In this document: in pieces, positions 1 to 64,000 of the stretch
How the letters are laid out: every line of letters starts with the position of its first letter
How positions within the stretch are numbered: position 1 is the first letter of the stretch
Origin: Bacteroidota bacterium
Lineage (GTDB): Bacteria; Bacteroidota; Bacteroidia; UBA4408
Assembly (NCBI GenBank): GCA_016718805.1
Contig: JADKCP010000002.1
Location: 56,392 to 120,391 of the forward strand
Length of the DNA stretch: 64,000 nt
Reading direction: 5' to 3'
The notes under the pieces: model-generated
What the model saw: only the letters and a program-made list of their open reading frames with translations
Databases searched by the model: none
Told to the model about the DNA's origin: nothing
Made by a program: the position numbers and the translations under genes

Positions 1-833
1 TTTGCTTTTTGTATTTAAACAGATTACACTTTTCAACTTTTATTTATTCGTTATATCTAACCTATGGATTAAGCTGTTTAATTGGATTGTATTTTTTATT
101 TCCATTGATTAGCATCAAATTTTCGTTTGCTTTTAGAGGTACTTTAATAATGGCATTAACAATTGGTACCATTGCACAACTTGCAAATATTTTTCAGTTT
201 TTAAATTATCGTTTAGATGTTTATTTGTTGGATCGATTTGATTCTATAGCTAATCTTGGGATTTATAGTTCTTCGGTATCAATAGCAGAGGCTGCATTAT
301 TATTTGGAAGTAGCTTTGCCTTAGTTCAATTTTCGAGAATAGCCAATAGCTCCAACACTGATGAATCGCGTATTCTAACTATAAAACTAACTCGTTACAG
401 TACATTGCTTACGTTAATTGCCTATTTGCCTTTGTTTGTGTTTCCGGATGAATTTTATACTTTTTTATTAGGCAAAGATTTTCATCAAGTAAAGCAAGTA
501 TTGTTTGCTTTGTTTCCAGGTATATTTTTTCTTGGCTCAAGTGTTACAATAAGTCATTTTTTTGCAGGTATAGGAAACTATAAAATGAATGCTTTAGCCT
601 CTTTCATAGGATTAATCATATCATTTTGTTTGGGTATTTTATTTATTCCTGATTATGGATTTATAGCTGCTGCATGGATTTCGAGCATTTCATATTCAGC
701 CAGTACTTGCGTTTTGGTAATTGGATTTATTAAAAATAGTAATACAAAATTGAAAGAATTGTTTCCGAAGTTTGAAGATTTAAGCTTTTTACAAAAATCA
801 ATACTAAATGTGCGGCATAAGCGGAATAGTTAA
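1..833 (+). CDS. Polysaccharide-biosynthesis flippase (Wzx/MOP superfamily), C-terminal portion; 5' end lies upstream of the window
   Basis: Open frame runs from the window edge. Multi-TM hydrophobic protein resembling the C-terminal half of oligosaccharide flippases. Overlaps the downstream asnB-like gene by 26 nt, consistent with an operon. Confidence 0.55.
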   Translation, partial: CFLYLNRLHFSTFIYSLYLTYGLSCLIGLYFLFPLISIKFSFAFRGTLIMALTIGTIAQLANIFQFLNYRLDVYLLDRFDSIANLGIYSSSVSIAEAALLFGSSFALVQFSRIANSSNTDESRILTIKLTRYSTLLTLIAYLPLFVFPDEFYTFLLGKDFHQVKQVLFALFPGIFFLGSSVTISHFFAGIGNYKMNALASFIGLIISFCLGILFIPDYGFIAAAWISSISYSASTCVLVIGFIKNSNTKLKELFPKFEDLSFLQKSILNVRHKRNS

Positions 834-2796
834 ACTAGACAATTCAGATTTAAATTTGCCTGAACTCTTGAAACAGGTTACCAACCGCATAAAACATAGA
901 GGTCCGGATGGGGAAGGATTTTTTTTTGCAAACAGCGAATTTCACACCACTGCATTTGGTGAAGCGAGTCCTGAAAATGTAAAACATGCAGCTTTTGCCT
1001 ACTCTCCCAAACAAGCTATTGATACTATTTCCAATAATTTTAGTTTAGGTTTAGGTCACCGACGACTTTCAATTTTAGATTTAACTTCTACCGGGCACCA
1101 ACCCATGTGCCTTCCTGATAAAAAAAATTGGATTACCTATAATGGTGAGATATACAATTACATTGAACTTCGAGAAGAGTTACAACAAAAGGGACATAAC
1201 TTTATTACCACTTCCGATACAGAGGTAATTTTAAAAGCCTATGAAGAATGGGGCGTTGATTGTGTAACTAAATTTAATGGTATGTGGGCATTTGTAATTT
1301 ATGATGAAGCCCGACAAAATTTATTTGGAAGTCGTGATCGATTTGGAGTTAAGCCGCTTTATTATATCCACACTAATTCAGTATTTGCATTTGCCTCTGA
1401 ACATAAAGCTTTATTGCACGATTCATTGATAAAACCTGAAAAAAATTATGCTGCGGTTTTTGACTATTTCGTATTCAGTAAATTAGAAAACGAAGCAGAA
1501 GGAATATTTAAAAATATTTTTGAACTTAAACCAGCCAGCAATTTTGAGTTTAATTTAACTTCTCACCGATTTAAAATTTGGAAGTACTATCAATTACCTA
1601 TCTCGAATAGCTACGAAAAGTTTTCGCTTACTCGTTTTGAAGAATTAAAAGAACAAACTAAAAATTTAGTAAAGGATTCAGTTCGATTGCGCATGCGTTC
1701 GGATGTCCCGGTTGGATCTTGCTTGAGTGGAGGTTTGGATAGTTCGAGTATTGTGATGATGATGCATGAATTATTAAAAGAAGATGCTAAAAAAATTCAC
1801 CTTTTTACTGCCCGCTTTCATGAGCCGCAGCTTGATGAAGGTAAGTGGGCGCAACAAATTGTAGAAGCTACCAATTCAAATTGGAGTGTAACCTACCCCA
1901 CTGCCGCTGAATTAAAATTAGATTTAGAAAACTTAATGTATGCGCAAGATATACCCATTTGGAGTACCAGTACTTATGCTCAATACAGGGTAATGCAATT
2001 GGCCAAATCGGAAGGGGTGAAAGTCCTTTTAGATGGGCAAGGAGGTGATGAATTATGGGCAGGTTATCCACATCATCAATCAGTGTATATGCGTGAACTT
2101 CTATTGCATGCTAATTTTGCAGAGTCGAAAGCACTTTTGAACAATGCCGGTAAATTTCCATCAAGTATTTTTTGGTTTTTAAAGCAATATTTTAAACACA
2201 GCGGTTTATCGGCATTTCCTAACTTTTTAATTCCTTCAATTTACTCCAACTATTTTTCTCACATTCAATTTTTGAACAAAGACTTCTTTAATGCTAACAA
2301 ACATCGATTTGAACTTCATTATAGCAATGTTCCTAAAACCTTAGACAATCTTTTGAGGCAAGAGCTAAACAATACGCTTTTAAAAGGGTATCTAAAATGT
2401 GAAGATCGTTGTTCAATGTGGCATTCGGTTGAATCGCGAACGCCCTTCGCTGATGATACACGTTTAATTGAATTAGCTTTTGCAACTCCTTCGGTTTATA
2501 AAATACATAACGGGGAAAGCAAATATATTTTTCGAAAAGCAATGCAAGGAATAGTTCCTGATGCTATTTTGCAACGTAAAGATAAGATGGGATACACTAC
2601 TCCTACGCTATCTTGGATAAATGAAATAAAGGAAAGCTTGCGGGATGATTTTTCTGAAAATTTATCGGATGTATTGGATTGTAAGGAAATTCATAACCAC
2701 TATGAAAAATTGTTTTCTGTAAAAAATGGAATCGACAACGGGCAAATTTTTAAATTTATTAGTTATGCTACCTGGCACAAAATTTTCAAATTGTAA
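808..2796 (+). CDS. asnB: Asparagine synthase (glutamine-hydrolysing), class-II amidotransferase
   Basis: N-terminal MCGI (Cys2 nucleophile of Ntn glutamine amidotransferases). HRRLSILD motif. SGGLDSS PP-loop of the synthetase domain. 662 aa, typical length. Confidence 0.9.
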   Translation: MCGISGIVKLDNSDLNLPELLKQVTNRIKHRGPDGEGFFFANSEFHTTAFGEASPENVKHAAFAYSPKQAIDTISNNFSLGLGHRRLSILDLTSTGHQPMCLPDKKNWITYNGEIYNYIELREELQQKGHNFITTSDTEVILKAYEEWGVDCVTKFNGMWAFVIYDEARQNLFGSRDRFGVKPLYYIHTNSVFAFASEHKALLHDSLIKPEKNYAAVFDYFVFSKLENEAEGIFKNIFELKPASNFEFNLTSHRFKIWKYYQLPISNSYEKFSLTRFEELKEQTKNLVKDSVRLRMRSDVPVGSCLSGGLDSSSIVMMMHELLKEDAKKIHLFTARFHEPQLDEGKWAQQIVEATNSNWSVTYPTAAELKLDLENLMYAQDIPIWSTSTYAQYRVMQLAKSEGVKVLLDGQGGDELWAGYPHHQSVYMRELLLHANFAESKALLNNAGKFPSSIFWFLKQYFKHSGLSAFPNFLIPSIYSNYFSHIQFLNKDFFNANKHRFELHYSNVPKTLDNLLRQELNNTLLKGYLKCEDRCSMWHSVESRTPFADDTRLIELAFATPSVYKIHNGESKYIFRKAMQGIVPDAILQRKDKMGYTTPTLSWINEIKESLRDDFSENLSDVLDCKEIHNHYEKLFSVKNGIDNGQIFKFISYATWHKIFKL

Positions 2797-2936
2797 ATCA
2801 ATCCATTCATCGAATCATTGCACCTTTCGGTATATTATTTTTGTTAAAAATTTGTATTCAGTAAAATTTCTTCCTAGTTTTACGAATGTTAAGTAAAGTA
2901 ATTAATTAACCTTTAAATAATCTAAAAACAAAAAAC

Positions 2937-4847
2937 ATGAAAAAACAATTACTCATGGTTCTTGCAATTTCTGCTTCTTTAAGCACTTTTGCAAAAACAC
3001 AACCTGCACGAGCTCGTGTAACTGTGGCGCCAAACGCTAAAGCTGTTCCTTTACGTCAGGCACAAGGTGGTTATAATGAAACACCTTTTAATACCAATCC
3101 TAGTTTAGGCTTGGTTGCGCCTACAAAAGCTTATCGTGCAAGTAGCACCATCACTGAGCAATCAATTGGTTTAACTACTTACGATTTGCAAACAAATAGT
3201 GCTATTATGAACCGTTTGTTGAAACACAACGACGGAACTATTTCTGCCACTTGGACAATGATTCCTCCAGGAGGAGTATCTGCAGCTCGTGGTACTGGTT
3301 ACAACTATTATGATGGAACTAGCTGGGGACCTGCACCTGCCGCTCGTATTGAACCAACAAATCGTGTTGGATTCGTAAACGTTGTGGTAACACCGAGTGG
3401 ACGTGAAATGGTAATCGCTCACTCAGCTGTAGGTATGTTACTTACCTCGCGCCCACAAAAAGGAACCGGTGCATGGACTGAAGATGCTACCGTTTTAGGA
3501 GGTGTTGGTTCAGATACTTGGTCTAAAGCTATCAATGGTGGTGCTAATGGAGAAACTGTTCACTCTATTTGGAATGCAAATTCTGCGGGTGCTAATGGTC
3601 AAAATTTTTCATTATACTACTCTCGTTCATTAGATGGTGGTGTTACCTGGCCAGTTCTTCGTACAGTTTTAGCTGACTTAGATTCTACTAAATATCGTGG
3701 TTTCGGTGGGGATGCTTATTCTATCGATACTAAAGGTGATACAGTAGTATTTGTTGTTGGAGACTTCGATACAGATTTAGTATTGATGCGTTCTACTGAC
3801 AATGGTGTTAGCTGGACTTCAACCGTAATCCAACCATTCTTCCAAGCAATGTATGATGATGCAACAGATTCTTTTCCTGATTTAGATGGAGACGGAACTT
3901 CTGACCGTATGGAAGGTTGCTCTGGTGATGCTCACGTAATGCTTGATAATTTAGGAAAAGTTCACGTTTGGTGGAGCAATGTATTAATGACTGATACTTC
4001 AGCTGCAGATCTTTTAGGATATTTCCCTAATTCAATTGATGGTTTATTGTATTGGAACGATGGATTTGCTACTGGACAAGCTCCTGATACCATTGCTTTT
4101 GCACAAGACGGAATTAACGGTAACGGTACACTTGATATTCCACAAGCCGGTTTAGGTGGTGGTAATGGAATGGGTGGTTACCGTGGTAGTGTAACTCAAA
4201 TGCCAACTTCAGGTGTAGATGCTAACAACAATATTTACGTTGCTTACCAAACATATTGCGAAGATTGCGATACAACTGCATTCAACACAGGGCACAAACA
4301 CATTTACATGATTGCTACTGCAAACCAAGGTGCAACATGGAGTAACCCAACTGACATCGATCAAACTCCAGATTTATTAAATCAGGAAGATGTATTTGCT
4401 TGTGTTGCTAAAAATGTTGATGCTAACTGTATCCACGTAATTTATCAACGTGATGCTGCTCCTGGACATTCATTATCTGCAAATGCAACTGAAGCAGGAT
4501 GGAACTCAGCTCCAAGTGAAATTATTTATGCTTGTATAACACCTTCTGATATACTTGGTGTGAAAGCTGTAAATAAAAACAATGCAGTAGCTGGACTAAG
4601 CCAAAACACTCCAAATCCTGCTGAAGGTAAAACTACAATTAACTACAACGTTGCTGCAAATGCATCAGTAGTTAGCTTTACTGTTACCGACGTATTAGGA
4701 AATGTGGTTTATACTGAAAATAAAGGAACTGTAAATGCTGGATCTTATTCAGTTGTTTTAGATACTGAAGCTATGAATAGCGGTGTTTACTTCTATACAT
4801 TAACAGTTAACAACCAAAAAGAAACCAAAAAAATGATGGTGAAGTAA
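2937..4847 (+). CDS. T9SS-secreted BNR/Asp-box repeat protein, paralogue 1 of 3
   Basis: Signal peptide. Asp-box motifs (SRSLDGGVTWP, RSTDNGVSWT, ANQGATWS). C-terminal ~80 aa Por/T9SS sorting domain (…SFTVTDVLGNVVY…GVYFYTLTV…). About 60-70% identical to the next two ORFs. Confidence 0.8.
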   Translation: MKKQLLMVLAISASLSTFAKTQPARARVTVAPNAKAVPLRQAQGGYNETPFNTNPSLGLVAPTKAYRASSTITEQSIGLTTYDLQTNSAIMNRLLKHNDGTISATWTMIPPGGVSAARGTGYNYYDGTSWGPAPAARIEPTNRVGFVNVVVTPSGREMVIAHSAVGMLLTSRPQKGTGAWTEDATVLGGVGSDTWSKAINGGANGETVHSIWNANSAGANGQNFSLYYSRSLDGGVTWPVLRTVLADLDSTKYRGFGGDAYSIDTKGDTVVFVVGDFDTDLVLMRSTDNGVSWTSTVIQPFFQAMYDDATDSFPDLDGDGTSDRMEGCSGDAHVMLDNLGKVHVWWSNVLMTDTSAADLLGYFPNSIDGLLYWNDGFATGQAPDTIAFAQDGINGNGTLDIPQAGLGGGNGMGGYRGSVTQMPTSGVDANNNIYVAYQTYCEDCDTTAFNTGHKHIYMIATANQGATWSNPTDIDQTPDLLNQEDVFACVAKNVDANCIHVIYQRDAAPGHSLSANATEAGWNSAPSEIIYACITPSDILGVKAVNKNNAVAGLSQNTPNPAEGKTTINYNVAANASVVSFTVTDVLGNVVYTENKGTVNAGSYSVVLDTEAMNSGVYFYTLTVNNQKETKKMMVK

Positions 4848-4869
4848 TTTCATCTCAGTTTTAAAAGAA

Positions 4870-4903
4870 ATCGGCTGGCTCTTTGAGTCAGCCGATTTTT
4901 TTT
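4870..4903 (+). terminator. Rho-independent terminator (stem ATCGGCTG / CAGCCGAT followed by T8)
   Basis: Perfect 8-bp GC-rich inverted repeat with 11-nt loop and a run of 8 T, 23 nt after the stop codon. Confidence 0.7.
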
Positions 4904-5134
4904 ATTCCTAAAAGCTAAATTTTCCATTCTAATTTTTACATGGAATAGTGTCACTATAACCTTGTGAATTTATTTTCAATCGAATTCAAATAATTTTATC
5001 TTTAAACTAGATTTTAAGAAGTAATCGATTATAATAAAACAAAGCAGGATTAATTTAATCGGTTTTGATTTGAATTTTGATTAACTTTTAAAGAAGCTGT
5101 TACTATTATTTCTTATTCACTTTATTTAAAGCCT

Positions 5135-7033
5135 ATGAAAAAATTCTTACCATTTTTAACGCTAATTAATTTTTGTGTAGTAGCTAGTGCTTTAGGTCAA
5201 GCGAAGAGAATTCAAATTAACTCAAGTGCTAAATCACAGCCAATTTCAATTTATAAAACTGATGTATCCGATAGAAACACAAGTATAAATAGAAATTTAG
5301 GGATAAATTACCCACATCAATTAAAAACTCCTCAAATCGCTAGTGGGGTTATCGAAAATTCAATAGGGCTAACACAATACGATTTGCAAACAAATGGTTC
5401 TATTTCGAATAGATTAATAAAGCATAACGACGGTACTATTTCAGCTACATGGACAATGATACCACCAGCTGGAGCATCATCAAGTCGTGGAACCGGTTAC
5501 AACTATTTTAATGGTACTACTTGGGCCCCTGCTCCTGCTGCACGTATTGAACCTACGTATCGTACAGGATTTACAAATATAGTAGTTACATCAAGCGGTC
5601 GGGAAATGGCCATAGCTAATTCGAGCACAGCCCCCGGTATGTTAATTACCTCTCGCACGCAAAAAGGAATCGGATTATGGGCCGAAGATGCTATTGTATT
5701 AGGAGCAGCAGCAAACGATTCTTGGTCAAAGGCAATTTCGGGTGGTGCAAATGGCGAAACTGTGCATGCTTTATGGAATGCAAACATTAATGGAGCAAAT
5801 GGACAATATTCATCTGTTTACTATTCTCGGTCAATAGATGGTGGTGTAACCTGGCCAATATTAAGACAAGTACTACCGGAGCTCGATTCAACGCATTATA
5901 GAGGATTTGGAGGCGATTCATATTCCATAGATACCCATGGCGATACAGTGGTATTTGTTATTGGCAGCTTTACTACTGACCTTGTATTAATGCGCTCAAC
6001 TGATAATGGAAATACCTGGAATGCAAAAGTTATTCAGCCATTTTTTAAGGCCTTGTATAATGATGCTAAAGATTCTTTTCCTGATTTAAATGGTGATTCA
6101 AAATCTGATTTTATGCAAGGTCCTTCAGGAGATGCCCATGTAATGATTGATAATTTGGGTATGACACATGTGTGGTGGAGCAATGTATTGATGAGCGATA
6201 GTTCTGCTGCTGATTTAGTAGAATTTTTTCCAAATAAAATAGATGGACTTTTGTATTGGAATGATGGTTTTATGATTGGGCAGGCTCCTGATACTATTGC
6301 ATATGCAATGGATGGACTGAATGGAAACGGCATACTTGATATTCCTTTAAGTGGAATTGGTGGATCAAATGGAATGGGCAATTATAGAGGAAGTATCACA
6401 CAAATGCCAAGCGCAGGTGTAGATGCGAACAACTATATCTATGTGACTTACCAATCATTTTGCGATGATTGCGATACAACAGCATTTAATTTAGGACACA
6501 AACATGTCTACTTAATAAGGTCATTAGATCAAGGAATTAGTTGGCTAACACCTGTTGATATAGACGAAACACTTGACGCACTCAATCAGGAAAATGTATT
6601 TGCCTGTGTAGCAAAAAAAGTTGATCCTACTTGTATCCATGTAATTTTTCAAAGAGATGCGCAACCAGGTATTTTAAATCAAAGTGGAGGGGGAAATACG
6701 CCAAGTGAAATTGTTTATGCTTGTGTTGATCCAATGATTATTGGAATCAACAAAGTAAAAGAATTTAAATCAAGCAATTTTTTGAGCCAAAACACTCCAA
6801 ATCCGGCTGAAGGTAAAACTACCATTAACTACAACGTTGCTGCAAATGCATCAGTAGTTAGTTTTACTGTTACCGACGTATTAGGAAATGTGGTTTATAC
6901 TGAAAATAAAGGAACTGTAAATGCTGGATCTTATTCAGTTGTTTTAGATACTGAAGCTATGAATAGCGGTGTTTACTTCTATACATTAACAGTTAACAAC
7001 CAAAAAGAAACCAAAAAAATGATGGTGAAGTAA
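5135..7033 (+). CDS. T9SS-secreted BNR/Asp-box repeat protein, paralogue 2 of 3
   Basis: Same architecture as paralogue 1. The N-terminal ~150 aa are almost identical to paralogue 3. The C-terminal ~85 aa and 3' flank are almost identical to paralogue 1. Confidence 0.8.
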   Translation: MKKFLPFLTLINFCVVASALGQAKRIQINSSAKSQPISIYKTDVSDRNTSINRNLGINYPHQLKTPQIASGVIENSIGLTQYDLQTNGSISNRLIKHNDGTISATWTMIPPAGASSSRGTGYNYFNGTTWAPAPAARIEPTYRTGFTNIVVTSSGREMAIANSSTAPGMLITSRTQKGIGLWAEDAIVLGAAANDSWSKAISGGANGETVHALWNANINGANGQYSSVYYSRSIDGGVTWPILRQVLPELDSTHYRGFGGDSYSIDTHGDTVVFVIGSFTTDLVLMRSTDNGNTWNAKVIQPFFKALYNDAKDSFPDLNGDSKSDFMQGPSGDAHVMIDNLGMTHVWWSNVLMSDSSAADLVEFFPNKIDGLLYWNDGFMIGQAPDTIAYAMDGLNGNGILDIPLSGIGGSNGMGNYRGSITQMPSAGVDANNYIYVTYQSFCDDCDTTAFNLGHKHVYLIRSLDQGISWLTPVDIDETLDALNQENVFACVAKKVDPTCIHVIFQRDAQPGILNQSGGGNTPSEIVYACVDPMIIGINKVKEFKSSNFLSQNTPNPAEGKTTINYNVAANASVVSFTVTDVLGNVVYTENKGTVNAGSYSVVLDTEAMNSGVYFYTLTVNNQKETKKMMVK

Positions 7034-7055
7034 TTTCATCTCAGTTTTAAAAGAA

Positions 7056-7088
7056 ATCGGCTGGCTCTTTGAGTCAGCCGATTTTTTA
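7056..7088 (+). terminator. Rho-independent terminator (same hairpin as 4870-4903, T6)
   Basis: Identical stem ATCGGCTG/CAGCCGAT and loop followed by a T-run. Confidence 0.7.
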
Positions 7089-7317
7089 TTCCTAAAGCTA
7101 AATTTTCCATTCTAATTTTTACATGGAATAGTGTCACTATAACCTTGTGAATTTATTTTCAATCGAATTCAAATAATCTTATCTTTAAACTAGATTTTAA
7201 GAAGTAATCGATTAAAATAAAACAAAGCAGGATTAATTTAATCGGTTTTGATTTGAATTTTGATTAGCTTTTAAAGAAGCTGTTACTATTATTTCTTATT
7301 CACTTTATTTAAAGCCT

Positions 7318-9225
7318 ATGAAAAAATTCTTACCATTTTTAACGCTAATAAATTTTTGTGTAGTAGTTAGTGCTGTAGGTCAAGTGAAGAGAATTCAAAT
7401 TAACTCAAGTGCTCAATCACAGCCAATTTCAATTTATAAAACAGATGTTTCCGATAGAAACACAAGTATAAATAGAAATTTAGGGATAAATTACCCACAT
7501 CAATTAAAAACTCCTCAAATCGCTAGCGGGGTTATCGAAAATTCAATAGGGCTAACAGAATACGATTTGCAAACAAATGGTTCTATTTCGAATAGATTAA
7601 TAAAGCATAACGACGGCACTATTTCAGCAACATGGACAATGCTGCCACTGGGTGGAATATCTTCAAGTCGTGGAACCGGTTACAACTATTTTAATGGTAC
7701 TACTTGGGCCCCTGCTCCTGCTGCACGTATTGAACCTGCGAATCGAACAGGATTTACAAATATAGTAACAACAACAAGTGGTCGTGAAATGGCCATAGCT
7801 CATTCAAGCACAGCACCGGGTATGATAATTACTTCTCGCCTTCAAAAAGGAAGTGGTCCTTGGTTAGAATATACAACTGCATTAGGATCTGCTGGAAATG
7901 ACGGCTTTGCTAAAGCAATTTCAGGTGGTGCAAATGGCGAAACTGTGCATGCTTTATGGAATGCAAACATTAATGGAGCAAATGGGCAATATTCATCTGT
8001 TTACTATTCTCGGTCATTAGATGGTGGTGTAAACTGGCCAATATTGAGACAAGTATTACCGGAGCTCGATTCAACGCATTATAGAGGATTTGGAGGCGAT
8101 TCATATTCCATAGATACCCATGGCGATACAGTGGTATTTGTTATTGGCAGCTTTACTACTGACCTTGTATTAATGCGCTCAACTGATAATGGAAATACCT
8201 GGAATGCAAAAGTTATTCAGCCATTTTTTAAGGCCTTGTATAATGATGCTATAGATTCTTTTCCTGATTTAAATGGTGATTCAAAATCTGATTTTATTCA
8301 AGGTACATCAGGAGATGCTCATGTAATGATTGATAATTTAGGAATGACACATGTATGGTGGAGCAATGTACTGTTGAGCGATACTTCTGCTTCAGCTGCA
8401 ATTAGTCTTTTACCAAATTCAATCGATGGACTATTATACTGGAATGATGGTTTTGCAATAGGACAAGCACCTGACACCATTGCTTATGCTCTAGATGGGG
8501 TTAATGGAAACGGGATACTAGACATTCCGGCTTCAAATACTAGCAATGGTTATGCAAATGGCATGGGTTTTTATCGTGGAAGTATTACACAAATGCCAAG
8601 TTCTGGAGTCGATATTAACAACATTATTTATGTATCCTATCAGTCATTTTGTGAGGATTGTGATACTTCTGCCTGGAATGTTGGACACAAACATGTATAC
8701 CTAATAAAGTCAACTGATCAAGGAGCAAATTGGTCTACACCTGTTGATATAGACGAAACTCTAAACGCAATCTATCAGGAAAATGTATTTGCCTGCTTAG
8801 CAAAAAAAGTTGATCCTACTTGTATCCATGTAATTTTTCAAAGAGATGCGCAACCAGGTGTTTTAAATTCAAGTGGAATATGGGGACTGATTTCAAGTGA
8901 AATTGTTTATGCTTGTGTTGATCCCATGATTGTTGGAATCAACAAAGCAAAAGAATCTATTTCATACAATTATTTAAGCCAAAACACTCCCAATCCTGCT
9001 GAAGGTAAAACTACCATTAACTACAAAGTTGCTGCAAATGCATCAGTGGTTAGCTTTACTGTTACCGATGTTTTAGGAAAGGTTGTTTATACTGAAAACA
9101 AAGGAACTGTAAATGCCGGAACTTATTCATTAGTTTTAGATACAGAGGCTATGAATAGCGGTGTGTACTTCTATACTTTAACTGTCAACAACCAAAAAGA
9201 AACCAAAAAAATGATGGTGAAGTAA
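7318..9225 (+). CDS. T9SS-secreted BNR/Asp-box repeat protein, paralogue 3 of 3
   Basis: Signal peptide identical to paralogue 2. Asp-box motifs. More diverged T9SS C-terminal domain (YKVAANASVVSFTVTDVLGKVVY…). Confidence 0.8.
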   Translation: MKKFLPFLTLINFCVVVSAVGQVKRIQINSSAQSQPISIYKTDVSDRNTSINRNLGINYPHQLKTPQIASGVIENSIGLTEYDLQTNGSISNRLIKHNDGTISATWTMLPLGGISSSRGTGYNYFNGTTWAPAPAARIEPANRTGFTNIVTTTSGREMAIAHSSTAPGMIITSRLQKGSGPWLEYTTALGSAGNDGFAKAISGGANGETVHALWNANINGANGQYSSVYYSRSLDGGVNWPILRQVLPELDSTHYRGFGGDSYSIDTHGDTVVFVIGSFTTDLVLMRSTDNGNTWNAKVIQPFFKALYNDAIDSFPDLNGDSKSDFIQGTSGDAHVMIDNLGMTHVWWSNVLLSDTSASAAISLLPNSIDGLLYWNDGFAIGQAPDTIAYALDGVNGNGILDIPASNTSNGYANGMGFYRGSITQMPSSGVDINNIIYVSYQSFCEDCDTSAWNVGHKHVYLIKSTDQGANWSTPVDIDETLNAIYQENVFACLAKKVDPTCIHVIFQRDAQPGVLNSSGIWGLISSEIVYACVDPMIVGINKAKESISYNYLSQNTPNPAEGKTTINYKVAANASVVSFTVTDVLGKVVYTENKGTVNAGTYSLVLDTEAMNSGVYFYTLTVNNQKETKKMMVK

Positions 9226-9247
9226 TTTCATCTCAGTTTTAAAAAAA

Positions 9248-9280
9248 ATCGGCTGACTCTTTGTGTCAACCGATTTTTTT
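9248..9280 (+). terminator. Rho-independent terminator (diverged copy: ATCGGCTGAC…GTCAACCGAT, one mismatch, T7)
   Basis: Homologous to the two upstream terminators with a single stem mismatch, followed by TTTTTTT. Confidence 0.6.
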
Positions 9281-9539
9281 ATGCCATTAACTTAGACAAT
9301 TTCCCTCAATGAATTTTCTTTCTATTACTTCTTATTCATAAAAAATATAGAACAAAAAAAACTATTCACAGTATAACAAGTTTTAAATTTGTTTCAGTTA
9401 TCAATTCAAGTTAATTGCATCAATAATTGATTAACTCTGTGTTTAACGCAGTTGTTTGAATGCAGGTAGGAATGTATTGTCAATCTCAAAATTTGACGTA
9501 AGTTTGTAACTAAGTGAAACCCGATTAAAGCAAGAAATT

Positions 9540-11960
9540 ATGGAACAAGAGAAAGTATCGGAAAAGCAAGATTTTTCGTTCGAAAAATTCAAAGAGTCAG
9601 TATTGTCTGATTTTAGAATTGCCAACGAAAGTCGTGAAGCAAGTTTGATGGGGCGCCGTGAAGTACTTACCGGTAAAGCAAAATTTGGAATTTTTGGTGA
9701 TGGTAAAGAAGTGGCACAACTTGCTATGGCAAGAGCCTTTAAACCCGGCGATTATAGAGCCGGATACTACCGCGATCAAACGTTTATGATGGCAAGCGGA
9801 CTACTTAGCATTCAGGAATTTTTTGCTCAATTGTATGCACATCCGGATGCAGAAGCTGAGCCATCTTCAGCTGGAAGAAGTATGAACGGACATTATGCTA
9901 CTCGTTTTTTGGATGCGTCCGGTAATTGGAAGGATTTAACTAAAACAAAAAATTCATCTTCCGACATATCTCCTACCGCTGGTCAAATGCCACGACTATT
10001 AGGTATGGCTCAAGCTTCGGCTTTTTATCGAAATAATCCTGAATTAAAACATCCTGATTTTTCTAAGTTTTCAGTTAATGGCAACGAAGTAGCATTCGGA
10101 ACAATTGGAGATGCTAGTACTTCAGAAGGTCTATTTTGGGAAACAATTAATGCTGCCGGAGTTTTGCAAGTACCTATGCTTATTTCGGTTTGGGATGATG
10201 GACATGGAATATCGGTTCCTAAAAAATACCAAACCACCAAAGAAAGTATTTCTGAAATATTGAAAGGTTTTCAACGTGATGAAACTGGTGCAGGCTACGA
10301 AATATTTAAAGTTAAAGGCTGGGATTATGTTGCTTTAGTTGAAACATATCAGCGTGCAGCTGATTTGTGCCGCGAAAAACATGTTCCTGTATTGGTTCAT
10401 GTGGAAGAAATGACTCAGCCTCAAGGACACAGTACTAGTGGTTCGCACGAACGTTATAAATCGAAAGAACGATTGCAATGGGAAGCTGATTTTGATTGCA
10501 TAAAAAAAATGCGTGAATGGATTTTGGCATCAGCTGTTGCTACGGAGGAAGAAGTTGTAGCAATTGAAGAACAAGCTAAAAAAACAACAAGAGATCAAAA
10601 AAGCAAAGCCTGGTCGGCGTTTAACTCACCTATTAAAGAGGAACTACAACAAGCTTTACAGATGATTGATGCAATTGCAGCAGAAAGCACGAATGCACCT
10701 TTTGTTGCTAAAATCAAGGAAGAATTGGTAAGTGTTGTAGATCCGGTTAGACGTGATATACTTGAATGTAGCAAGCGAATTTTACGCATCGTACGGAACG
10801 AACCAATTAATTCAAAAATCGTACTTATCAATTTTCTAAATCAGTCAAAAATTAGCAATACAGAGCGCTATAATTCCTATCTCTATAGCGAAAGTAAATT
10901 TGCTGTGAAGCACCTTACTTCAACTTCGGTGCGCTATGACGAAGATAGAATTGTAGATGGCCGTGAAGTATTACGTGATAATTTTGATGCCTTATTAGGC
11001 AAATATAAATCACTGGTAATTTTTGGTGAAGATGCAGGAAAAATTGGAGGCGTTAATCAGGGATTAGAAGGTTTGCAAAAAAAATACGGAGAAATCCGTG
11101 TGTTCGATACCGGTATTCGAGAAGCAACTATTTTAGGACAAGCCATAGGTTTAGCATTACGTGGATTGCGACCCATTGCTGAAATTCAATATTTAGATTA
11201 TTTGTTGTACGCCGTTCAAATTATGAGCGACGATTTAGCAACCCTTCAATACCGCACTAAGGGAGGCCAAAAAGCTCCTGTAATTATTCGTACACGAGGA
11301 CATCGCTTTGAAGGAATTTGGCACAGTGGTTCCCCAATGGGAATGATAATAAATGCATTAAGAGGTATACACATTTGTGTACCTCGAAATATGACACAAG
11401 CTGCTGCATTTTACAATTTACTGATGCAGGGAGATGAGCCTGCTCTTGTAATTGAACCGCTTATGTGCTATCGTATGAAAGAAAAAATGCCTTCCAATCA
11501 TGGAGAGTATATGTTGAAATTAGGTGTTCCCGAAATTTTAAAAACAGGAAATGATGTAACGATTGTTACCTATGGATATAATTGTCATCTTGCTTTGGAA
11601 GCTTCTAAAATGCTAAGCGAATGTGGTATTGATTGTGAAATTATTGATGTACAAACTTTATTGCCATTCGATATAAATCATAGCATTGTTGATTCAATTA
11701 AAAAAACAAACCGTGTTATTTTCTTTGATGAAGATGTTAGTGGTGGAGCAACCGGCTTTATGATGCAAAAAGTTTTAGAAGAACAAGGTGCATACAAGTA
11801 TATAGATGCCGCCCCTAGAACCGTGTCAGCTAAAGATCATCGCCCACCATATGGTTCGGATGGTAACTATTTTTCGAAACCAAGTGCCGACGATTTATTT
11901 GATGCAGTGTATGAATTGATGCAGGAATCAAATCCAACACAATTTCCTAGAATTTACTAA
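9540..11960 (+). CDS. 2-oxoacid (branched-chain/pyruvate-type) dehydrogenase E1 component, fused alpha+beta subunits, ThDP-dependent
   Basis: 806-aa single chain. ThDP-binding GDAS…E…N motif region (FGTIGDASTSEGLFWETINAAG). C-terminal transketolase-like beta-subunit region (GIREATILGQAIGLALRGLRP…). Confidence 0.85.
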   Translation: MEQEKVSEKQDFSFEKFKESVLSDFRIANESREASLMGRREVLTGKAKFGIFGDGKEVAQLAMARAFKPGDYRAGYYRDQTFMMASGLLSIQEFFAQLYAHPDAEAEPSSAGRSMNGHYATRFLDASGNWKDLTKTKNSSSDISPTAGQMPRLLGMAQASAFYRNNPELKHPDFSKFSVNGNEVAFGTIGDASTSEGLFWETINAAGVLQVPMLISVWDDGHGISVPKKYQTTKESISEILKGFQRDETGAGYEIFKVKGWDYVALVETYQRAADLCREKHVPVLVHVEEMTQPQGHSTSGSHERYKSKERLQWEADFDCIKKMREWILASAVATEEEVVAIEEQAKKTTRDQKSKAWSAFNSPIKEELQQALQMIDAIAAESTNAPFVAKIKEELVSVVDPVRRDILECSKRILRIVRNEPINSKIVLINFLNQSKISNTERYNSYLYSESKFAVKHLTSTSVRYDEDRIVDGREVLRDNFDALLGKYKSLVIFGEDAGKIGGVNQGLEGLQKKYGEIRVFDTGIREATILGQAIGLALRGLRPIAEIQYLDYLLYAVQIMSDDLATLQYRTKGGQKAPVIIRTRGHRFEGIWHSGSPMGMIINALRGIHICVPRNMTQAAAFYNLLMQGDEPALVIEPLMCYRMKEKMPSNHGEYMLKLGVPEILKTGNDVTIVTYGYNCHLALEASKMLSECGIDCEIIDVQTLLPFDINHSIVDSIKKTNRVIFFDEDVSGGATGFMMQKVLEEQGAYKYIDAAPRTVSAKDHRPPYGSDGNYFSKPSADDLFDAVYELMQESNPTQFPRIY

Positions 11961-11983
11961 CCAACTGTTTTCATACCAATAGC

Positions 11984-12574
11984 ATGAAAATAGGATTGTT
12001 TTTTGGCTCCTTTAATCCCGTACACGTTGGGCATTTGGTGATTGCCAATTACATGGCTCAATATACCGATTTACAAAAAGTATGGTTGGTAATTTCACCG
12101 CACAATCCACTGAAGGAGAAAAGTAGTTTACTCGATGATAAACAACGTTTGGCATTGGTTAAGTTAGCCATCGAAAACAACAGTAAATTAAAAGCTAGCG
12201 ATATAGAATTTAAATTACCACAACCCTCCTACACTATCACGACCTTATTACATTTAAAGGAAAAATATCCTGAACATGAATTTGCTTTAATTATGGGAAG
12301 CGATAATTTAAGTACCTTTCATAAATGGAAAAATTATGAAGAGATTTTGAAGTATCATCAACTTTATATTTATCCGCGTCCACAGCAAAGCGGTGAAAAT
12401 TATAAACAACATCCACAAGTAAAATTTGTGGAAGCACCGGTTATGGAAATCTCATCAACCTTTATTCGACAAGCCATAGCCGACAAGAAAGACGTTCGTT
12501 ATTTACTCCCCGATAACGTTTACGAATATGTGAAAGAAATGCACTTTTATAAAAAGAAAAAGTTATCTATTTAA
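11984..12574 (+). CDS. nadD: Nicotinate-nucleotide adenylyltransferase
   Basis: GSFNPVHVGHL (H/TxGH nucleotidyltransferase motif). SSTFIRQ near C-terminus. 196 aa. Confidence 0.9.
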   Translation: MKIGLFFGSFNPVHVGHLVIANYMAQYTDLQKVWLVISPHNPLKEKSSLLDDKQRLALVKLAIENNSKLKASDIEFKLPQPSYTITTLLHLKEKYPEHEFALIMGSDNLSTFHKWKNYEEILKYHQLYIYPRPQQSGENYKQHPQVKFVEAPVMEISSTFIRQAIADKKDVRYLLPDNVYEYVKEMHFYKKKKLSI

Positions 12575-13220
12575 AATCTTCCATTAAAAGTTGCTCCTTG
12601 CAAAATTCGTATTCATGGTTAATGTGATTGGAGCAAACAATAAGCAAACGATTTTTAGCATAGTTATGAACTAAATGGCTATACCATTCAATTCCTTTTT
12701 TATCGAGGTTGGATGTAGGTTCATCAAGCAATATTATTGGTGTATTACTCAACAACGCCAGTGCTAATCGTACACGCTGTTTCATGCCACTTGAATAATA
12801 TTTGAGTTCTTTATCTTTAGATTTTTCGAGCCCAATAATTTGCACTATTTCGGTTGCGGATAAATCACTTAAAAAAGGTTTAAAGTGTGCTTGAAACTGA
12901 ATTAATTCTGTGAGTGAATATTCTTCTATTAATTCGAGGTAGGGCGAGGCAAAACTGAGTTGATGAAAAATTTGTTCAGCAGCAATATTTACCTGATCAT
13001 TTGAATAGTTTATTTTACCTTCGGATGGAAGTTGATTTCCAGCAATTACCTGCAATAAAGTAGATTTACCTGAGCCGTTTGAACCAAGTATGGCGTAGCT
13101 TTTATCCGAATTAAACTCACAGTTTAAATTTCTGAAAATCCATTCACGGTTATAGCGTTTACCTAGTTTTTCGAGTGTGATTTGCATTTTTTTCCTTAAC
13201 CGCTGCTTTCCATTTCGCAA
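12567..13220 (-). CDS. ABC transporter ATP-binding protein (stand-alone ATPase)
   Basis: Walker A GSNGSGKST, ABC signature YSSGMKQR, Walker B ILLDEPTSNLD. 6 nt downstream of lpxA on the same strand. Confidence 0.85.
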   Translation of the reverse strand: MRNGKQRLRKKMQITLEKLGKRYNREWIFRNLNCEFNSDKSYAILGSNGSGKSTLLQVIAGNQLPSEGKINYSNDQVNIAAEQIFHQLSFASPYLELIEEYSLTELIQFQAHFKPFLSDLSATEIVQIIGLEKSKDKELKYYSSGMKQRVRLALALLSNTPIILLDEPTSNLDKKGIEWYSHLVHNYAKNRLLIVCSNHINHEYEFCKEQLLMEDFK

Positions 13221-13226
13221 CTCATT

Positions 13227-14000
13227 TTAAGATATTCCTCTGATAATTCCTTCTTTAGAATTTCTTATAAAAGCGAGTATTTGTTCCTTTTCTTTGGAAG
13301 AAGGAGCTTCTTGCTCAATTACGGCAAGTGCATTTGAGACGTTTAATCCTTTTACATAAAGTGTTCGGTAAATATCTTCAATTTGCAAAATAATTTCATT
13401 ACTGAATCCTCGTCTGCGCAAGCCCACCGAATTAACACCTACATATTGCAATGGCTCACGAGCAGCTTTAGTGAATGGGGGCACGTTTTTTCTCACTCCG
13501 GTTAACCCCGAAATAAATGCATGTGCTCCAATTCGCACAAACTGTCCAACTCCTGTTCCTCCTTCAATTATAACCCAATCTTCAATATCTACATGTCCTG
13601 CAAGGTTAACACTGTTGGCAATTATAATATTATCCCCTAAAATACAATCGTGTGCAATGTGCACGTATGCCATTAAGAGGCAATTTTTACCAATTGCGGT
13701 TTTCATTTTGTCACTGGTCCCCTTGTTTACGGTAACACATTCTCGTATAATAGAATTGTCGCCAATTTCAGCGGTAGTTTTTTCACCGGCATATTTTAAA
13801 TCTTGAGGAATTGCAGCGATAACAGCGCCTGGAAAAATTTTACAATTTTCACCAATTCTTGCACCCGAAAAAATGGTCACATTTGGGCCTATCCAAGTAT
13901 TATCGCCAATTATCACATCTTCATCAATAAATGAAAAAGGTGAAATGGTAACGTTTTTCCCAATTTTTGCTTTAGGATTTACAAAATTCATTTCGTTCAT
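13227..14000 (-). CDS. lpxA: UDP-N-acetylglucosamine O-acyltransferase
   Basis: Left-handed beta-helix hexapeptide repeats throughout. 257 aa. Start overlaps the lpxC-fabZ stop by 4 nt (ATGA). Confidence 0.9.
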   Translation of the reverse strand: MNEMNFVNPKAKIGKNVTISPFSFIDEDVIIGDNTWIGPNVTIFSGARIGENCKIFPGAVIAAIPQDLKYAGEKTTAEIGDNSIIRECVTVNKGTSDKMKTAIGKNCLLMAYVHIAHDCILGDNIIIANSVNLAGHVDIEDWVIIEGGTGVGQFVRIGAHAFISGLTGVRKNVPPFTKAAREPLQYVGVNSVGLRRRGFSNEIILQIEDIYRTLYVKGLNVSNALAVIEQEAPSSKEKEQILAFIRNSKEGIIRGIS

Positions 14001-15430
14001 ACGCTTGCAGTAGCAGGTTCTGATTTAGGCTGTTTATCCTTTATGATTTGAGCAAGCATAACTGCTTCACAAACTTCACGACCATTCACATAGGCCACTC
14101 CACGCATATTTACTAAACCACGTCGAATAGGGCTTTCGAGCGTTAATTTAAACACTACAGTATCACCCGGCAGTACTTTTTGTTTGAATTTAACAGCGTC
14201 TATTTTCATAAAATAGGTGCTGTAAAATTCAGGATCAGGAACTTGTGAAAGCGCAAAAATACCTCCCACTTGTGCCATTGCTTCTAATTGCAATACTCCA
14301 GGAAATACAGGATTGTCGGGAAAATGTCCTTGAAAAAAGGGTTCATTAAAACTTACATTTTTTATTCCCACAATAGAATTACTATCCATTTCCATCACCT
14401 TATCAACCATTAAAAAGGGATAACGATGTGGTAGCATTTTGGTAATATCGTTGATAGTGTAAAGTGGTTCTTTATTTAAATCAAATTGAACAATACGTGC
14501 TTTACGTTTGGCTTTTTCAGCAAGGATCAATCCTTTTACCTTTTTTGCAAAAGCAACATTTCCGGCATGTCCAGGGCGAGCCGATAAAATATGCGCTTTT
14601 AAAGGCATTCCAACTAAAGCCATATCGCCAACTATATCGAGTAACTTATGTCGTGCAGGTTCGTTTTGATACTGTAATTTTAAATTGTTTAATACTCCTT
14701 TACCTACCACCTTCATACTCGGTTTGTTAAACAAGCTTGCCAATTCATCAAGTTTTTCCTGGCTTACCTCTTGTGCAACAATAACAATTGCATTGTTTAA
14801 ATCGCCACCTTTTGCCAAACCATGTTTCAGAAGCATTTCTAATTCATGTAAGAAAACAAAGGTGCGGCATTTACTGATTTCGTCTTTAAACTCTCCAATG
14901 TGATACATGCTGGCATGCTGTGTTCCCAGTACATCCGAATTATAATCGACCATTACGGTAAGTCTATATTCTTCAGAAGGCACCATGAGCATCTCCACAT
15001 GCTTTTCAGTATCTTCGTAGGTAAGTGTGCTATCAATTACAAAGTATTCGCGAATTGCGTCCTGTTCTACATAACCAGCCTTTTCAATAGCTTCCACAAA
15101 AGGTTTCGAGCTACCATCCATAATAGGAACTTCAGGACCGTCAATCTCTATATGGGCATTGTCTATTTGCATACCAACTAATGCAGCAAGAACATGTTCA
15201 ACAGTACTTACTTTAACACCATTTTTTCCTAAGGTAGTTCCGCGTGATGTATCTACCACCAAATCGCAGTCGGCTTCAATTATTGGTTTTCCATCAACGT
15301 CGATGCGCTGAAATTTATATCCGTAATTTTCATCGGCCGGATGTATGGTAAGTGTTGCTGAAGCACCTGTGTGCAACCCAACTCCTGAAACACTCACAGG
15401 GCTTTTTAAAGTTCGTTTTTTTTCAGACAT
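13997..15430 (-). CDS. lpxC-fabZ: Bifunctional UDP-3-O-acyl-GlcNAc deacetylase / 3-hydroxyacyl-ACP dehydratase (LpxC-FabZ fusion)
   Basis: N-terminal LpxC fold (…HTGASATLTIHPA…TVEHVLAAL…). C-terminal FabZ hot-dog (FFQGHFPDNPVFPGVLQLEAMAQ). This fusion is characteristic of Bacteroidota. Confidence 0.9.
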   Translation of the reverse strand: MSEKKRTLKSPVSVSGVGLHTGASATLTIHPADENYGYKFQRIDVDGKPIIEADCDLVVDTSRGTTLGKNGVKVSTVEHVLAALVGMQIDNAHIEIDGPEVPIMDGSSKPFVEAIEKAGYVEQDAIREYFVIDSTLTYEDTEKHVEMLMVPSEEYRLTVMVDYNSDVLGTQHASMYHIGEFKDEISKCRTFVFLHELEMLLKHGLAKGGDLNNAIVIVAQEVSQEKLDELASLFNKPSMKVVGKGVLNNLKLQYQNEPARHKLLDIVGDMALVGMPLKAHILSARPGHAGNVAFAKKVKGLILAEKAKRKARIVQFDLNKEPLYTINDITKMLPHRYPFLMVDKVMEMDSNSIVGIKNVSFNEPFFQGHFPDNPVFPGVLQLEAMAQVGGIFALSQVPDPEFYSTYFMKIDAVKFKQKVLPGDTVVFKLTLESPIRRGLVNMRGVAYVNGREVCEAVMLAQIIKDKQPKSEPATASV

Positions 15431-15606
15431 AGGAAGAAAGATTCATTTCAGCTAACTACTCTTAACTAAAATAATGAAAGGCAAATATAAGGAAGTATCT
15501 GAAAGTTTTTTTTGAAAAGCCTTGAATAAATCCTCATTCAAGTATTTAAAAGCCATGAATGTTGAAGGCTTTATTAGTAAGGATTTCAATAGTATAAACC
15601 CTATTT

Positions 15607-15640
15607 ATGCAAGCCACATATAATTCACTATGTGGCTTGA
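15607..15640. repeat. Perfect 10-11-bp inverted repeat (AAGCCACATAT…ATATGTGGCTT) in the lpxC-fabZ upstream region
   Basis: Seen directly. No flanking T-run on either strand, so it is more likely an operator-like palindrome than a terminator. Confidence 0.3.
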
Positions 15641-15649
15641 ATCAACCAA

Positions 15650-15940
15650 TTACTTGGTTGGCTTAGGTTTTAATGCATTGAGTTCTAACCAAGAGCCTCC
15701 GGCAAAAGTATTGCCCACACCCTGCTGTGATAGGAAAATATGTGCATGTCGACAATCGTTTCCTGAGCCGCAGCATAATACCAGCGGTTTACTCATTTTT
15801 TTAAGTTCTTCCAGTTTAGCTGGAATATCTTTTAATGGAATATTAAGTGAGTCTGGAATATGACCTTTTTGAAATTCGGAAGTAGGTCGTACATCAACAA
15901 TAGTGTGTCCGGGAGATTTTAAAATTTCTTTAAGTTCCAT
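15650..15940 (-). CDS. Rhodanese-like (single-domain sulfurtransferase) protein
   Basis: IVDVRPTSEFQKGHIPDSLNIP rhodanese signature. Catalytic-loop region CCGSGNDCR. 96 aa. Confidence 0.7.
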   Translation of the reverse strand: MELKEILKSPGHTIVDVRPTSEFQKGHIPDSLNIPLKDIPAKLEELKKMSKPLVLCCGSGNDCRHAHIFLSQQGVGNTFAGGSWLELNALKPKPTK

Positions 15941-16050
15941 AAAATAAGTTTTGATTCAAAAAATTAATGTGTTGCAAAGTACCCCACTAAAGTATTGAAA
16001 ATGCATGATATTAATCAGTAAAAAAACTGTCAAAAATCAGCAAAAACCAC

Positions 16051-16476
16051 TTATTTTAATCCAACCATCATTAATGTTCCATCCGATTTTAAAATGATTT
16101 CCTGCAATTGCATTTCTTTTTGAATTGCTGCTTTATAAAGAGGATCACCGGTACCACTTTCAATTTTTGTAGCGAGCACGATTTTCCAGTCGGGGTAAAA
16201 GCTATTGATTGTAGCATAAACATTTTCCGGAATTTCTGTCTGAGGAATTTGTGTTTGTGAGCTTACCCAAACTCCATTCAGCGTATAATTCACTTTCATA
16301 TTTTGTGAATTCCAAACAAATTCGGCAATCCATCCACGCGGTATCTCTTTTTCCCAGTTAACATCAGATGCACCGGGAAAGCGCTCATCAAAAGCCTTTT
16401 GCACAAGGTCTGGAGCATTTTGAGCAGCAGCTATGCTCACCCAAAAAAACAAAGCAATCAAAAAGTATTTTTTCAT
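16051..16476 (-). CDS. Secreted PepSY-like small protein (hypothetical)
   Basis: Signal peptide MKKYFLIALFFWVSIAAAQ. ~120-aa mature domain with a W/Y-rich pattern resembling PepSY-like beta-lactamase-inhibitor-fold DUFs. Confidence 0.45.
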   Translation of the reverse strand: MKKYFLIALFFWVSIAAAQNAPDLVQKAFDERFPGASDVNWEKEIPRGWIAEFVWNSQNMKVNYTLNGVWVSSQTQIPQTEIPENVYATINSFYPDWKIVLATKIESGTGDPLYKAAIQKEMQLQEIILKSDGTLMMVGLK

Positions 16477-16773
16477 TTTAAATTCAATGATACAACAGGC
16501 TATAGTCGATTTCAGTTTTTAGCTTTTTGAAATCAACTAAGCAAAAACAGTTATACTTAATAAAGTGAATTAGGTTTCATTTAAGCGAAACTTTTTACTA
16601 AACATGTTAAACAATCTTATCGTTGTGTTCCGGTAATTTGAATTACTAAAATAACTAAAAATTGATAAGTAGTTGGCAACGAATGTCATTAAGAACAAAG
16701 TGAAAAATTTCTGAAATTTATTAATATTCTCCTTTTCAAAATATAAGATTGATTTAAGCAAACTGGTAGGTTG

Positions 16774-16826
16774 CAAAAAACAAAGGGTTACTGTGGCAAC
16801 ACAGCAACCCTTGTTGATTCACTATT
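16774..16826 (-). terminator. Rho-independent terminator of lpdA (minus strand)
   Basis: Imperfect 12-bp stem AAGGGTTACTGTG/CACAGCAACCCTT, then on the minus strand TTGTTTTTTGCAA, directly after the lpdA stop. Confidence 0.6.
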
Positions 16827-16839
16827 AATTAATAAACGA

Positions 16840-18228
16840 CTATATGTGAATCACCTCACCATATGCAGCGGCAGCAGCCTCCATAACTGCTTCGCTCATG
16901 GTAGGATGTGGATGAACGGTTTTTATTAATTCGTGACCGGTAGTTTCAAGTTTACGAATGGCAACAATTTCGGCAATCATTTCGGTTACATTATATCCAA
17001 TCATATGAGCACCTAACAATTCGCCGTATTTAGCATCAAAAATTAACTTCACAAAGCCATCCTTTGCTCCGGCAGCACTAGCTTTTCCTGAAGCTGAGAA
17101 TGGAAATTTCCCAACTTTAAGTTCATAACCAGCTTCCTTTGCTTTAGCTTCGGTAAATCCTACCGATGCAATTTCGGGAGAACAATAGGTACAACCCGGA
17201 ATATTATTATAATCCAATGGTTCTGGGTGATGTCCTGCAATTTTTTCCACACAAATAATACCTTCGGCACTAGCAACATGGGCTAAGGCTTGTCCACCTA
17301 CACAATCACCAATGGCATGAACTCCGGGAATATTGGTTTGATAGTATTTATTGGTCAAAATTTTACCTTTATCTACAATCACTCCTACTTCTTCTAAGCC
17401 AACATTTTCAAGATTAGCCTGTATCCCAACAGCTGAAAGCACAACATCGGCTTCAATTTTTTCTTCCCCTTTTTTGGTTTTAATCGTAACCAAACAAGTA
17501 TTTCCTTTGGTATCAACTGATTCTACACTAGAATCGACCATTACTTCAATACCTATTTTTTTAAACGAACGAGCCAATTGCTTTGAAACTTCTTCATCTT
17601 CAACCGGAACAATATTCGGTAAAAATTCAACTAAGGTTACTTTGGTACCCATGGTTGCATAAAAATATGCGAATTCTGAACCAATAGCTCCCGAGCCCAC
17701 AACCACCATTGATTTTGGCTGATTGGCTAAAGTCATTGCTTCACGGTAACCTATAATTTTTTTACCATCTTGAGGTAAATTAGGCAATTGTCGAGATCGT
17801 GCTCCCAATGCTAATATAATATTGGAAGCCTCGTATAATGTAGTTTTTCCTTCTTTATCAGTAACTTCAACTTTTTTTCCGGCTTTAAGCTTTCCAAATC
17901 CTTGAATAACATCAATCTTATTTTTTTTCAATAAAAACTGAACGCCTTTGCTCATACCATTGGCTACATCTCGGCTGCGCTTAACAACAGCATTAAAATC
18001 AGCTTCGCCTCCATTTACTTTTATACCATAATCGGCAGCATGGTTAAGGTATTCAAAAACCTGGGCACTTTTTAATAAGGCTTTGGTTGGAATACATCCC
18101 CAGTTGAGGCAAATACCTCCTAATTCATCCCGTTCAACTAACGCAGTTTTGAGTCCTAACTGAGCTGCTCTGATGGCAGCAACATAACCACCCGGACCAC
18201 TTCCTATCACAATCAAATCATAATTCAT
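16840..18228 (-). CDS. lpdA: Dihydrolipoyl dehydrogenase (E3)
   Basis: FAD-binding GSGPGGY. Redox-active disulfide GGICLNWGCIPTK. C-terminal dimerisation HPHPTMSE. 462 aa. Confidence 0.9.
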   Translation of the reverse strand: MNYDLIVIGSGPGGYVAAIRAAQLGLKTALVERDELGGICLNWGCIPTKALLKSAQVFEYLNHAADYGIKVNGGEADFNAVVKRSRDVANGMSKGVQFLLKKNKIDVIQGFGKLKAGKKVEVTDKEGKTTLYEASNIILALGARSRQLPNLPQDGKKIIGYREAMTLANQPKSMVVVGSGAIGSEFAYFYATMGTKVTLVEFLPNIVPVEDEEVSKQLARSFKKIGIEVMVDSSVESVDTKGNTCLVTIKTKKGEEKIEADVVLSAVGIQANLENVGLEEVGVIVDKGKILTNKYYQTNIPGVHAIGDCVGGQALAHVASAEGIICVEKIAGHHPEPLDYNNIPGCTYCSPEIASVGFTEAKAKEAGYELKVGKFPFSASGKASAAGAKDGFVKLIFDAKYGELLGAHMIGYNVTEMIAEIVAIRKLETTGHELIKTVHPHPTMSEAVMEAAAAAYGEVIHI

Positions 18229-18509
18229 AGGGTAAAAAATAGAGTGTATTTTAGATTAATAAAATAAGCAATGAATGAAGTGCGAAAGTAGTAAAAAATA
18301 AAAGCGGGAACTTTTTAATTGCAAAAAATAATTGTTAAGACACAGTTTGTAAATTGTATCTATCTTATTTACAGGTTATTAATAAAACTACTTGACAGAA
18401 TTCCTAATTTGACTTTTTAATTCTTAGCTAGGTTGATTGGATAATTATTTTGTTAAATTTGGCTTTTTAAACAAAATAGCTCAAGCTAAAATCAATTCAG
18501 CTCTCATTT

Positions 18510-20249
18510 ATGTATTACACCATCTATTTTGAAAATGCCAACCACCATTATGTTAATATTGATTTTGAATTAGATACTAAGGGAACAGAAACTATTGTTT
18601 TTCATTTACCCGCCTGGCGTCCAGGGAGATATGAACTGGGCAACTTTGCCAAGAATATTCAAAAATGGGCGGCTTATGATGAAAAAGGGCAACCATTAAT
18701 TCATCAAAAGCTTACCAAAGACAGCTGGAAAGTACAATGTAAAGGTGCCAAATCTATCCTTGTAAAATACAATTATTACGCTGCCGAATTAAATGCAGGC
18801 TCTACTTATCTTGATGAAAATCAATTATATATAAATCCAGTTAATTGTTTACTTTATGTAAACGAACGTATGTCGGAGAGCTGTACTATTGAACTGAAGT
18901 TACCCGCAAATTACCGAGTAGCTACAGGTATGAAAAAGGTGAATGAAAAAGGTGACAGCGTAATTTTAGCAGCAGCCGATTTCCATGAATTGGCCGACAG
19001 TCCTTTGATTGCTAGCGATACCTTACAACACAATCAATTTGTTTTGGATGGAATTGAATTTAATATTTGGCTACAAGGTGAATGTAAACCGAATTGGGCT
19101 AAAATAATTTGTGATTTCTTTATCTTTATTAATGAGCATTTTGTAATGATGAAGGAGTTTCCTGTGCAAGAATATCACTTTTTGTTTCAGTTAACCCCAT
19201 ATGCCTATTATCATGGAGTTGAACATTTAACTTCTACCGCCATAGTGCTTGGACCGGGCAATGAGTTTGTGAATAAGGATTGGTACGATGAGTTTTTAGG
19301 TATTAGCTCGCATGAATTATTTCATACTTGGAATATTAAGTCAATTCGACCGATTGAGATGATGCCTTATGATTATTCAAAGGAAAACTATAGTAGGTTA
19401 GGATTTGTGGCTGAAGGAGTTACCACTTATTATGGTGACTTTTTACTGTATCGTTCGGGTGTTTTTTCGGATGCCGACTATTTCAAAACATTTAATGAAC
19501 AGCTGCAGAAACATTTCGACAATTTTGGGCGCTTTAATTTATCGGTAGCCGATTCATCGTTTGATACTTGGCTGGATGGGTATAATCCCGGAGTGCCAAA
19601 TAGAAAGGTTTCAATATATACAGAGGGGTGCCTTATTGCTTTTATGACCGACATTTGTATTCGTAAGCAAACGGCAAATGCACATTCGTTGGACGATGTA
19701 ATGCGCGCACTGTTTACCGAATTTGGAAAGAAAAAAATAGGTTATTCCGAAAATGATTACCAAGTTCTTATTGAGCGAATTAGTGGTAATAGTTGGAAAG
19801 ATTTCTTTGCAGCTTTTGTATATGGTACGGAATCCTTTGAAAGTACCATTCGCGAGTGTTTAGATTATGTTGGATTAGAACTTGAAATACAGCCTTCAAA
19901 AAAATACCATGAAGCCAAACTTGGGTTTAAAGTAGTTGAAGATGGCATATTAAGTAGGGTTTCGGCACTTTATCCGGGATCGCTTGCTGACAAGGCTGGA
20001 GTTTCATTAAACGATAAAATTGTTGCAATCAATGGAATAGAGGTATTTGACAATATGGATACCTGGGCCAACTTTTATTCACAACAACAAATTAAGTTAA
20101 CGGTAATTGAAAATAAGAAGTTTAAAGAGATTTTACTAAACCCTAAAAAGGAGATTTTTTATCAAAAATATAGCATTGTAAGAAATCCTAATAGTACAGA
20201 AGAACAGCGTAAAAACTTTACTGCTTGGGCTGGAAGAAATCACGTTTAA
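18510..20249 (+). CDS. M61-family glycyl aminopeptidase-like metallopeptidase with C-terminal PDZ domain
   Basis: HELFHTWN (HExxH). PDZ-like GFKVVEDGILSRVSALYPGSLADKAGVSLNDKIVAING near the C-terminus. Confidence 0.7.
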   Translation: MYYTIYFENANHHYVNIDFELDTKGTETIVFHLPAWRPGRYELGNFAKNIQKWAAYDEKGQPLIHQKLTKDSWKVQCKGAKSILVKYNYYAAELNAGSTYLDENQLYINPVNCLLYVNERMSESCTIELKLPANYRVATGMKKVNEKGDSVILAAADFHELADSPLIASDTLQHNQFVLDGIEFNIWLQGECKPNWAKIICDFFIFINEHFVMMKEFPVQEYHFLFQLTPYAYYHGVEHLTSTAIVLGPGNEFVNKDWYDEFLGISSHELFHTWNIKSIRPIEMMPYDYSKENYSRLGFVAEGVTTYYGDFLLYRSGVFSDADYFKTFNEQLQKHFDNFGRFNLSVADSSFDTWLDGYNPGVPNRKVSIYTEGCLIAFMTDICIRKQTANAHSLDDVMRALFTEFGKKKIGYSENDYQVLIERISGNSWKDFFAAFVYGTESFESTIRECLDYVGLELEIQPSKKYHEAKLGFKVVEDGILSRVSALYPGSLADKAGVSLNDKIVAINGIEVFDNMDTWANFYSQQQIKLTVIENKKFKEILLNPKKEIFYQKYSIVRNPNSTEEQRKNFTAWAGRNHV

Positions 20250-20271
20250 GTAATTGATAAATAAAATAATA

Positions 20272-20320
20272 AAAGCCATTAGCTAAATCTTTAGTTAATG
20301 GCTTTTTTATTTTCTTGAGT
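20272..20320. terminator. Bidirectional terminator between the convergent M61 peptidase and flippase genes
   Basis: Hairpin AAAAGCCATTAGCTAA…TTAGTTAATGGCTTTT (1 mismatch), flanked by A-run and T-run. Confidence 0.5.
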
Positions 20321-20328
20321 CAGAATAA

Positions 20329-21789
20329 TCACTCGTATTTAATGATCCGGTACATCGATCGAACACTTATGATACGAATAACAAATGCCCACAAAAAGGA
20401 GAGTGATATCATAATCATAAATTGGGACATCCACGCTAAATTAGGTAGGCTTTTAGATATAAAACAAATCACAATTACTCCGCAAATAAATAATACTAAG
20501 GTGATAAGAAAACGATAATTAACTTTAAACTTAAATACCTTTTGAGCAATTAAAACCTGAAAAAATGCTGTTGAAAACTGAGTAACCAAACTCGATATAG
20601 CAGATCCAGTTGCCTTGTATTGCGGAATCAATATCAGGTTTAGCGTAATATTTAAAAACATTCCAATGCTTGCCATGGTATTTAGTTCTTTCATATTGCC
20701 ATTGGCGGTTAGCAATGTACCAAATACGTAGGTAGTTGAAATAGCAACGAAACAAGTCATTAAGTATCCAAATACTCGTGCCGATTCTTCAACATGTTGT
20801 GTGTACATTAATCCCATCAGCTCCTTGCTATAAAAAAAGGAACCTAGTGCTACTATAACTGAAAGGGTTACCAATAAAGAAAAAGCAAGCTTTACCAATT
20901 CATCCAAATCGTGCTTTAATTTTATCATTCGGGCAAAAATCGGAAGCAACAAACCGGCGAACAAGTATGCAATCATATTGGCCGAATCGAGCAAGCGATA
21001 AGCAGAAGCATAAATGGCGGATTGTTCAGCTCCATCCACCAACAAGCGTTCGAGCATAACCGTATCTATTCGGTTAGAAAATGCCATGAGCAGCACTAAT
21101 ATAGCATAAGGATAACTCTTTTTAAGAATAACCAGAAAAAAAGCCTTACTCCAATTCAGTCGTTTTAGTTGAGATTTTTTTATCACAATCACCATAGTGA
21201 TAATAGCCGTTAGCAAATAAGCCGAAGTTTGCGCATAAACATACCACTCAATTTGAAAGGGAGAACTAGTTACATGTCCCCACAGTAAAATAGCGCAAAT
21301 GGTAATCATGATTAAACGGTCGAGAACCGAGATTATACTATCAGTTTTAAAGAGGTGTAAACCGGCGATGTTACTTCTTAAATAAAGGATAAATGATATA
21401 AGAAACTGATTAAAACCTAATAAAAACAGAACATACAATTGTCCAAAGGAATAACCGATAATCAATCCAACACTTAGTGTTATTACTGTGTAAACCAAAC
21501 CCAGCAACAAGCGAAGTGAAAGTATACTAGAAACATGTTTGGTAAGTAGGTGATTGTTTTGCGCTATGTTTTTATTATTAAAATTGGTTATACCCAAATC
21601 CAATAATATATTGAGCAAAAAGGTAAAATTAAAAAGTGCATAGTAGGTACCAAATATTTCGGGGCTTACAGCATTTTGTACCGAGCGGTCGATACCCAAA
21701 ATCCAGAATGGCTTTATCAGCAAATTCAGGAATAACAATAACGCCAAATTGGTAATAAACTTTTTTTGCATTTTTACGAAAGGGTGCAA
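20329..21789 (-). CDS. Wzx-like oligosaccharide flippase / polysaccharide biosynthesis protein (MOP superfamily)
   Basis: 486 aa with ~12 predicted TM helices. Typical length and hydropathy for O-unit flippases. No MurJ signature. Confidence 0.65.
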   Translation of the reverse strand: MHPFVKMQKKFITNLALLLFLNLLIKPFWILGIDRSVQNAVSPEIFGTYYALFNFTFLLNILLDLGITNFNNKNIAQNNHLLTKHVSSILSLRLLLGLVYTVITLSVGLIIGYSFGQLYVLFLLGFNQFLISFILYLRSNIAGLHLFKTDSIISVLDRLIMITICAILLWGHVTSSPFQIEWYVYAQTSAYLLTAIITMVIVIKKSQLKRLNWSKAFFLVILKKSYPYAILVLLMAFSNRIDTVMLERLLVDGAEQSAIYASAYRLLDSANMIAYLFAGLLLPIFARMIKLKHDLDELVKLAFSLLVTLSVIVALGSFFYSKELMGLMYTQHVEESARVFGYLMTCFVAISTTYVFGTLLTANGNMKELNTMASIGMFLNITLNLILIPQYKATGSAISSLVTQFSTAFFQVLIAQKVFKFKVNYRFLITLVLFICGVIVICFISKSLPNLAWMSQFMIMISLSFLWAFVIRIISVRSMYRIIKYE

Positions 21790-22013
21790 AAGTAATTAAA
21801 ACTTGTGAATGAACAGTATACAGGCCTTCAAAAATGTGTTATTGAGCTTTGTGATGCAATCAAAAGCCTTTGTTTATTTGCTAAGTAATTGAAACGATAT
21901 ATCTATTTTACGAAGAAGTAGCGAATTATAGATTTGTTTCAAAAATCGCTCTTTCTGAACAGTAAATTTTGTACTATTGGGCTTCCAAATTTTAATCCTT
22001 CAAACTATAGATT

Positions 22014-24086
22014 ATGCGAGTTTCTCAAAAGTTTATTAATGTAGCATTGCTTTGTATTTCGGCTTTAACTACAGCGGAAATTGCACCTGCTCAGTCGAAT
22101 TCAACTTCCAACCCATTGTTGGTTCAGATGAATGTACCTGTTGAATTTTCAAAAGTAACAGCAGCCAATGTGAGCGATTATGGCAAGCAAATTATGCAAT
22201 CAATAAATAAAGATATTGAAGCAATTAAGGCGCAAAAAACGATCAGTTTTGCCAGTGTTTTTGAAGCATTTGATGTGAGCTACAATAAACTAAATACTGC
22301 GAGTAACACCTGTTATATGTTGTATTGGGTTTCGCCCGATTCCATGATTCGTGCGAATGGCTTAAGCAGTTATCAGCAATTGGATTCGCAATCGACGGCG
22401 ATTTTTTCGGATAAGGACTTATTTTCGAAAATGCTTTCTTTTAAATCAACCGCTGCTTATAAAGAATTAACAGGCCACAGAAAGTTTCTTGTGGATGACT
22501 TAATTGATGGATTTGAGCGATCGGGAGTGAATTTATCTGCTGAAAAGTTAACTCAATACAAAAAACTCAGCAAAGAAATTGGAGAACTAACTTCTAGTTA
22601 TTCGGTAAATATGAACTCTGCAAATGATGTATTGAAATTGGATGAAGCAGGTACCAAAGGTTTGACAGAAGATTTCAAAAATAAATACCGCACGACTGCA
22701 GGAAACTATGAGATTCCAATTATTAATGCTACCAACGAGCCGGTAATGAATAATGCCGAAATAGAAGCAACTCGTAAAGCGTTCTATTTTAAGTTTACGG
22801 GAAGAGCTGCTACTCAAAATTTACCCATACTTGATAGTTTAATTAGCAAGCGATATGCTCTTGCGAAGCTTATGAATTATCCTAGTTATGCGGCTTATAG
22901 CTTGGGTTCCAAAATGGCTAAAAACCCTAAAACTGTATGGAGTTTTGTTTACGACTTAATTGAACGATCAAAAGATAAAGCTAAATTGGACTTAGCAGAA
23001 TTTGAGCGCAATAAAAAAGCAGATTTTGCAAATGAAAAAGATGTTCATTTAAATACTTGGGACATTGATTTTTACAAAAGTAAAAAGCTTAAAAGTGAAT
23101 TTAATGTAAACTATGAAGAGTTACGTCCTTATTTACCTATGGATCAGTGCTTGAAAGGGATGTTCGATATTTATCAGAAATTACTTGGACTAGATTTCAA
23201 GAAGGTAAGCAATCCATCTGTTTGGCATCCTGAAGTTGAAATGTATGAAGTATACGAAACAGGGAAATTAAAAGGGCGCTTTTACTTAGACTTGTTTCCT
23301 CGTCCCAATAAGGAATCTTGGTTTTATGGAGTGAATTTAATTTCTGGAAAATATGGTAAAGGAGGCAATGAAATTCCGGTTTCCATGTTGTTGGGAAATT
23401 TTACACGCCCTACTCCTACTTCACCTTCGTTGTTAAGTCCACGCGAATTGAAAACTTTATTTCATGAGTTTGGGCATATTATGAATATGATGTCGTATGA
23501 GGGAGAATTTTCGATGCAATCAAGTTCAAAAGCTGATTTTACCGAATCAATGTCGCAGTTGTTTGAAAACTGGTTATGGGATTATTCAATTTTGAGCTCG
23601 TTTGCCAAGCATTATAAAACAGGAGAAGTTTTGCCTTTAGCTACTTTTGAAAATATGTTGAAAGCTAAAAATGTTGCTTCCGGATATGCTTCAATTCGTT
23701 CGCTACGCATGTGTTTGTACGACATGAATGTGTACGACAAATACAATCCTCAAGCACCTGTTTCAACTGATAAATTGTGGCAACAAATTGATAAGGAGTT
23801 GGGAGTAATGGATTTTTATGTTGAAGGAACCCATCCTCAGGCAAACTGGATTCATATTAATTCACATCCGGTATATTACTATGGATATTTATGGTCGGAA
23901 GTGTATGCTCAAGATATGTTTACTCAGTTTAAGAAAAATGGACTAACCGATACTAAAACAGGTGTGCGTTATAGAAAATTAATATTGGCCAATGGAACAC
24001 AGCGTGATATTGTTGAAGCTGTGGAAGAATTTATTGGAAGACCTTCTGACAATAAAGCCTATATTAAGAGTTTGGGATTAGAATAA
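22014..24086 (+). CDS. M3-family zinc metallopeptidase (oligopeptidase A / dipeptidyl carboxypeptidase-like), secreted
   Basis: Signal peptide. HEFGH zinc motif with downstream E. 690 aa. Confidence 0.85.
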   Translation: MRVSQKFINVALLCISALTTAEIAPAQSNSTSNPLLVQMNVPVEFSKVTAANVSDYGKQIMQSINKDIEAIKAQKTISFASVFEAFDVSYNKLNTASNTCYMLYWVSPDSMIRANGLSSYQQLDSQSTAIFSDKDLFSKMLSFKSTAAYKELTGHRKFLVDDLIDGFERSGVNLSAEKLTQYKKLSKEIGELTSSYSVNMNSANDVLKLDEAGTKGLTEDFKNKYRTTAGNYEIPIINATNEPVMNNAEIEATRKAFYFKFTGRAATQNLPILDSLISKRYALAKLMNYPSYAAYSLGSKMAKNPKTVWSFVYDLIERSKDKAKLDLAEFERNKKADFANEKDVHLNTWDIDFYKSKKLKSEFNVNYEELRPYLPMDQCLKGMFDIYQKLLGLDFKKVSNPSVWHPEVEMYEVYETGKLKGRFYLDLFPRPNKESWFYGVNLISGKYGKGGNEIPVSMLLGNFTRPTPTSPSLLSPRELKTLFHEFGHIMNMMSYEGEFSMQSSSKADFTESMSQLFENWLWDYSILSSFAKHYKTGEVLPLATFENMLKAKNVASGYASIRSLRMCLYDMNVYDKYNPQAPVSTDKLWQQIDKELGVMDFYVEGTHPQANWIHINSHPVYYYGYLWSEVYAQDMFTQFKKNGLTDTKTGVRYRKLILANGTQRDIVEAVEEFIGRPSDNKAYIKSLGLE

Positions 24087-24121
24087 CCAAAAGCAATTTA
24101 CTTTATTTAAACGAACTTGAA

Positions 24122-24802
24122 TTATTTAGTTGATTTTTGAATTGAACTAAATACTAGTTGTTCTAAAAAGGAAATAAGTTTTTTATCATCGGGAGTAGCA
24201 CTGTCGGTAAGTGCAGGTAAGTTTTCCATAAAGAACTGTTGGGCATGCGACATTTCTAAAATGGTACTTGCTAAAAAATAAGGATACTTGTATTTAGCAT
24301 TGTATTCTTTAATAATATCGGCGATTCGCTGGCATAAATCTTTATAGGGTTTAAACAAACGGTCTTTGTTATCCTTAGTAATGTTTCGGGTTAAATAGGC
24401 TTTTGAACTCTCCCACTTTACAAGTTCATAGGCTTCAAATTCGGAAATGAATTCAGTAGATTTTGCTCGTTCGGGAACCATTACTAAAAGCCGAATAATA
24501 GTTTTCAACTTTACTTCAGGGTCATTGATGTTGTTCAAACTAAACAGCACTTTATACTCTAAGAAACTCCAATACCAAGTGATAAGGTAAACCAACAACC
24601 TGTGTTTATTTTCGAAATAGCGGTATATACTGGCTTCTGTTGTTTCTATTTCAGCAGCAAGTTTTTTAAATGTAAAATCCTCAAATCCCAGTTTGTTAAT
24701 CAACACCAATCCCTGACTAACTATTCGCTTTCCTAATAAACTGTCTTCCGGATTTCGTAGGAAGAGTTTATCATTCATTTTGATTCGTATATCTAATAGC
24801 AT
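24122..24802 (-). CDS. TetR/AcrR-family transcriptional regulator
   Basis: N-terminal HTH (FEDFTFKKLAAEIETTEASIYRYFENK). 226 aa. Divergent to the downstream efflux-like operon. Confidence 0.8.
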   Translation of the reverse strand: MLLDIRIKMNDKLFLRNPEDSLLGKRIVSQGLVLINKLGFEDFTFKKLAAEIETTEASIYRYFENKHRLLVYLITWYWSFLEYKVLFSLNNINDPEVKLKTIIRLLVMVPERAKSTEFISEFEAYELVKWESSKAYLTRNITKDNKDRLFKPYKDLCQRIADIIKEYNAKYKYPYFLASTILEMSHAQQFFMENLPALTDSATPDDKKLISFLEQLVFSSIQKSTK

Positions 24803-24909
24803 TGTTGTTTAATTTGAAAGTACAAATATAGCAAATATTATTTAACAGATTTTATATAATAGCTTTACTATCATTTAATGAGTATTACTATTTTTGTAAA
24901 AAAATAAAA

Positions 24910-25221
24910 ATGATAACTGTTTATATTTATCTCGACTCAGAAGAAAATGCAGGTAAACTGGTGAAAGGTTTAATAGCGAATGATTTACTCGCACATGCAT
25001 CCATCGATATTGACAACCGTTCATTTAGTAAAATAGACGGTGAATTATTTCAGCAAACCAATGTTGTAATAACCGGGCAAACCAAAGCTTTGTTGTTTAC
25101 TCCCATATTGGAATATATTTCTAGTGAAGGTTATGAAAACACAAAGGTGTATTCGCTACCGATTACTCAATGCAATGGAAATTTTAGTGAAATAATACGG
25201 CAAAACACGCAGAAAATATGA
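24910..25221 (+). CDS. Small CutA-like (PII-fold) protein, divergent; translationally coupled to the downstream gene
   Basis: 103 aa. Collinear with CutA1 over the whole length (…VYIYLDSEENAGKL…LLAHASI…SFSKIDGEL…TK…EGYENTK…LPIT.GN..F…), but key aromatic residues are substituted. ATGA overlap with the next ORF. Confidence 0.4.
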   Translation: MITVYIYLDSEENAGKLVKGLIANDLLAHASIDIDNRSFSKIDGELFQQTNVVITGQTKALLFTPILEYISSEGYENTKVYSLPITQCNGNFSEIIRQNTQKI

Positions 25222-27452
25222 TGAATGCAAAAACAAAGTTATTGCTAAAATGGCTGAATAAAGAAAGGAAACTTATTTACAGAATTTATGCTTTAGCTTT
25301 TTTACAAGGAGCCTTATACATTGCTATTCCGCTTGTGATACAAGGTATGATTACGTATGTTATGGCGGGTAAATTTTCGGCATCCTTATTTTTATTATGC
25401 TTGCTGGTAATATCCATTACCTTGTTGATTGGTTTTTTTCAGTTATGGCAAATGCGTTTGAATGAAACTTTGCATGAAAAGATTTTTTGCAACCTAACTG
25501 ACCGATTGGCGCAATTGACTATAAAGAATAAAGAAGCTAAGAAAAAGATAGTACATTTTTTTGAAGTAGTTACATTACAAAAGGGAATAGGTAAAGTCCT
25601 CCTTGAGTTTTCGTTTTCGGTAATTAGTATAATATTCGGAATTCTTCTATTACCGGCCTATAGTAATTGGTTCTTTATTTTCTCGGTTTTATTAGGTATT
25701 ACCTTTTTTCTGATAATTACTTATTATGGAAAAAAAGCTCAAGAAGAAAACATTAAGACATCCACACATAAATACGAAATATTCGACATTTTATCGTCAG
25801 GTAATACTCAATTACCTGAGGTTGATGCAGCCTTAGACCAGTATCTAGATCACCGCAAAATTTACTATTCCACTTTTGAGAAACAATACAAAGGAATTTT
25901 GTTTTTTAAGTTCTTTTTTATCAGCATACTTCTTTTTGTCGGGGCATATTTAGTGCAACATGGAGAGCTTAATATTGGACAATTTGTAGCTTCAGAAATT
26001 ATCATATTACTGGTGATTAATGCAGTAGAAAAGTTAATAGGAAGCATGGGTACTTTTTACGACATGATAACCGGATTATATAAACTTGAACTATTATTTA
26101 GTCATAATCCTAGCGAATCTTATCTTGAATCAGAAGCCAGACCAACACTTAATTCAATAACCCGTATTTATAGAAATAGGTACTCAAACAGAGTTAAAGC
26201 AATATTTTATACCGTACTTTTTTCGAGTATTGTGATACTATTTCTTCCTTGGACACAAACGGTGAAAATGGATGGAGAAGTAAGTGTGTTGAATCCCGAA
26301 AATAAACCACAGCAAGTTACCTCACGCATTGCCGGACGAATTGAAAAATGGTATATAAAGGACGGCGATTTTGTAAAGAAAAATGACACCATCGCTTTTA
26401 TTTCTGAAATAAAGGAAGAATACATGGATTCGCTTTTAGTGCAACGCTCGGAAGATCAAGTAAAAGCAAAGGAGATTAGTATTGCATCCTATGAAAACAA
26501 AGTGGCTGCCATTGACAAACAAATTGATGCCATAAATAAGGCTTTACATTTAAAAACGGAACAAGTAAAAAACAAGATACAGCAATCTAAAGCGAAATTG
26601 GCGAGCGATATTGCCGATTCGGACGCTGCTTTGAATAATTACAAAGTAACAGAAGACCAATTTAAACGATTTGAAGAACTTTTTGCCAAAGGAGTAATTT
26701 CAAAAACCGATCTCGAAAACCGAAAAATAAAGGTGCAAGAGGCATTTGCGAAGAAGGTTGCAGCTGAGAATAAAATAATTGCTGCAAAAAATGATTTACT
26801 CAACAATGAAATTGAGCTTAATTCGACTTTGCAAGAATACACTGAGAAGTTAACCAAAACTGAGTCTGAAAAATTCGCAACAATTTCGATGCGTTATGAA
26901 TCGGAAGGAATGCTTACTAAGCTGCAAAACCAACTTTCAAATTATTCGTTGCGCAATACTTATTATTTTGTTTTGGCTCCTCGTGATGGATATGTCAGCA
27001 ATTTAGCCATGCAAGGTGTTGGAGAAATTGTGAAAGAAGGTGGAATGCTTTGTAGTGTAGCGCCAATAAAAAGTGAACAAGCCGTTGAACTTTATGTTGA
27101 TCCGGTTGATTTACCGCTAGTAGCAAAAGGTCAAAGGGTGCAATTGATATTTGATGGGTGGCCGGCTTTTGTATTTTCGGGATGGCCCGGAATAAGTTAT
27201 GGTAGCTATAGTGCCGAAGTGGTTGCATTTGATAAGGTGATTTCACCCAACGGAAAATTTAGAGTATTAGCCGTAAATAAAGGCGAACCTTGGCCAATGG
27301 CTATACAACTTGGTGGTGGAGCAAAAGGACTCGCCTTACTAAGCAATGTGCCTGTAGTTTACGAATTATGGAGAAAGGCCAATGGTTTTCCACCTGAATT
27401 TTATTTATCAAAAAATGAAAGTACAAAGCATGAACTTACAGATAAGAATTAA
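25218..27452 (+). CDS. Fusion protein: ABC-exporter-type transmembrane domain (6 TM, no nucleotide-binding domain) + HlyD-family membrane fusion protein
   Basis: Residues 1-300: six hydrophobic helices with ABC type-I exporter TMD spacing and the TM6-like segment LNIGQFVASEIIILLVINAVEKLIGSMGTFYDM. No Walker A, Walker B or LSGGQ anywhere. Residues ~320-744: HlyD organisation (TM anchor, biotinyl/lipoyl-like hairpin VKMDGEVSVLNPE…IKDGDFVKKNDTIAFIS, ~150-aa coiled coil, beta-barrel domain YYFVLAPRDGYV…). Confidence 0.7.
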   Translation: MMNAKTKLLLKWLNKERKLIYRIYALAFLQGALYIAIPLVIQGMITYVMAGKFSASLFLLCLLVISITLLIGFFQLWQMRLNETLHEKIFCNLTDRLAQLTIKNKEAKKKIVHFFEVVTLQKGIGKVLLEFSFSVISIIFGILLLPAYSNWFFIFSVLLGITFFLIITYYGKKAQEENIKTSTHKYEIFDILSSGNTQLPEVDAALDQYLDHRKIYYSTFEKQYKGILFFKFFFISILLFVGAYLVQHGELNIGQFVASEIIILLVINAVEKLIGSMGTFYDMITGLYKLELLFSHNPSESYLESEARPTLNSITRIYRNRYSNRVKAIFYTVLFSSIVILFLPWTQTVKMDGEVSVLNPENKPQQVTSRIAGRIEKWYIKDGDFVKKNDTIAFISEIKEEYMDSLLVQRSEDQVKAKEISIASYENKVAAIDKQIDAINKALHLKTEQVKNKIQQSKAKLASDIADSDAALNNYKVTEDQFKRFEELFAKGVISKTDLENRKIKVQEAFAKKVAAENKIIAAKNDLLNNEIELNSTLQEYTEKLTKTESEKFATISMRYESEGMLTKLQNQLSNYSLRNTYYFVLAPRDGYVSNLAMQGVGEIVKEGGMLCSVAPIKSEQAVELYVDPVDLPLVAKGQRVQLIFDGWPAFVFSGWPGISYGSYSAEVVAFDKVISPNGKFRVLAVNKGEPWPMAIQLGGGAKGLALLSNVPVVYELWRKANGFPPEFYLSKNESTKHELTDKN

Positions 27453-28836
27453 TATATTACTTCTGCAGATTTTCCTTATTGTTATTAATTGTGAAGCGCA
27501 GAGTAGCAGAGAACTTTCGTATGGAAAATTTTTATCGCTATTAAAAAACACGAATTTGTTGGCTCAAAAGGCTGAGAATAATTTACCATTTGCTGGCTAT
27601 CAACTTAAGGCGGCACAAGGAAATTTTGATCCTCAGTTATCTAGTTCATACAACAATAAACAATTTAATTCAAAGAATTATTTCAGTTATGGTTCGGCTG
27701 AAATAAAGCAACCATTGTATACTTCTCACTATTTAAAAATGGGTTATCAATATGGTCAAGGAGTTAGTATAAATCCTGAATTCGCTACATCAGCTATTGG
27801 TTTACCTTATGTTGGTGTGGAAGTTAGTCTATTACAAGGCTTGCTAATGGATAAGCGAAGGGCTGAAATAAAGAAGGCTAAATATTACTCAGACTATTAT
27901 AAAGATGAACAAAAAATACAATTGAATGAACTGTTTTACTATGCATCAACAACCTACATGGAAGGTGTATACTCAAAAAAAATAAACAGTATTTACGCTT
28001 ATTTTTCAAATCTTGCTCAACAGCGCCTTGAAGGAATTAGCGAGTTGTCGAAATCAGGAGAAAAACCAGCTGTTGACACCATTGAAGCAGCCATTTATTT
28101 ACAAGGGCGACTGCTTGAAATGCAGGCAAGTGAAATAGAGTTGAGTAAAAAAAGTACCGAAATACAAACTTTAATTTCGAGCAGTGATGAATTGGTTAAG
28201 GATAGAATAGAATATTCGGATAGTTTAGACCAATTGTACCTTTCGGCAAGCATCGCTATTCAGCAATTATTACAGAATGAAACAATATCCAATCCCTTAT
28301 TATCACAATATATTGCTAAACAAAAAGTATTAGAAACTGAGCTTCGATTAAAACGAGAATTAATAAAACCTGTATTGGATGTGAGCTACAATTTTTTGAG
28401 TAATGACAATCAAACCTACTTGCAAGGCTTTACAACAAATGCCTATAAGTGGGGAGCAACATTTTCGTTTCCGCTTTATTTACGTAAAGCAAGAAACGAA
28501 TATAAAATGGCTCAAATAGCTGTTCAAAACAATGAACTTGAAACCATCAATAAGCAAAATCAATTTAGTAACAAACGCAAATTTATTGTTGAAGCATTAA
28601 GGGTTTGTCAAGAACAAATAAATAATGCGGAAAAATCGGTTAATTATAGCAATCTTTTGGTGGAGGCTGAAAAATTGAAATTTGTAAATGGTGAAAGTTC
28701 CTTGTTTTTGGTAAATGCACGTGAGAACAAATGGCTCGAAAACGAATTAAAACTTGCCGAATACAAATTAAAATATTTAAAGGCTATACTGGAATTGGTT
28801 TATACAGATGGTAATCTTAATTTTGAATTAAGTTAA
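27415..28836 (+). CDS. TolC-family outer-membrane efflux channel
   Basis: Signal peptide (MKVQSMNLQIRINILLLQIFLIVINCEAQ). Two long helical-repeat halves typical of the outer-membrane factor family. The ORF-track frame opens at 27382 and overlaps the upstream gene end. Start chosen at an internal Met. Confidence 0.8.
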   Translation: MKVQSMNLQIRINILLLQIFLIVINCEAQSSRELSYGKFLSLLKNTNLLAQKAENNLPFAGYQLKAAQGNFDPQLSSSYNNKQFNSKNYFSYGSAEIKQPLYTSHYLKMGYQYGQGVSINPEFATSAIGLPYVGVEVSLLQGLLMDKRRAEIKKAKYYSDYYKDEQKIQLNELFYYASTTYMEGVYSKKINSIYAYFSNLAQQRLEGISELSKSGEKPAVDTIEAAIYLQGRLLEMQASEIELSKKSTEIQTLISSSDELVKDRIEYSDSLDQLYLSASIAIQQLLQNETISNPLLSQYIAKQKVLETELRLKRELIKPVLDVSYNFLSNDNQTYLQGFTTNAYKWGATFSFPLYLRKARNEYKMAQIAVQNNELETINKQNQFSNKRKFIVEALRVCQEQINNAEKSVNYSNLLVEAEKLKFVNGESSLFLVNARENKWLENELKLAEYKLKYLKAILELVYTDGNLNFELS

Positions 28837-28969
28837 ATCATCCTTCCTAAAAGTTCACGAATTACTATTCTATTATTGCATAAAATCATAATTACTGAAC
28901 TTCTATAAAAAAAATAGAATTACGCGTAGGGGTATTTTACTATTCAATTGTCATAAATAGTAAAGATTC

Positions 28970-28977
28970 TAACTTTG
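28970..28977 (+). promoter_or_regulatory. Candidate Bacteroidota sigma-A -7 box (TAacTTTG)
   Basis: Matches the TAnnTTTG consensus. It overlaps the first in-frame TTG of the sigma-factor ORF. This suggests the true start is the TTG at 29002, giving MKEEALLINNLKEG…. Confidence 0.25.
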
Positions 28978-29577
28978 CCGAACAAAGCTCAGCTAGAAGT
29001 ATTGAAAGAAGAAGCATTACTTATAAATAATTTAAAGGAGGGCAGCGTAGAAGCTTTTGAAAAAATTTTCACAAGTTATTACGCAACATTGGTGAATTAT
29101 GCCAAAACAATTATTAAAGATTGGGAGGCAGCTGAAGATATAGTGCAACAAGTTTTTATTTCGATTTGGGAAAAAAAGCAGACGCTTGAAATACATAGCT
29201 CTTTTAAAGCCATGCTTTATAAATCGGTATACAATGCATGTTTAAATTTTATTAAAAAAGAGCAAGTGAGAAGCAATTATGCACAAGAAAGCATGAAACA
29301 ACCTATTGAACAAGCAACAATGGAGCATTCGTTTCTTCAAAAAGAACTGCAAACAAAAATTGAAACAGCTATTGATCAGTTACCAGAGCAATGTGCCAAA
29401 ATATTTAAGATGAGTCGATTTGAGCAATTGAAATATGCTGAAATAGCCGATCGTTTAGGCTTGTCAATTAAAACGATAGAGAATCAGATGGGTAAAGCTT
29501 TGAAAATTTTACGCGAACAGTTAAGAGAATACTTGCCATTAATTATACTTTATATAAGCAGAAGCTACTTTGATTAA
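28975..29577 (+). CDS. ECF-subfamily RNA polymerase sigma-70 factor
   Basis: Region 2 (…DIVQQVFISIWEKK…). Region 4 HTH (LKYAEIADRLGLSIKTIENQMGKALKILRE). Likely true start at 29002. Confidence 0.85.
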   Translation: MPNKAQLEVLKEEALLINNLKEGSVEAFEKIFTSYYATLVNYAKTIIKDWEAAEDIVQQVFISIWEKKQTLEIHSSFKAMLYKSVYNACLNFIKKEQVRSNYAQESMKQPIEQATMEHSFLQKELQTKIETAIDQLPEQCAKIFKMSRFEQLKYAEIADRLGLSIKTIENQMGKALKILREQLREYLPLIILYISRSYFD

Positions 29578-30544
29578 TACTGATAACATACACGATTTAA
29601 TTGGTAAATTTTTGGCGGGTGAAGCTAGTCCAGAAGAAGCAATGCTGCTTGATGAATGGAGAAGTTCACAGCAAGAAAACGACGCGCTTTTCAAACACTA
29701 CGAAAATATATTCACACTTTCATCCGGCTCTTCCGAAAGTAAAGAAATTAATCCAAAGTTGGCTTTTGAAAAAATTAAACCCAAGTTGAAAAACGAAGCT
29801 GATATTAGTGTTTCAACTCGTTCTAAACCTTTTCTTAAAATAGCTGCCTCAATAGCTTTATTAATAGGTGTAGCAAGCACACTTTATTATTTATTTTCAC
29901 ATTCAACAAGTTCTACGATTGTATATGAAAGCGGTAAAAGTAAGCAAGATATAAAGCTTAGTGATGGCAGCAAAGTGCTTCTTTCAGCGCAATCAACGCT
30001 TAGCGAAAATAAAAATTATGGTAAAAATAACAGGATACTTCAATTAAAGGGAACTGCCTATTTTTCAGTTGTGCATGATACGAATATGCCCTTTATAGTT
30101 GATGTTGGAAATGTATATATTAAAGATATTGGAACCAAATTCACAATTGATGCAGCTCCAACTCGCGATACTATTTTTGTTAACGTTGAAGAAGGAGTTG
30201 TTTTACTGTTCGATAGTATTGGCAGTTCATTGGAAATTCAAGCATCTGAAAAAGCCTTGTACATAAAGTCTCAAAAAAGAATTGTAGCACCTTCTAAATT
30301 AAATATTGAAAAACGGCACATGGTATTTACTCATGCTCGTCTTGCAGATGTGCTTGTTAAATTAAACGCTGAGTATAAAACCAACATCAAGTTGGAAAAT
30401 CCCAACTTGAACAATTGTGAAATTACTACCCAATTCACTAATGAAGAGCTAGAAACCATTGTTGCAATATTGGCGGAAACATTGGAGCTAAGCTACGTTA
30501 AAACAAGTGATGGTTATTTGATTAAAGGTGAAAAATGCAAGTAA
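29570..30544 (+). CDS. FecR-family anti-sigma factor (single-TM; FecR domain + DUF4974-like C-terminus)
   Basis: N-terminal LIGKFLAGEASPEEAMLLDEW. One TM (IAASIALLIGVASTLYYLF). FecR beta-domain (DIKLSDGSKVLL…LKGTAYFSV…). 8-nt overlap with the sigma gene. Confidence 0.8.
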   Translation: MINTDNIHDLIGKFLAGEASPEEAMLLDEWRSSQQENDALFKHYENIFTLSSGSSESKEINPKLAFEKIKPKLKNEADISVSTRSKPFLKIAASIALLIGVASTLYYLFSHSTSSTIVYESGKSKQDIKLSDGSKVLLSAQSTLSENKNYGKNNRILQLKGTAYFSVVHDTNMPFIVDVGNVYIKDIGTKFTIDAAPTRDTIFVNVEEGVVLLFDSIGSSLEIQASEKALYIKSQKRIVAPSKLNIEKRHMVFTHARLADVLVKLNAEYKTNIKLENPNLNNCEITTQFTNEELETIVAILAETLELSYVKTSDGYLIKGEKCK

Positions 30545-32352
30545 AATTCATACTAAAGCACTTTTGTTTATATGCGTGCTTACTACTATCAAATAATTTG
30601 TTTGGGCAGGCTCTCCCCTATCTTGAACGACCTGTAACGCTGCATGCATCAAATAAAACACTTGCCGAAATATTTTCAAGCATAAGCCAGCAAACTCAAG
30701 TTGTTTTTTCGTATGCTCAAACTTTTAATGACCAACAACGGATTGTTTATCACTGCAACAAACGCCCGCTGCGAATTGTATTGCAACAATTACTTGAACC
30801 ATCCGATTGTCGATTTAAAATAAAAGGAAAATTTTTGATTCTCACCTGTGATGAAAAAATGCATTCATCTAACCTCCTTTTAAATGGGTATGTTTATAAT
30901 GCTATCGATAGCAGTCGAATAGAAGAAGCAAGCATCTATGTGAAGCAAACACGACACTCTGTGCGTTCCGATAAGTATGGTTATTTTGCATTGAGTTATA
31001 CCGCTAAAATTCCACAGCTTACAGTGTCTTTCGCTAAAGAAAATTTTAAAGATACATCGCTTATTTTGGTGAATAAAAGAAAGCAAGAATTAAGTGTATT
31101 CCTCTACCCTATTGAAAATAAATTGCCTTCTAAAACTATTAATGAGATTGCTGTAAATAAAGACAGTTTTCAGTTAGCATTAAAAGATACAGCAACATTG
31201 TTGTCAGTAAGTAGCGCTGGATTTTGGAATAAATTCAGAACAATTAATGCGAATTTTCGCAACATCAGTGATACGCTATTTGCCTCTACATCCATATCAC
31301 TAGTTCCTTATATAAGTACGAATCACTTACTTTCAGTGAATACAGTAAATAAATATTCGTTTAATATTTTGATGGGTTATTCAAAAGGTGTGAATTTGCT
31401 GGAAATTGCAGGATTACTAAATATTGATAATGGCAATGTGCAATATGTTCAATTGGCCGGTTTGGGAAATATTGTTTCGGGCGATGTGAAAGGAGTTCAG
31501 GCTGCGGGGCTGATTAACTCTAATGGAGGAAAAGCGCAATTGGTGCAACTTGCAGGACTATTAAATTTGAATAAAAACAATTTTCGCGGAGTACAAACTG
31601 CAGGAATAGGAAATTACGTAAAGGGCAAAACTTCTGGAGTACAATTGAGTGGTGTATTTAATAAAGCAACCATTTGCAAAGGGGTTCAATTAACCGGTAT
31701 TGTAAATATTGCAGATACTTTAATAGGTTTACAAACGAGCGGAATTGTTAATAAAACACATTACTTTAAAGGAATGCAGCTCGCCGGTATTGTAAATAAA
31801 GCAGACTATTTTAACGGTGTACAACTTGGCTTGATTAATAGTTCAGATAGTACGAATGGAATTCCGATTGGAATAGTTAGTTGGGTGAAAAAAGGGTATC
31901 ATAAAGTAAGTTTAAGTACTGATGAATTACAATTCGCCTACCTTAGCTTTGGTACTGGGGTTGAAAAATTTCACAATGTATTTATTGCCGGTATAAATTA
32001 TACCAATGGAAATTACTATTCACTTGGATATGGAATAGGAAGCAGTTTTGCACTTAACAAGCGCTTAGGTTTGAGTGCCGAACTTAGTACAAAGCAAGTA
32101 TTTACTTCAGTTGATGTTCCTGTAAAAACAAATCTCTATAACCAACTCTTTATTGGTGCAGATATATTGCTTCATAAAAAGTTTAGAATAAGCCTTGGTC
32201 CTGAATTAACAGTGTATATAGCAGATACTAAAGGAGCTGATTTCAACAAGTTGGACCGAAGATTAACTTCAAGCGATTTATACTCCAGCATTCAAGGTAA
32301 CATGGCCATTAAATGTTGGGCCGGTGGAAAAATTGCATTAAGTTTTTTCTAA
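30535..32352 (+). CDS. Outer-membrane protein: STN (secretin/TonB short N-terminal) domain + carboxypeptidase-regulatory-like domain + GVQLAG(I/L)xN tandem repeats + C-terminal beta-strand-rich region
   Basis: Signal peptide. STN-like segment (VTLHASNKTLAEIFSSISQQTQVVFSYA…QQLLEPSDCRFKIKGKFLIL). CarbopepD_reg-like (LLLNGYVYNAIDSSRIEEASIYV…SDKYGYFALSY). At least 9 repeats of ~15-16 aa. Amphipathic alternating pattern to the C-terminal F. Confidence 0.65.
   Translation: MQVKFILKHFCLYACLLLSNNLFGQALPYLERPVTLHASNKTLAEIFSSISQQTQVVFSYAQTFNDQQRIVYHCNKRPLRIVLQQLLEPSDCRFKIKGKFLILTCDEKMHSSNLLLNGYVYNAIDSSRIEEASIYVKQTRHSVRSDKYGYFALSYTAKIPQLTVSFAKENFKDTSLILVNKRKQELSVFLYPIENKLPSKTINEIAVNKDSFQLALKDTATLLSVSSAGFWNKFRTINANFRNISDTLFASTSISLVPYISTNHLLSVNTVNKYSFNILMGYSKGVNLLEIAGLLNIDNGNVQYVQLAGLGNIVSGDVKGVQAAGLINSNGGKAQLVQLAGLLNLNKNNFRGVQTAGIGNYVKGKTSGVQLSGVFNKATICKGVQLTGIVNIADTLIGLQTSGIVNKTHYFKGMQLAGIVNKADYFNGVQLGLINSSDSTNGIPIGIVSWVKKGYHKVSLSTDELQFAYLSFGTGVEKFHNVFIAGINYTNGNYYSLGYGIGSSFALNKRLGLSAELSTKQVFTSVDVPVKTNLYNQLFIGADILLHKKFRISLGPELTVYIADTKGADFNKLDRRLTSSDLYSSIQGNMAIKCWAGGKIALSFF
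31387..31888 (+). repeat. In-frame tandem repeat (~45-48 nt period, at least 9 units) encoding G(V/M)Q(L/T)(A/S/T)G(I/L)(V/I)N + 6-7 variable residues
   Basis: Units: GVNLLEIAGLLNIDN / GNVQYVQLAGLGNIVSGDVK / GVQAAGLINSNGGKAQLVQLAGLLNLNKNNFR / GVQTAGIGNYVKGKTS / GVQLSGVFNKATICK / GVQLTGIVNIADTLI / GLQTSGIVNKTHYFK / GMQLAGIVNKADYFN / GVQLGLINSSDSTN. Confidence 0.7.
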
Positions 32353-32420
32353 TTTTTTTTTCGAGCATAGGGGTAAACCTAATTTGTGTTGTCATACATG
32401 CATAACACAAAAAAACGTCT

Positions 32421-34790
32421 ATGAAATCGTTCAAAAAAATCGCAGTAATTTATTTAGTGAATTTAGCTTTTAGTCTCCCATCATTTGCCCAAACAATTAC
32501 ACAAACAATAAGAGGCAACGTGGTAGATAAAATTTCTCAATCGCCATTACCGGGTGTAATCATAACACTTATGAACTCATCACCAATTAAGGGTTGCAGT
32601 ACTGACACCGATGGTAATTTTAAACTAAGTGAGGTAGCTATCGGCAAACAAAGTTTACGTGTAAGTTTCCTTGGTTATAAGGAATTAGTTTTGCAAAATC
32701 TGGTAGTTAATTCGGGAAAAGAACTGGTTATTACGGTGCAATTGGAAGAAGATATTAAAGCCATTCAAGAAATTGTGGTGAGTGCTAAAGTTGAAAAAAA
32801 TAAAGCATTAAATCCAATGTCAACAGTGAGTACGCGTACCTTTTCGGTAGAAGAAACGCAAAAATTTGCAGCAGCAGTAAATGATCCGGCACGCATGGCT
32901 ACTTCGTTTGCAGGAGTAACACAAGGGCCAGATGGAAACAACCATATTTCTATTCGTGGAAATTCGCCCAATGGTTTATTGTGGAGAATGGAAGGAGTTG
33001 AAATTCCTAATCCGAATCATTTTTCGAGTGTAGGAACTTCAGGTGGAGGAATCTCTATTTTGAGTTCGCAATTATTGGGTAATTCAGACTTTTCAACAGG
33101 AGCTTTTGCTGCCGAATATGGGAATGCTCTATCCGGAGTTTTTGATTTGAAGCTGCGAAAAGGAAATAATGAAAAACGGGAATATACTTTTCAACTTGGC
33201 TTTTTAGGTGTTGATGCTGCCAGCGAAGGTCCAATTAAAGCCGGTTATGAAGGATCGTACTTAGTTAATTATCGCTATTCAACTTTAAATTTATTAAGCA
33301 AAATAGGTGTTCCAATAGATGATGGGAGTACTAATTTTCAAGACCTTTCCTTTAATGTTTCTTTGCCTACAAAGAAAGCAGGAAACTTTAGTGTATTTGG
33401 TTTTGGCGGATTAAGCTATCAAAGAACCAATGCTAAAAAAGATACGGCAAAATGGAGCGAAGACAGTTTTACTCAATACAATTCAAACTTTTACAGCAAT
33501 ACAGGTGCAGTTGGAATTACCCATACCAAGCTATTTAACAATCAATCCTATTTAAAAACAATACTTGCTTTTTCGGGATCACAAAATGCTTCTAAATATG
33601 ATAAATTGCAGGAAGACTTCGTCAATCTAACAACAGAACAAGAAGAAAAATATTTTCAAAATAAAATTACTTTAAGCTCTAGCTACACCAAAAAAATCAA
33701 CATAAAAAGCAATGTCAGAACTGGAATTATAGTAAACCAATTGGGTTATAACTTAGCATTAAAAGACAAGCAAGATACTACTCAATTGACTACCCGAATT
33801 CATGTAAAAGGAGCAACTCAAACGCTTCAGGCATTTTTTCAATGGAATTATAAACTAAACAATCAATTAACCACTAACGTTGGTCTTCATTACAATCACT
33901 TGTTGTTAAATAATTCAAACTCAATTGAGCCACGAGCATCGCTCAAGTACGATGTAAATGCACATCAAAATATCACTTTGGGTTATGGCCTTCATAGCCA
34001 GTTACAACCGATAGGTGTTTATTTTGCGCAATCACAAAGTGATGATGGAAAGATACAAACGCCGAATAATAATTTAGCGCTAAGTAAAGCACATCATATA
34101 GTAATGGGGTATGATGTGAATATGAATTCGTTTTCACACATAAAAGCTGAAATTTATTACCAACATTTATTTTCACTACCTATTTCAAAAGATACAAGTT
34201 CAACTTATTCAATAGTAAACACTACCGATGGCTACACTACAGCTGAATTAGTGAATAATGGCTTAGGAAAAAATTATGGGCTTGAACTAACGTATGAGCG
34301 ATTCTTGTATAAAAACTTATATTATTTATTGTCGGCTTCACTCTATGACTCAAAATATAAAGCTGCCGATGGAGATTGGTACAATACCCGATTTAATACG
34401 AATTATACCTTTTCATTTACAGGAGGAAAAGAATGGACTTTATCAGAAAAAAGAAAGAGCAGAGTCATTGGTTTTAATTTAAAAGCCTTGTATGTTGGTG
34501 GATTCAGATATACTCCAATTGATTTAAATGCCTCTATAAACAAGGGAGAAACGGTTGTTGATGATAACAAAACATTTCAAGAAAAAAATCCGGATTATTA
34601 CAGATTGGATATTCGTATAAGTGTAAAACGCAATTATAAAAAATTAACCAGTACCGTTGCATTAGACATACAGAATACAACAAATCGTAAGAATGTTGGA
34701 GGTCAGTATTTCAACAATAAAACTGGGGAAATAAATTACTGGTATCAAACACCTTTGATTCCTGTTTTGAGTTATCGTTTGGAGTTTTAG
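32421..34790 (+). CDS. TonB-dependent outer-membrane receptor (CarbopepD_reg N-domain + plug + 22-strand barrel; no STN domain)
   Basis: Signal peptide. TIRGNVVDK…PGVIITL…TDTDGNF (carboxypeptidase-regulatory-like). Plug (NPMSTVSTRTFSVEETQKFAAAVNDPARMATSFAGV). Long alternating-strand region ending …YRLEF. Confidence 0.85.
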   Translation: MKSFKKIAVIYLVNLAFSLPSFAQTITQTIRGNVVDKISQSPLPGVIITLMNSSPIKGCSTDTDGNFKLSEVAIGKQSLRVSFLGYKELVLQNLVVNSGKELVITVQLEEDIKAIQEIVVSAKVEKNKALNPMSTVSTRTFSVEETQKFAAAVNDPARMATSFAGVTQGPDGNNHISIRGNSPNGLLWRMEGVEIPNPNHFSSVGTSGGGISILSSQLLGNSDFSTGAFAAEYGNALSGVFDLKLRKGNNEKREYTFQLGFLGVDAASEGPIKAGYEGSYLVNYRYSTLNLLSKIGVPIDDGSTNFQDLSFNVSLPTKKAGNFSVFGFGGLSYQRTNAKKDTAKWSEDSFTQYNSNFYSNTGAVGITHTKLFNNQSYLKTILAFSGSQNASKYDKLQEDFVNLTTEQEEKYFQNKITLSSSYTKKINIKSNVRTGIIVNQLGYNLALKDKQDTTQLTTRIHVKGATQTLQAFFQWNYKLNNQLTTNVGLHYNHLLLNNSNSIEPRASLKYDVNAHQNITLGYGLHSQLQPIGVYFAQSQSDDGKIQTPNNNLALSKAHHIVMGYDVNMNSFSHIKAEIYYQHLFSLPISKDTSSTYSIVNTTDGYTTAELVNNGLGKNYGLELTYERFLYKNLYYLLSASLYDSKYKAADGDWYNTRFNTNYTFSFTGGKEWTLSEKRKSRVIGFNLKALYVGGFRYTPIDLNASINKGETVVDDNKTFQEKNPDYYRLDIRISVKRNYKKLTSTVALDIQNTTNRKNVGGQYFNNKTGEINYWYQTPLIPVLSYRLEF

Positions 34791-34904
34791 TATAGAGAAT
34801 TTAGGAAGAACTATTTAAATAAGTCATAACTCTTGCAAATATTTTCCAGAAATCTAATCCGAATTCCCTGCCTTTGGTAATGCGATTTTTAACGCCTTCA
34901 ATTA

Positions 34905-36956
34905 CTAATAGCAATATTGAGGATTGCCTTCTAGAATCTCCAGCTCAAGTTTTGGTGCCTCTCCCGCTTTCCATAATTTGGTGCGGTGTACAACGCGATA
35001 AAGCAAAGGTCCTCCATCCGGAGCTTCGCTGCGTTCGAATGGTCTTGGAATACAAACAAACTCAGTTGAAAGTTGATCGGAAGTGGCGGTTACTAAACCA
35101 TATCCGTGGCCACCGAAATCAAGAAATGACAAATGTGGCGCTAGTTCTTTATTTCGTATGGCGCGTGCTTGCTTCATATCGCCTGTTTCTTTCAACTTTA
35201 AGGTAGATAAAACACCATGCATCGGGGTAACATTCATGGATGGAATTACAGTGCCATCAGGTTTATCAATCAGGTGCAGCACGCGTTTGGGATTGTCTTT
35301 GGCCATCGTAACTTCCAGCACTTCGAAAAGTGTTTGTTGCGATATGGAACCGGTTATAAATTCCACACCAATTGGCTCATATTTCTTTGGCGGCAGTGCT
35401 TTCGAAGCTAAACCTGCGAGAAAGGCATGGCGATCGCCTCCTACAACACAAAAACCTGTGATTTGCTGATCGCGTATATAATCAAACACGATGTCTTTAT
35501 CATGAAGGAATCGATTGTCAACAACCGCATATCCGGCATCTTTCGGCCAAGCGCTGCCCAAATCACCCGGTAAATTTTGGTAATCGCTACGCACTTCCAT
35601 GGTGCCAAATCCGTGTCCCCATATTTTCCAACGTGCAGTGCAAGCACCGAGTTGATCAAGCAACCAGCGTCTTTGTTCGCTACCCAAATAAGTTTGGGCA
35701 TGTACATCTTTGGTTGGATTAGGAATATCCTTGCCCTTAAAACGAATAGTATCCGGTGGATTGTTTGAATTATAATGGCGGCCATAGTTCATGATCTCGA
35801 AAGGTATTTGTGGAGATACTCTTGGATATTCACGAACTTCAAAATCGTCGGTAGACATATCCGGAGAGCGAAATGACCAATTGTCGGTAAGCAGTAAATC
35901 CACATTCTTACCCCATCGGAGTACGCGCTGTATTTTCAAACTGTTAATCGCTTTCAGGTTGTTGGGTTCTTCTGAAAGACCGTCTTCATTGAACTCTTCC
36001 ATAGGAGTATCTACTACCGATGGTGCATTGAATTGTTCCAACTTTGGATTTCCGGGCTGTTGAACCATTGCCGGCATAAATTCCCACCAGGCCTGATTTG
36101 CACTTATTTTTTGACTTTGAGCAGGTGCATTGTAACCACCTCCTGCCACATACTGACTTTGATATCCTGCCCAGGCAAATTCGTGATTGTCCCAGATGCA
36201 CACAAATGGCCAACGTGCGCGCGCATCCTGCAAATCGGGATCTTCAAGATATGCACGATAGAGTGTGCGGTAATCTTCAAGTGTTACGGGTAGATAAAAA
36301 TTACCAACTTTTCTTCCTTGCGGGAACTTGTACAAATTTCTAATACGTCTTCCCCTGTTTCCATTAGGATTATCTTCGGCATACCATGTAACCTCATAAA
36401 TAAAATCGCCCAGGTGTAATACAAAATTAAGTTGTTGATCTTTTGAACGAGCTTGGTCCTCAAAGATCATTTTTCGGTAAGCATTCAAAGCACCTTCGTT
36501 AGGGCATTGGCAGCTCACAAAGGTAAAACGAACGGGAGTTTCTGAATCGTCGCTTGGAGCGGTTATAGTGCGACCAACGCGACTTGCAAAGCCATGCTCA
36601 TCAACAAAGCGGTACCAATATTCTTGATTGGGTTTAAGTTCCTTCACTAAAAAACGGCAGGTCCAATCAGACGCTGCATTAATGAAGGTTGTACCACCTG
36701 CAACAATTTTTTTGAAGTCTTGATCGGCAGCTATCTCTACTATTAATTTTTTAGAGCTCGAGTCGTTCAACGGTGGACGCCTTGTCCATAAGATTACGCT
36801 ATCGGCAGTAGGATCACCCGAAGCCACACCTTGAGGATAGAGGTCGCGGCGTTCGATGACAGACATGGGTAGCTTGTTTGCCCAGCCTTTTCTTGTTGCT
36901 AAAGCGAAGCCAAAGAACAGTGAGGATTGTAAGAATTTGCGACGAGTAAAATTCAT
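34905..36956 (-). CDS. phoD: PhoD-family alkaline phosphatase / phosphodiesterase with Tat signal peptide
   Basis: RRKFLQSSLFF twin-arginine leader. PhoD N-domain, then metallophosphatase motifs (HLGDFIYE…, CIWDNHEF). 683 aa. Confidence 0.75.
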   Translation of the reverse strand: MNFTRRKFLQSSLFFGFALATRKGWANKLPMSVIERRDLYPQGVASGDPTADSVILWTRRPPLNDSSSKKLIVEIAADQDFKKIVAGGTTFINAASDWTCRFLVKELKPNQEYWYRFVDEHGFASRVGRTITAPSDDSETPVRFTFVSCQCPNEGALNAYRKMIFEDQARSKDQQLNFVLHLGDFIYEVTWYAEDNPNGNRGRRIRNLYKFPQGRKVGNFYLPVTLEDYRTLYRAYLEDPDLQDARARWPFVCIWDNHEFAWAGYQSQYVAGGGYNAPAQSQKISANQAWWEFMPAMVQQPGNPKLEQFNAPSVVDTPMEEFNEDGLSEEPNNLKAINSLKIQRVLRWGKNVDLLLTDNWSFRSPDMSTDDFEVREYPRVSPQIPFEIMNYGRHYNSNNPPDTIRFKGKDIPNPTKDVHAQTYLGSEQRRWLLDQLGACTARWKIWGHGFGTMEVRSDYQNLPGDLGSAWPKDAGYAVVDNRFLHDKDIVFDYIRDQQITGFCVVGGDRHAFLAGLASKALPPKKYEPIGVEFITGSISQQTLFEVLEVTMAKDNPKRVLHLIDKPDGTVIPSMNVTPMHGVLSTLKLKETGDMKQARAIRNKELAPHLSFLDFGGHGYGLVTATSDQLSTEFVCIPRPFERSEAPDGGPLLYRVVHRTKLWKAGEAPKLELEILEGNPQYCY

Positions 36957-37145
36957 TCTTTTATCTTAATATGATTTATACTTTGTAATGTTTTATAGAG
37001 CCGGAATGTGAAAGCTGACATTATTAAAATTTACAACTTTTTGTATTCCATTGCCAAATTTACCGGTATTCAATTTTACTTTCATAGCTCGGTTTGTATA
37101 GCCACTTTCTAAGGACGAACGACAATTTGGAAAGTATTATTGGAA

Positions 37146-37206
37146 GAGAGAGGAGAATGAGAATGAGAATATGAATGAGATTGAGAATGAACAGAATGAG
37201 AATGAT
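37146..37206. repeat. Tandem GAGAATGA/GAATGA heptamer-type microsatellite (about 8 units)
   Basis: Seen directly: gagaggagaatgagaatgagaatatgaatgagattgagaatgaacagaatgagaatga. The same motif recurs in inverted orientation at 37374-37396 (tcgctctcattctctttctcatt) and 37541-37562. Confidence 0.6.
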
Positions 37207-37490
37207 TGCACTTTACTCACTTTCTCGTTCTGTTTTTGTGGCACACTTACTGGCGCTTGCTTGTACCGCGTGACTTTCTTACAGATGCTTAATAAAAGTT
37301 AAACTAAAATTCGATACTTGACTATCCGAAATTAAAATAATGGTATCTAAAACAAAAAGAGAACAAAAGCCTTTCGCTCTCATTCTCTTTCTCATTTTGA
37401 ATCCGTGGAGTAAGTGGGACAAAAATCGAACTTAATTAATTCTGATTTAGTTCTTTTGGTAAATCTTAATTCCTCGTCACGATAAGCAAT

Positions 37491-37562
37491 AAGAGCGAGA
37501 AGCAGAATGAGAATGAAGTAAAAAAAAGAGAATAATCGCTCTTCGCTCTCATTCTCATTCTG
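37491..37562 (-). terminator. Hairpin (14-bp perfect stem CAGAATGAGAATGA / TCATTCTCATTCTG, 32-nt A-rich loop) abutting the ssrA 3' end; probable ssrA terminator/processing hairpin
   Basis: Seen directly. Its right arm ends 6 nt from the tmRNA acceptor end. On the minus strand the transcript runs …CCA-like end, then hairpin. No clean T-run after the stem, so the terminator role is tentative. Confidence 0.4.
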
Positions 37563-37567
37563 TGTTG

Positions 37568-37932
37568 TGGAGTTGGAGGGAATCGAACCCTCGTCCAAAC
37601 AAGGAATCAATAAGCCTTCTACATACTTAGTGACTTTTTGATTTTCGTCGAGCAGCAGGCAAAATCACACACCAACTGCAAGCTTATCTTCTTTATTTAA
37701 TTGATGCATCGAAGCTTGCACCAACTAGCTTCACATTTGTGATGCTGCTACCGAAACGCTGTGAAGCGAAGCTTCTCGGGCAACATTGCTAGTTAATACC
37801 TAGTATTAAGCAGCAAGGGCGTAGTTAGACTCGCCATTTATAGATTTTGAGAATTAGGATTTACGAGCCATATTCACAACACTCGGTATGCTTACCTACC
37901 AATCGCACTCGCTGTCGAAACCTGACAACCCC
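37568..37932 (-). ncRNA. ssrA: tmRNA (SsrA), one-piece
   Basis: Minus-strand 5' end GGGGTTGTCAGGTTTCGACAG… (canonical tmRNA 5' GGGG…GGUUUCGACxG). 3' tRNA-like end …GGACGAGGGTTCGATTCCCTCCAACTCCA with T-arm GGTTCGATTCC. Acceptor stem 5'-GGGGTTG pairs with 3'-CAACTCC (one G-U). Internal tag reading frame GGC GAG TCT AAC TAC GCC CTT GCT GCT TAA gives GESNYALAA. Confidence 0.75.
37806..37835 (-). other. tmRNA tag-peptide reading frame (G-E-S-N-Y-A-L-A-A-stop)
   Basis: Translated directly from the minus strand. Ends in the canonical YALAA degron. Resembles the Bacteroidota tag GENNYALAA. Confidence 0.6.
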
Positions 37933-38507
37933 ATTGGTAGTGCAAAAGTACACATTATTATAGCTGAATGCAAGCCGGTTAAGGTGTTTTATGGGATTTT
38001 AACTTTATGCATGACCAGTTTTCAAACTTAGATTAGAATATTTTTATCACAAAGAAAAAGATATCAACTGTCATGTTTTGACGTTGCTTTGCTGCTATAT
38101 TGTAACTATAAAATTGATAGTAATACAATCAAAAAGCATGGTACCGATTCAGTCAAAAAAACAACAGGAAATATGCGAAATTAGTGGTGTGTATATATGT
38201 TTATACCATCCAAAAAGCAAACAAAAAATAGCACAAGGCAGTCAATTTAATGCTTGCAATTATGCAGGGCTAGTATGCGAGGGTTGTTGGCATTTGTCAA
38301 AAATAATAACCGAAAAAACAGCCAGCGAAAAACGAACCATCTATTATGAAAAACTTACCAAAAAATACTTGCGCAGAGGACAGGATAATAAAATTAAGCG
38401 GGACTTAAAAGCTCCCAAATTTAATAAGTGGGATAGCTATAGTTGGTGAATACTGCTATGAAAATTATGGATTGTGTATTTTTGAAATCTAAACATAGTA
38501 ATGCAAG

Positions 38508-38864
38508 ATGGCTTACAACGAAAAACTATCAGACCGAATACGGGAAGCTTTACAAGACTTACCCAATGTAACCGAAAAACTTATGTTTGGCGGCATCTGT
38601 TATATAGTGAATGACAAGATGTGTGTGGGTGTAGTAAAAGAAGAAATGATGTGCCGAGTTGATCCTTCAAAAACGGAGCAATTGCTTGAACTTGATGGAT
38701 GCCGGCCAATGGACTTTACCAAAACGCCCATGAAAGGATTTGTGTATGTAAGTGAAGATGGCTTGAAAAAAAAGGAGCAATTTGATTTTTGGATTCAACA
38801 ATGCCTGGAATACAATCCACTTGCAAAGGCATCTCCAAAGAAGAAAAAGATAACTAAGAAGTAA
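38508..38864 (+). CDS. TfoX/Sxy N-terminal-domain protein (stand-alone)
   Basis: KLMFGGICYIVNDKMCVGVVKEE…CRVD matches the TfoX_N core (L/MFGGxGLYxxGKMFALV). 118 aa, lysine-rich tail. Confidence 0.6.
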   Translation: MAYNEKLSDRIREALQDLPNVTEKLMFGGICYIVNDKMCVGVVKEEMMCRVDPSKTEQLLELDGCRPMDFTKTPMKGFVYVSEDGLKKKEQFDFWIQQCLEYNPLAKASPKKKKITKK

Positions 38865-38988
38865 GCTGCTCACTACTCTTACACGGCTTCGCTCCTTTCG
38901 TGTTAAACCTTAATTTATTGTACTGACAAAAATCATATTCCTAACTAATTGTTTCAGTTAATTTGGCTAAACAATTAGAGAAATTTCT

Positions 38989-39324
38989 ATGGAATCAACA
39001 AACAGAAGTGAACTTTACGAACTGGCAATTGAGATGCTCGAAAACGACCAATCGTTGAGCAGTATAGAACGTGAACTAATTGCTAAAGGGGCAAGTTCGG
39101 AGCAAGTATCGAATTTGTTGCCGCTTATTAAAAAAGCCCGACACAAGCGCAAGGTAAAAAGTGGAAATATAAAACTGGCCTTTGGTTCGGTAATTCTGGT
39201 TTCTAGTTTTTTGTTTTCACTAGTAAATTTTCACTTAGGAAATTCCTTCGCATTTGTAATGTATACCTTCACTACTGTTGGTATTGTGCTGCTTTTTTGG
39301 GGATTGTATGACTTTTTTAACTAA
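38989..39324 (+). CDS. Hypothetical small membrane protein (two C-terminal TM helices)
   Basis: ORF with polar N-terminal half and two hydrophobic helices (FGSVILVSSFLFSLVNF; VMYTFTTVGIVLLFWGLY). No recognisable family. Confidence 0.35.
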   Translation: MESTNRSELYELAIEMLENDQSLSSIERELIAKGASSEQVSNLLPLIKKARHKRKVKSGNIKLAFGSVILVSSFLFSLVNFHLGNSFAFVMYTFTTVGIVLLFWGLYDFFN

Positions 39325-39958
39325 TAACAGCTCCCTCCTTTTGCTCAATTTTATTTTTCCATTCAAGCAACAAGTCTGTAAAATCTTCTTGTACAGCCAT
39401 AGTATTATCATGCGCATACCATAAATGTAAATTAGCATTAAAGGTATCCTTGTCAACTGCTGGGTTTTGCTTTTTATATTCGATAATTTTTGCAACAATA
39501 GCTTTAGGACGTGGTCCCCAGGTACCTATAACTTGTTTTGTTAATTCATTAATGCAAATTAATTTAGGAATTCCCATAGTTCCATTGGTAAGAAAGTGCG
39601 ACATCAAGTCAAGATGTTCATCTCGAAAAATCAATTTCACTTCGATGGAGGGATGTGCTTCAGCAATTTTAGCGACAACCGGAATAATTTGAGCGCCATC
39701 GCCACACCAAGCTTCGGTGAGGATTAGCCAAGTAAACTTCCCTTTTAATTGCTGCAGATTATCCAGTAATGCTGTAGTTAGTTTACACTGTTTGTCGATA
39801 CGCTTCATACGTTGAGCATTAAGCTTAGTTGCCACAATGTGCGCTTCGGTTAATTCGCCCGACGTTTTTCCTTCGGCTGCCCATTGAAGTATTTTTTCTT
39901 TATAATCCACATAGCTTATGCCTGCAGTTTTGCTGTTCTCTAGTAATGATTGATCCAT
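39317..39958 (-). CDS. Thioredoxin-fold family protein (monothiol WCGDG variant)
   Basis: …WLILTEAWCGDGAQIIP… in the position of the Trx WCxxC motif, with the second Cys replaced by Gly. ~210 aa. Confidence 0.55.
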   Translation of the reverse strand: MDQSLLENSKTAGISYVDYKEKILQWAAEGKTSGELTEAHIVATKLNAQRMKRIDKQCKLTTALLDNLQQLKGKFTWLILTEAWCGDGAQIIPVVAKIAEAHPSIEVKLIFRDEHLDLMSHFLTNGTMGIPKLICINELTKQVIGTWGPRPKAIVAKIIEYKKQNPAVDKDTFNANLHLWYAHDNTMAVQEDFTDLLLEWKNKIEQKEGAVIS

Positions 39959-40092
39959 ACTGTATTTGTTACTATTCTTAAATGAGCCGAAACAATGCTC
40001 TTACTCAGCTTTTATTTCTGCTTCTGAAATTGTGCTACAAAGGTAATTTTTAATTCGGACAATATTATCCGAAATACAAATAAATTTTATCT

Positions 40093-41496
40093 TTGAGCTC
40101 GAAAAAAAATTTTATGGCACAAAAACTACGCACTTTAACAGAACCATTTAAAATTAAAATGGTTGAACCTTTAAAAATTACCACAGAAGCTTATCGCACC
40201 AAAGCTCTTGAGGAAGCGCATTACAATACATTTTTGCTGCATTCGAGCGATGTGTTTATAGATTTATTAACCGATAGCGGAACAGGCGCAATGAGCGACC
40301 GTCAATGGGCCGGAATAATGATGGGCGATGAAAGTTATGCAGGTGCTCGAAGTTGGGAACATTTAGAAAAAGTTGTAAAAGCATTAACCGGAATGCCGCA
40401 TGTTTTACCTACGCACCAAGGTCGAGCCGGCGAACGCATTTTGTACAGCATTTTAGGAGGCAAGGGAAAAGTGTTTATTAGCAATACGCATTTCGACACT
40501 ACCCGGGCAAACATTGAATATAGCGGAGCACAAGCCATTGACATAGTTTATGAAGCAGCTAAAGATCCTGAAATTGATTTACCTTTTAAGGGAAATATGG
40601 ATGTGGAACAACTCGTAAAAATTATTGAAAAAGAAGGCAGAGATGCAATTGGCGCGGTTATCATTACTGTAACCAACAATTCATCAGGCGGGCAACCGGT
40701 AAGCATGGCCAATGTTAAAGCCATTCGCGAAATATGCGATCGTTATGCTTTATTGTTGGTGATCGATGGTTGTCGCATAGCCGAAAATGCTTATTTTATT
40801 AAACATCGCGAAAAAGAATATGCTGCTAAAACATACGAGGAAATTGCAAAAGAAATGTTGCGTTTAGGCGATGCTTTTATAATGAGTGCAAAAAAAGATG
40901 GATTGGTGAATATTGGAGGATTACTCACTATAAAGGATGAGAACCTTGCATTGAAATGTAAAAATTTGCTCATTATTTCAGAAGGTTTTACCACTTATGG
41001 GGGACTTGCCGGTCGTGATATGGAAGCCCTAGCGATTGGACTTACAGAAGTATTTGATGAAGATTATTTGCATTATCGAATTCGCAGCACCGGGTATTTG
41101 GGCGAGAAATTAAAAGAGAAAGGAATTCCGGTGGTATGGCCTATTGGAGGGCATGCTGTGTATGTTGATGCAAAAAAATTGTACAAAAACATTCCAGTGA
41201 ATCAATATCCGGGACAAGCTTTGGTGTGTGATTTATATACCAAAGGAGGAATTCGTTGTGTAGAAGTTGGCAGTGTTATGTTTGGCAAATACGATGCCTC
41301 CGGAAAATTGATTCCGGCACCGAATGAATTGGTGAGACTAGCTATTCCACGCAGAGTTTATACCCAAAGTCACATTGATTATGTATTGGATATTTTTGAT
41401 GATATACTTGAGATTTGTGAGCGAAAATCGGGTTATAAAATTACTTATGAACCACAATTTTTAAGACATTTTACGGCACATTTTGAGAAGATTTAA
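40093..41496 (+). CDS. tnaA: Tryptophanase / tyrosine phenol-lyase family beta-eliminating lyase (PLP)
   Basis: Collinear with E. coli TnaA from PEPFKIKMVEP…TEAYR through DLLTDSGTGAMS, PTHQGRAGE, the PLP-lysine region SAKKDGLVNIGG, to the C-terminal YEPQFLRHFTA. True start probably the internal MAQK. Confidence 0.85.
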   Translation: MSSKKNFMAQKLRTLTEPFKIKMVEPLKITTEAYRTKALEEAHYNTFLLHSSDVFIDLLTDSGTGAMSDRQWAGIMMGDESYAGARSWEHLEKVVKALTGMPHVLPTHQGRAGERILYSILGGKGKVFISNTHFDTTRANIEYSGAQAIDIVYEAAKDPEIDLPFKGNMDVEQLVKIIEKEGRDAIGAVIITVTNNSSGGQPVSMANVKAIREICDRYALLLVIDGCRIAENAYFIKHREKEYAAKTYEEIAKEMLRLGDAFIMSAKKDGLVNIGGLLTIKDENLALKCKNLLIISEGFTTYGGLAGRDMEALAIGLTEVFDEDYLHYRIRSTGYLGEKLKEKGIPVVWPIGGHAVYVDAKKLYKNIPVNQYPGQALVCDLYTKGGIRCVEVGSVMFGKYDASGKLIPAPNELVRLAIPRRVYTQSHIDYVLDIFDDILEICERKSGYKITYEPQFLRHFTAHFEKI

Positions 41497-41604
41497 AGTA
41501 CTAATTTTAATTCAATTTATCAGTTAATTCAAAACAGAATAGTTTTAAAAATACAGTTTAAATTGTAAGAAAACGAAGCGTAAAAACCAACTAATAAAAT
41601 TAAG

Positions 41605-42042
41605 ATGTTGTTTTCAAAAGCTTGTGAATACGGTATACGTGCTACTATTTATATTGCGCATCAATCAAAAATTGAAGCTCGCGCCAGCTTAAAAGATATT
41701 GCTAAAGAAATTGCTTCGCCAGAAGCCTATACAGCAAAAATTTTACAGCTTTTGGTTAAAGGAAATATTATTAATTCAACAAAAGGCGCTTGGGGAGGGT
41801 TTAGTATCGATGCTAAAAAATGTAAAAAGATTAAACTACAGGATATTGCATTCGCCATTGATGGTGAAAAAAGTTATTCGACCTGTGTATTAGGTTTAAA
41901 GCAGTGTTCAGAAGTGCATCCTTGTCCTGTTCATGAACAGTTTAAGGGCATAAAAAAGGAACTGATATGGATGTTGAAAAGTACAGATTTGCATAGCATG
42001 ATGAACAGTATTGAGGAAGGAAGCAGTTGTTTAAAAATTTAG
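41605..42042 (+). CDS. Rrf2-family transcriptional regulator (IscR/NsrR-like, three-Cys cluster)
   Basis: N-terminal MLFSKACEYGIRATIYIA. wHTH. C-terminal Cys triad CVLGLKQCSEVHPCP. Confidence 0.75.
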   Translation: MLFSKACEYGIRATIYIAHQSKIEARASLKDIAKEIASPEAYTAKILQLLVKGNIINSTKGAWGGFSIDAKKCKKIKLQDIAFAIDGEKSYSTCVLGLKQCSEVHPCPVHEQFKGIKKELIWMLKSTDLHSMMNSIEEGSSCLKI

Positions 42043-42291
42043 TTTGATTTATTATTTTAAAAATTAAAAGTAATCTCCATTTAGTATGCTCGCTGCGATC
42101 AGGAGCTAAAATCTTTACGTTTTAAAACATTCTACTTTAATTCTTGTTTTAATTCGTGTTATTTACTTGCAAATGCGTGGAAAAGAATTATAAAAATTAA
42201 ATTTAAAATTCGAAAGCTGCTGTATAATTTGTTTTTTTGCAATGCCGTTGAAAAGTAACAGCCCAAAATATCAAGACTTAGCTTATCATTT

Positions 42292-43767
42292 ATGAAAAAA
42301 CAAATTGTAGTTATTGGAGGAGGATTTGCCGGATTATCGGCAGCAACAACATTAGCCAAAGATGGGCATTCTGTTACTTTACTCGAGAAAAACAAAACAG
42401 TTGGTGGTAGAGCGGGAAAGCTGGTTGTTGATGGTTTTACTTTTGATTTGGGCCCAAGCTGGTACTGGATGCCGGAAGTATTTGAAAATTATTTTAAGCA
42501 ATTTGGAGTTGCTGTAACAGATGCCTATAAATTGGTGCGATTAGATCCTTCGTACAAAGTATTTTTTAGTCCAACTGAATCTATAGAAGTACCGGCAAGT
42601 TTGGAGGCATTTTATGCTGTATTTGAAAAGTACGAACCGGGTAGTAGTGTTCAACTAAAAAAGTTTTTAGCAGAAGCTGAGTATAAATACAACATCAGTA
42701 TGAGTGATTTTGTAAACAAACCCAGCCTTTCGATTACAGAATTTTTTGATATTCGGATTGTTACAGCTGCTTTAAAAATGGACTTGTTTAAATCCATCAG
42801 TGCTTACATTAAAAAGCATTTTACACATCCTTATTTAATTCAGTTGCTCGAATTCCCTGTTTTGTTTTTAGGTGCTAAACCAAACGAAACTCCGGCTTTA
42901 TATAGCATGATGAATTATGCCGACATAGTTTTGGGTACTTGGTATCCAATGGGTGGTATGTATAAAATTGTTGAAGCCATGGAAAAGGTTGCTAATGCCC
43001 AAGGTGTTAAAATAAAAACCGGTATTTCGGTTGAAAAAATTATCGTGCAAAATGGGAAATCGCAAAGTGTTCTTGCTAATGGCATCGAGTATATTGCTGA
43101 TGTAGTTGTTGGAGCTGCCGATTACCATCATGTTGAGCAAAATTTGTTAGAACCTGCTTACCGCAATTATTCTGAAAAGTATTGGAAATCGCGAAAGATG
43201 GCTCCCTCCTGCTTAATGTATTACCTTGGAATTGATAAAAAAATAAAGCATCTGGAACACCATAATTTATTTTTTGATGCCCCTTTTGAATTGCACGCAG
43301 AAGAAATATATGATCGTCCTCAATGGCCTTCCAATCCATTGTTTTATGCTACTTGTGGGTCAATTTTAGATCCTGAAGTTGCTCCTGCCGGTAAAGAAAA
43401 TATAGTACTGTTAATTCCTGTAGCCGTTGATTTACAAGATAGCGAAGAAATACGTGAAAAGTATTTTACTATTATGATTGAACGTTTGGAACAACTAACC
43501 GGAGAAAAAATTAAAGAGCATGTGATTGTTAAACAAAGCTTTTGTATCAATGATTTTAAACAAGCTTATAATTCGTTTGGGGGCAATGCATACGGATTGG
43601 CGAATACTTTGGCACAAACCGCTATTTTAAAACCATCCTTAAGAAACAAAAAGGTAGCTAATTTATTTTATACCGGACAATTAACAGTGCCCGGTCCTGG
43701 AGTTCCTCCTTCAATTATTTCAGGGCAAGTGGTAGCTAAAGAAATTAATAAATATCTGGCTAAGTAA
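42292..43767 (+). CDS. CrtI-family FAD-dependent desaturase/oxidoreductase (phytoene-desaturase family)
   Basis: Rossmann VVIGGGFAGLSAATTLAKDGHSVTLLEKNKTVGGRAG. C-terminal FYTGQLTVPGPGVPPSIISG typical of CrtI/CrtD. Confidence 0.8.
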   Translation: MKKQIVVIGGGFAGLSAATTLAKDGHSVTLLEKNKTVGGRAGKLVVDGFTFDLGPSWYWMPEVFENYFKQFGVAVTDAYKLVRLDPSYKVFFSPTESIEVPASLEAFYAVFEKYEPGSSVQLKKFLAEAEYKYNISMSDFVNKPSLSITEFFDIRIVTAALKMDLFKSISAYIKKHFTHPYLIQLLEFPVLFLGAKPNETPALYSMMNYADIVLGTWYPMGGMYKIVEAMEKVANAQGVKIKTGISVEKIIVQNGKSQSVLANGIEYIADVVVGAADYHHVEQNLLEPAYRNYSEKYWKSRKMAPSCLMYYLGIDKKIKHLEHHNLFFDAPFELHAEEIYDRPQWPSNPLFYATCGSILDPEVAPAGKENIVLLIPVAVDLQDSEEIREKYFTIMIERLEQLTGEKIKEHVIVKQSFCINDFKQAYNSFGGNAYGLANTLAQTAILKPSLRNKKVANLFYTGQLTVPGPGVPPSIISGQVVAKEINKYLAK

Positions 43768-43889
43768 CCTCTACAAAAAAAATTTACAGCTTTTATTTTT
43801 CATCTAAAAACTTCGTACAAAACTTCTGATTTCGGTCATTTCAAATTGCATTTATTTGCCTTTCATTTGCTCTAATCAGTTTTATTCAC

Positions 43890-44915
43890 ATGGTACGATT
43901 TACAGCTTATCGCAAATACCTGTATTATTTGCAGCACTTTGCAACTCCTAAAAAACTTCACAATATATTACTTAATAAATCAGAGCAAAAAAATAAGCTT
44001 ATCCAACTTAAGAGTAAGCCTTATAAAATTACGCTTGACCCGGGCAATGTGTGCAATTTAAAATGTCCTTGTTGCCACACAGGAATCAAGCATGCTGAAA
44101 TGATTAAACCTACATTTTTAACTTTCAAAAACTATCAAGTAGTATTCAATAATGTGAAAGATTATGCACTTAGTGTAGCATTGTACAATTGGGGAGAACC
44201 ATTATTAAACAAGGAAATATTTGACATTATTGATTATACAACAGCCAATAAAGTGGGAAGTACTTTACATTCTAATTTTAATTACTTAACTCCTGCAATG
44301 GCTGAAAACCTTGTAAAATCAAAACTTACACATATTTATTTATCCATCGATGGTGCCTCTCAAGAAGTATATTCAAAATATCGCGTGAAGGGAAATTATG
44401 AGAAAGTAATTGGCAATATTGAACTTTTGGTTGCTGCCAAGAAAAAAGCTAAAAGTAAATTTCCATTTATTACCTGGAAATACTTAACCTTTCCATTTAA
44501 TATACATGAGGTGGAAGCTGCACGAACAAAGGCTGAGCAATTAGGAGTAGATAATTTTGAAGTGTTTACAGCATCGCCACACTTAATGGACATTTACGAT
44601 GAAGCAGAAAAAATTTCAGCGAATTCTACTTCAATAGCCAACACTCCAGAAATTTGTAGTAGTTTGTGGAGCAGCTTGTATGTTGGTCCGGATGGAACTG
44701 TTTTTCCATGTTCACTTTCATTTCGGAAAAGCGAATCATTTGGAAATTTGTTAGATGAGAAACTTTCAACTATTTGGAACAATAGTAGCTATCATGCTTC
44801 TCGAAAAATGTTTTCTACAAACACAGATTTAGATGTAGTTCCATTGCCTTGTAAAGGATGCAAGTATTTTATAAAATGTAGCAGAAAGCCTCAGCTGGCT
44901 GCTCATTTAAATTAA
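43890..44915 (+). CDS. Radical SAM enzyme with C-terminal SPASM-like Cys cluster
   Basis: CNLKCPCC (Cx3Cx2C). GEPLL (SAM-binding glycine-rich motif). C-terminal cysteines (…VFPCSLSF…, …LPCKGCKYFIKC…). 341 aa. Confidence 0.7.
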   Translation: MVRFTAYRKYLYYLQHFATPKKLHNILLNKSEQKNKLIQLKSKPYKITLDPGNVCNLKCPCCHTGIKHAEMIKPTFLTFKNYQVVFNNVKDYALSVALYNWGEPLLNKEIFDIIDYTTANKVGSTLHSNFNYLTPAMAENLVKSKLTHIYLSIDGASQEVYSKYRVKGNYEKVIGNIELLVAAKKKAKSKFPFITWKYLTFPFNIHEVEAARTKAEQLGVDNFEVFTASPHLMDIYDEAEKISANSTSIANTPEICSSLWSSLYVGPDGTVFPCSLSFRKSESFGNLLDEKLSTIWNNSSYHASRKMFSTNTDLDVVPLPCKGCKYFIKCSRKPQLAAHLN

Positions 44916-44938
44916 TTGAAATCTATTAATTCAGCGGG

Positions 44939-46153
44939 TTACTCAAAATCTTGGTACAACAAATAGCGTTTACGCATTCGTTTGTATTCATCAAGACCTG
45001 CTTGCCATGAAGCGCGGATTTCTTCTTCTGATTTACCAGCTATAATTTGCTCCTTCAAAGTTGAATTTCCTGCCAACTTATTAAAGTAGGAAGTGAAAAA
45101 TTTATCTTTATCAGGATAGCCTTTATACAATTCGATTAACCAAAAAAGATTTAACTTTTTCTCAAGCTTAACCATAGTTTCGCCATAGTCTGATAAATCA
45201 TATCCTTTGCACTGCTGATCCTTGTAAGGAGGATTTTTACTGGCTCCGGGAGTTGATACAGGTGTAAAACTGTAATCGGTTCCGCTTAAATTAGGATAAC
45301 CAATTTGCTGAAAAGGTTTACTGGTGCCTCTTCCCAAGCTTACAGCTGTACCTTCAAAGAAACACAAAGAAGGATACAAATAAACGGAAGTCATGGTAGG
45401 TAAATTTGGGGAAGGATGAATTGGTAAAGTATAATAATCACGATGTGAATAATTTTCACAAGTAATTACTGTGAGCTCACATATTTTTCCGTTGGCAAGC
45501 CATCCTTGACCATTCGCCATTTTAGCAAACTCACCTACGGTTAATCCATGCACAACTGGAATTGGGACAATTCCAACAAAGGATGAAAAGGATTCTTCAC
45601 GAATAGGACCATCAATATAAAATCCATTGGGATTAGGTCTATCGAGTACAATTAATTTAACTTCATTCTCGGCACAGGCTTCCATTACATATTTTAAGGT
45701 TGATATGTAAGTATAGAAACGAGCACCAACATCTTGTAAATCAAATATCAAGTAATCAATACCAGCTAAATCCTTTATTGATGGCTTCTTGGATGCGCCA
45801 TACAAAGAAATTACCGGTAAGTGTGTTTTGGGATCTTTGTAGTTTTTTACTTGTTCACCGGCATCGGCATCGCCTCTAAAACCGTGTTCAGGACAAAAAA
45901 CTTTTTTTACTTCAATCGATAATTTAAGTAAAGAATCAACCAAGTGTGTTTGCCCAATTAAACTACTTTGATTAGCAAGTATGGCAATTTTCTTATTTTT
46001 AAGAATAGCTAAATACTGCTCCGTTCGTTCAGCACCAACACGTATTGCTTTGCGCTTGATTTGAGCACTTACTAAAGTAAAGTGAACTAACAATGAAAGC
46101 AGAATAATTATTTTTCCACACTTTGCGCTGATATTTAGTAACACTCTACACAT
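44939..46153 (-). CDS. DUF1343 family protein (exo-beta-N-acetylmuramidase NamZ-like), secreted
   Basis: Signal peptide. …IAILANQSSLIG…CPEHGFRGDADAGE… matches the DUF1343/NamZ N-terminal core. 404 aa. Confidence 0.7.
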   Translation of the reverse strand: MCRVLLNISAKCGKIIILLSLLVHFTLVSAQIKRKAIRVGAERTEQYLAILKNKKIAILANQSSLIGQTHLVDSLLKLSIEVKKVFCPEHGFRGDADAGEQVKNYKDPKTHLPVISLYGASKKPSIKDLAGIDYLIFDLQDVGARFYTYISTLKYVMEACAENEVKLIVLDRPNPNGFYIDGPIREESFSSFVGIVPIPVVHGLTVGEFAKMANGQGWLANGKICELTVITCENYSHRDYYTLPIHPSPNLPTMTSVYLYPSLCFFEGTAVSLGRGTSKPFQQIGYPNLSGTDYSFTPVSTPGASKNPPYKDQQCKGYDLSDYGETMVKLEKKLNLFWLIELYKGYPDKDKFFTSYFNKLAGNSTLKEQIIAGKSEEEIRASWQAGLDEYKRMRKRYLLYQDFE

Positions 46154-46237
46154 TAAAATTGGATGAATTAATTTAAATCAATAGCCGAATAATTAATAGT
46201 ACTATTTTTACGGTCGGCAAAAATACAATTATTCCTA

Positions 46238-47463
46238 TTGAACACTGAATTATTTATAGCCCGAAAAATTTTGTTTCAAAAAAGCAATTCGGGAGGCATA
46301 CAAAGCAAACCTATAGTTACTATTGCAGTATGGGCTATTGCATTGGGAGTGGCTGTAATGCTAATTTCAGTAGCTGTTCTTACCGGTTTCCAAAAACAAA
46401 TTACCGAAAAGGTAATTGGTTTCGGAGGACATATTCAAATTACCGATTTTGTGCCAAATGCCTCACTTGAGCCCAAACCGGTTGAGAAAAGCAAATTTAA
46501 ATTACCAACATTAAAAAATATTAATGGTGTAGCTCACAGTCAAGTTTTTGCTACTAAAGCCGGAATTATTAAAACCAACGAAGCTATTGAAGGGGTAGTA
46601 TTAAAAGGCATTTCAGTGGATTACGATTTATCGTTTTTTAAAACCAATCTTCGAGCCGGTAAACTACCCGTTTTTACTGATACAAGTACCTCAAATGATA
46701 TATTAATTTCTAAAAAAATTGCTGATAAACTGCGCTTTAAAGTTCAAGACAAACTCATCATGTACTTTATTCAACAACCAGCTCGTATGCGTAAATTCAC
46801 TGTTAGTGGTATATATGAAACAGGTCTCGAGGATTTTGATGATAAATATGTATTGTGCGATTTGCATCAAATACAAAAATTAAATGATTGGACATCCACT
46901 CAAATTGGTGGTGTTGAGTTATCGGTTAGTGATTTTAACCAGCTCGCATCAGTGGGAGAAAACGTGTATGCTTCTATTGATAGTGATTTAGACTCAAAAA
47001 CTATTCGTGAATTGTATCCTCAATTATTTGATTGGTTGGATTTACAGAACATTAATGTGCTAGTAATTTTATTGATGATGATTGCTGTTGGTGCCATGAA
47101 CATGGTTACTGCATTGCTTATTTTGATAATTGAAAGAACCAATATGATTGGATTGCTTAAAGCTTTGGGTGCTTCCAATTTAAGTTTACGGAAATTGTTT
47201 TATACCAGGCAATATACCTTACGGGAAAGGGATTACTCTTAGGAAACCTGATTGGCATTGGCTTGTGCATTGCACAATTAAAATTTGGTTTTGCTCATCT
47301 CGATCAAGCCTCCTATTATGTATCCTTAGTACCCATAGAAATGAATTGGCAATACATTGCAGCTGTCAATATTGGTACATTATTAATTTGTACCCTTATC
47401 TTAATCGTACCATCTTATCTTGTAACACGCATCAGTCCTGTAAAAGCAATACGGTTCAGTTAA
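46238..47463 (+). pseudogene. LolC/LolE-like FtsX-family lipoprotein-release permease, interrupted by a -1 frameshift in a T4 run near 47201-47204
   Basis: Frame A (46238-47242) encodes the N-terminal TM, periplasmic domain and …LKALGASNLSLRKLF. Frame C, open from ~47208, encodes …LYQAIYLTGKGLLLGNLIGIGLCIAQLKFGF…LVPSYLVTRISPVKAIRFS. Restoring one T in gttttat gives a contiguous ~405-aa LolE-like protein. Confidence 0.65.
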
Positions 47464-47619
47464 GAATAATTTCCCTCATCCTTAAAAAAGCTGAACAAAT
47501 ATTTTCTACATTTGCGCCCTTTAATAAAGCAATTTATATAATTCGAAAGTTACACTAAGCAATTGTATAGCAGCGGAGTCATTAAATTTAAACGTTTACA
47601 ACATTATTACTAAAATCTG

Positions 47620-48984
47620 ATGTATTACAACAACATACTTGAAACTATTGGAAACACTCCATTAGTTAAGCTCAACAACGTTACGAAAGATATTCCTGCT
47701 GCGGTATTGGCGAAAATTGAAACCACAAATCCAGGGAATTCAATTAAAGACCGGATGGCTTTAAAAATGATTGAAGATGCCGAAAAAGATGGTCGTTTAA
47801 AACCAGGCGGAACCATTATTGAAGGTACTAGTGGTAATACGGGCATGGGTTTGGCGATAGCTGCAATTATTAAAGGTTACAAATGCATTTTTACAACCAC
47901 CGATAAACAATCAAAAGAAAAGGTTGATGCCTTGCGTGCCTTTGGTGCAGAAGTGGTGGTATGTCCTACCGATGTTGAACCGGAAGATCCCCGCTCCTAT
48001 TATTCGGTTTCATCGCGACTTGAAAAGGAAGTTCCTAATTCATGGAAACCAAATCAATACGACAATCCTTCAAATTCATTGGCACATTATGAGCAAACCG
48101 GTCCTGAAATATGGGAACAAACTGAAGGTAAAATAACCCATTTGGTTGTAGGAGTTGGCACAGGAGGTACAATTTGCGGTACAGGAAAATATTTAAAAGA
48201 AAAAAATCCCAACATACAAATACTTGGAATTGATACTTATGGCTCGGTTTTTAAAAAATACAAGGAGACCGGAATTTTTGACAAAAATGAAATTTATCCA
48301 TATGTAACCGAGGGAATTGGCGAAGATTTTTTACCTGCTAATGTTGATTTTAACATTATTGATCATTTTGAAAAAGTAACAGATAAAGATGCTGCATTAA
48401 TGACGCGCGAGATTGTAAAACGTGAAGGTATTTTTGTTGGAAACTCTGCAGGTTCAGCAATGGCGGGCTTACTTCAAATGAAGGACCGCTTTAAAAAAGG
48501 CGATTTAGTAGTAGTTATTTTCCATGATCATGGTACACGTTATCTAGGTAAAATGTTTAACGATGACTGGATGCGCATGAAAGGATATTTCGACAAAAAA
48601 GGTTTGGTAGCAAGGGATTTAGTAGTAACCAACAAAAAAGCAGAATTGGTCACTATCGATGCAAAAGAAACCGTTGAAAAAGCTGCCAAGATGATGAGCG
48701 AAATGGATATTTCACAAATACCGGTAACTTCAGATAAGCGTATTGTTGGTTCATTGAGTGAGAATCATTTATTTTCGTCCTTAATAAAAAATCCGGAAAT
48801 TAAATTAAATGCAGTTGAAACCGTGATGCAGGCTGCTTTTCCATTCGTTGATATTTCAACTCCTATTGATTCATTGTCGAAAATGATTACACCGGAAAAT
48901 CCTGCTTTATTGGTGCGTGACTTTAAAACCGACAATACTTATATCATTACAAAAAGCGATATTATTTCGGCCTTGTTGGTATAG
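47620..48984 (+). CDS. Cystathionine beta-synthase-type PLP enzyme (cysteine-synthase fold + C-terminal tandem CBS domains)
   Basis: GNTPLVKL, SIKDRMA (PLP lysine), GTSGNTGMGLA, GVGTGGTICG. C-terminal ~120 aa with two CBS-pair motifs. 454 aa. Confidence 0.8.
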   Translation: MYYNNILETIGNTPLVKLNNVTKDIPAAVLAKIETTNPGNSIKDRMALKMIEDAEKDGRLKPGGTIIEGTSGNTGMGLAIAAIIKGYKCIFTTTDKQSKEKVDALRAFGAEVVVCPTDVEPEDPRSYYSVSSRLEKEVPNSWKPNQYDNPSNSLAHYEQTGPEIWEQTEGKITHLVVGVGTGGTICGTGKYLKEKNPNIQILGIDTYGSVFKKYKETGIFDKNEIYPYVTEGIGEDFLPANVDFNIIDHFEKVTDKDAALMTREIVKREGIFVGNSAGSAMAGLLQMKDRFKKGDLVVVIFHDHGTRYLGKMFNDDWMRMKGYFDKKGLVARDLVVTNKKAELVTIDAKETVEKAAKMMSEMDISQIPVTSDKRIVGSLSENHLFSSLIKNPEIKLNAVETVMQAAFPFVDISTPIDSLSKMITPENPALLVRDFKTDNTYIITKSDIISALLV

Positions 48985-49001
48985 AAGATTAATAGCACTA
49001 C

Positions 49002-49781
49002 ATGATTCAGAGCACCGATCAACTTGGGCGAGTTCTTTCGTTTTCGGAAGTTCCAAAACGCATCATTTCATGTGTGCCATCTCAAACTGAATTATTATTT
49101 GATTTGGGCTTGAGAGATGAAGTCGTTGGTATCACTAAATTTTGCATACATCCTGACGTATGGTTTAGAAACAAAACCCGCATTGGTGGTACTAAAAATT
49201 TAGACATCGTTAAAATAAAATCGCTCAAACCTGATTTGATTATTGCCAATAAAGAAGAAAATACGCGTGAGCAACTTGAAGAATTAATGTTGGATTATCC
49301 GGTATGGATAAGCGATGTAAAAGATTTGGAAGAAGCCGGGCAGCTTATTATAGGTTTGGGAAATTTGTTGAATCGTAGCAATGAGGCTAAACAAATGCTT
49401 CAAGCAATAACTACCAAATTTTCGCGTTTACAACCAGTGCAAAATAAATCATGCGTGTATTTTATTTGGAATAATCCTTACATGTGTGTTGGGGATTCAA
49501 CTTTTATTAATCATTTGTTAGAGAAGTGTGGTTTCACCAATTGCTTCAAAAATAATGGTCGGTATCCACAAATTTCAGCCCATGAAATTGCTATTGCAAA
49601 ACCCGATTTGTTATTCCTTTCGTCGGAGCCATTCCCTTTTAAAACAAGGGATATTTCACACTTTGAAAATATTTCCCCAACTTCAAAAGTTATAATGGTA
49701 AACGGGGAAGCATTTAGCTGGTATGGCTCACGTCTGCTTAAAAGTGTTGATTATTTTGAAGAATTGTTAAAAACCATTTGA
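49002..49781 (+). CDS. Periplasmic-binding-protein (BtuF/FhuD class, helical-backbone) ABC substrate-binding protein
   Basis: RIISCVPSQTELLFDLGLRDEVVGITKFC and …DLIIANKEEN… pattern typical of cobalamin/siderophore-binding PBPs. 259 aa. 18 nt downstream of the CBS gene. Confidence 0.65.
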   Translation: MIQSTDQLGRVLSFSEVPKRIISCVPSQTELLFDLGLRDEVVGITKFCIHPDVWFRNKTRIGGTKNLDIVKIKSLKPDLIIANKEENTREQLEELMLDYPVWISDVKDLEEAGQLIIGLGNLLNRSNEAKQMLQAITTKFSRLQPVQNKSCVYFIWNNPYMCVGDSTFINHLLEKCGFTNCFKNNGRYPQISAHEIAIAKPDLLFLSSEPFPFKTRDISHFENISPTSKVIMVNGEAFSWYGSRLLKSVDYFEELLKTI

Positions 49782-49854
49782 GTTAAAATTCATTGACTGT
49801 TAGCAAGTAAACCTTGCTTTTAGTACATTTGAAAAATTATTTTATAGCCTAAAA

Positions 49855-52164
49855 TTGCAGGAATATCGGTCTATGCGCATACTTTCATCTTTATTTTTAC
49901 TTAGCTTATTATTACTGTTTAGCAGTAATAATACGCAAGCACAAAAAGTAGGTGTGGTATTGAGTGGTGGTGGAGCTGATGGAGTTGCCCACATAGGAGT
50001 ATTAAAAGCGCTGGAAGAGAACCATATACCAATTGATTATATTGTTGGTACCAGTATGGGTGCCTTTATTGCCGGAATGTACGCCTCGGGATATTCGGTT
50101 GCTGAAATTGAAAAGTTTATTAAAAGCGATAAATTTAAACGAGCCGCCGAAGGTGATGTAGAAGAAAAATATATTTTTTATTTAAAGAAAAAGGAAAGTG
50201 ATGCTTCTTGGATTTCCTTTAAATTTGCACCAGATACGGTTTTATCTACCTCTCTCCCAACCAATTTTATATCACCTGTTCCAATTGATTTTACTTTAGT
50301 TGAATTATTTGCCAATTCATCAGCTGCCGCCAATTACAATTTTGACAGTTTGATGATTCCTTTTCGATGTGTAGGTTCGGATGTTACCGAAAAGCGCCAA
50401 GTAGTTTTCAATAAAGGCGATGTGGGTCAATGTATCCGAGCATCTATGTCGTATCCTTTTTATATAAAACCAATACTAATAGATGGAAATTTATTTTTTG
50501 ATGGTGGATTGTACAACAACTTCCCAATTGATGTATTGTACCACGATTTTAAACCAGATGTAATTATTGGAAGTAGTGTGGCAGATAAGATAAAGGCACC
50601 TGATGAAGACAACGTTATTTTGCAAATAAAAAGCATGTTAATTAACAGAGGCAAATCAGAGCCAGTTCCTGTTCCCTCTATTATTATTGAACCGCTAGTT
50701 GAGAACATTGGCTTGTTTGAATTTAAAAATGCTGCTAAAGTTTTAGAGAATGGATATGATGCTGCTAATCAAAAAATGGACAGTATTAAATTAGTGATTA
50801 GCAGACGTGAAAATGCCGATTCATTGAGTTGTAAAAGACAACTATTTATGGGTAAAAAAGAGCGGCTTGTTTTTGAACGCATACTCATTGATGGGCTAAA
50901 ACCGAAGCAAGCCCATTATGTAAAAAAACTATTGAGCAATAACTCTAAATTAATTACTCTTGAAGAACTAAAGCCAAAATATTATCGTTTAGTGGCAGAC
51001 GATAAGATTCGACAAATTTATCCTTTGTCGAAATACAATGCTAAATCGGGTTATTACGATTTATTATTAAAGATTAAGCGCGAAAAAGATTTGTTTATTT
51101 CTTTTGGAGGAAATGTTTCATCGCGTCCCATAAATGCAGGATTTATTGGTCTTCAATACAATTATTTGCGAAAAATTTCCATTACATCAAGTGGCAATAT
51201 ATATTTCGGAAAGCTATATGGTTCCTATCAAGGTAAGTTACGTTTTGATTTTCCATCTCGTTTACCTTTTTACGCCGAAGCCTCCTTTACACGCAGTCGC
51301 TGGGATTTTTTTAAAAGCAGTACCGCTTTTTTTGAAGAATCGAAACCATCCTTTTTGGTCCAAAATGATTTGTATGGGGATGTAAATCTAGGATTACCGG
51401 CAAAAAATAAAGGTAAAATTATTACTGGTTCAGCCTTTGCTAACAGTTATGTTAAGTACTATCAAACCAAGATTTTTTCAGCCACCGATACCGCCGATCG
51501 TACTGATTTTTATTTAACCAGTCCCTATATCTATTACGAACGAAACACACTTAACAAAAAACAATACGCCAATAGTGGAACTTATTTTCTAGCTAAATTG
51601 CGTTATATAAGCGGCCGCGAAGTAAATCATCCAGGTTCAACCGCCGAAAACAGAAGCGTTTACAGCCGCTATCACAATTGGTTTAACTTACACCTTGTGT
51701 ATGACAATTATTTTAAACGTAAAGGAAATTTGCGTTTGGGATTTTTTGTTGAAGGTGTTTTTTCGAACCAAGATTTTTTCAACAACTACACTGCTAGTAT
51801 TTTGTCGGCACCAGCATTTATGCCTATTCCCGAGAGCAGAACCTTATTTTTAGAAAATTTCAGAGCACATTCCTTTGCTGCTGGAGGACTTCGAACTATC
51901 GTAAATTTATATACTAATTTTGATATACGTTTAGAAGGATTTGCCTATCAACCCTATAAGGAAATTATCAAGCAACCCGATTTAACCGCTGCTTATGGTG
52001 CTCCATTTGCAAAAGTATATTTTATTGGATCCACCTCTTTGATTTATCACAGTCCAATTGGTCCGCTAAGCTTTAGCGTAAATTATTACGACCGTAAAAC
52101 GAATTCCTTTAATTTTTTATTTTCGTTCGGATACTTATTGTTTAATAAAAAATCTACCGAGTAA
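49855..52164 (+). CDS. Patatin-like phospholipase fused to a C-terminal Omp85/surface-antigen-like beta-barrel region, secreted
   Basis: Signal peptide. GVVLSGGGADGVAHIGVLKAL (oxyanion GGGxxG). GTSMGA (GxSxG). DGG catalytic Asp. ~450-aa strand-rich C-terminal region ending in aromatic residues. Confidence 0.75.
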   Translation: MQEYRSMRILSSLFLLSLLLLFSSNNTQAQKVGVVLSGGGADGVAHIGVLKALEENHIPIDYIVGTSMGAFIAGMYASGYSVAEIEKFIKSDKFKRAAEGDVEEKYIFYLKKKESDASWISFKFAPDTVLSTSLPTNFISPVPIDFTLVELFANSSAAANYNFDSLMIPFRCVGSDVTEKRQVVFNKGDVGQCIRASMSYPFYIKPILIDGNLFFDGGLYNNFPIDVLYHDFKPDVIIGSSVADKIKAPDEDNVILQIKSMLINRGKSEPVPVPSIIIEPLVENIGLFEFKNAAKVLENGYDAANQKMDSIKLVISRRENADSLSCKRQLFMGKKERLVFERILIDGLKPKQAHYVKKLLSNNSKLITLEELKPKYYRLVADDKIRQIYPLSKYNAKSGYYDLLLKIKREKDLFISFGGNVSSRPINAGFIGLQYNYLRKISITSSGNIYFGKLYGSYQGKLRFDFPSRLPFYAEASFTRSRWDFFKSSTAFFEESKPSFLVQNDLYGDVNLGLPAKNKGKIITGSAFANSYVKYYQTKIFSATDTADRTDFYLTSPYIYYERNTLNKKQYANSGTYFLAKLRYISGREVNHPGSTAENRSVYSRYHNWFNLHLVYDNYFKRKGNLRLGFFVEGVFSNQDFFNNYTASILSAPAFMPIPESRTLFLENFRAHSFAAGGLRTIVNLYTNFDIRLEGFAYQPYKEIIKQPDLTAAYGAPFAKVYFIGSTSLIYHSPIGPLSFSVNYYDRKTNSFNFLFSFGYLLFNKKSTE

Positions 52165-53746
52165 TTTTTTCGTAAATTTTTTGAGCGCAATTCTGTCCAT
52201 CAATCGCTGCTGAAACAATTCCGTCTGCGTAACCTGCACCTTCACCACAAGGATACAAGTTGAAAAGTTGAGGATGATGGAGTTCGTGTTTATCACGAGG
52301 TATGCGCACTGGTGAAGAAGTACGTGATTCAACAGCAACAATTACAGCATCATTGGTTAAATAACCTTTCATTTTTTTACCAATGAGTTGAAAAGCTTTT
52401 TGCAAACGTTTTGCAATTTCGGGTGGTAGGAGCTGATGCAAAGGTGCCGAAACTATACCCGGTTGATAGGAACAAGCCGGTAAATCAACAGAAATTACGC
52501 CGTTCACAAAATCGAGTAAACGCTGAGCTGGAGCAATTTGACATTTGCCTCCGGCTTCAAATGAAATTTTTTCGAGTTGCATTTGATAAGCTAATGCTGC
52601 TAAAGCCCCATGGTTTGTGTATTTTTTCCAATCTTCTTCTGTAATTGTAACAACAATTCCTGAATTGGCAAATGGGTTATCGCGTTTAGAAGGACTCCAA
52701 CCATTTGTAACCACTTGTTCAGGTCCGGTAGCACAAGGTGCAATAATTCCGCCCGGACACATGCAAAACGAATAAACCCCTTTCCCATCAATTTGCTCAA
52801 CCCAACTGTAAGCGGCTGCAGGTAAATAATTTCTTGCTTCTTGCACTTCTTCGCTCGTTCTGCAATGATATTGCAATGCATCAATAACAGCTTGAGGATG
52901 CTCAACTCGTACGCCTGCAGCAAATTCTTTTGCTTCTATTGAAAGTTCTTTTTTATGTAGTAATTCAAAAATATCTCGTGCTGAATGTCCGCTTGCCAAA
53001 ATAACTGCTTCACCTCTAAATAAGCGCACTTCGTTAGTTTGAGTATGGATGGTTTTTACTTCTGAAATTTTATTTTCGTTGATAATAAAATCAACCATAC
53101 GGGTATTGAAATGTATTTCGCCACCGGAATCAATAATTTGATTGCGAATATTTTGAATTATTTTGGGAAGTTTATTCGTGCCTATATGTGGATGAGCGTC
53201 AACAGCAATCATTTCATCGGCACCGAATTGAATAAACGATTTTAAAATAGTTGATACATCTCCCTTTTTGGTAGAACGTGTATACAATTTTCCATCTGAA
53301 TAAGTGCCTGCCCCACCTTCGCCAAAACAATAATTTGAATCGGGGTTAACTACTTGCTTGCGATTTAAATCAGCTAAATCGCGACGTCTTTCTCTTACAT
53401 TTTTACCACGTTCAATTAAAATAGGTTTAAGGCCTTTTTCGATTAAGCGTAAAGCGGCGAACAATCCTGCGGGTCCTGCACCAATTATGAGTACCGGTTT
53501 TGCGGTTGCAACATTTGAATACTGAATAAAGTCAGGTAGAATTGTCGGTACAACTTCGTTGATATAAACACGGTAGCGTAGATTTACTTTTATAGTTCTA
53601 GCACGTGCATCTATCGAACGCTTCAACAGCACCAATGAAGTAATTTCAGAGTTTGTAACTGAACACAGTGCAGCAATTTTTTCTTTAATCAGTTCTGAAT
53701 TTGAGGCTTCTCTAACTGAAGCAATCAAATCAATATCTTGAATCAT
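52154..53746 (-). CDS. FAD-dependent oxidoreductase (COG2509-type uncharacterised dehydrogenase)
   Basis: PVLIIGAGPAGLFAALRLIEKGLKPILIERG dinucleotide-binding motif. 530 aa. 11-nt convergent overlap with the patatin gene. Confidence 0.7.
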   Translation of the reverse strand: MIQDIDLIASVREASNSELIKEKIAALCSVTNSEITSLVLLKRSIDARARTIKVNLRYRVYINEVVPTILPDFIQYSNVATAKPVLIIGAGPAGLFAALRLIEKGLKPILIERGKNVRERRRDLADLNRKQVVNPDSNYCFGEGGAGTYSDGKLYTRSTKKGDVSTILKSFIQFGADEMIAVDAHPHIGTNKLPKIIQNIRNQIIDSGGEIHFNTRMVDFIINENKISEVKTIHTQTNEVRLFRGEAVILASGHSARDIFELLHKKELSIEAKEFAAGVRVEHPQAVIDALQYHCRTSEEVQEARNYLPAAAYSWVEQIDGKGVYSFCMCPGGIIAPCATGPEQVVTNGWSPSKRDNPFANSGIVVTITEEDWKKYTNHGALAALAYQMQLEKISFEAGGKCQIAPAQRLLDFVNGVISVDLPACSYQPGIVSAPLHQLLPPEIAKRLQKAFQLIGKKMKGYLTNDAVIVAVESRTSSPVRIPRDKHELHHPQLFNLYPCGEGAGYADGIVSAAIDGQNCAQKIYEKITR

Positions 53747-53805
53747 TTAGTTGGGATAGTTAACTAGTTTGATAAACCTTTCAGCTTTTATTATTCTTCA
53801 ACTCT

Positions 53806-54516
53806 TCATTCGAAAGTAAAGGATATGTCAATAATTTTAGAGGTTAATTTATCAATTGAATTTGCAAACACGTTATTATCCTTCACCAATAAATTACGAA
53901 CACCAAAACAAAATTTCAATTCGGGAGAAAATTTGAAATACTTCTGATAGAAATCAAAGCCTACTCCCATCGTATAATACACATCATTTTTTCGCAATTT
54001 TACAATAGCATCAACTACTAAATTACTGTTTACATCCTTCTGCGAAGCAATATCAATGGTGTATTTGCCGCCAACAACTAGGTATGCTCTAAAGTTATTA
54101 TACCTAGCCGATTTTAATTTTAAATCGAGTGGGAATTGTATAAAAGTTGATTCAACTGCTTTTTTACGGGTGATATCTCCCTTCGTACTTTTAAAGGTGT
54201 ACTCCAAATTACGCGTCGAAAATGCCAATGCCGGGATAAAGCGTAAATCGACATATTCAGCAATACGTAAATTACTAACAATCCCTAAATTAAAACCGGT
54301 TTGAGGTGTAGATTCCAATATATATACCGAGTCAAGCCCTGCAAGATTAGGATTGGGGTGTATAATGAAATCGGCTTTGTTAAGTCCGAGCAAAAATCCA
54401 AAATGTATAGTCTTGTAATCAAAATTCGGCAAATTGATAGCTTTCACTTTTTGCGCATGCAATTCGGTTAGACTAACAATCCCAATAAGAAATAAGAGAA
54501 AATACTTTTTATACAC
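53806..54516 (-). CDS. Small outer-membrane beta-barrel protein (OmpA-N/PorT-like porin family)
   Basis: Signal peptide. Alternating hydrophobic strands. C-terminal …DISFTFE. 236 aa. Confidence 0.5.
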   Translation of the reverse strand: MYKKYFLLFLIGIVSLTELHAQKVKAINLPNFDYKTIHFGFLLGLNKADFIIHPNPNLAGLDSVYILESTPQTGFNLGIVSNLRIAEYVDLRFIPALAFSTRNLEYTFKSTKGDITRKKAVESTFIQFPLDLKLKSARYNNFRAYLVVGGKYTIDIASQKDVNSNLVVDAIVKLRKNDVYYTMGVGFDFYQKYFKFSPELKFCFGVRNLLVKDNNVFANSIDKLTSKIIDISFTFE

Positions 54517-54544
54517 CTATTTTACTAACGCTAGAATTATCAAT

Positions 54545-55273
54545 TTATTTTTTTGCCACATAAATACTGGCAATACCAAAGGTAAGTGAAATTATTTTTG
54601 TTTCCTTAAAACCACAAGAACGCAAAATATCAGTAAAATCAGTACCATCCGGAAATGCTTCAACCGATTCGGGAAGATAAGTATACGCAGCAGCATCTTT
54701 AGAAAACAACTTACCTATTGGAGGTAAAATGTAGTTCGAATAAAAGGAATACAACTGTTTCACAGGAAATTTACGAGGTTTCGAAAACTCCAGCACCACC
54801 AACTTCCCATTAGGCTTAAGTACTCTGTATATTTCTGTTAATCCTTTATTCAAGTGTTCAAAATTACGCACGCCAAATGCAACTGTTGCGGCATCGAAAA
54901 AATTAGCTTCGAACTTCAAATTCTCACTATCACCATTTTGCAAATCAATTATATTTTCAAGTCCTTTCGATTTTATTTTAGTTCTACCAGCTGCTAACAT
55001 TCCTTCTGAAATATCGATTCCTATTATCTTTTCAGGATGCAAGCTCAGTGCCTCAAGTGCAAAATCGCCGGTACCGGTAGCTATATCGAGCAATGTTTTA
55101 GGCTTACCGGAAGCAAGTTCACGGATGGCTCGCTTTCGCCATAAAATATCAATCCCTAAAGAAAGAAAGTGATTCAAAAAATCATATTTAGGTGCGATGT
55201 TATTAAACATAGTTGCAACCTGATCTTTCTTACTTTCTTTAGAAATTTTATAGGGAGTTACGCTAGCTTTCAT
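54545..55273 (-). CDS. ubiE: Demethylmenaquinone / 2-methoxy-6-polyprenyl-benzoquinol methyltransferase
   Basis: YDFLNHFLSLGIDILWRKRAI (UbiE/MenG signature). SAM motif DIATGTGD. Confidence 0.85.
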   Translation of the reverse strand: MKASVTPYKISKESKKDQVATMFNNIAPKYDFLNHFLSLGIDILWRKRAIRELASGKPKTLLDIATGTGDFALEALSLHPEKIIGIDISEGMLAAGRTKIKSKGLENIIDLQNGDSENLKFEANFFDAATVAFGVRNFEHLNKGLTEIYRVLKPNGKLVVLEFSKPRKFPVKQLYSFYSNYILPPIGKLFSKDAAAYTYLPESVEAFPDGTDFTDILRSCGFKETKIISLTFGIASIYVAKK

Positions 55274-55298
55274 TTATTCCAATATACCTGTTAACTTA

Positions 55299-56291
55299 TT
55301 AAATAAGTTGTTTAGCTTCTTCCAGCAGCTGTTGTTTGTCCACCGAAACAACACCCAATTTTTCGCACACCAAGCCACCGGCAAGATTCGCCAATGCAGC
55401 CATGAATTCTAGAGAAGATTGGGCAGCCAAACAAAGTGTAGCAACAGCAATTACTGTATCGCCTGCACCCGAAACATCCGAAATAGTGCGAATATGAGCC
55501 GGCAACCAGTATTCACTTTTACTTTGGGCAATGTAAATACCTCGTTCAGATAATGTAATTAAACAGATTGAACAATTTAAAGTTTTTGATAGTAGCTGAA
55601 TCGCATTCTTCAAATTCTTTGGAACACTTAAATCTGTTTCGAGTTTTAATCCCTCTTTTAATTCGCGTAAATTGGGTTTAAACAAGGTCACATTTTTATA
55701 GGCCAAGAAATTGCTTTTTTTAGGATCAACACTTGTTGGAATCGAATTCTTTTTAGCCAGCTTAATCAGCTCCTCTATTAAGTTTTTGCTCAAAACTCCT
55801 TTGTCGTAATCTTCAAAAATAAGTGCATCAATTTTTTTTGTGCTTAAAATTTTTGAGATGAGTTGAAATAATTTTTTGCTTTGAGCATCACTAATAGCAT
55901 TCGTAACTTCTTCATCAATACGTAGCATTTGATGATGGTTGCCAATAATACGGGTTTTAGAAGTAGTTGGACGATCATCAACAATTATAATTCCTTCAGC
56001 TGTAAGTTGTTCTTTTTTGATTAATTGTGAAAATAATTTTCCGTTACTATCGTTTCCAATAACTGAACATAGTATTGGTTTTGCGCCCATTGCTTTAATA
56101 TTTAGTGCAACATTGGCAGCACCCCCTAATCGGTTTTCTCGTTTTTGAGCAGCAACAATTGGTACCGGAGCTTCGGGTGAAATGCGGTTAACGGTTCCCC
56201 AAACATAGGAATCAAGCATTACATCGCCTACAATTAAAACGTTAAGTTTATTAAAGGAAGTAAATAATTGATGCAGTTGTTTTGAATCCAT
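55299..56291 (-). CDS. D-glycero-beta-D-manno-heptose-7-phosphate kinase (RfaE domain I / HldE kinase domain), PfkB family
   Basis: VLIVGDVMLDSYVWGTVNRISPEAPVPIV (RfaE-I signature). C-terminal DVSGAGDT PfkB motif. 330 aa. No adenylyltransferase domain. Confidence 0.75.
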   Translation of the reverse strand: MDSKQLHQLFTSFNKLNVLIVGDVMLDSYVWGTVNRISPEAPVPIVAAQKRENRLGGAANVALNIKAMGAKPILCSVIGNDSNGKLFSQLIKKEQLTAEGIIIVDDRPTTSKTRIIGNHHQMLRIDEEVTNAISDAQSKKLFQLISKILSTKKIDALIFEDYDKGVLSKNLIEELIKLAKKNSIPTSVDPKKSNFLAYKNVTLFKPNLRELKEGLKLETDLSVPKNLKNAIQLLSKTLNCSICLITLSERGIYIAQSKSEYWLPAHIRTISDVSGAGDTVIAVATLCLAAQSSLEFMAALANLAGGLVCEKLGVVSVDKQQLLEEAKQLI

Positions 56292-56360
56292 TTCTTTATA
56301 CTTTCACTTATTGTAGAAGAAATTTTGTTGATACAATTTCCGATAAAAGCATCGTCTCCA

Positions 56361-57554
56361 TTAATTCAATAATGCTAATGCAACTTTTACTCGTTTTAAG
56401 GCTTCTTTTAGCTTTTCTTCAGAGGTTGCGTAAGAAAAACGTACACAGTTATCATCTCCAAAGGCGTCACCTGAAACTAATGCAACATTTGCACTGTGCA
56501 ATAAATACATGCTTAAATCGTGTGAATTAGTGATATGCACATCATCTTTGCTTTTTCCAAAGTAGGAACTAATATCAGGAAAAACATAAAATGCACCGTC
56601 CGGAACATTTGCTTTGACTCCGGGAATATCTTTTAAAAGCGAAACTACCAAGTCTCTACGTTTTTTAAATGCTTCACACATTTGATGTGTAACAGAAGGA
56701 TCAGCTAATACAGCCGCCATTGCAGCACGTTGCGCAATTGAAGAAGTACCTGAAGTAAACTGACCTTGCATTTTTTCGCATGCCTTGGCAATCCATTTAG
56801 GTGCACCAATGTATCCAATTCTCCAACCGGTCATGGCAAAACCTTTACTCACTCCGTTTACTGTAATTACTTGATTACGTATAGTTTCAAATTGAGCTAA
56901 ACTCTCGTGTTTACCAATAAAATTAATGTGTTCGTAAATTTCATCCGATATCACAAATAAGTTAGGATGTTGTGCAATTACATCAGCAAAGGCTTTTAAT
57001 TCAGCTTTTGTATAAACAGCCCCACTTGGATTGCAGGGAGTGCTAAAAATCATCAACTTTGATTTAGGTGTAATTGCTTTTTGCAGCTGCTCGGCTGATA
57101 TTTTAAAATTGCTTTCAACAGTTGAAGGAATAAAAACGACCTTCCCATCTGCTAATTTTACTTGTTCGCTATAACTCACCCAATATGGAGTTGGTATAAT
57201 TACTTCATCATCTTTGTCAATCAATGCAAGAATTACATTCGCAATGGATTGCTTTGCACCGGTTGAAACAACAATTTCATCTGGACTATAAATTAAGTCA
57301 TTGTCGCGTTTAAATTTAGTACAAATAGCTTCCCTTAAATCGAGATAACCCGGAACAGGTGTATAATGTGAAAAATTATTGTCGATTGCATTTTTGGCTG
57401 CTTCCTTAATAAAATCGGGAGTATCAAAATCTGGTTCACCAATGCTCAGGCTAATCACATCAATACCTTTGGCTTGTAACTCGCGACTAATACGTGCCAT
57501 TGCCAAAGTTTGTGGTTCGGTAATGTTATTATGCCTTTCTGATAACTTTGTCAT
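56361..57554 (-). CDS. Class-I PLP-dependent aminotransferase (aspartate/aromatic aminotransferase family)
   Basis: …NGVSKGFAMTGWRIGY… (PLP-Lys region). 397 aa. Confidence 0.85.
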   Translation of the reverse strand: MTKLSERHNNITEPQTLAMARISRELQAKGIDVISLSIGEPDFDTPDFIKEAAKNAIDNNFSHYTPVPGYLDLREAICTKFKRDNDLIYSPDEIVVSTGAKQSIANVILALIDKDDEVIIPTPYWVSYSEQVKLADGKVVFIPSTVESNFKISAEQLQKAITPKSKLMIFSTPCNPSGAVYTKAELKAFADVIAQHPNLFVISDEIYEHINFIGKHESLAQFETIRNQVITVNGVSKGFAMTGWRIGYIGAPKWIAKACEKMQGQFTSGTSSIAQRAAMAAVLADPSVTHQMCEAFKKRRDLVVSLLKDIPGVKANVPDGAFYVFPDISSYFGKSKDDVHITNSHDLSMYLLHSANVALVSGDAFGDDNCVRFSYATSEEKLKEALKRVKVALALLN

Positions 57555-57772
57555 AGGTTAAATTTAAAGGGACAAAGCTAATAATTATTGTTATATCCTA
57601 ATAGAATATCAAGTGAGAGTATTATCATAGGTGCTTTTGATTAGTATGGTAAATCAAGTCAAGGCACTATATTTTGCAAGTTGACTTTTTGCTCTAAATT
57701 TGCAGCTTAGCAGCTTCGATCAATCATCAAATTTGTTAATATTCTTAGTGTTAAGAAAAGTAAAAAACTTTT

Positions 57773-58873
57773 ATGGCAGGAAACACATTTGGGCAACTCT
57801 TTTCACTTCGCACATTTGGCGAATCACATGGTTTGGCCATAGGAGGTATAATTGATGGCTGTCCAGCAGGATTGGAAATTGATGTTGATTTTATTCAACA
57901 GGAGTTGGACCGAAGAAAACCAGGTCAATCTAAATTAGTTTCACAACGAAAAGAGCGTGATTGTGCCGAATTTTTATCAGGAATTTTTGAAGGCCGAACT
58001 ACAGGTACACCTATTGGATTTATTATTAAAAATGAAAATGCAAAGTCTGGAGATTATGCACATTTAAAAGATGTGTATCGCCCATCACATGCAGATTATA
58101 CTTACGACAAAAAATACGAGGTACGCGATTACAATGGTGGAGGAAGAAGTAGTGCACGCGAAACTGCTTGCCGTGTAGTTGCAGGAGCCATCGCTAAATT
58201 GCTGCTCAAAAAAATTAAGATTCACATAAGTGCTTATGTATCTCAAGTGGGTGATATTAAAACATCTTTAAATTACCAACAACTCGATTTTTCATCGATT
58301 GAATCAACCGCTGTTCGTTGTCCGGACCTAGCCATTGCTAAAAAGATGATTGCTAAAATTGAACAAGTTCGTAAAGCAGGCGATACAGTTGGAGGAATTA
58401 TAAGTTGTGTTGTAACCAATGTACCAGCCGGATTAGGTGAACCAGTTTTTGATAAACTACATGCCGATTTGGGAAAAGCTATGTTAAGTATTAACGCTGT
58501 GAAAGGCTTCGAATATGGAACTGGTTTTGAAGGTGCATCGCATACAGGTTCTGCCGAAAATGATGCCTTTGTGTTTAACAAAAAGGAAAATAAAATTCGC
58601 ACACTCACCAATAATTCCGGCGGAATACAAGGAGGAATTTCAAATGGCGAAACCATTTATTTTAACACCGCTTTCAAACCTGTAGCAACTTTAATGCAGC
58701 AACAACAATCGGTTTCAACAAAAAATAAAGCAGTAATTGTAAAAGGCAAAGGTCGTCATGATGCTTGTGTTGTGCCTCGTGCTGTTCCTATTGTTGAAGC
58801 CATGGCAGCCCTAGTTTTAGCTGATCACTTGCTCCGAACAAAAACTGCTACACTTAAAAATTTATTAAAATAA
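57773..58873 (+). CDS. aroC: Chorismate synthase
   Basis: [20 protein letters not shown]…[10 protein letters not shown]…[12 protein letters not shown]. Full-length 366 aa. Confidence 0.95.
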
Positions 58874-58884
58874 CACGGCTTTAA

Positions 58885-60642
58885 TTAAACTGGCTGTTCG
58901 CTAAATTGCAACTCCAACAATTTTTTATATTGGCCATTTAGTGCTATTAATTCAGCGTGTGTTCCACTTTCAATAATGTTTCCATGCTCTAAAACCAATA
59001 TTCGGTCGGCATTTTGAATGGTACTTAAGCGATGAGCAATTATAATTGAAGTTCTGTTTTTAGTAAGAATTTCAGTGGCCTTTTGAATTAATAATTCTGA
59101 TTCTGTATCAATAGAAGAAGTGGCTTCATCCAGTATGAGTATTTTGGGATCGTATACGTATGCTCTGATAAAACTGATTAATTGTCGTTGACCAACCGAA
59201 AGTGTAGCACCCCTTTCCATTACTTTATGTTGATATCCATTCGGAAAGCTCTTAATAAAATTATCGGCACCAACTTGCTTTGCAGCAAACTCTATTTGTT
59301 CTATTGTTATTGAAGGATTGTTTAAAGAAATGTTGTTGGCAATACTGTCTGAAAATAAAAATACATCTTGCAGTACAACACCAATATTTTGTCGCAATGA
59401 ACCTAATTCATAAGCACGAATTGAATTTCCGTCAATCAAAATTTCGCCTGAATTATATTCATAAAAGCGATTCAACAAATTAATAATGGAAGACTTACCT
59501 GAGCCGGTAGCACCAACCAATGCTAATGTTTCGCCTTGCTTTACCTGGAATGAAATATTTTTAAGCACATAAGTATCGTTTTGATAGGCAAAATCTACTT
59601 TTTTAAATTCGATGTTTCCGGCAATATTATTTGCTGTAAGTTGTCCTTTATTTTCGATTACTTCCTGAGTGTCTAAAATTTTAAATACCCTCTCGGAACT
59701 TACAATTCCCATTTGCAAAGTATTGAAACGATCAGCCAATTGACGTATCGGGCGAAACAATAAGTTGATGTACATAATAAATGCAATGATGCTTCCAATT
59801 GTAAACTTATCGCTTAATACTTCCTTTGCTCCTACCCAAATTAGCAAGCCAATGGAAATAGAGGAAAGTATTTCAACAACCGGAAAAAATACCGAATAAT
59901 GCCAAATAGATTTTATATTGGCAGCTTTGTGCGCAGCATTAATACTTACAAATTTTTTATATTCGGCTTCTTCCCTATTAAAAATTTGCACTATGCTCAT
60001 ACCCGAAATATGTTCCTGAACAAATGCATTTAAACGTGCCACTTGGGTTCGCACTTGCTGAAATGCCGATTTAATGGCATTCTTAAAAATATAGGTTGCA
60101 ACTAACAATACCGGTATGGTACTTAAGCTTATCAAGGTTAAGCGCCAATCGCTCACAAACATTACAGTTATTATAACTAGTAACTTTAATACATCGCCCA
60201 AAATCTCCAGAAAACCTTGCGAAAAAACATCTGCAATGGTTTGTATATCGCTTATAGCACGAGTTACTAGCGTTCCAATTGGTGTGTTGTCAAAATAGGT
60301 AAGTTTAAAATTCAGCAAATGTTTGTATAACTGAACACGCATATCTTTTATAACACATTGACCTAATAAATTGGCAAGGTAGGTATCAAAAAACTGTAGT
60401 ACAGCCTCGGAAAGCAGCAATGCAAACATCACCAAAGTCATTTGCAACAGGCGATGTGCATCTGGTTTTATGATATAATGGTCTAATGTAAACTGCACCA
60501 ACCAAGGACGAATAGGTGATAATATGGCAATTAATATAGTCAACCCTAAGGTGCCATAAAATAACGAACGATAGGGTTTCGTATACGATAATATGCGTAA
60601 AAAAATTTTAAAATCAAATGCTCTGCCCGATAAACTTCCCAC
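58885..60642 (-). CDS. ABC exporter, fused permease + ATPase (MsbA/type-I exporter class)
   Basis: Six-TM N-domain. Walker A GATGSGKSS, signature LSVGQRQ, Walker B ILILDEATSSID, H-loop. Confidence 0.85.
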   Translation of the reverse strand: MGSLSGRAFDFKIFLRILSYTKPYRSLFYGTLGLTILIAILSPIRPWLVQFTLDHYIIKPDAHRLLQMTLVMFALLLSEAVLQFFDTYLANLLGQCVIKDMRVQLYKHLLNFKLTYFDNTPIGTLVTRAISDIQTIADVFSQGFLEILGDVLKLLVIITVMFVSDWRLTLISLSTIPVLLVATYIFKNAIKSAFQQVRTQVARLNAFVQEHISGMSIVQIFNREEAEYKKFVSINAAHKAANIKSIWHYSVFFPVVEILSSISIGLLIWVGAKEVLSDKFTIGSIIAFIMYINLLFRPIRQLADRFNTLQMGIVSSERVFKILDTQEVIENKGQLTANNIAGNIEFKKVDFAYQNDTYVLKNISFQVKQGETLALVGATGSGKSSIINLLNRFYEYNSGEILIDGNSIRAYELGSLRQNIGVVLQDVFLFSDSIANNISLNNPSITIEQIEFAAKQVGADNFIKSFPNGYQHKVMERGATLSVGQRQLISFIRAYVYDPKILILDEATSSIDTESELLIQKATEILTKNRTSIIIAHRLSTIQNADRILVLEHGNIIESGTHAELIALNGQYKKLLELQFSEQPV

Positions 60643-60905
60643 TGTTTACTATTCTTTACATGCTTTAATTGGTCGGCAAATTTAAACTTTATTTAGTGTT
60701 GTTGGCATCGTACAACTTTGGATGCTTAATTAATATATAGGAATTCGTAATAAGTATAACCCTTCCCCAACCATTACTTCACTAAATTTAATGGCATATA
60801 ATGTTTTTATTGTTTGTGAATAAAAGAAAATTACCGCTTTTCAAGAAGCAATGTTCAACTTTAAAATCAGGATAAAAATATTTTATATCTTTCAGAAAAA
60901 AACAA

Positions 60906-61866
60906 ATGGAAAGAATTGACCAACAAAATAAAAATCTGGTTTTTAAAGGCAACGGAACTGAGTTATTTCAGTTATTGTTTGTAAATATTTTATTGCTATT
61001 GGTAACACTCGGATTTTATTATCCATGGGCCAAAGTGCGTAAGTTGCACTATCTGTACACGCAAACCGAATTGGATAACAAGCCGTTTACTTTTCATGGT
61101 ACCGGTAAAGAAATTTTTTGGGGATTTATAAAATCTTTACTCATGTTGGTAGTACTTTATGGAATGCTTTTCGCCGGTGCTCTATCGCGAAATCCAGTAA
61201 TTGCTATACTTACACCACTGTTATTCGTTTCAGTTTTCTTTGTAATTGTGCCTTTGGCAGTGCATGGTTCTTTAAAATACCGTATGTCACATTCTTCCTG
61301 GAGTGGAATTCACTTTGGTTACAGAGGAGAACGGGGAATACTAATTAAGAAATTTATTGGAGGAATCTTGTTATCTATAATTACGTTGTATATTTATTTA
61401 GCTTGGTTCATAGTTGATTTACGAAAATACATTATTGGCAATATTCGTTTTGGAAATGTTCAATTTCGATTTGATGGAACCGGTGGCGCTTTATTTTTGC
61501 TGAAATTTAAAAGGAATTTTTTTCAGTCTTATTACATTCGGGATTTATGGATTTTGGTGGATGAGAAATGCAGTTCGATTTTACATCAACAATTTAGTGA
61601 TTGTACAAAATGAAAAAGAGCACCGTATTCATTTTACTGGCAGCGCAGGAGATGTAGCAAAATTAGTGATTGTGAATTTTTTATTGATGATAATTACATT
61701 AGGTTTAGCATTTCCTTGGGTGATGATTCGCAACCTTCAGTTTATTTATACCAATTCGCAAATTGATGGCACCTTCGAAACTCAAAATATTCTACAAACA
61801 GAAGATGAATATAAAGATGCATTAGGGGAAGATATGACCGATATTTTTGATATCAATATTATCTAA
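60906..61866 (+). pseudogene. DUF898/YjgN-family inner-membrane protein, split by a frameshift in a T7/A4 homopolymer region (~61505-61523)
   Basis: Two ORFs (60906-61613, 61561-61866) both carry the DUF898 repeat signature (F.F.G.G.ELF…N.LL…TLG.Y.PW). The downstream frame reads NLKGIFFSLITFGIYGFWWMRNAVRFY… back to a TGA at 61501. Removing one T from the T7 run joins them. Confidence 0.6.
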
Positions 61867-61871
61867 GCTAT

Positions 61872-62951
61872 ATGTATTTCAAAGGATTTTATTACGACGG
61901 AAAAAGCTCATTCGGTCATCCTGCAACTATTGTTCTTACTGAAACAACTATAACAATAACGCTAGCTAGCGAAACACTAACTCGAAACATAGAGCAGTTA
62001 AATATTACCGAATCGCATGTATACGATGATCGCACTGTTTTAAAGTTTGGAAATCAGTTTCCGTATGAAGCGGTTGAAATAACTGAAGCAGATTTCCCTG
62101 TATTTTTTGAACGCACCTACCCATCTTTTCATTTAAAAAAAACAAAAATTAAAAGTGGTTATTCCACAGGAATTAAATCGATAGCATTAATTATTACAGG
62201 AATAATTGCATTGATACTACTCTCCTATTTTTATATAATTCCTTTTATGGCTGAAACAGTTGCGAAACGAATTCCACAAGAATATGAAATAGAGTTAGGT
62301 AGTAATTTGTTTTCACAAGTTGTAGAATCCTATCAGGTTGACTCAACTCAAAGTGCTTTGGCCAATTCCTTTTTTAATGAATTAAATGTTAATCAGAATT
62401 ATCCGGTTACTATATATGTGGTTCATTCTGAAATCAGTAATGCTTTTGCCTTTCCGGGTGGAAACATTGTAGTACATGATAAATTGTTAAAAGCAATTGA
62501 CAGTAAAGAAGAGTTTGCAGCCTTATTGGCACATGAGTATTCGCATGTAGCCTATCGACATACCACACGCAGCTTGTTTCGAAACTTGGGTACTTATCTG
62601 GTTGTATCACTCTTACTAACAGATGTAAATGGAGTAATGGCTGTTTTGTTGCAAAATGCCGATAATCTTAAATCGTTGAGTTATTCGCGAGCGATAGAAG
62701 AAGAAGCAGATACAAAAGGTTTGGAATTGCTACTTGATGCTGGAGTTAACCCAAGAGGAATGTTGGATTTGTTTACGCAACTTGAAAAGGAATCAGATGG
62801 AGGAGGTGAAATTCCTGAATTTTTAAGTACGCATCCAATGCTTCAACAGCGCAAAGTAACCATCACTCAACTCATTGCAAAAAGTACTTTAAAATTGAAG
62901 CCTAACGAAGAACTGGAACAGTTGTGGAAACAAATTAAGCAAAACAACTAA
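61872..62951 (+). CDS. M48-family (Ste24/HtpX-like) zinc metallopeptidase with N-terminal DUF-like domain
   Basis: HEYSHVAYRH (HExxH) with downstream E in EEEAD. Central TM. 359 aa. Directly follows the DUF898 gene. Confidence 0.75.
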   Translation: MYFKGFYYDGKSSFGHPATIVLTETTITITLASETLTRNIEQLNITESHVYDDRTVLKFGNQFPYEAVEITEADFPVFFERTYPSFHLKKTKIKSGYSTGIKSIALIITGIIALILLSYFYIIPFMAETVAKRIPQEYEIELGSNLFSQVVESYQVDSTQSALANSFFNELNVNQNYPVTIYVVHSEISNAFAFPGGNIVVHDKLLKAIDSKEEFAALLAHEYSHVAYRHTTRSLFRNLGTYLVVSLLLTDVNGVMAVLLQNADNLKSLSYSRAIEEEADTKGLELLLDAGVNPRGMLDLFTQLEKESDGGGEIPEFLSTHPMLQQRKVTITQLIAKSTLKLKPNEELEQLWKQIKQNN

Positions 62952-62972
62952 ACTTCGAAATAAGGATTAAAC

Positions 62973-63614
62973 TTAAATTAATCCTTTATCAATAAGACTG
63001 ATGATGTCTTCAATTTTGCGATCATCACCATCTGCATCGTAGCGTTTTTTCATATCGGATGAAAATATTTTAGCTATTCCTTGCCAAAAGAATGCAGAAA
63101 AAGAACCTCTTAATTCTTTTACAATTTCGTACGAAGTATTACCAGTTTCTCGATCAATTAACTTCATCAGTAACTGACCTTGATTCATAGTAAGATCGCT
63201 GAGTTTGGGACCAAATTCATCCTTCAACTCTTTTTCCACTTTTTTCATCAATTCCTTTTTTTCGTGCTCTGATCTACCTTGCAATTGTTGGTTATAATCA
63301 CGCAATTTTATTCCGGCAAGTTTAGCATAAGGGTAAGTAATTTTCACATCGCGCACCAATCTATTCCATTTGTTTTTTTGTGCTTGATTTGCAAAAACTC
63401 TATTTTCAATTTTATAAGCAGGACGCAAATATATTAGTGGAATTGTATCACCATCAACTATGGTAGCATAAGTACGAGTATGGTTTAAATCCACCGAAGG
63501 TCCTTTTGTATCTCCTATTACTTCATTTTGAGCAATAGTATTTAACGGGGATAAAATGGCTATTACAATCCACAGAAATAATTTAAAAAATGCAGAGAAT
63601 ATGTGCTGTTTCAT
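62973..63614 (-). CDS. Secreted hypothetical protein (DUF4294-like, Bacteroidota-specific)
   Basis: Signal peptide MKQHIFSAFFKLFLWIVIAILSPLNTIAQ. Lys/Glu-rich helical middle. Family assignment from memory, not verified. Confidence 0.45.
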   Translation of the reverse strand: MKQHIFSAFFKLFLWIVIAILSPLNTIAQNEVIGDTKGPSVDLNHTRTYATIVDGDTIPLIYLRPAYKIENRVFANQAQKNKWNRLVRDVKITYPYAKLAGIKLRDYNQQLQGRSEHEKKELMKKVEKELKDEFGPKLSDLTMNQGQLLMKLIDRETGNTSYEIVKELRGSFSAFFWQGIAKIFSSDMKKRYDADGDDRKIEDIISLIDKGLI

Positions 63615-63794
63615 GAAATTTAGTTGAATTTACTGACAATTTGCTTTGCAATTTTATTCAAAAAACCGAATGAAATCCTCAAGAGCTATGCCATTAATAT
63701 TCTGCATAAAAATAGTGAATCTCTTTCAATTTAGTTTCACTATAGAATGATTTTGAATTTAATAGCTGTTAATTTTAATCAGCAAACAAAGGAT

Positions 63795-63836
63795 ATAAAA
63801 CAGCGAAACCAAGCTAAAATCAATAGCTTGGTTTCG
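63795..63836 (-). terminator. Rho-independent terminator downstream of ndk (minus strand)
   Basis: 13-bp stem CGAAACCAAGCTA / TAGCTTGGTTTCG with 7-nt loop. On the minus strand it is followed by GCTGTTTTAT. Confidence 0.45.
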
Positions 63837-63858
63837 TTGTTAACAATTGAATAAGGTA

Positions 63859-64000
63859 TTAAAACTGCTCAAGTTTAGAGAAGAAAAAACTACCTTCAAT
63901 TTGTGCATTTTCATCGCTGTCAGAACCATGCACTGCATTAGCAGCAATAGACTCAGCATAAATTTTACGAATAGTTCCTTCGGCTGCATCTTTCGGATTT
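63859..64000 (-). CDS. ndk: Nucleoside diphosphate kinase, C-terminal 46 codons (5' part beyond window)
   Basis: Minus-strand translation …[46 protein letters not shown] matches NDK C-terminus (NP.DA.PGTIR.D…HGSDS.E.A..EI..FF). Confidence 0.8.

What the first reader, a model, noticed from the sequence alone, without database searches (positions are those of the whole stretch)
4590..7317. Homogenised ~540-nt block (CDS 3' end + 287-nt spacer with terminator and promoter region) repeated at 4590-5134 and 6780-7317
The last ~250 nt of paralogues 1 and 2 differ at only about 3 positions. Their downstream spacers (4848-5134 and 7034-7317) differ at about 5 positions, including a T8-versus-T6 terminator tail. 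The flanking coding sequence upstream of ~4590/6780 is clearly diverged. A sharp identity boundary inside the genes is the footprint of recent gene conversion or unequal crossing-over. The block provides roughly 540 bp of perfect homology. That could mediate further expansion or contraction of the array, so copy number may vary between strains.
Basis: seen in the sequence. Interest (0 to 1): 0.5.

Follow-up and report, generated by a model that had tools for sequence, protein, structure and literature searches.

The report
Recombining tandem secreted-protein gene array
The repeated block is the shared tail (secretion-signal coding region, terminator and intergenic spacer) of three tandem genes for secreted propeller proteins in an uncultured Bacteroidota bacterium. 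Recombination within this tail has kept the copies alike and has added or removed whole genes between closely related strains, which is a clear but ordinary case of unequal crossing-over and gene conversion.

Summary
Window 4599-5134 and 6785-7317 differ by 6 substitutions and 2 homopolymer indels, while the 536 nt upstream are only about 66% identical. A max-chi-square scan puts the breakpoint at 4599.

The block is the T9SS type-A C-terminal sorting domain (CTD) coding module, a hairpin terminator and the intergenic spacer. It sits in a three-gene tandem array (g1 2937-4847, g2 5135-7033, third gene 7318-9225) of sialidase-fold propeller proteins.

The block does not end at 5134/7317. Identity of 95-98% runs on into the next genes, giving a 2,186-nt repeat unit.

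Synonymous divergence between g1 and g2 is 1.56 in the body and 0.057 in the CTD. In distant arrays of the same family the CTD is less conserved than the body. This points to recombination, not selection.

Related MAGs carry g1-g2-g3 with a 146-nt g2-g3 spacer. The window's third gene is instead a g2-type allele preceded by a copy of the g1-g2 spacer.

One haplotype (L152) equals the window minus exactly one unit (4599-6784) and is otherwise about 99.65% identical.

This is a known kind of event and of modest interest.

The parts
2937..4847 (+). g1: first tandem paralogue (636 aa). It has a signal peptide, a sialidase-fold propeller body and a T9SS type-A CTD.
   Evidence: ORF. PF18962 and TIGR04183 score above their cut-offs. 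It is 99.9% identical to L001 g1.
4599..4847 (+). CTD-coding module, copy 1 (last 82 codons plus stop of g1).
   Evidence: The max-chi2 breakpoint is at 4599. Por_Secre_tail matches aa 558-636. CTD dS versus g2 is 0.057.
4848..5134 (+). g1-g2 intergenic spacer (s12), 287 nt.
   Evidence: Sequence. It is conserved in L001 and in the sister species L002, with a mean column identity of 96% across five copies. No Rfam family matches.
4862..4904 (+). Intrinsic-terminator-like hairpin with an A-tract and a T8 tail, copy 1.
   Evidence: RNAfold gives -27.9 kcal/mol.
5135..7033 (+). g2: middle paralogue (632 aa). Its 5' half is like the third gene and its CTD is like g1.
   Evidence: Three-way site pattern. 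It is 98.6% identical to L001 g2, with the differences clustered in the CTD and at 5231-5479.
6785..7033 (+). CTD-coding module, copy 2. It is g1-type, unlike the L001 g2 CTD.
   Evidence: There are 3-5 differences from the g1 CTDs but 14 from the L001 g2 CTD. dS versus the L001 g2 CTD is 0.208 against 0.014 for the body.
7034..7317 (+). Second copy of the s12 spacer. It replaces the 141-146-nt hairpin-less g2-g3 spacer seen in L001 and L002.
   Evidence: Spacer comparison. Collinearity with L001 breaks at 7055. All six substitution markers are identical to the L152 block.
7051..7087 (+). Terminator-like hairpin, copy 2 (T6 tail).
   Evidence: RNAfold gives -25.0 kcal/mol.
7318..9225 (+). Third gene (g2'): a mosaic g2-type allele (635 aa). 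It is not the orthologue of g3 in L001 or L002.
   Evidence: Identity is 69% to L001 g3, 89% to L001 g2 and 92% to L002 g2. The segmental mosaic is shown. It is 99.9% identical to the L147 gene.
8977..9225 (+). CTD-coding module, copy 3. It is about 92% identical to copies 1 and 2 and is closest to the L001 g3 CTD.
   Evidence: BLAST hit 8975-9280 at 92.5%. There are 8 differences from the L001 g3 CTD. Collinearity with L001 resumes at about 9000.
9242..9280 (+). Terminator-like hairpin, copy 3 (weaker stem).
   Evidence: RNAfold gives -16.7 kcal/mol.
4599..6784 (.). One 2,186-nt repeat unit (CTD module, spacer and g2 body). It is present in the window and absent from haplotype L152.
   Evidence: L152 aligned to the window with 4599-6784 removed shows 36 substitutions and 40 indel columns in 10,337 nt, with no substitutions from 6785 to 7349.

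Best explanation
What is there. The block is the shared 3' module of a tandem array of three paralogous genes in an uncultured activated-sludge-type Bacteroidota genome. Each gene encodes a Sec signal peptide, a sialidase-fold beta-propeller with Asp-boxes, a variable linker and a T9SS type-A C-terminal sorting domain (CTD). The module consists of the CTD-coding sequence, the stop codon and a hairpin terminator. Two of the three copies also include the whole 284-287-nt intergenic spacer.

How it works. Homologous recombination between these directly repeated modules does two things.
1. It repeatedly homogenises the CTD-coding sequence among the paralogues by gene conversion. This has gone on since before the split from a sister species.
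2. When the partners pair one unit out of register, it deletes, duplicates or replaces whole 2.2-kb units.

History of this lineage. The ancestral arrangement g1-g2-g3 lost the g2-g3 spacer and the g3 body by exchange between the g2 and g3 CTDs. That produced two-gene arrays. An out-of-register exchange at the 5' edge of the CTD, between a g2 gene and the g1 CTD of a two-gene array, then produced the window's g1-g2-g2' array, or the reverse deletion occurred. This explains why the g1-type CTD and the g1-g2 spacer appear twice.

Why the edge is sharp. The left edge at 4599/6785 is where homology starts. The linker just upstream has indels and dN/dS near 1, and it stops heteroduplex extension.

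Shown versus inferred.
- Shown: the step, the dS contrast, the structural variants and the unit-sized indel.
- Inferred: RecA-type mechanism, the order and direction of events, whether donors were sister chromosomes or DNA from other strains, and terminator and secretion function.
For: - Step and breakpoint.
- Gene and domain identity. Fold.
- dS, body versus CTD: g1/g2 1.56 versus 0.057. All nine within-genome paralogue pairs give body 0.34-1.84 versus CTD 0.06-0.36. The window g2/g2' pair is the one exception, at about 0.35 in both.
- The CTDs do not group by orthology.
- In eight distant arrays of the same family the CTD is less conserved than the body, for example 20-42% versus 39-54% aa. 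There is therefore no intrinsic constraint that would explain 92-99% nt identity.
- The g2 CTD was replaced since the split between the window and L001: dS 0.208 versus 0.014. The differences cluster at 6784-7053.
- L001 and L002 have a 141-146-nt g2-g3 spacer without a hairpin, whereas the window has a copy of s12.
- The window's third gene is g2-type.
- Independent contigs show the same junctions. L145 is collinear with 6802-12429 at 98.4%. L147 has g1-block-g2' with g2' 99.9% identical.
- L152 equals the window minus 4599-6784.
- Two-gene arrays occur in L148 and L149. A single gene occurs in L146.
- L147 carries a hybrid marker pattern inside the block: copy-1 states 5', copy-2 states 3'.
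Against: - All sequences are metagenome assemblies. The repeats could mislead assemblers, and several supporting contigs (L085, L145, L147, L149) are short-read contigs that start or end in the repeat.
- The direction of the event (gain or loss of a unit) cannot be polarised.
- The exchange point would lie within the first 21 nt or so of the homology (6785-6805), which is a narrow interval.
- The few marker sites (six substitutions) form a patchwork. Depending on the scenario, this requires extra small conversion events.
- No direct evidence exists for secretion, expression or terminator activity.
Confidence: 0.85

Rival explanations
1. The arrangement is an assembly artefact. The window's g1-g2-g2' order, and the duplicated block, would arise from a mis-traversal of the repeat in a mixed-strain metagenome, with the g2' gene being a second strain's g2 allele.
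For: - The source is a MAG.
- The repeats do break or circularise other assemblies. L085 has an exact 110-nt terminal repeat at unit length 2,186. L145 starts exactly at the CTD edge.
- One MAG bin holds two haplotypes of the locus.
Against: - The window lies on a 348,943-nt contig. Its accession series matches that of long-read 'tig' assemblies (the link to the long-read activated-sludge MAG study, PMC8012365, is my inference). A 2.2-kb repeat is easily spanned by long reads.
- Each block copy carries its own private variants.
- The g2' gene with both of its junctions recurs in three independent assemblies: L145, L147 and L152.
- A mis-join would need two switches inside shared runs of 56 nt or less, plus loss of g3.
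Confidence: 0.05
2. Purifying selection on the secretion signal alone keeps the CTD-coding ends alike, with no recombination.
For: The CTD is a functional signal, and its dN is very low (0-0.04).
Against: - Synonymous sites are also nearly identical: dS 0.057 versus 1.56.
- Identity continues through 287 nt of non-coding spacer.
- In distant arrays of the same family the CTD diverges faster than the body.
- The g2 CTD differs between near-identical strains 15 times more than the body does.
Confidence: 0.02
3. A single recent tandem duplication of a whole gene was followed by rapid divergence in place, through positive selection, of the propeller body. Only the tail would then remain alike.
For: - A whole 2,186-nt unit is indeed repeated.
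- The linker shows dN/dS of about 1-1.4.
Against: - The divergent stretches have saturated synonymous divergence (dS 1.1-1.9) with dN/dS of 0.1-0.26. This indicates old sequence brought together by recombination, not fast protein evolution.
- The divergent patch 8390-8810 matches the L002 g2 allele at 92-100%.
Confidence: 0.05
4. The array is a dedicated, programmed variation system, such as a diversity-generating retroelement, invertible cassettes or site-specific recombinase shuffling, that diversifies a surface protein.
For: Alleles are mosaic, with dimorphic patches. The protein is probably surface-exposed.
Against: - There are no inverted repeats in the 64-kb window.
- None of the flanking genes examined encodes a reverse transcriptase or recombinase. 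They are AsnB-like, E1 dehydrogenase, NadD, lipid A genes, peptidases and transporters.
- Differences are not adenine-biased patches at a C-terminal variable region. Junctions fall in long direct homology, as expected for general recombination.
Confidence: 0.03

Closest known systems
Domain rearrangement and allelic exchange in T9SS-secreted surface proteins of Porphyromonas gingivalis (gingipains RgpA/Kgp, HagA; Dashper et al. 2017, PMC5266723)
   Same: Both involve CTD-bearing T9SS cargo genes of Bacteroidota whose modules are shuffled between paralogues and strains by homologous recombination or gene conversion, giving mosaic alleles.
   Different: In P. gingivalis the shared repeats are adhesin domains in unlinked genes of a cultured pathogen. 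Here the recombination substrate is the CTD-coding module plus terminator and spacer of a tandem array. The outcome includes gain or loss of whole genes. The proteins are sialidase-fold propellers of unknown function in uncultured bacteria.
Concerted evolution of bacterial paralogues by RecA-dependent gene conversion (for example tufA/tufB in Salmonella, and rRNA operons). This comparison rests on my own knowledge and was not tested here.
   Same: Paralogues within a genome are more alike than orthologues. Synonymous divergence is reduced in the converted tract, and the tract has sharp borders.
   Different: Here only one domain-sized module is homogenised, while the rest of each gene stays about 65-70% identical. 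The copies are adjacent direct repeats, so out-of-register exchange also changes gene number.
Unequal crossing-over in tandem gene arrays, producing chimeric genes and copy-number polymorphism (textbook cases: haemoglobin Lepore/anti-Lepore, opsin arrays, bacterial tandem amplifications). This comparison rests on my own knowledge.
   Same: The middle gene is chimeric, the intergenic spacer is duplicated, and haplotypes differ by exactly one repeat unit.
   Different: This is a bacterial metagenomic population. The partners were probably different alleles or strains, and the homology used is a short conserved secretion-signal module.

Membership tests
T9SS type-A CTD cargo protein (Por_Secre_tail, TIGR04183 / PF18962) | A C-terminal domain of about 75-80 aa matching the family model above its curated cut-off | tested here: met
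   TIGR04183 scores 42.6-45.2 bits (cut-off 23). PF18962 scores 42.8-43.9 bits (cut-off 27). Both hold for all three genes. The family profile also hits the PDB chain 8glj_D Por CTD.
T9SS type-A CTD cargo protein (Por_Secre_tail, TIGR04183 / PF18962) | An N-terminal Sec signal peptide | tested here: inconclusive
   The sequences begin MKK followed by a hydrophobic stretch. The model predicts a helix at residues 5-20 followed by a disordered region. No signal-peptide predictor was available.
T9SS type-A CTD cargo protein (Por_Secre_tail, TIGR04183 / PF18962) | A host that encodes the T9SS machinery (PorK/L/M/N, Sov/SprA, PorU/V) | not tested
   Ten large ORFs elsewhere in the window show no T9SS component. 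The rest of the genome is not available. All homologues come from Bacteroidota MAGs.
Sialidase / BNR (Asp-box) six-bladed beta-propeller | Propeller fold similar to GH33/GH145-type structures | tested here: met
   The AlphaFold model has pLDDT 77. Foldseek PDB hits have probability 1.0 and include 5mum (GH145, TM 0.64 on the target), neuraminidases 3h6j and 4irt, and PorZ 5m11.
Sialidase / BNR (Asp-box) six-bladed beta-propeller | Asp-box motifs S-x-D-x-G-x-x-W | tested here: met
   There are two to three motifs per protein, at about aa 231-233, 286-288 and 463-465.
Sialidase / BNR (Asp-box) six-bladed beta-propeller | Pfam BNR_2 match above the gathering score, and the catalytic Arg triad with Tyr/Glu nucleophile | tested here: not met
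   BNR_2 scores 19-22 bits against a cut-off of 31.4. Identity to solved sialidases is about 10-13%. Catalytic residues were not examined. I therefore file the proteins as sialidase-fold, not as sialidases.
Concerted evolution by gene conversion | Synonymous divergence much lower in the tract than in the flanking coding sequence | tested here: met
   For g1/g2, dS is 0.057 in the CTD and 1.56 in the body. The same direction holds for eight of the nine within-genome paralogue pairs across three genomes; the window g2/g2' pair is about 0.35 in both.
Concerted evolution by gene conversion | Tract sequences group by genome or neighbour rather than by orthology, and a near-identical strain differs in the tract | tested here: met
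   CTD difference matrix. For window g2 versus L001 g2, the CTD dS is 0.208 and the body dS is 0.014.
Unequal crossing-over product in a tandem array | A chimeric gene, a duplicated spacer, and haplotypes that differ by exactly one unit | tested here: met
   Chimeric site pattern. The s12 spacer is duplicated, whereas relatives have a 146-nt spacer. L152 equals the window minus 2,186 nt.
Unequal crossing-over product in a tandem array | Physical confirmation of the array length by reads or amplicons spanning it | not testable with these tools
   No read data are available.

The most novel reading that the evidence does not exclude
The CTD-coding module with its terminator may be more than a passive repeat. 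It could act as a conserved, portable recombination handle that lets Bacteroidota swap, duplicate and delete the passenger domains of T9SS cargo genes as cassettes, within arrays and between strains. Its nucleotide-level homogeneity would then be maintained because the resulting turnover of surface proteins is advantageous, for example against phage or grazers. Independent homogenised CTDs in other arrays of the family are compatible with this: L072 has 100% CTD identity against 85% for the body, and L007 and L006 show the same direction.
Probability: 0.15. Interest if true: 0.55.

Novelty: new member of a known kind. Interest (0 to 1): 0.3.

Why it matters
- It gives a clean natural example, resolved to a 21-nt interval, of how a short conserved secretion-signal module drives both homogenisation and gene gain or loss in a tandem array of surface or secreted proteins in uncultured wastewater Bacteroidota.
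- It warns annotators and MAG users that such arrays are structurally polymorphic between strains more than 99% identical, and that they break or collapse short-read assemblies.
- It does not reveal a new mechanism.

Tried and rejected
- Other copies in the window: BLAST and tblastn of the block and the three proteins found only the three array copies in 64 kb. A whole-window repeat scan found no other repeat families and no inverted repeats.
- RNA families: an Rfam search of 2700-9700 gave only sub-threshold noise on the hairpins.
- Terminators and promoters: the sigma-70/terminator consensus scan missed the hairpins and found no more promoter-like sites than in shuffled sequence. A Bacteroidota -7 motif (TAnnTTTG) search found no exact match in the two spacer copies, so the promoter claim stays unverified.
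- Small ORFs in the spacer: only one 34-aa minus-strand ORF, judged to be chance.
- Exact-protein look-ups of the window's g2 and third gene in the contig index returned nothing.
These were useful for the generality test but not for finding close strains.
- The metagenome scan gave only two close contigs.
- One search had a slicing bug and was redone.
- Polarising the unit gain or loss from the six marker sites was attempted and abandoned as under-determined.

Full report
THE OBSERVATION

The window holds three tandem ORFs on the plus strand: g1 2937-4847, g2 5135-7033 and a third gene 7318-9225. They lie between an AsnB-like amidotransferase gene (808-2796) and a fused E1 dehydrogenase gene (9540-11960).

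- three substitutions in the coding part (4619, 4637, 4676);
- three substitutions in the spacer (4995, 5032, 5084);
- a T8/T6 difference at 4896-4897;
- a 1-nt indel at 4910.

Directly upstream, identity falls to about 50-70% per 50-nt window. The contrast is 371 of 560 aligned columns upstream against 527 of 536 in the block (Fisher p = 5e-51). A max-chi-square scan over the whole g1/g2 alignment places the breakpoint at g1 coordinate 4599, with chi2 of 208 against a maximum of 14 in permutations. The step is real.

Three details need correcting:
- The homology is not perfect. The longest exact run is 219 nt.
- The left edge is 4599/6785.
- The right edge at the start codons is artificial. 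Identity of 95-98% continues from the g1-g2 spacer into g2, and from the second spacer copy into the third gene, to about 5650/7833 and again over about 5743-6160 versus 7926-8340.

The repeat period is 2,183-2,186 nt. The three-way site pattern shows that g2 resembles the third gene upstream of 6785 and resembles g1 downstream of it.

WHAT THE GENES ARE

Each protein ends in a T9SS type-A sorting domain. TIGR04183 scores 43-45 bits against a cut-off of 23, and PF18962 scores 43-44 bits against 27. The step at 4599 is the first codon region of that domain, beginning ...SQNTPNPAEGKTT.

The body has two or three Asp-boxes and only a sub-threshold BNR_2 match. An AlphaFold model built on 29 homologues has pLDDT 77 and an all-beta body. 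Its best PDB matches are sialidase-fold propellers: GH145 5mum, putative neuraminidases 3h6j and 4irt, and the T9SS component PorZ 5m11. Sequence identity to these is about 12%. I call the proteins sialidase-fold T9SS cargo. Catalytic function is not established.

The family is widespread in uncultured Bacteroidota. A protein search gave 229 hits. A scan of species-representative genomes gave at least 573 loci, all of those listed being Bacteroidota MAGs. Among 85 loci examined, 19 had two or three tandem copies.

Downstream of g1 and g2 there is a strong hairpin with a T-tail (-27.9 and -25.0 kcal/mol). A weaker one follows the third gene. No Rfam family and no exact Bacteroidota promoter motif was found in the spacer.

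RECOMBINATION, NOT SELECTION

Synonymous divergence between g1 and g2 is 1.56 in the body and 0.057 in the CTD. Across the window and two related genomes, eight of the nine within-genome paralogue pairs show body dS of 0.69-1.84 against CTD dS of 0.06-0.30. The window g2/g2' pair is the exception, at about 0.35 in both. Identity also continues through the non-coding spacer.

The CTD variable sites do not group by orthology. In eight distant arrays of the same family the CTD is less conserved than the body, for example 20-42% versus 39-54% amino-acid identity. The domain therefore has no intrinsic constraint that could explain 92-99% nucleotide identity here.

Some other arrays do show the same homogenisation independently. 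In L072 the CTD is 100% identical against 85% for the body, and L007 and L006 show the same direction.

The divergent patches between g2 and the third gene (aa 171-203 and 356-478) have dS above 1 with dN/dS of about 0.2. Neighbouring segments have dS of about 0.1. This is a mosaic of old alleles, not rapid divergence in place.

COMPARISON WITH RELATIVES

L001 (GCA_016717585.1) is 99.3% identical to window 1-7055. L002 (GCA_035438985.1) is a sister lineage at about 88%. Both carry g1-g2-g3, with the 287-288-nt spacer after g1 but only a 141-146-nt hairpin-less spacer between g2 and g3.

The window's third gene is not their g3 (69% identity). It is a g2-type allele, 89% identical to L001 g2 and 92% to L002 g2. 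One segment, 8390-8810, matches the L002 allele at 92-100%.

Collinearity with L001 breaks at 7055 and resumes at about 9000, at the start of the last CTD. Between the window and L001 the g2 body has dS of 0.014 but the g2 CTD has dS of 0.208. The window's g2 CTD is g1-type, with 3-5 differences from g1 CTDs and 14 from the L001 g2 CTD. In the window's lineage, the segment [g1-type CTD + g1-g2 spacer + g2-type body] therefore occupies the place of [g2 CTD + short spacer + g3 body].

COPY-NUMBER VARIATION

The cluster look-up shows that the window's g2 and third gene are MBK9478354.1 and MBK9478355.1, on a 348,943-nt MAG contig. Further contigs give other arrangements:
- L147 (GCA_017988095.1) has g1, then one block, then a gene 99.9% identical to the window's third gene, then E1_dh.
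- L148 and L149 have asnB-g1-g2*-E1_dh.
- L151 (GCA_016721255.1, 724-kb contig) has the L001-type three genes.
- L152, a 22-kb contig of the same MAG, has asnB-g1-block-g2'-E1_dh.
- L146, a distant relative, has a single gene at the syntenic site.

Aligned to the window with 4599-6784 removed, L152 differs by 36 substitutions and 40 indel columns in 10,337 nt. There are no substitutions between 6785 and 7349. All six substitution markers of its single block match the window's second copy. L147 carries a hybrid block, with copy-1 states at the 5' markers and copy-2 states at the 3' markers. L145 is collinear with window 6802-12429 at 98.4% and begins exactly at the CTD edge. L085 is a 2,296-nt contig with an exact 110-nt terminal repeat, which corresponds to one 2,186-nt unit closed on itself.

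Near-identical haplotypes therefore differ by exactly one unit, with the junctions inside the block.

MOST LIKELY HISTORY (INFERRED)

1. The g1-g2-g3 arrangement is ancestral, because it is shared with the sister lineage and has an orthologous g3.
2. Exchange between the g2 and g3 CTDs deleted the short spacer and the g3 body, giving two-gene arrays.
3. An out-of-register exchange at the 5' edge of the CTD (between 6784 and 6805) joined a g2 gene to the g1 CTD of a two-gene array. This produced g1-g2-g2'. Alternatively, the reciprocal deletion produced L152 from a window-type array.

The six markers cannot polarise the last step. The sharp edge is explained by where homology begins. The linker just upstream has indels and dN/dS of about 1-1.4.

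RIVALS

- An assembly artefact is the only serious rival. It is weakened by four points: the large contig, the private variants in each block copy, the recurrence of g2' with both junctions in three independent assemblies, and the need for two switches within shared runs of 56 nt or less. That the source is a long-read assembly is my inference from the accession series and from 'tig' contig names of neighbouring records and the study in PMC8012365.
- Selection alone is refuted by the dS contrast.
- Divergence in place is refuted by the segmental dS values.
- A programmed variation system has no support. There are no inverted repeats, and the flanking genes I examined include no recombinase or reverse transcriptase.

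COMPARISON WITH WHAT IS KNOWN

The closest described case is domain rearrangement and allelic exchange among CTD-bearing surface proteins of Porphyromonas gingivalis (PMC5266723). Full-text searches for type IX secretion combined with gene conversion or concerted evolution returned only that paper and one paper on machinery phylogeny. I found no description of CTD-module homogenisation in tandem cargo arrays.

The mechanism itself, concerted evolution and unequal crossing-over in tandem repeats, is textbook. I rate this a new member of a known kind, with interest 0.3. The T8/T6 and A-run differences are homopolymer-length differences and may be sequencing errors.

Noticed in passing
window 5645-5743 and 6200-6568 (g2) versus 7828-7926 and 8383-8760 (third gene): There are two dimorphic patches in g2-type genes (aa 171-203 and 356-478), with dS above 1 between alleles that are otherwise at dS of about 0.1. 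The window's third gene carries the allele found in the sister lineage L002 (dS 0.13). This suggests old balanced alleles or introgression. The second patch includes a long low-confidence loop (aa about 390-420).
   Followed up: partly
window 6665-6790 / 8854-8976 (aa 511-552, the linker before the CTD): The linker between propeller and CTD has indels and dN/dS of about 1-1.4 between g2-type alleles, unlike the rest of the protein at 0.07-0.36. It is itself mosaic: L001 g2 and g3 share the KEFKSSNF version, while the window's third gene and L002 g2 share KESISYNY.
   Followed up: partly
L145:1413 region (equivalent to window 8146): A 38-nt insertion relative to the window splits the g2' gene into 297-aa and 350-aa ORFs in GCA_053525835.1. 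It is either a real frameshifting insertion (a pseudogene) or an assembly error.
   Followed up: no
L085 (= L150), Ga0075163_10204836, 1-110 and 2187-2296: This contig has an exact 110-nt terminal direct repeat and a unit length of 2,186 nt. That is the signature of a tandem repeat collapsed into a circular path by a short-read assembler. Its gene is yet another mosaic: the 5' 400 nt are like the window's third gene and the body is like g2.
   Followed up: yes
L151 and L152 (both GCA_016721255.1): One MAG bin contains two haplotypes of the same locus, a three-gene g1-g2-g3 array on the main contig and a two-gene g1-g2' array on a 22-kb contig. Strains with different array types therefore co-occurred in one sample.
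   Followed up: partly
L072:10001-13858; L007:2332-6344: These are independent arrays of the same protein family in unrelated Bacteroidota MAGs, and they also show CTD homogenisation. In L072 the CTD is 100% identical against 85% for the body, and the identity stops at the stop codon. Most other arrays show the opposite pattern.
   Followed up: partly
window 1-2796 and L001:2643-7662: The array lies directly downstream of polysaccharide-synthesis genes: a GT4 glycosyltransferase/methyltransferase, a Wzx-like flippase and an AsnB-like amidotransferase. This may be of interest because type-A CTD cargo is anchored to a lipopolysaccharide in P. gingivalis (my own knowledge). No link was tested.
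   Followed up: no
window 5231-5479: There is a cluster of 10 differences between the window's g2 and L001 g2 in 250 nt, whereas the rest of the body is almost identical. At these sites the window's third gene matches L001 g2, which suggests a small imported patch in the window's g2.
   Followed up: partly
L086 (WBZU01001114.1):8294-9516: In a relative about 85% identical to L001, the gene after g1 is not g2-type. It is about 75% identical to g1 and 72% to g2. The array content differs again in this lineage, and the contig ends inside the gene.
   Followed up: no

Follow-up and report, generated by a model that had tools for sequence, protein, structure and literature searches.

How could an envelope-spanning pump work when its inner-membrane component is the membrane domain of an ABC exporter with no ATPase attached? 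A four-gene locus of a Bacteroidota bacterium raises this question. It lies within the window, the whole 64,000-nucleotide stretch of contig JADKCP010000002.1 analysed here. An earlier note had described it as a TetR-linked tripartite operon built around a fusion of an ABC exporter transmembrane domain (TMD) to an HlyD-type adaptor, with no nucleotide-binding domain (NBD), and all four open reading frames (ORFs) were recovered where it had placed them. The locus is almost certainly a TetR-repressed exporter operon spanning the envelope, the inner-membrane part of which is a single TMD-linker-HlyD polypeptide. The best overall explanation, to which I assign a probability of roughly 0.6, is that this NBD-excised fusion would work as an ATP-independent tripartite exporter. 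A full-text literature search and the main review of tripartite pumps yielded no description of an ABC-TMD::HlyD architecture, in agreement with the note, which had regarded it as undescribed.

Organization of the locus

The TetR-family repressor gene (24122..24802, minus strand; Pfam TetR_N, E 6e-8) is divergent from the pump operon, which comprises three genes on the plus strand. The first (24910..25221) encodes a CutA1-like small cytoplasmic protein of 103 aa; its stop overlaps the start of the fusion gene as ATGA, and the two genes are translationally coupled. The fusion gene itself (25218..27452) is a single uninterrupted ORF encoding 744 aa. The third gene (27382..28836) encodes a TolC-family outer-membrane factor (Pfam OEP, E 7e-23, in two stretches), and its longest ORF overlaps the 3' end of the fusion gene, starting at 27382 ahead of the fusion end at 27452, as the note had observed. 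Translation of the TolC gene may in fact begin further in, at an ATG at 27415 or 27430. Across fusion loci, the longest TolC ORF starts a median of 22 nt before the fusion ORF ends.

A relative of the fusion is encoded at 161 species-level genome loci, 80 of which were retained for synteny, and across these 80 the TetR-fusion-TolC arrangement is nearly universal. TetR orthologues (E 1e-70 to 1e-138) lie divergently beside the fusion in 57 of them, a divergent TetR neighbour being present in nearly all loci having sufficient upstream sequence, and a TolC orthologue follows the fusion gene in 77.

The CutA-like identity of the first gene is borne out by its Pfam CutA1 score (28.3 bits, the gathering score being 22.4) and by a family profile that aligns with crystal structures of CutA1 from end to end (E 4e-8; 22/24 matches), with half of the family members (18/36) matching Pfam CutA1 individually. 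Such a gene occurs within 10 kb of 39/80 fusion operons, in three arrangements, whereas it is rare beside the canonical operons described below (within 7 kb of 7/81; Fisher p = 1e-8). It is thus a statistically enriched yet optional accessory of the fusion operon. No RTX-type substrate gene was found near the fusion operon, and around fusion operons no further transporter gene is conserved.

An exporter membrane domain joined to an adaptor

Residues 1-292 of the fusion (25218..26093, plus strand, as are all of its segments) form an elbow helix and six transmembrane (TM) helices of a type-IV ABC exporter of the T1SS/PCAT lineage, with no NBD. A short cytoplasmic linker, residues 293-323 (26094..26186), of low conservation (0.47), takes the place of the ~255-residue linker and NBD of relatives. 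It is followed by a predicted seventh TM helix, residues 324-342 (26187..26243), which is the native anchor of the HlyD adaptor and aligns with the TM helix at the N-terminus of HlyD homologues that are not fused; the R/K-rich stretch before it is consistent with a cytoplasmic location. The remainder, residues 343-744 and the stop (26244..27452), is a periplasmic HlyD/EmrA-type adaptor with a lipoyl domain, a long alpha-helical hairpin (long helices 405-490 and 496-578) and a beta-barrel.

Both halves of this assignment, already proposed in the note, are supported by independent comparisons. The N-terminus matches Pfam ABC_membrane at 28.0 bits, exactly the gathering score, as well as ABC_membrane_3, and has weak NCBIfam matches to PCAT, PrtD and HlyB exporters. 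A profile of the TMD retrieves TMD-NBD ABC exporters with E values between 1e-70 and 1e-56, and identity to one of these, P0123, is 32% across the whole TMD. The AlphaFold model of the TMD (pLDDT 91; helices 4-15, 17-49, 55-103, 111-148, 151-193, 199-247 and 253-292) is matched by Foldseek to PCAT1, ComA, HlyB and TmrAB. The N-terminal domain is therefore a bona fide, complete six-helix exporter TMD. The C-terminus matches Pfam HlyD_3, HlyD_D23 and Biotin_lipoyl_2 and NCBIfam TIGR01843 type_I_hlyD (residues 328-649, E 5e-21), and the PDB profile matches of the adaptor half include EmrA and HlyD, as do its Foldseek matches (EmrA 4tko at E 5e-10; HlyD 5c22). A search of the fusion ORF for Walker A, Walker B and LSGGQ, loose patterns included, was as empty as the note had reported.

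Origin from a canonical operon

The closest non-fusion relatives of the fusion TMD are proteins with both ABC_membrane and ABC_tran domains. At 81 canonical loci the order is TetR-ABC(~555 aa)-HlyD(~450 aa)-TolC(~465 aa), as in Fulvivirga ligni (CP089979.1, locus L085), and the ABC gene is annotated 'peptidase domain-containing ABC transporter' or 'ATP-binding cassette domain-containing protein'. Each component of the fusion operon has its homologue there, from regulator and operator to TMD, adaptor and duct: the TMDs share ~30-34% identity (E ~1e-50), the HlyD parts 46% (E 1e-145), and the TetR genes that head the canonical operons match at E 1e-55 to 1e-68, while a palindromic operator, TolC and the ABC-HlyD-TolC order are also held in common. 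Canonical operons differ in that the C-terminal NBD is kept, with non-canonical motifs, the ABC gene is separate from HlyD, TetR is the co-directional first gene rather than divergent, and the tips of the intracellular loops (ICLs) are 6 and 13 residues longer.

Alignment to one canonical locus (L083) places fusion residues 11-290 on residues 16-315 of the ABC protein and fusion residues 312-737 on residues 19-446 of the separate HlyD (E 1.6e-145), with only ~21 residues between the two matches on the fusion. For separate HlyD proteins, E values against the C-terminal half run from 1e-136 to 1e-145, and the two parts meet at a clean junction. With the same near-certainty as the architecture, these alignments indicate descent from the TetR-ABC(TMD-NBD)-HlyD-TolC operon, very common in Bacteroidota, and they point to clean excision of the NBD with in-frame joining of two adjacent genes. 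The note, made from the sequence alone, had no view of this source, nor of the shared operator or the optional status of the CutA-like gene.

The NBD of the parent family appears, from its motifs, to have been non-canonical already before the fusion, and it seems to be dispensable. Among the 142 nearest relatives, Walker A is found in 70, LSGGQ in 1, hhhhDE in 19 and the H-loop His in 10, and in one subfamily (P0125) the counts are 117/119 for Walker A, 0/119 for LSGGQ and 1/119 for hhhhDE. As Walker A is intact in about half of the canonical relatives and in nearly all of that subfamily, nucleotide binding may matter there. In other lineages, homologous operons also contain TMD genes that are complete and unfused yet lack the NBD, encoding 325 and 329 aa. 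At L166-L168 the order is TetR-TMD-HlyD-TolC, and at L170, a 3.5-kb contig without TetR or TolC, the NBD-less TMD is followed by an HlyD cut at the contig end. In a neighbour-joining tree without support values these unfused TMDs branch separately from the fusion clade, which suggests that the NBD was lost independently. They retain full-length ICL tips, so NBD loss need not entail trimming of the loops.

The operator also links the two operon types, which have the palindrome ATAGTA-W-TACTAT in common. The candidate operator and promoter region of the window (24859..24896, strand not assigned) contains an imperfect palindrome, ATAGCTTTACTAT (24859-24871), and a second candidate operator site, TGAGTATTACTAT (24879-24891), which overlaps a candidate promoter element, TATTTTTG (24889-24896). 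This element I take to be a Bacteroidetes-type -7 box, from the TAnnTTTG consensus of Bacteroides promoters. The family consensus of the operator is ATAATAGTA-W-TACTATTAT, and both copies in the window have two mismatches each. The core palindrome, TAGTA-W-TACTA, occurs 48 times in the 260-nt regions upstream of fusion operons (18.3 kb in total) and twice in the remaining 1.21 Mb. The operator was found in 48/80 fusion loci, ~50 nt upstream of the first gene, and in 49/81 canonical loci, mostly 17-42 nt upstream of tetR.

Conservation of the fusion

Since the fusion clearly derives by deletion from a two-gene ancestor, it might be an ABC-HlyD pair in decay, whether as a remnant or as a pseudogene, or an NBD might be concealed by a frameshift or by faulty assembly. 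This reading, part of which the note had entertained as a 'degenerate' exporter or a frameshift concealing a downstream NBD, is effectively refuted. The ORF is uninterrupted, the ~21 residues between the TMD and HlyD matches are too few to accommodate an NBD in any frame, and independent assemblies show this architecture and length again and again: the best 120 of the 934 homologues are all 739-764 aa, and hundreds of fusion-length homologues (~740-765 aa) exist in Bacteroidota. Purifying selection is strong: dN/dS is 0.021 over the TMD and 0.051 over the HlyD half.

Alternatively, the TMD could be a non-translocating part of a seven-helix anchor or scaffold, the adaptor-TolC conduit being passive or fed by another inner-membrane transporter whose gene lies elsewhere. 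A single adaptor can be shared among transporters, the operon encodes no energy-coupling module, and the TMD contains no SbmA-like glutamate ladder or other obvious proton-relay ladder. Yet the TM helices are conserved (0.70-0.88) as well as or better than the adaptor, the TMD has the lower dN/dS, no rival transporter gene is conserved nearby, and a full 300-residue exporter fold would be needless for a mere anchor. Many invariant polar residues, such as Q42, K122, Q255 and E260, are common to the fusion and its NBD-containing relatives. I consider the anchor reading unlikely.

Is there an NBD partner?

The fusion could also recruit a stand-alone NBD encoded in trans and so remain ATP-driven. 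ABC systems with a separately encoded NBD are well established, FtsEX and the MacB family being examples (PMC8277102), and the fusion TMD still has helices that extend far into the cytoplasm, while near ICL1 it keeps the invariant motif EVVTLQKG. The note had found no NBD gene within 30 kb on this strand, to which one small correction applies: a stand-alone ABC ATPase (12567-13220) lies 11 kb away on the opposite strand, beside lpxA and lpxC-fabZ. Its orthologue adjoins TetR at one locus (L072), but it is not conserved near the fusion operon in other genomes, and ABC ATPases of any kind occur within 10 kb in only 4/80 loci, at inconsistent positions. The exporter at 58885-60642 is, as the note had judged, self-contained, an ordinary TMD-NBD protein unrelated to the fusion (E 0.026 against its TMD).

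The docking surface itself is reduced. The ICL tips, which carry the NBD-docking coupling helices, measure 26 aa (ICL1) and 24 aa (ICL2) in the fusion against 32 and 37 in canonical relatives, whereas the TM segments have identical lengths, and nowhere in the TMD is conservation lower than in the tips (0.39-0.41 against 0.70-0.88). Short, variable docking loops and the scarcity of neighbouring ABC ATPases make a trans-encoded NBD improbable, more so than the anchor. Furthermore, the ancestral cis NBD already lacked the signature motif, catalytic Glu and H-loop His, and in type-IV exporters, as far as is known, the NBD is nearly always in cis. The note had left open whether the system is ATPase-less or served in trans; the ICL tips, the 80 loci, the degenerate parent NBD and the unfused NBD-less variants favour the former.

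A possible mechanism and its precedents

It is thus likely that the pump is ATP-independent: the TMD would function with no NBD, either in cis or in trans, and TMD dimers would alternate access using another energy source. The most plausible is the proton-motive force, by analogy with SbmA/BacA and NBD-less MsbA, although facilitated efflux down a gradient is an alternative, and proton coupling is only a tentative proposal. Its best candidate coupling residue would be Glu260, which does not vary among the fusions and is conserved at 90% or more in the clade as a whole. This residue is situated in TM6, 7 residues inward from the periplasmic end, and is the sole conserved acidic residue within the membrane. 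NBD-containing relatives share it, so it did not arise as a response to NBD loss.

SbmA/BacA (SLiPT) proton-driven peptide importers have an NBD-less type-IV ABC TMD fold, and it has been proposed that they arose from full-length ABC transporters when the NBD and the coupling helices were lost (PMC13316013), which recalls the trimmed tips of the fusion. No relationship to SbmA is detectable in sequence, with no Pfam SbmA_BacA match and no SbmA among the PDB profile matches; the fusion differs in having no TM0 helices or glutamate ladder, and SbmA is a stand-alone importer whereas the fusion would be an adaptor- and TolC-coupled exporter. LmrA-MD is an engineered NBD-less ABC exporter. MsbA-MD, cut after TM6 at a site equivalent to the ends of the unfused L166 and L170 TMDs and to the fusion junction, retains delta-pH-dependent efflux of ethidium in proteoliposomes (PMC4979069). 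Both are laboratory constructs of ATP-dependent pumps, whereas the fusion belongs to a natural, tripartite family under purifying selection.

Type I secretion and PCAT systems (HlyB-HlyD-TolC, PrtDEF, ComA, PCAT1) share the TMD fold and lineage, giving the best structural and profile matches, together with an HlyD-type adaptor with an N-terminal TM anchor, a TolC duct and a 1:1 ratio of transporter to adaptor. The fusion differs from them in its TetR control, its covalently joined adaptor and its lack of NBD, C39 and CLD domains. It is hard to see how an unfolded polypeptide, the classical type I substrate, could be moved without ATP. EmrAB-TolC (MFS) and AcrAB-TolC (RND) likewise pair their inner-membrane transporter with an adaptor and TolC, are controlled by a repressor and are driven by the proton-motive force, and among solved structures EmrA is closest to the fusion adaptor; their transporter fold is not an ABC TMD and their adaptor is a separate protein.

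PDB entry 8dck contains 6 HlyB and 6 HlyD chains, and a 1:1 covalent fusion would hard-wire this 6:6 stoichiometry, the adaptor hexamer docking onto the TolC trimer. TetR bound to the palindrome over the promoter would silence the operon until released by a ligand, which is presumably the pump substrate or a small molecule related to it. The fusion family thus offers a natural test of whether the membrane domains of ABC exporters can function without ATP.

Domain architecture of the operon

Translation of the window yields four open reading frames (ORFs) where the earlier note had placed them. A TetR-family gene (24122-24802; Pfam TetR_N) lies on the minus strand, and three genes follow on the plus strand: a 103-aa CutA1-like ORF (24910-25221; Pfam CutA1, 28.3 bits against a gathering score of 22.4), the 744-aa fusion gene (25218-27452), whose ATG overlaps the stop of the 103-aa ORF, and a 484-aa TolC-family ORF (27382-28836), which overlaps the end of the fusion ORF. 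The latter is an outer-membrane efflux protein by its Pfam OEP match (E 7e-23, two repeats), and a hydrophobic segment, ILLLQIFLIVINCEAQ, can be seen by eye at the N-terminus of its translation. The C-terminal half of the fusion belongs to the HlyD/membrane fusion family, with Pfam HlyD_3 and HlyD_D23 above their cut-offs, Biotin_lipoyl_2 just below, an anchor helix (324-342), hairpin helices (405-578) and Foldseek matches to EmrA and HlyD. Its best NCBIfam model, TIGR01843 (type_I_hlyD; residues 328-649), scores 75 bits, below the 208-bit cut-off.

The N-terminal half matches Pfam ABC_membrane (PF00664) at 28.0 bits, exactly the gathering score of 28 and thus borderline, together with ABC_membrane_3; many fusion homologues carry a precomputed PF00664 match, and there are weak NCBIfam matches to the PCAT, PrtD, and HlyB exporters. 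When a profile of 30 homologues was compared with PDB sequences, residues ~11-305 aligned to the whole transmembrane domain (TMD) of ComA, HlyB, PCAT1, PrtD, and CmABCB1, and the C-terminal half aligned with EmrA and HlyD. A profile of the N-terminal domain alone matched only ABC exporter TMDs among PDB sequences. Against 1.84 billion representative proteins it gave 1,913 matches, with about two representatives standing for the whole fusion family. In the 148 matches that come next (E 1e-70 to 1e-56), either the TMD opens a protein of 525-590 aa, or an extension of ~150-190 aa precedes it in a protein of 700-760 aa; most of the full-length proteins sampled from these have the Pfam architecture ABC_membrane plus ABC_tran. 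One homologue, P0123, is 32% identical to the fusion across the entire TMD (E 8e-53).

A full-length AlphaFold model built from a shallow alignment (pLDDT 65) gave only adaptor matches in a fold search, and a model of the N-terminal domain from a deeper alignment took its place. This model of residues 1-352 (91 sequences; pLDDT 91, pTM 0.85) has an elbow helix, six long transmembrane (TM) helices, and, at residues 324-342, a seventh. Foldseek returned 188 matches at E <= 1e-3, and all 50 of the 50 matches listed are type-IV ABC exporters, including PCAT1, ComA, HlyB, and TmrAB, with best TM-scores of 0.6-0.67. The profile, model and fold searches together bear out the proposal that this half of the protein is a real ABC exporter TMD, with a borderline family-model match and a superposable elbow-plus-six-helix fold. 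The self-contained ABC exporter elsewhere in the window (58885-60642), considered as a partner or as the source of the TMD, is unrelated (E 0.026 against the fusion TMD).

The window has a G+C content of ~35% and encodes proteins sorted by the type IX secretion system (T9SS). At 2937-9225 (+) lie three tandem paralogues of ~632-636 aa (2937-4847, 5135-7033, and 7318-9225), each ending in a T9SS C-terminal sorting domain, and an identical 13-mer, ATAGTGTCACTAT, occurs in the two gaps between them (at 4945 and 7128). Directly downstream of the TolC gene, at 28975-34790 (+), is a cluster encoding an ECF sigma factor, a FecR-type anti-sigma factor, a 605-aa protein that has many short repeats of the G(V/I)Q(L/T)(A/S)G type and matches CarboxypepD_reg no more than weakly, and a TonB-dependent-receptor-like protein. 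Other loci do not conserve this cluster beside the pump.

Conservation of the fusion family

I identified 934 homologues in a search of 5.8 billion proteins, and the best 120 of these 934 are all 739-764 aa long. The closest relative of the fusion protein, with 96% amino-acid identity, is from an uncultured Bacteroidia metagenome-assembled genome (MAG). In the databases these proteins are named 'HlyD family efflux transporter periplasmic adaptor subunit', 'biotin/lipoyl-binding protein', or 'AcrA', adaptor-only labels that hide the transporter domain. Among species-representative genomes, 161 loci contain a relative, of which 80 were kept; all 80 come from MAGs, nearly all titled Bacteroidota, with a few record titles naming other taxa. 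A TolC gene follows the fusion in 77 of the 80, and a divergent TetR gene precedes it in 57, which is nearly all of those with enough upstream sequence.

In comparison with the closest orthologue, the TMD has a dN/dS of 0.021, the linker and TM7 one of 0.061, and the HlyD part one of 0.051. This low dN/dS, together with the synteny and the family-wide conservation, excludes that the gene is a pseudogene or an assembly artefact, or that it hides a frameshifted ATPase domain (NBD). The last of these was among the cases that the earlier note had named as fatal to its reading, and it fails on conserved length, synteny and dN/dS alike. Selection has kept the fusion across many Bacteroidota lineages.

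Origin from a canonical four-gene operon

The relatives that retain an NBD point directly to the source of the fusion. Three loci encode its parts as separate genes: L083 contains TetR, a 97-aa ORF, an ABC protein (TMD-NBD, 570 aa), and HlyD (446 aa); L082 contains ABC, HlyD, and TolC; and L084 contains TetR, ABC (735 aa), HlyD, and TolC. These canonical components are homologous to those of the window (TetR, E 1e-55 to 1e-68; TMD, ~1e-50; TolC, up to 7e-57), and the separate HlyD matches the C-terminal half of the fusion at up to 4e-136. Fusion residues 11-290 correspond to ABC residues 16-315, and fusion residues 312-737 to HlyD residues 19-446 (46% identity, E 1.6e-145). By these alignment bounds, ~255 residues of linker and NBD and ~18 N-terminal residues of HlyD were replaced by ~21 residues. 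The architecture of the fusion and its origin can be taken as established.

With 7,772 matches, the canonical family is a very large one; its members include cultured species such as Fulvivirga ligni, whose operon (CP089979.1) consists of TetR, ABC (575 aa), HlyD (461 aa), and OEP (481 aa). The same four genes recur very regularly in 80 further metagenomic canonical loci. Only one organisational difference separates the two kinds of operon: TetR is the co-directional first gene in canonical operons, whereas in fusion operons it is divergent, on the opposite strand. An inversion or re-insertion of the regulator thus accompanied or followed the rise of the fusion lineage.

Canonical ABC proteins also come in a long form (700-760 aa; for example L084:721-2928), which has an N-terminal extension of ~150-190 aa at the position where PCATs have a C39 peptidase. 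Pfam Peptidase_C39 gave no match at E <= 1e-3 in the two long-form relatives examined (P0128 and P0136), and the extension may be a divergent or inactive C39-like domain.

TMD genes without an NBD also occur unfused. P0195 (325 aa) is a complete, unfused TMD gene that lacks an NBD and lies in TetR-TMD-HlyD-TolC operons (L166-L168; L166:4336-8711), an arrangement recovered from five contigs, the longest of them 168 kb. P0255 (329 aa; L170:1416-3535) is followed by a HlyD gene that runs to the contig end. Both proteins stop just past TM6, where the stop codon overlaps the start codon of HlyD (ATGA), and both kinds of variant retain full-length intracellular loop (ICL) tips. L166 has the same TetR, operator, HlyD, and TolC as the other operons, L167 and L168 share the operator too, and the short L170 contig shows the operator and a truncated HlyD. 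A further candidate for a stand-alone TMD, P0175 (358 aa), is really a fragment at a contig end. A neighbour-joining tree without support values makes the fusions a single clade and places L170 within a group of NBD-containing members and L166 elsewhere, an arrangement that suggests two or three separate losses of the NBD.

Absence of an ATPase domain

As the earlier note had reported, Walker A, Walker B, and LSGGQ-like motifs are absent from the fusion. Relaxed patterns do not reveal any either, and there is no Pfam ABC_tran match. Could an NBD be supplied in trans? ABC ATPases occur within 10 kb of only four of the 80 fusion loci (L017, L034, L072, and L073), at inconsistent positions, and de novo clustering of neighbouring genes in the fusion loci recovered no other conserved transporter or ATPase. 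The window does encode a stand-alone 217-aa ATPase (12567-13220, -) with no adjoining permease, directly downstream of lpxA (13227-14000) and lpxC-fabZ (13997-15430). As a trans-acting NBD it was rejected: it is not conserved near the operon, except in L072, the one locus where its orthologue adjoins the TetR gene (L072:3532-4167).

The membrane domain itself has changed where an NBD would dock. TM segments are identical in length in fusion and canonical proteins, whereas the ICL1 region has 26 residues in the fusion against 32 in canonical proteins and the ICL2 region 24 against 37 (6 and 13 fewer). The loop tips, where coupling helices would contact the NBD, are the least conserved parts of the fusion (majority fraction 0.41 and 0.39, against 0.70-0.88 in the TM helices), so that the docking loops are relaxed while the TM helices are strongly constrained. 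With neither NBD motifs nor conserved ICL1 and ICL2 coupling helices, the fusion does not classify as an ATPase-driven ABC transporter. Loss of coupling helices, the same pattern, has been described for SbmA (PMC13316013).

The NBDs of the relatives are themselves unusual. Of the 142 nearest relatives of full length, 70 have an intact Walker A, 1 has LSGGQ, 19 have the Walker B hhhhDE motif, and 10 have the H-loop histidine; just one protein combines Walker A, an SGG signature, and a Walker B 'DE'. The P0125 subfamily has Walker A in 117 of 119 members, LSGGQ in none (typically LPxSI instead), and hhhhDE in one (typically LLLLED). By these motifs, the ancestral cis NBD was non-canonical before it was lost. 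Thus, three lines of evidence, the scarcity of NBDs near the loci, the trimmed ICL tips, and the non-canonical ancestral NBD, argue that no NBD serves the fusion anywhere. Sister-family proteins (P0123-P0270 and P0271-P0389, from loci L082-L165) are annotated as bacteriocin or lantibiotic exporters or as peptidase-domain ABC transporters, and the label of ATP-driven bacteriocin exporter is probably misleading.

TetR and a candidate operator

Single-locus inverted repeats in so AT-rich an intergenic region are not meaningful alone; it was a k-mer comparison of the TetR-operon intergenic regions across loci that yielded a candidate TetR operator, ATAATAGTAWTACTATTAT, with the palindromic consensus ATAATAGTA-W-TACTATTAT. 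In the 80 fusion loci the 260-nt upstream regions (18.3 kb) contain 48 copies of the core of this palindrome, against two in the remaining 1.21 Mb, and the core lies ~50 nt upstream of the first operon gene. A TACTAT half-site follows ~20 nt downstream, overlapping a TAnnTTTG motif, which I take to be the -7 promoter consensus of Bacteroidetes. Both copies in the window (24859-24871 and 24879-24891) are imperfect, with two mismatches each, and the second abuts a -7-like box, TATTTTTG, at 24889-24896. A generic scan for sigma-70 promoters and terminators gave no useful signal, with 15 promoter-like sites against 20 expected from shuffled sequence, and no terminators.

Of 81 canonical loci, 49 carry this core as well, mostly 17-42 nt upstream of tetR, so that the operator candidate is common to both kinds of operon (upstream regions of fusion loci L003-L079 and canonical loci L085-L165). 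Together with TetR_N and the synteny, this enriched and shared palindrome supports the claim of TetR control well at the genomic level; binding of TetR to the palindrome is predicted. The association of the TMD with adaptor, TolC duct, and TetR/operator switch is conserved.

The CutA-like gene is an optional accessory

The 103-aa protein is a divergent member of the CutA1 family (PF03091): its profile matches 22 PDB sequences of CutA1, with E 4e-8 at best, and of the 36 members of the CutA-like family 18 pass the Pfam CutA1 model individually. No signal peptide or TM segment is visible in its sequence. A CutA-like gene lies within 10 kb of 39 of the 80 fusion operons, immediately upstream as in the window in 9, immediately after TolC in 15, and nearby in 15. 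Of the 81 canonical operons, by contrast, 7 have one within 7 kb (Fisher p = 1e-8, odds ratio 10). In two loci (L052:7261-8711 and L057:6803-8226) ~1.1 kb separates the CutA-like and fusion genes, where an extra gene has probably been inserted. The small ORFs of 65-122 aa beside the canonical operons L083, L084, and L085 are not CutA-like on comparison.

A strict replacement of the NBD by the CutA-like protein is contradicted by its absence from 26 of the 61 fusion loci with full context and its presence at 7 canonical loci. It is an enriched but optional accessory of fusion operons. That it forms a trimeric cytoplasmic cap or regulator on a three-fold-symmetric assembly is only a speculation.

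A possible mechanism

The fusion would adopt an N-in topology with seven TM helices and the adaptor in the periplasm, which fits because the cytoplasm is where an exporter TMD ends and where HlyD starts. It would also impose a 1:1 ratio of TMD to adaptor. In MacAB the ratio is 2:6, and entry 8dck, with six HlyB and six HlyD chains, matches 1:1. TMD dimers probably alternate access without nucleotide. SbmA, a type-IV TMD driven by protons, is proposed to have lost its NBD (PMC13316013), and MsbA truncated after TM6 retains delta-pH-dependent efflux in proteoliposomes (PMC4979069). These precedents make nucleotide-free alternating access plausible for the type-IV fold, and ATP-independent transport by the fusion appears likely.

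What would drive such transport? The best candidate coupling residue is Glu260, which is invariant and in the model is placed seven residues into TM6 from the periplasmic side, with an invariant Gln42 (TM1) at similar depth. It is the only conserved acidic residue placed within the membrane span; E271 is near the cytoplasmic interface. Glu260 is also present in NBD-containing relatives, and the fusion has no glutamate ladder. Proton coupling, by analogy with SbmA and truncated MsbA, is best put forward tentatively, and facilitated efflux is a possible alternative to it. Control by a TetR regulator points to a small molecule or a lipid-like compound as an inducible substrate and not to a classical type I secretion protein.

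Tripartite efflux and type I secretion are textbook machines, each defined by the energy-transducing component in its inner membrane. The fusion operon shares the adaptor and outer-membrane factor of a type I secretion system (T1SS), but the ATPase is absent and no RTX-like or other candidate substrate gene is conserved nearby. Without an NBD it is neither an ABC transporter nor a T1SS, even though it derives from T1SS/PCAT-type exporters; it would work like a tripartite efflux pump. Nor does it belong to SbmA/BacA (PF05992), having no Pfam or PDB-profile match, no extra TM0 pair, and no glutamate ladder. The two are alike in working principle only, the fusion being export-directed, adaptor-fused, and TolC-coupled.

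The boldest reading, to which I give a probability of roughly 0.35, is that the fusion is a natural, widespread tripartite exporter driven by the proton motive force (PMF) through a type-IV ABC membrane domain, and the end-point of an entire Bacteroidota clade of 'ABC' exporters linked to HlyD and TolC, whose NBDs are non-catalytic and repeatedly discarded.

Significance

Neither the fusion nor the clade with degenerate NBDs was described in the literature searched, which included a comprehensive 2021 review of tripartite systems and few subscription-journal papers, in keeping with the earlier note, which had met no account of this architecture. Here an ABC membrane domain has been kept, its ATPase discarded, and the remainder joined covalently to the adaptor. 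The fusion thereby offers a natural system for testing ATP-free transport by type-IV ABC membrane domains, the evidence for which has so far rested on SbmA/BacA and engineered truncations. Its fixed 1:1 transporter:adaptor ratio would bear on the architecture of T1SS-like assemblies and makes it an attractive cryo-EM target. The work also exposes a very large Bacteroidota sister family of 'ABC transporters' without the NBD signature motif. If the fusion is indeed PMF-driven, it would represent a further class of energisation for TolC-coupled pumps, beside ABC (ATP), RND, and MFS, and an independent, export-directed parallel to SbmA/BacA. It would then lend natural support to the contested idea that the TMDs of ABC exporters are intrinsically secondary-active translocators.
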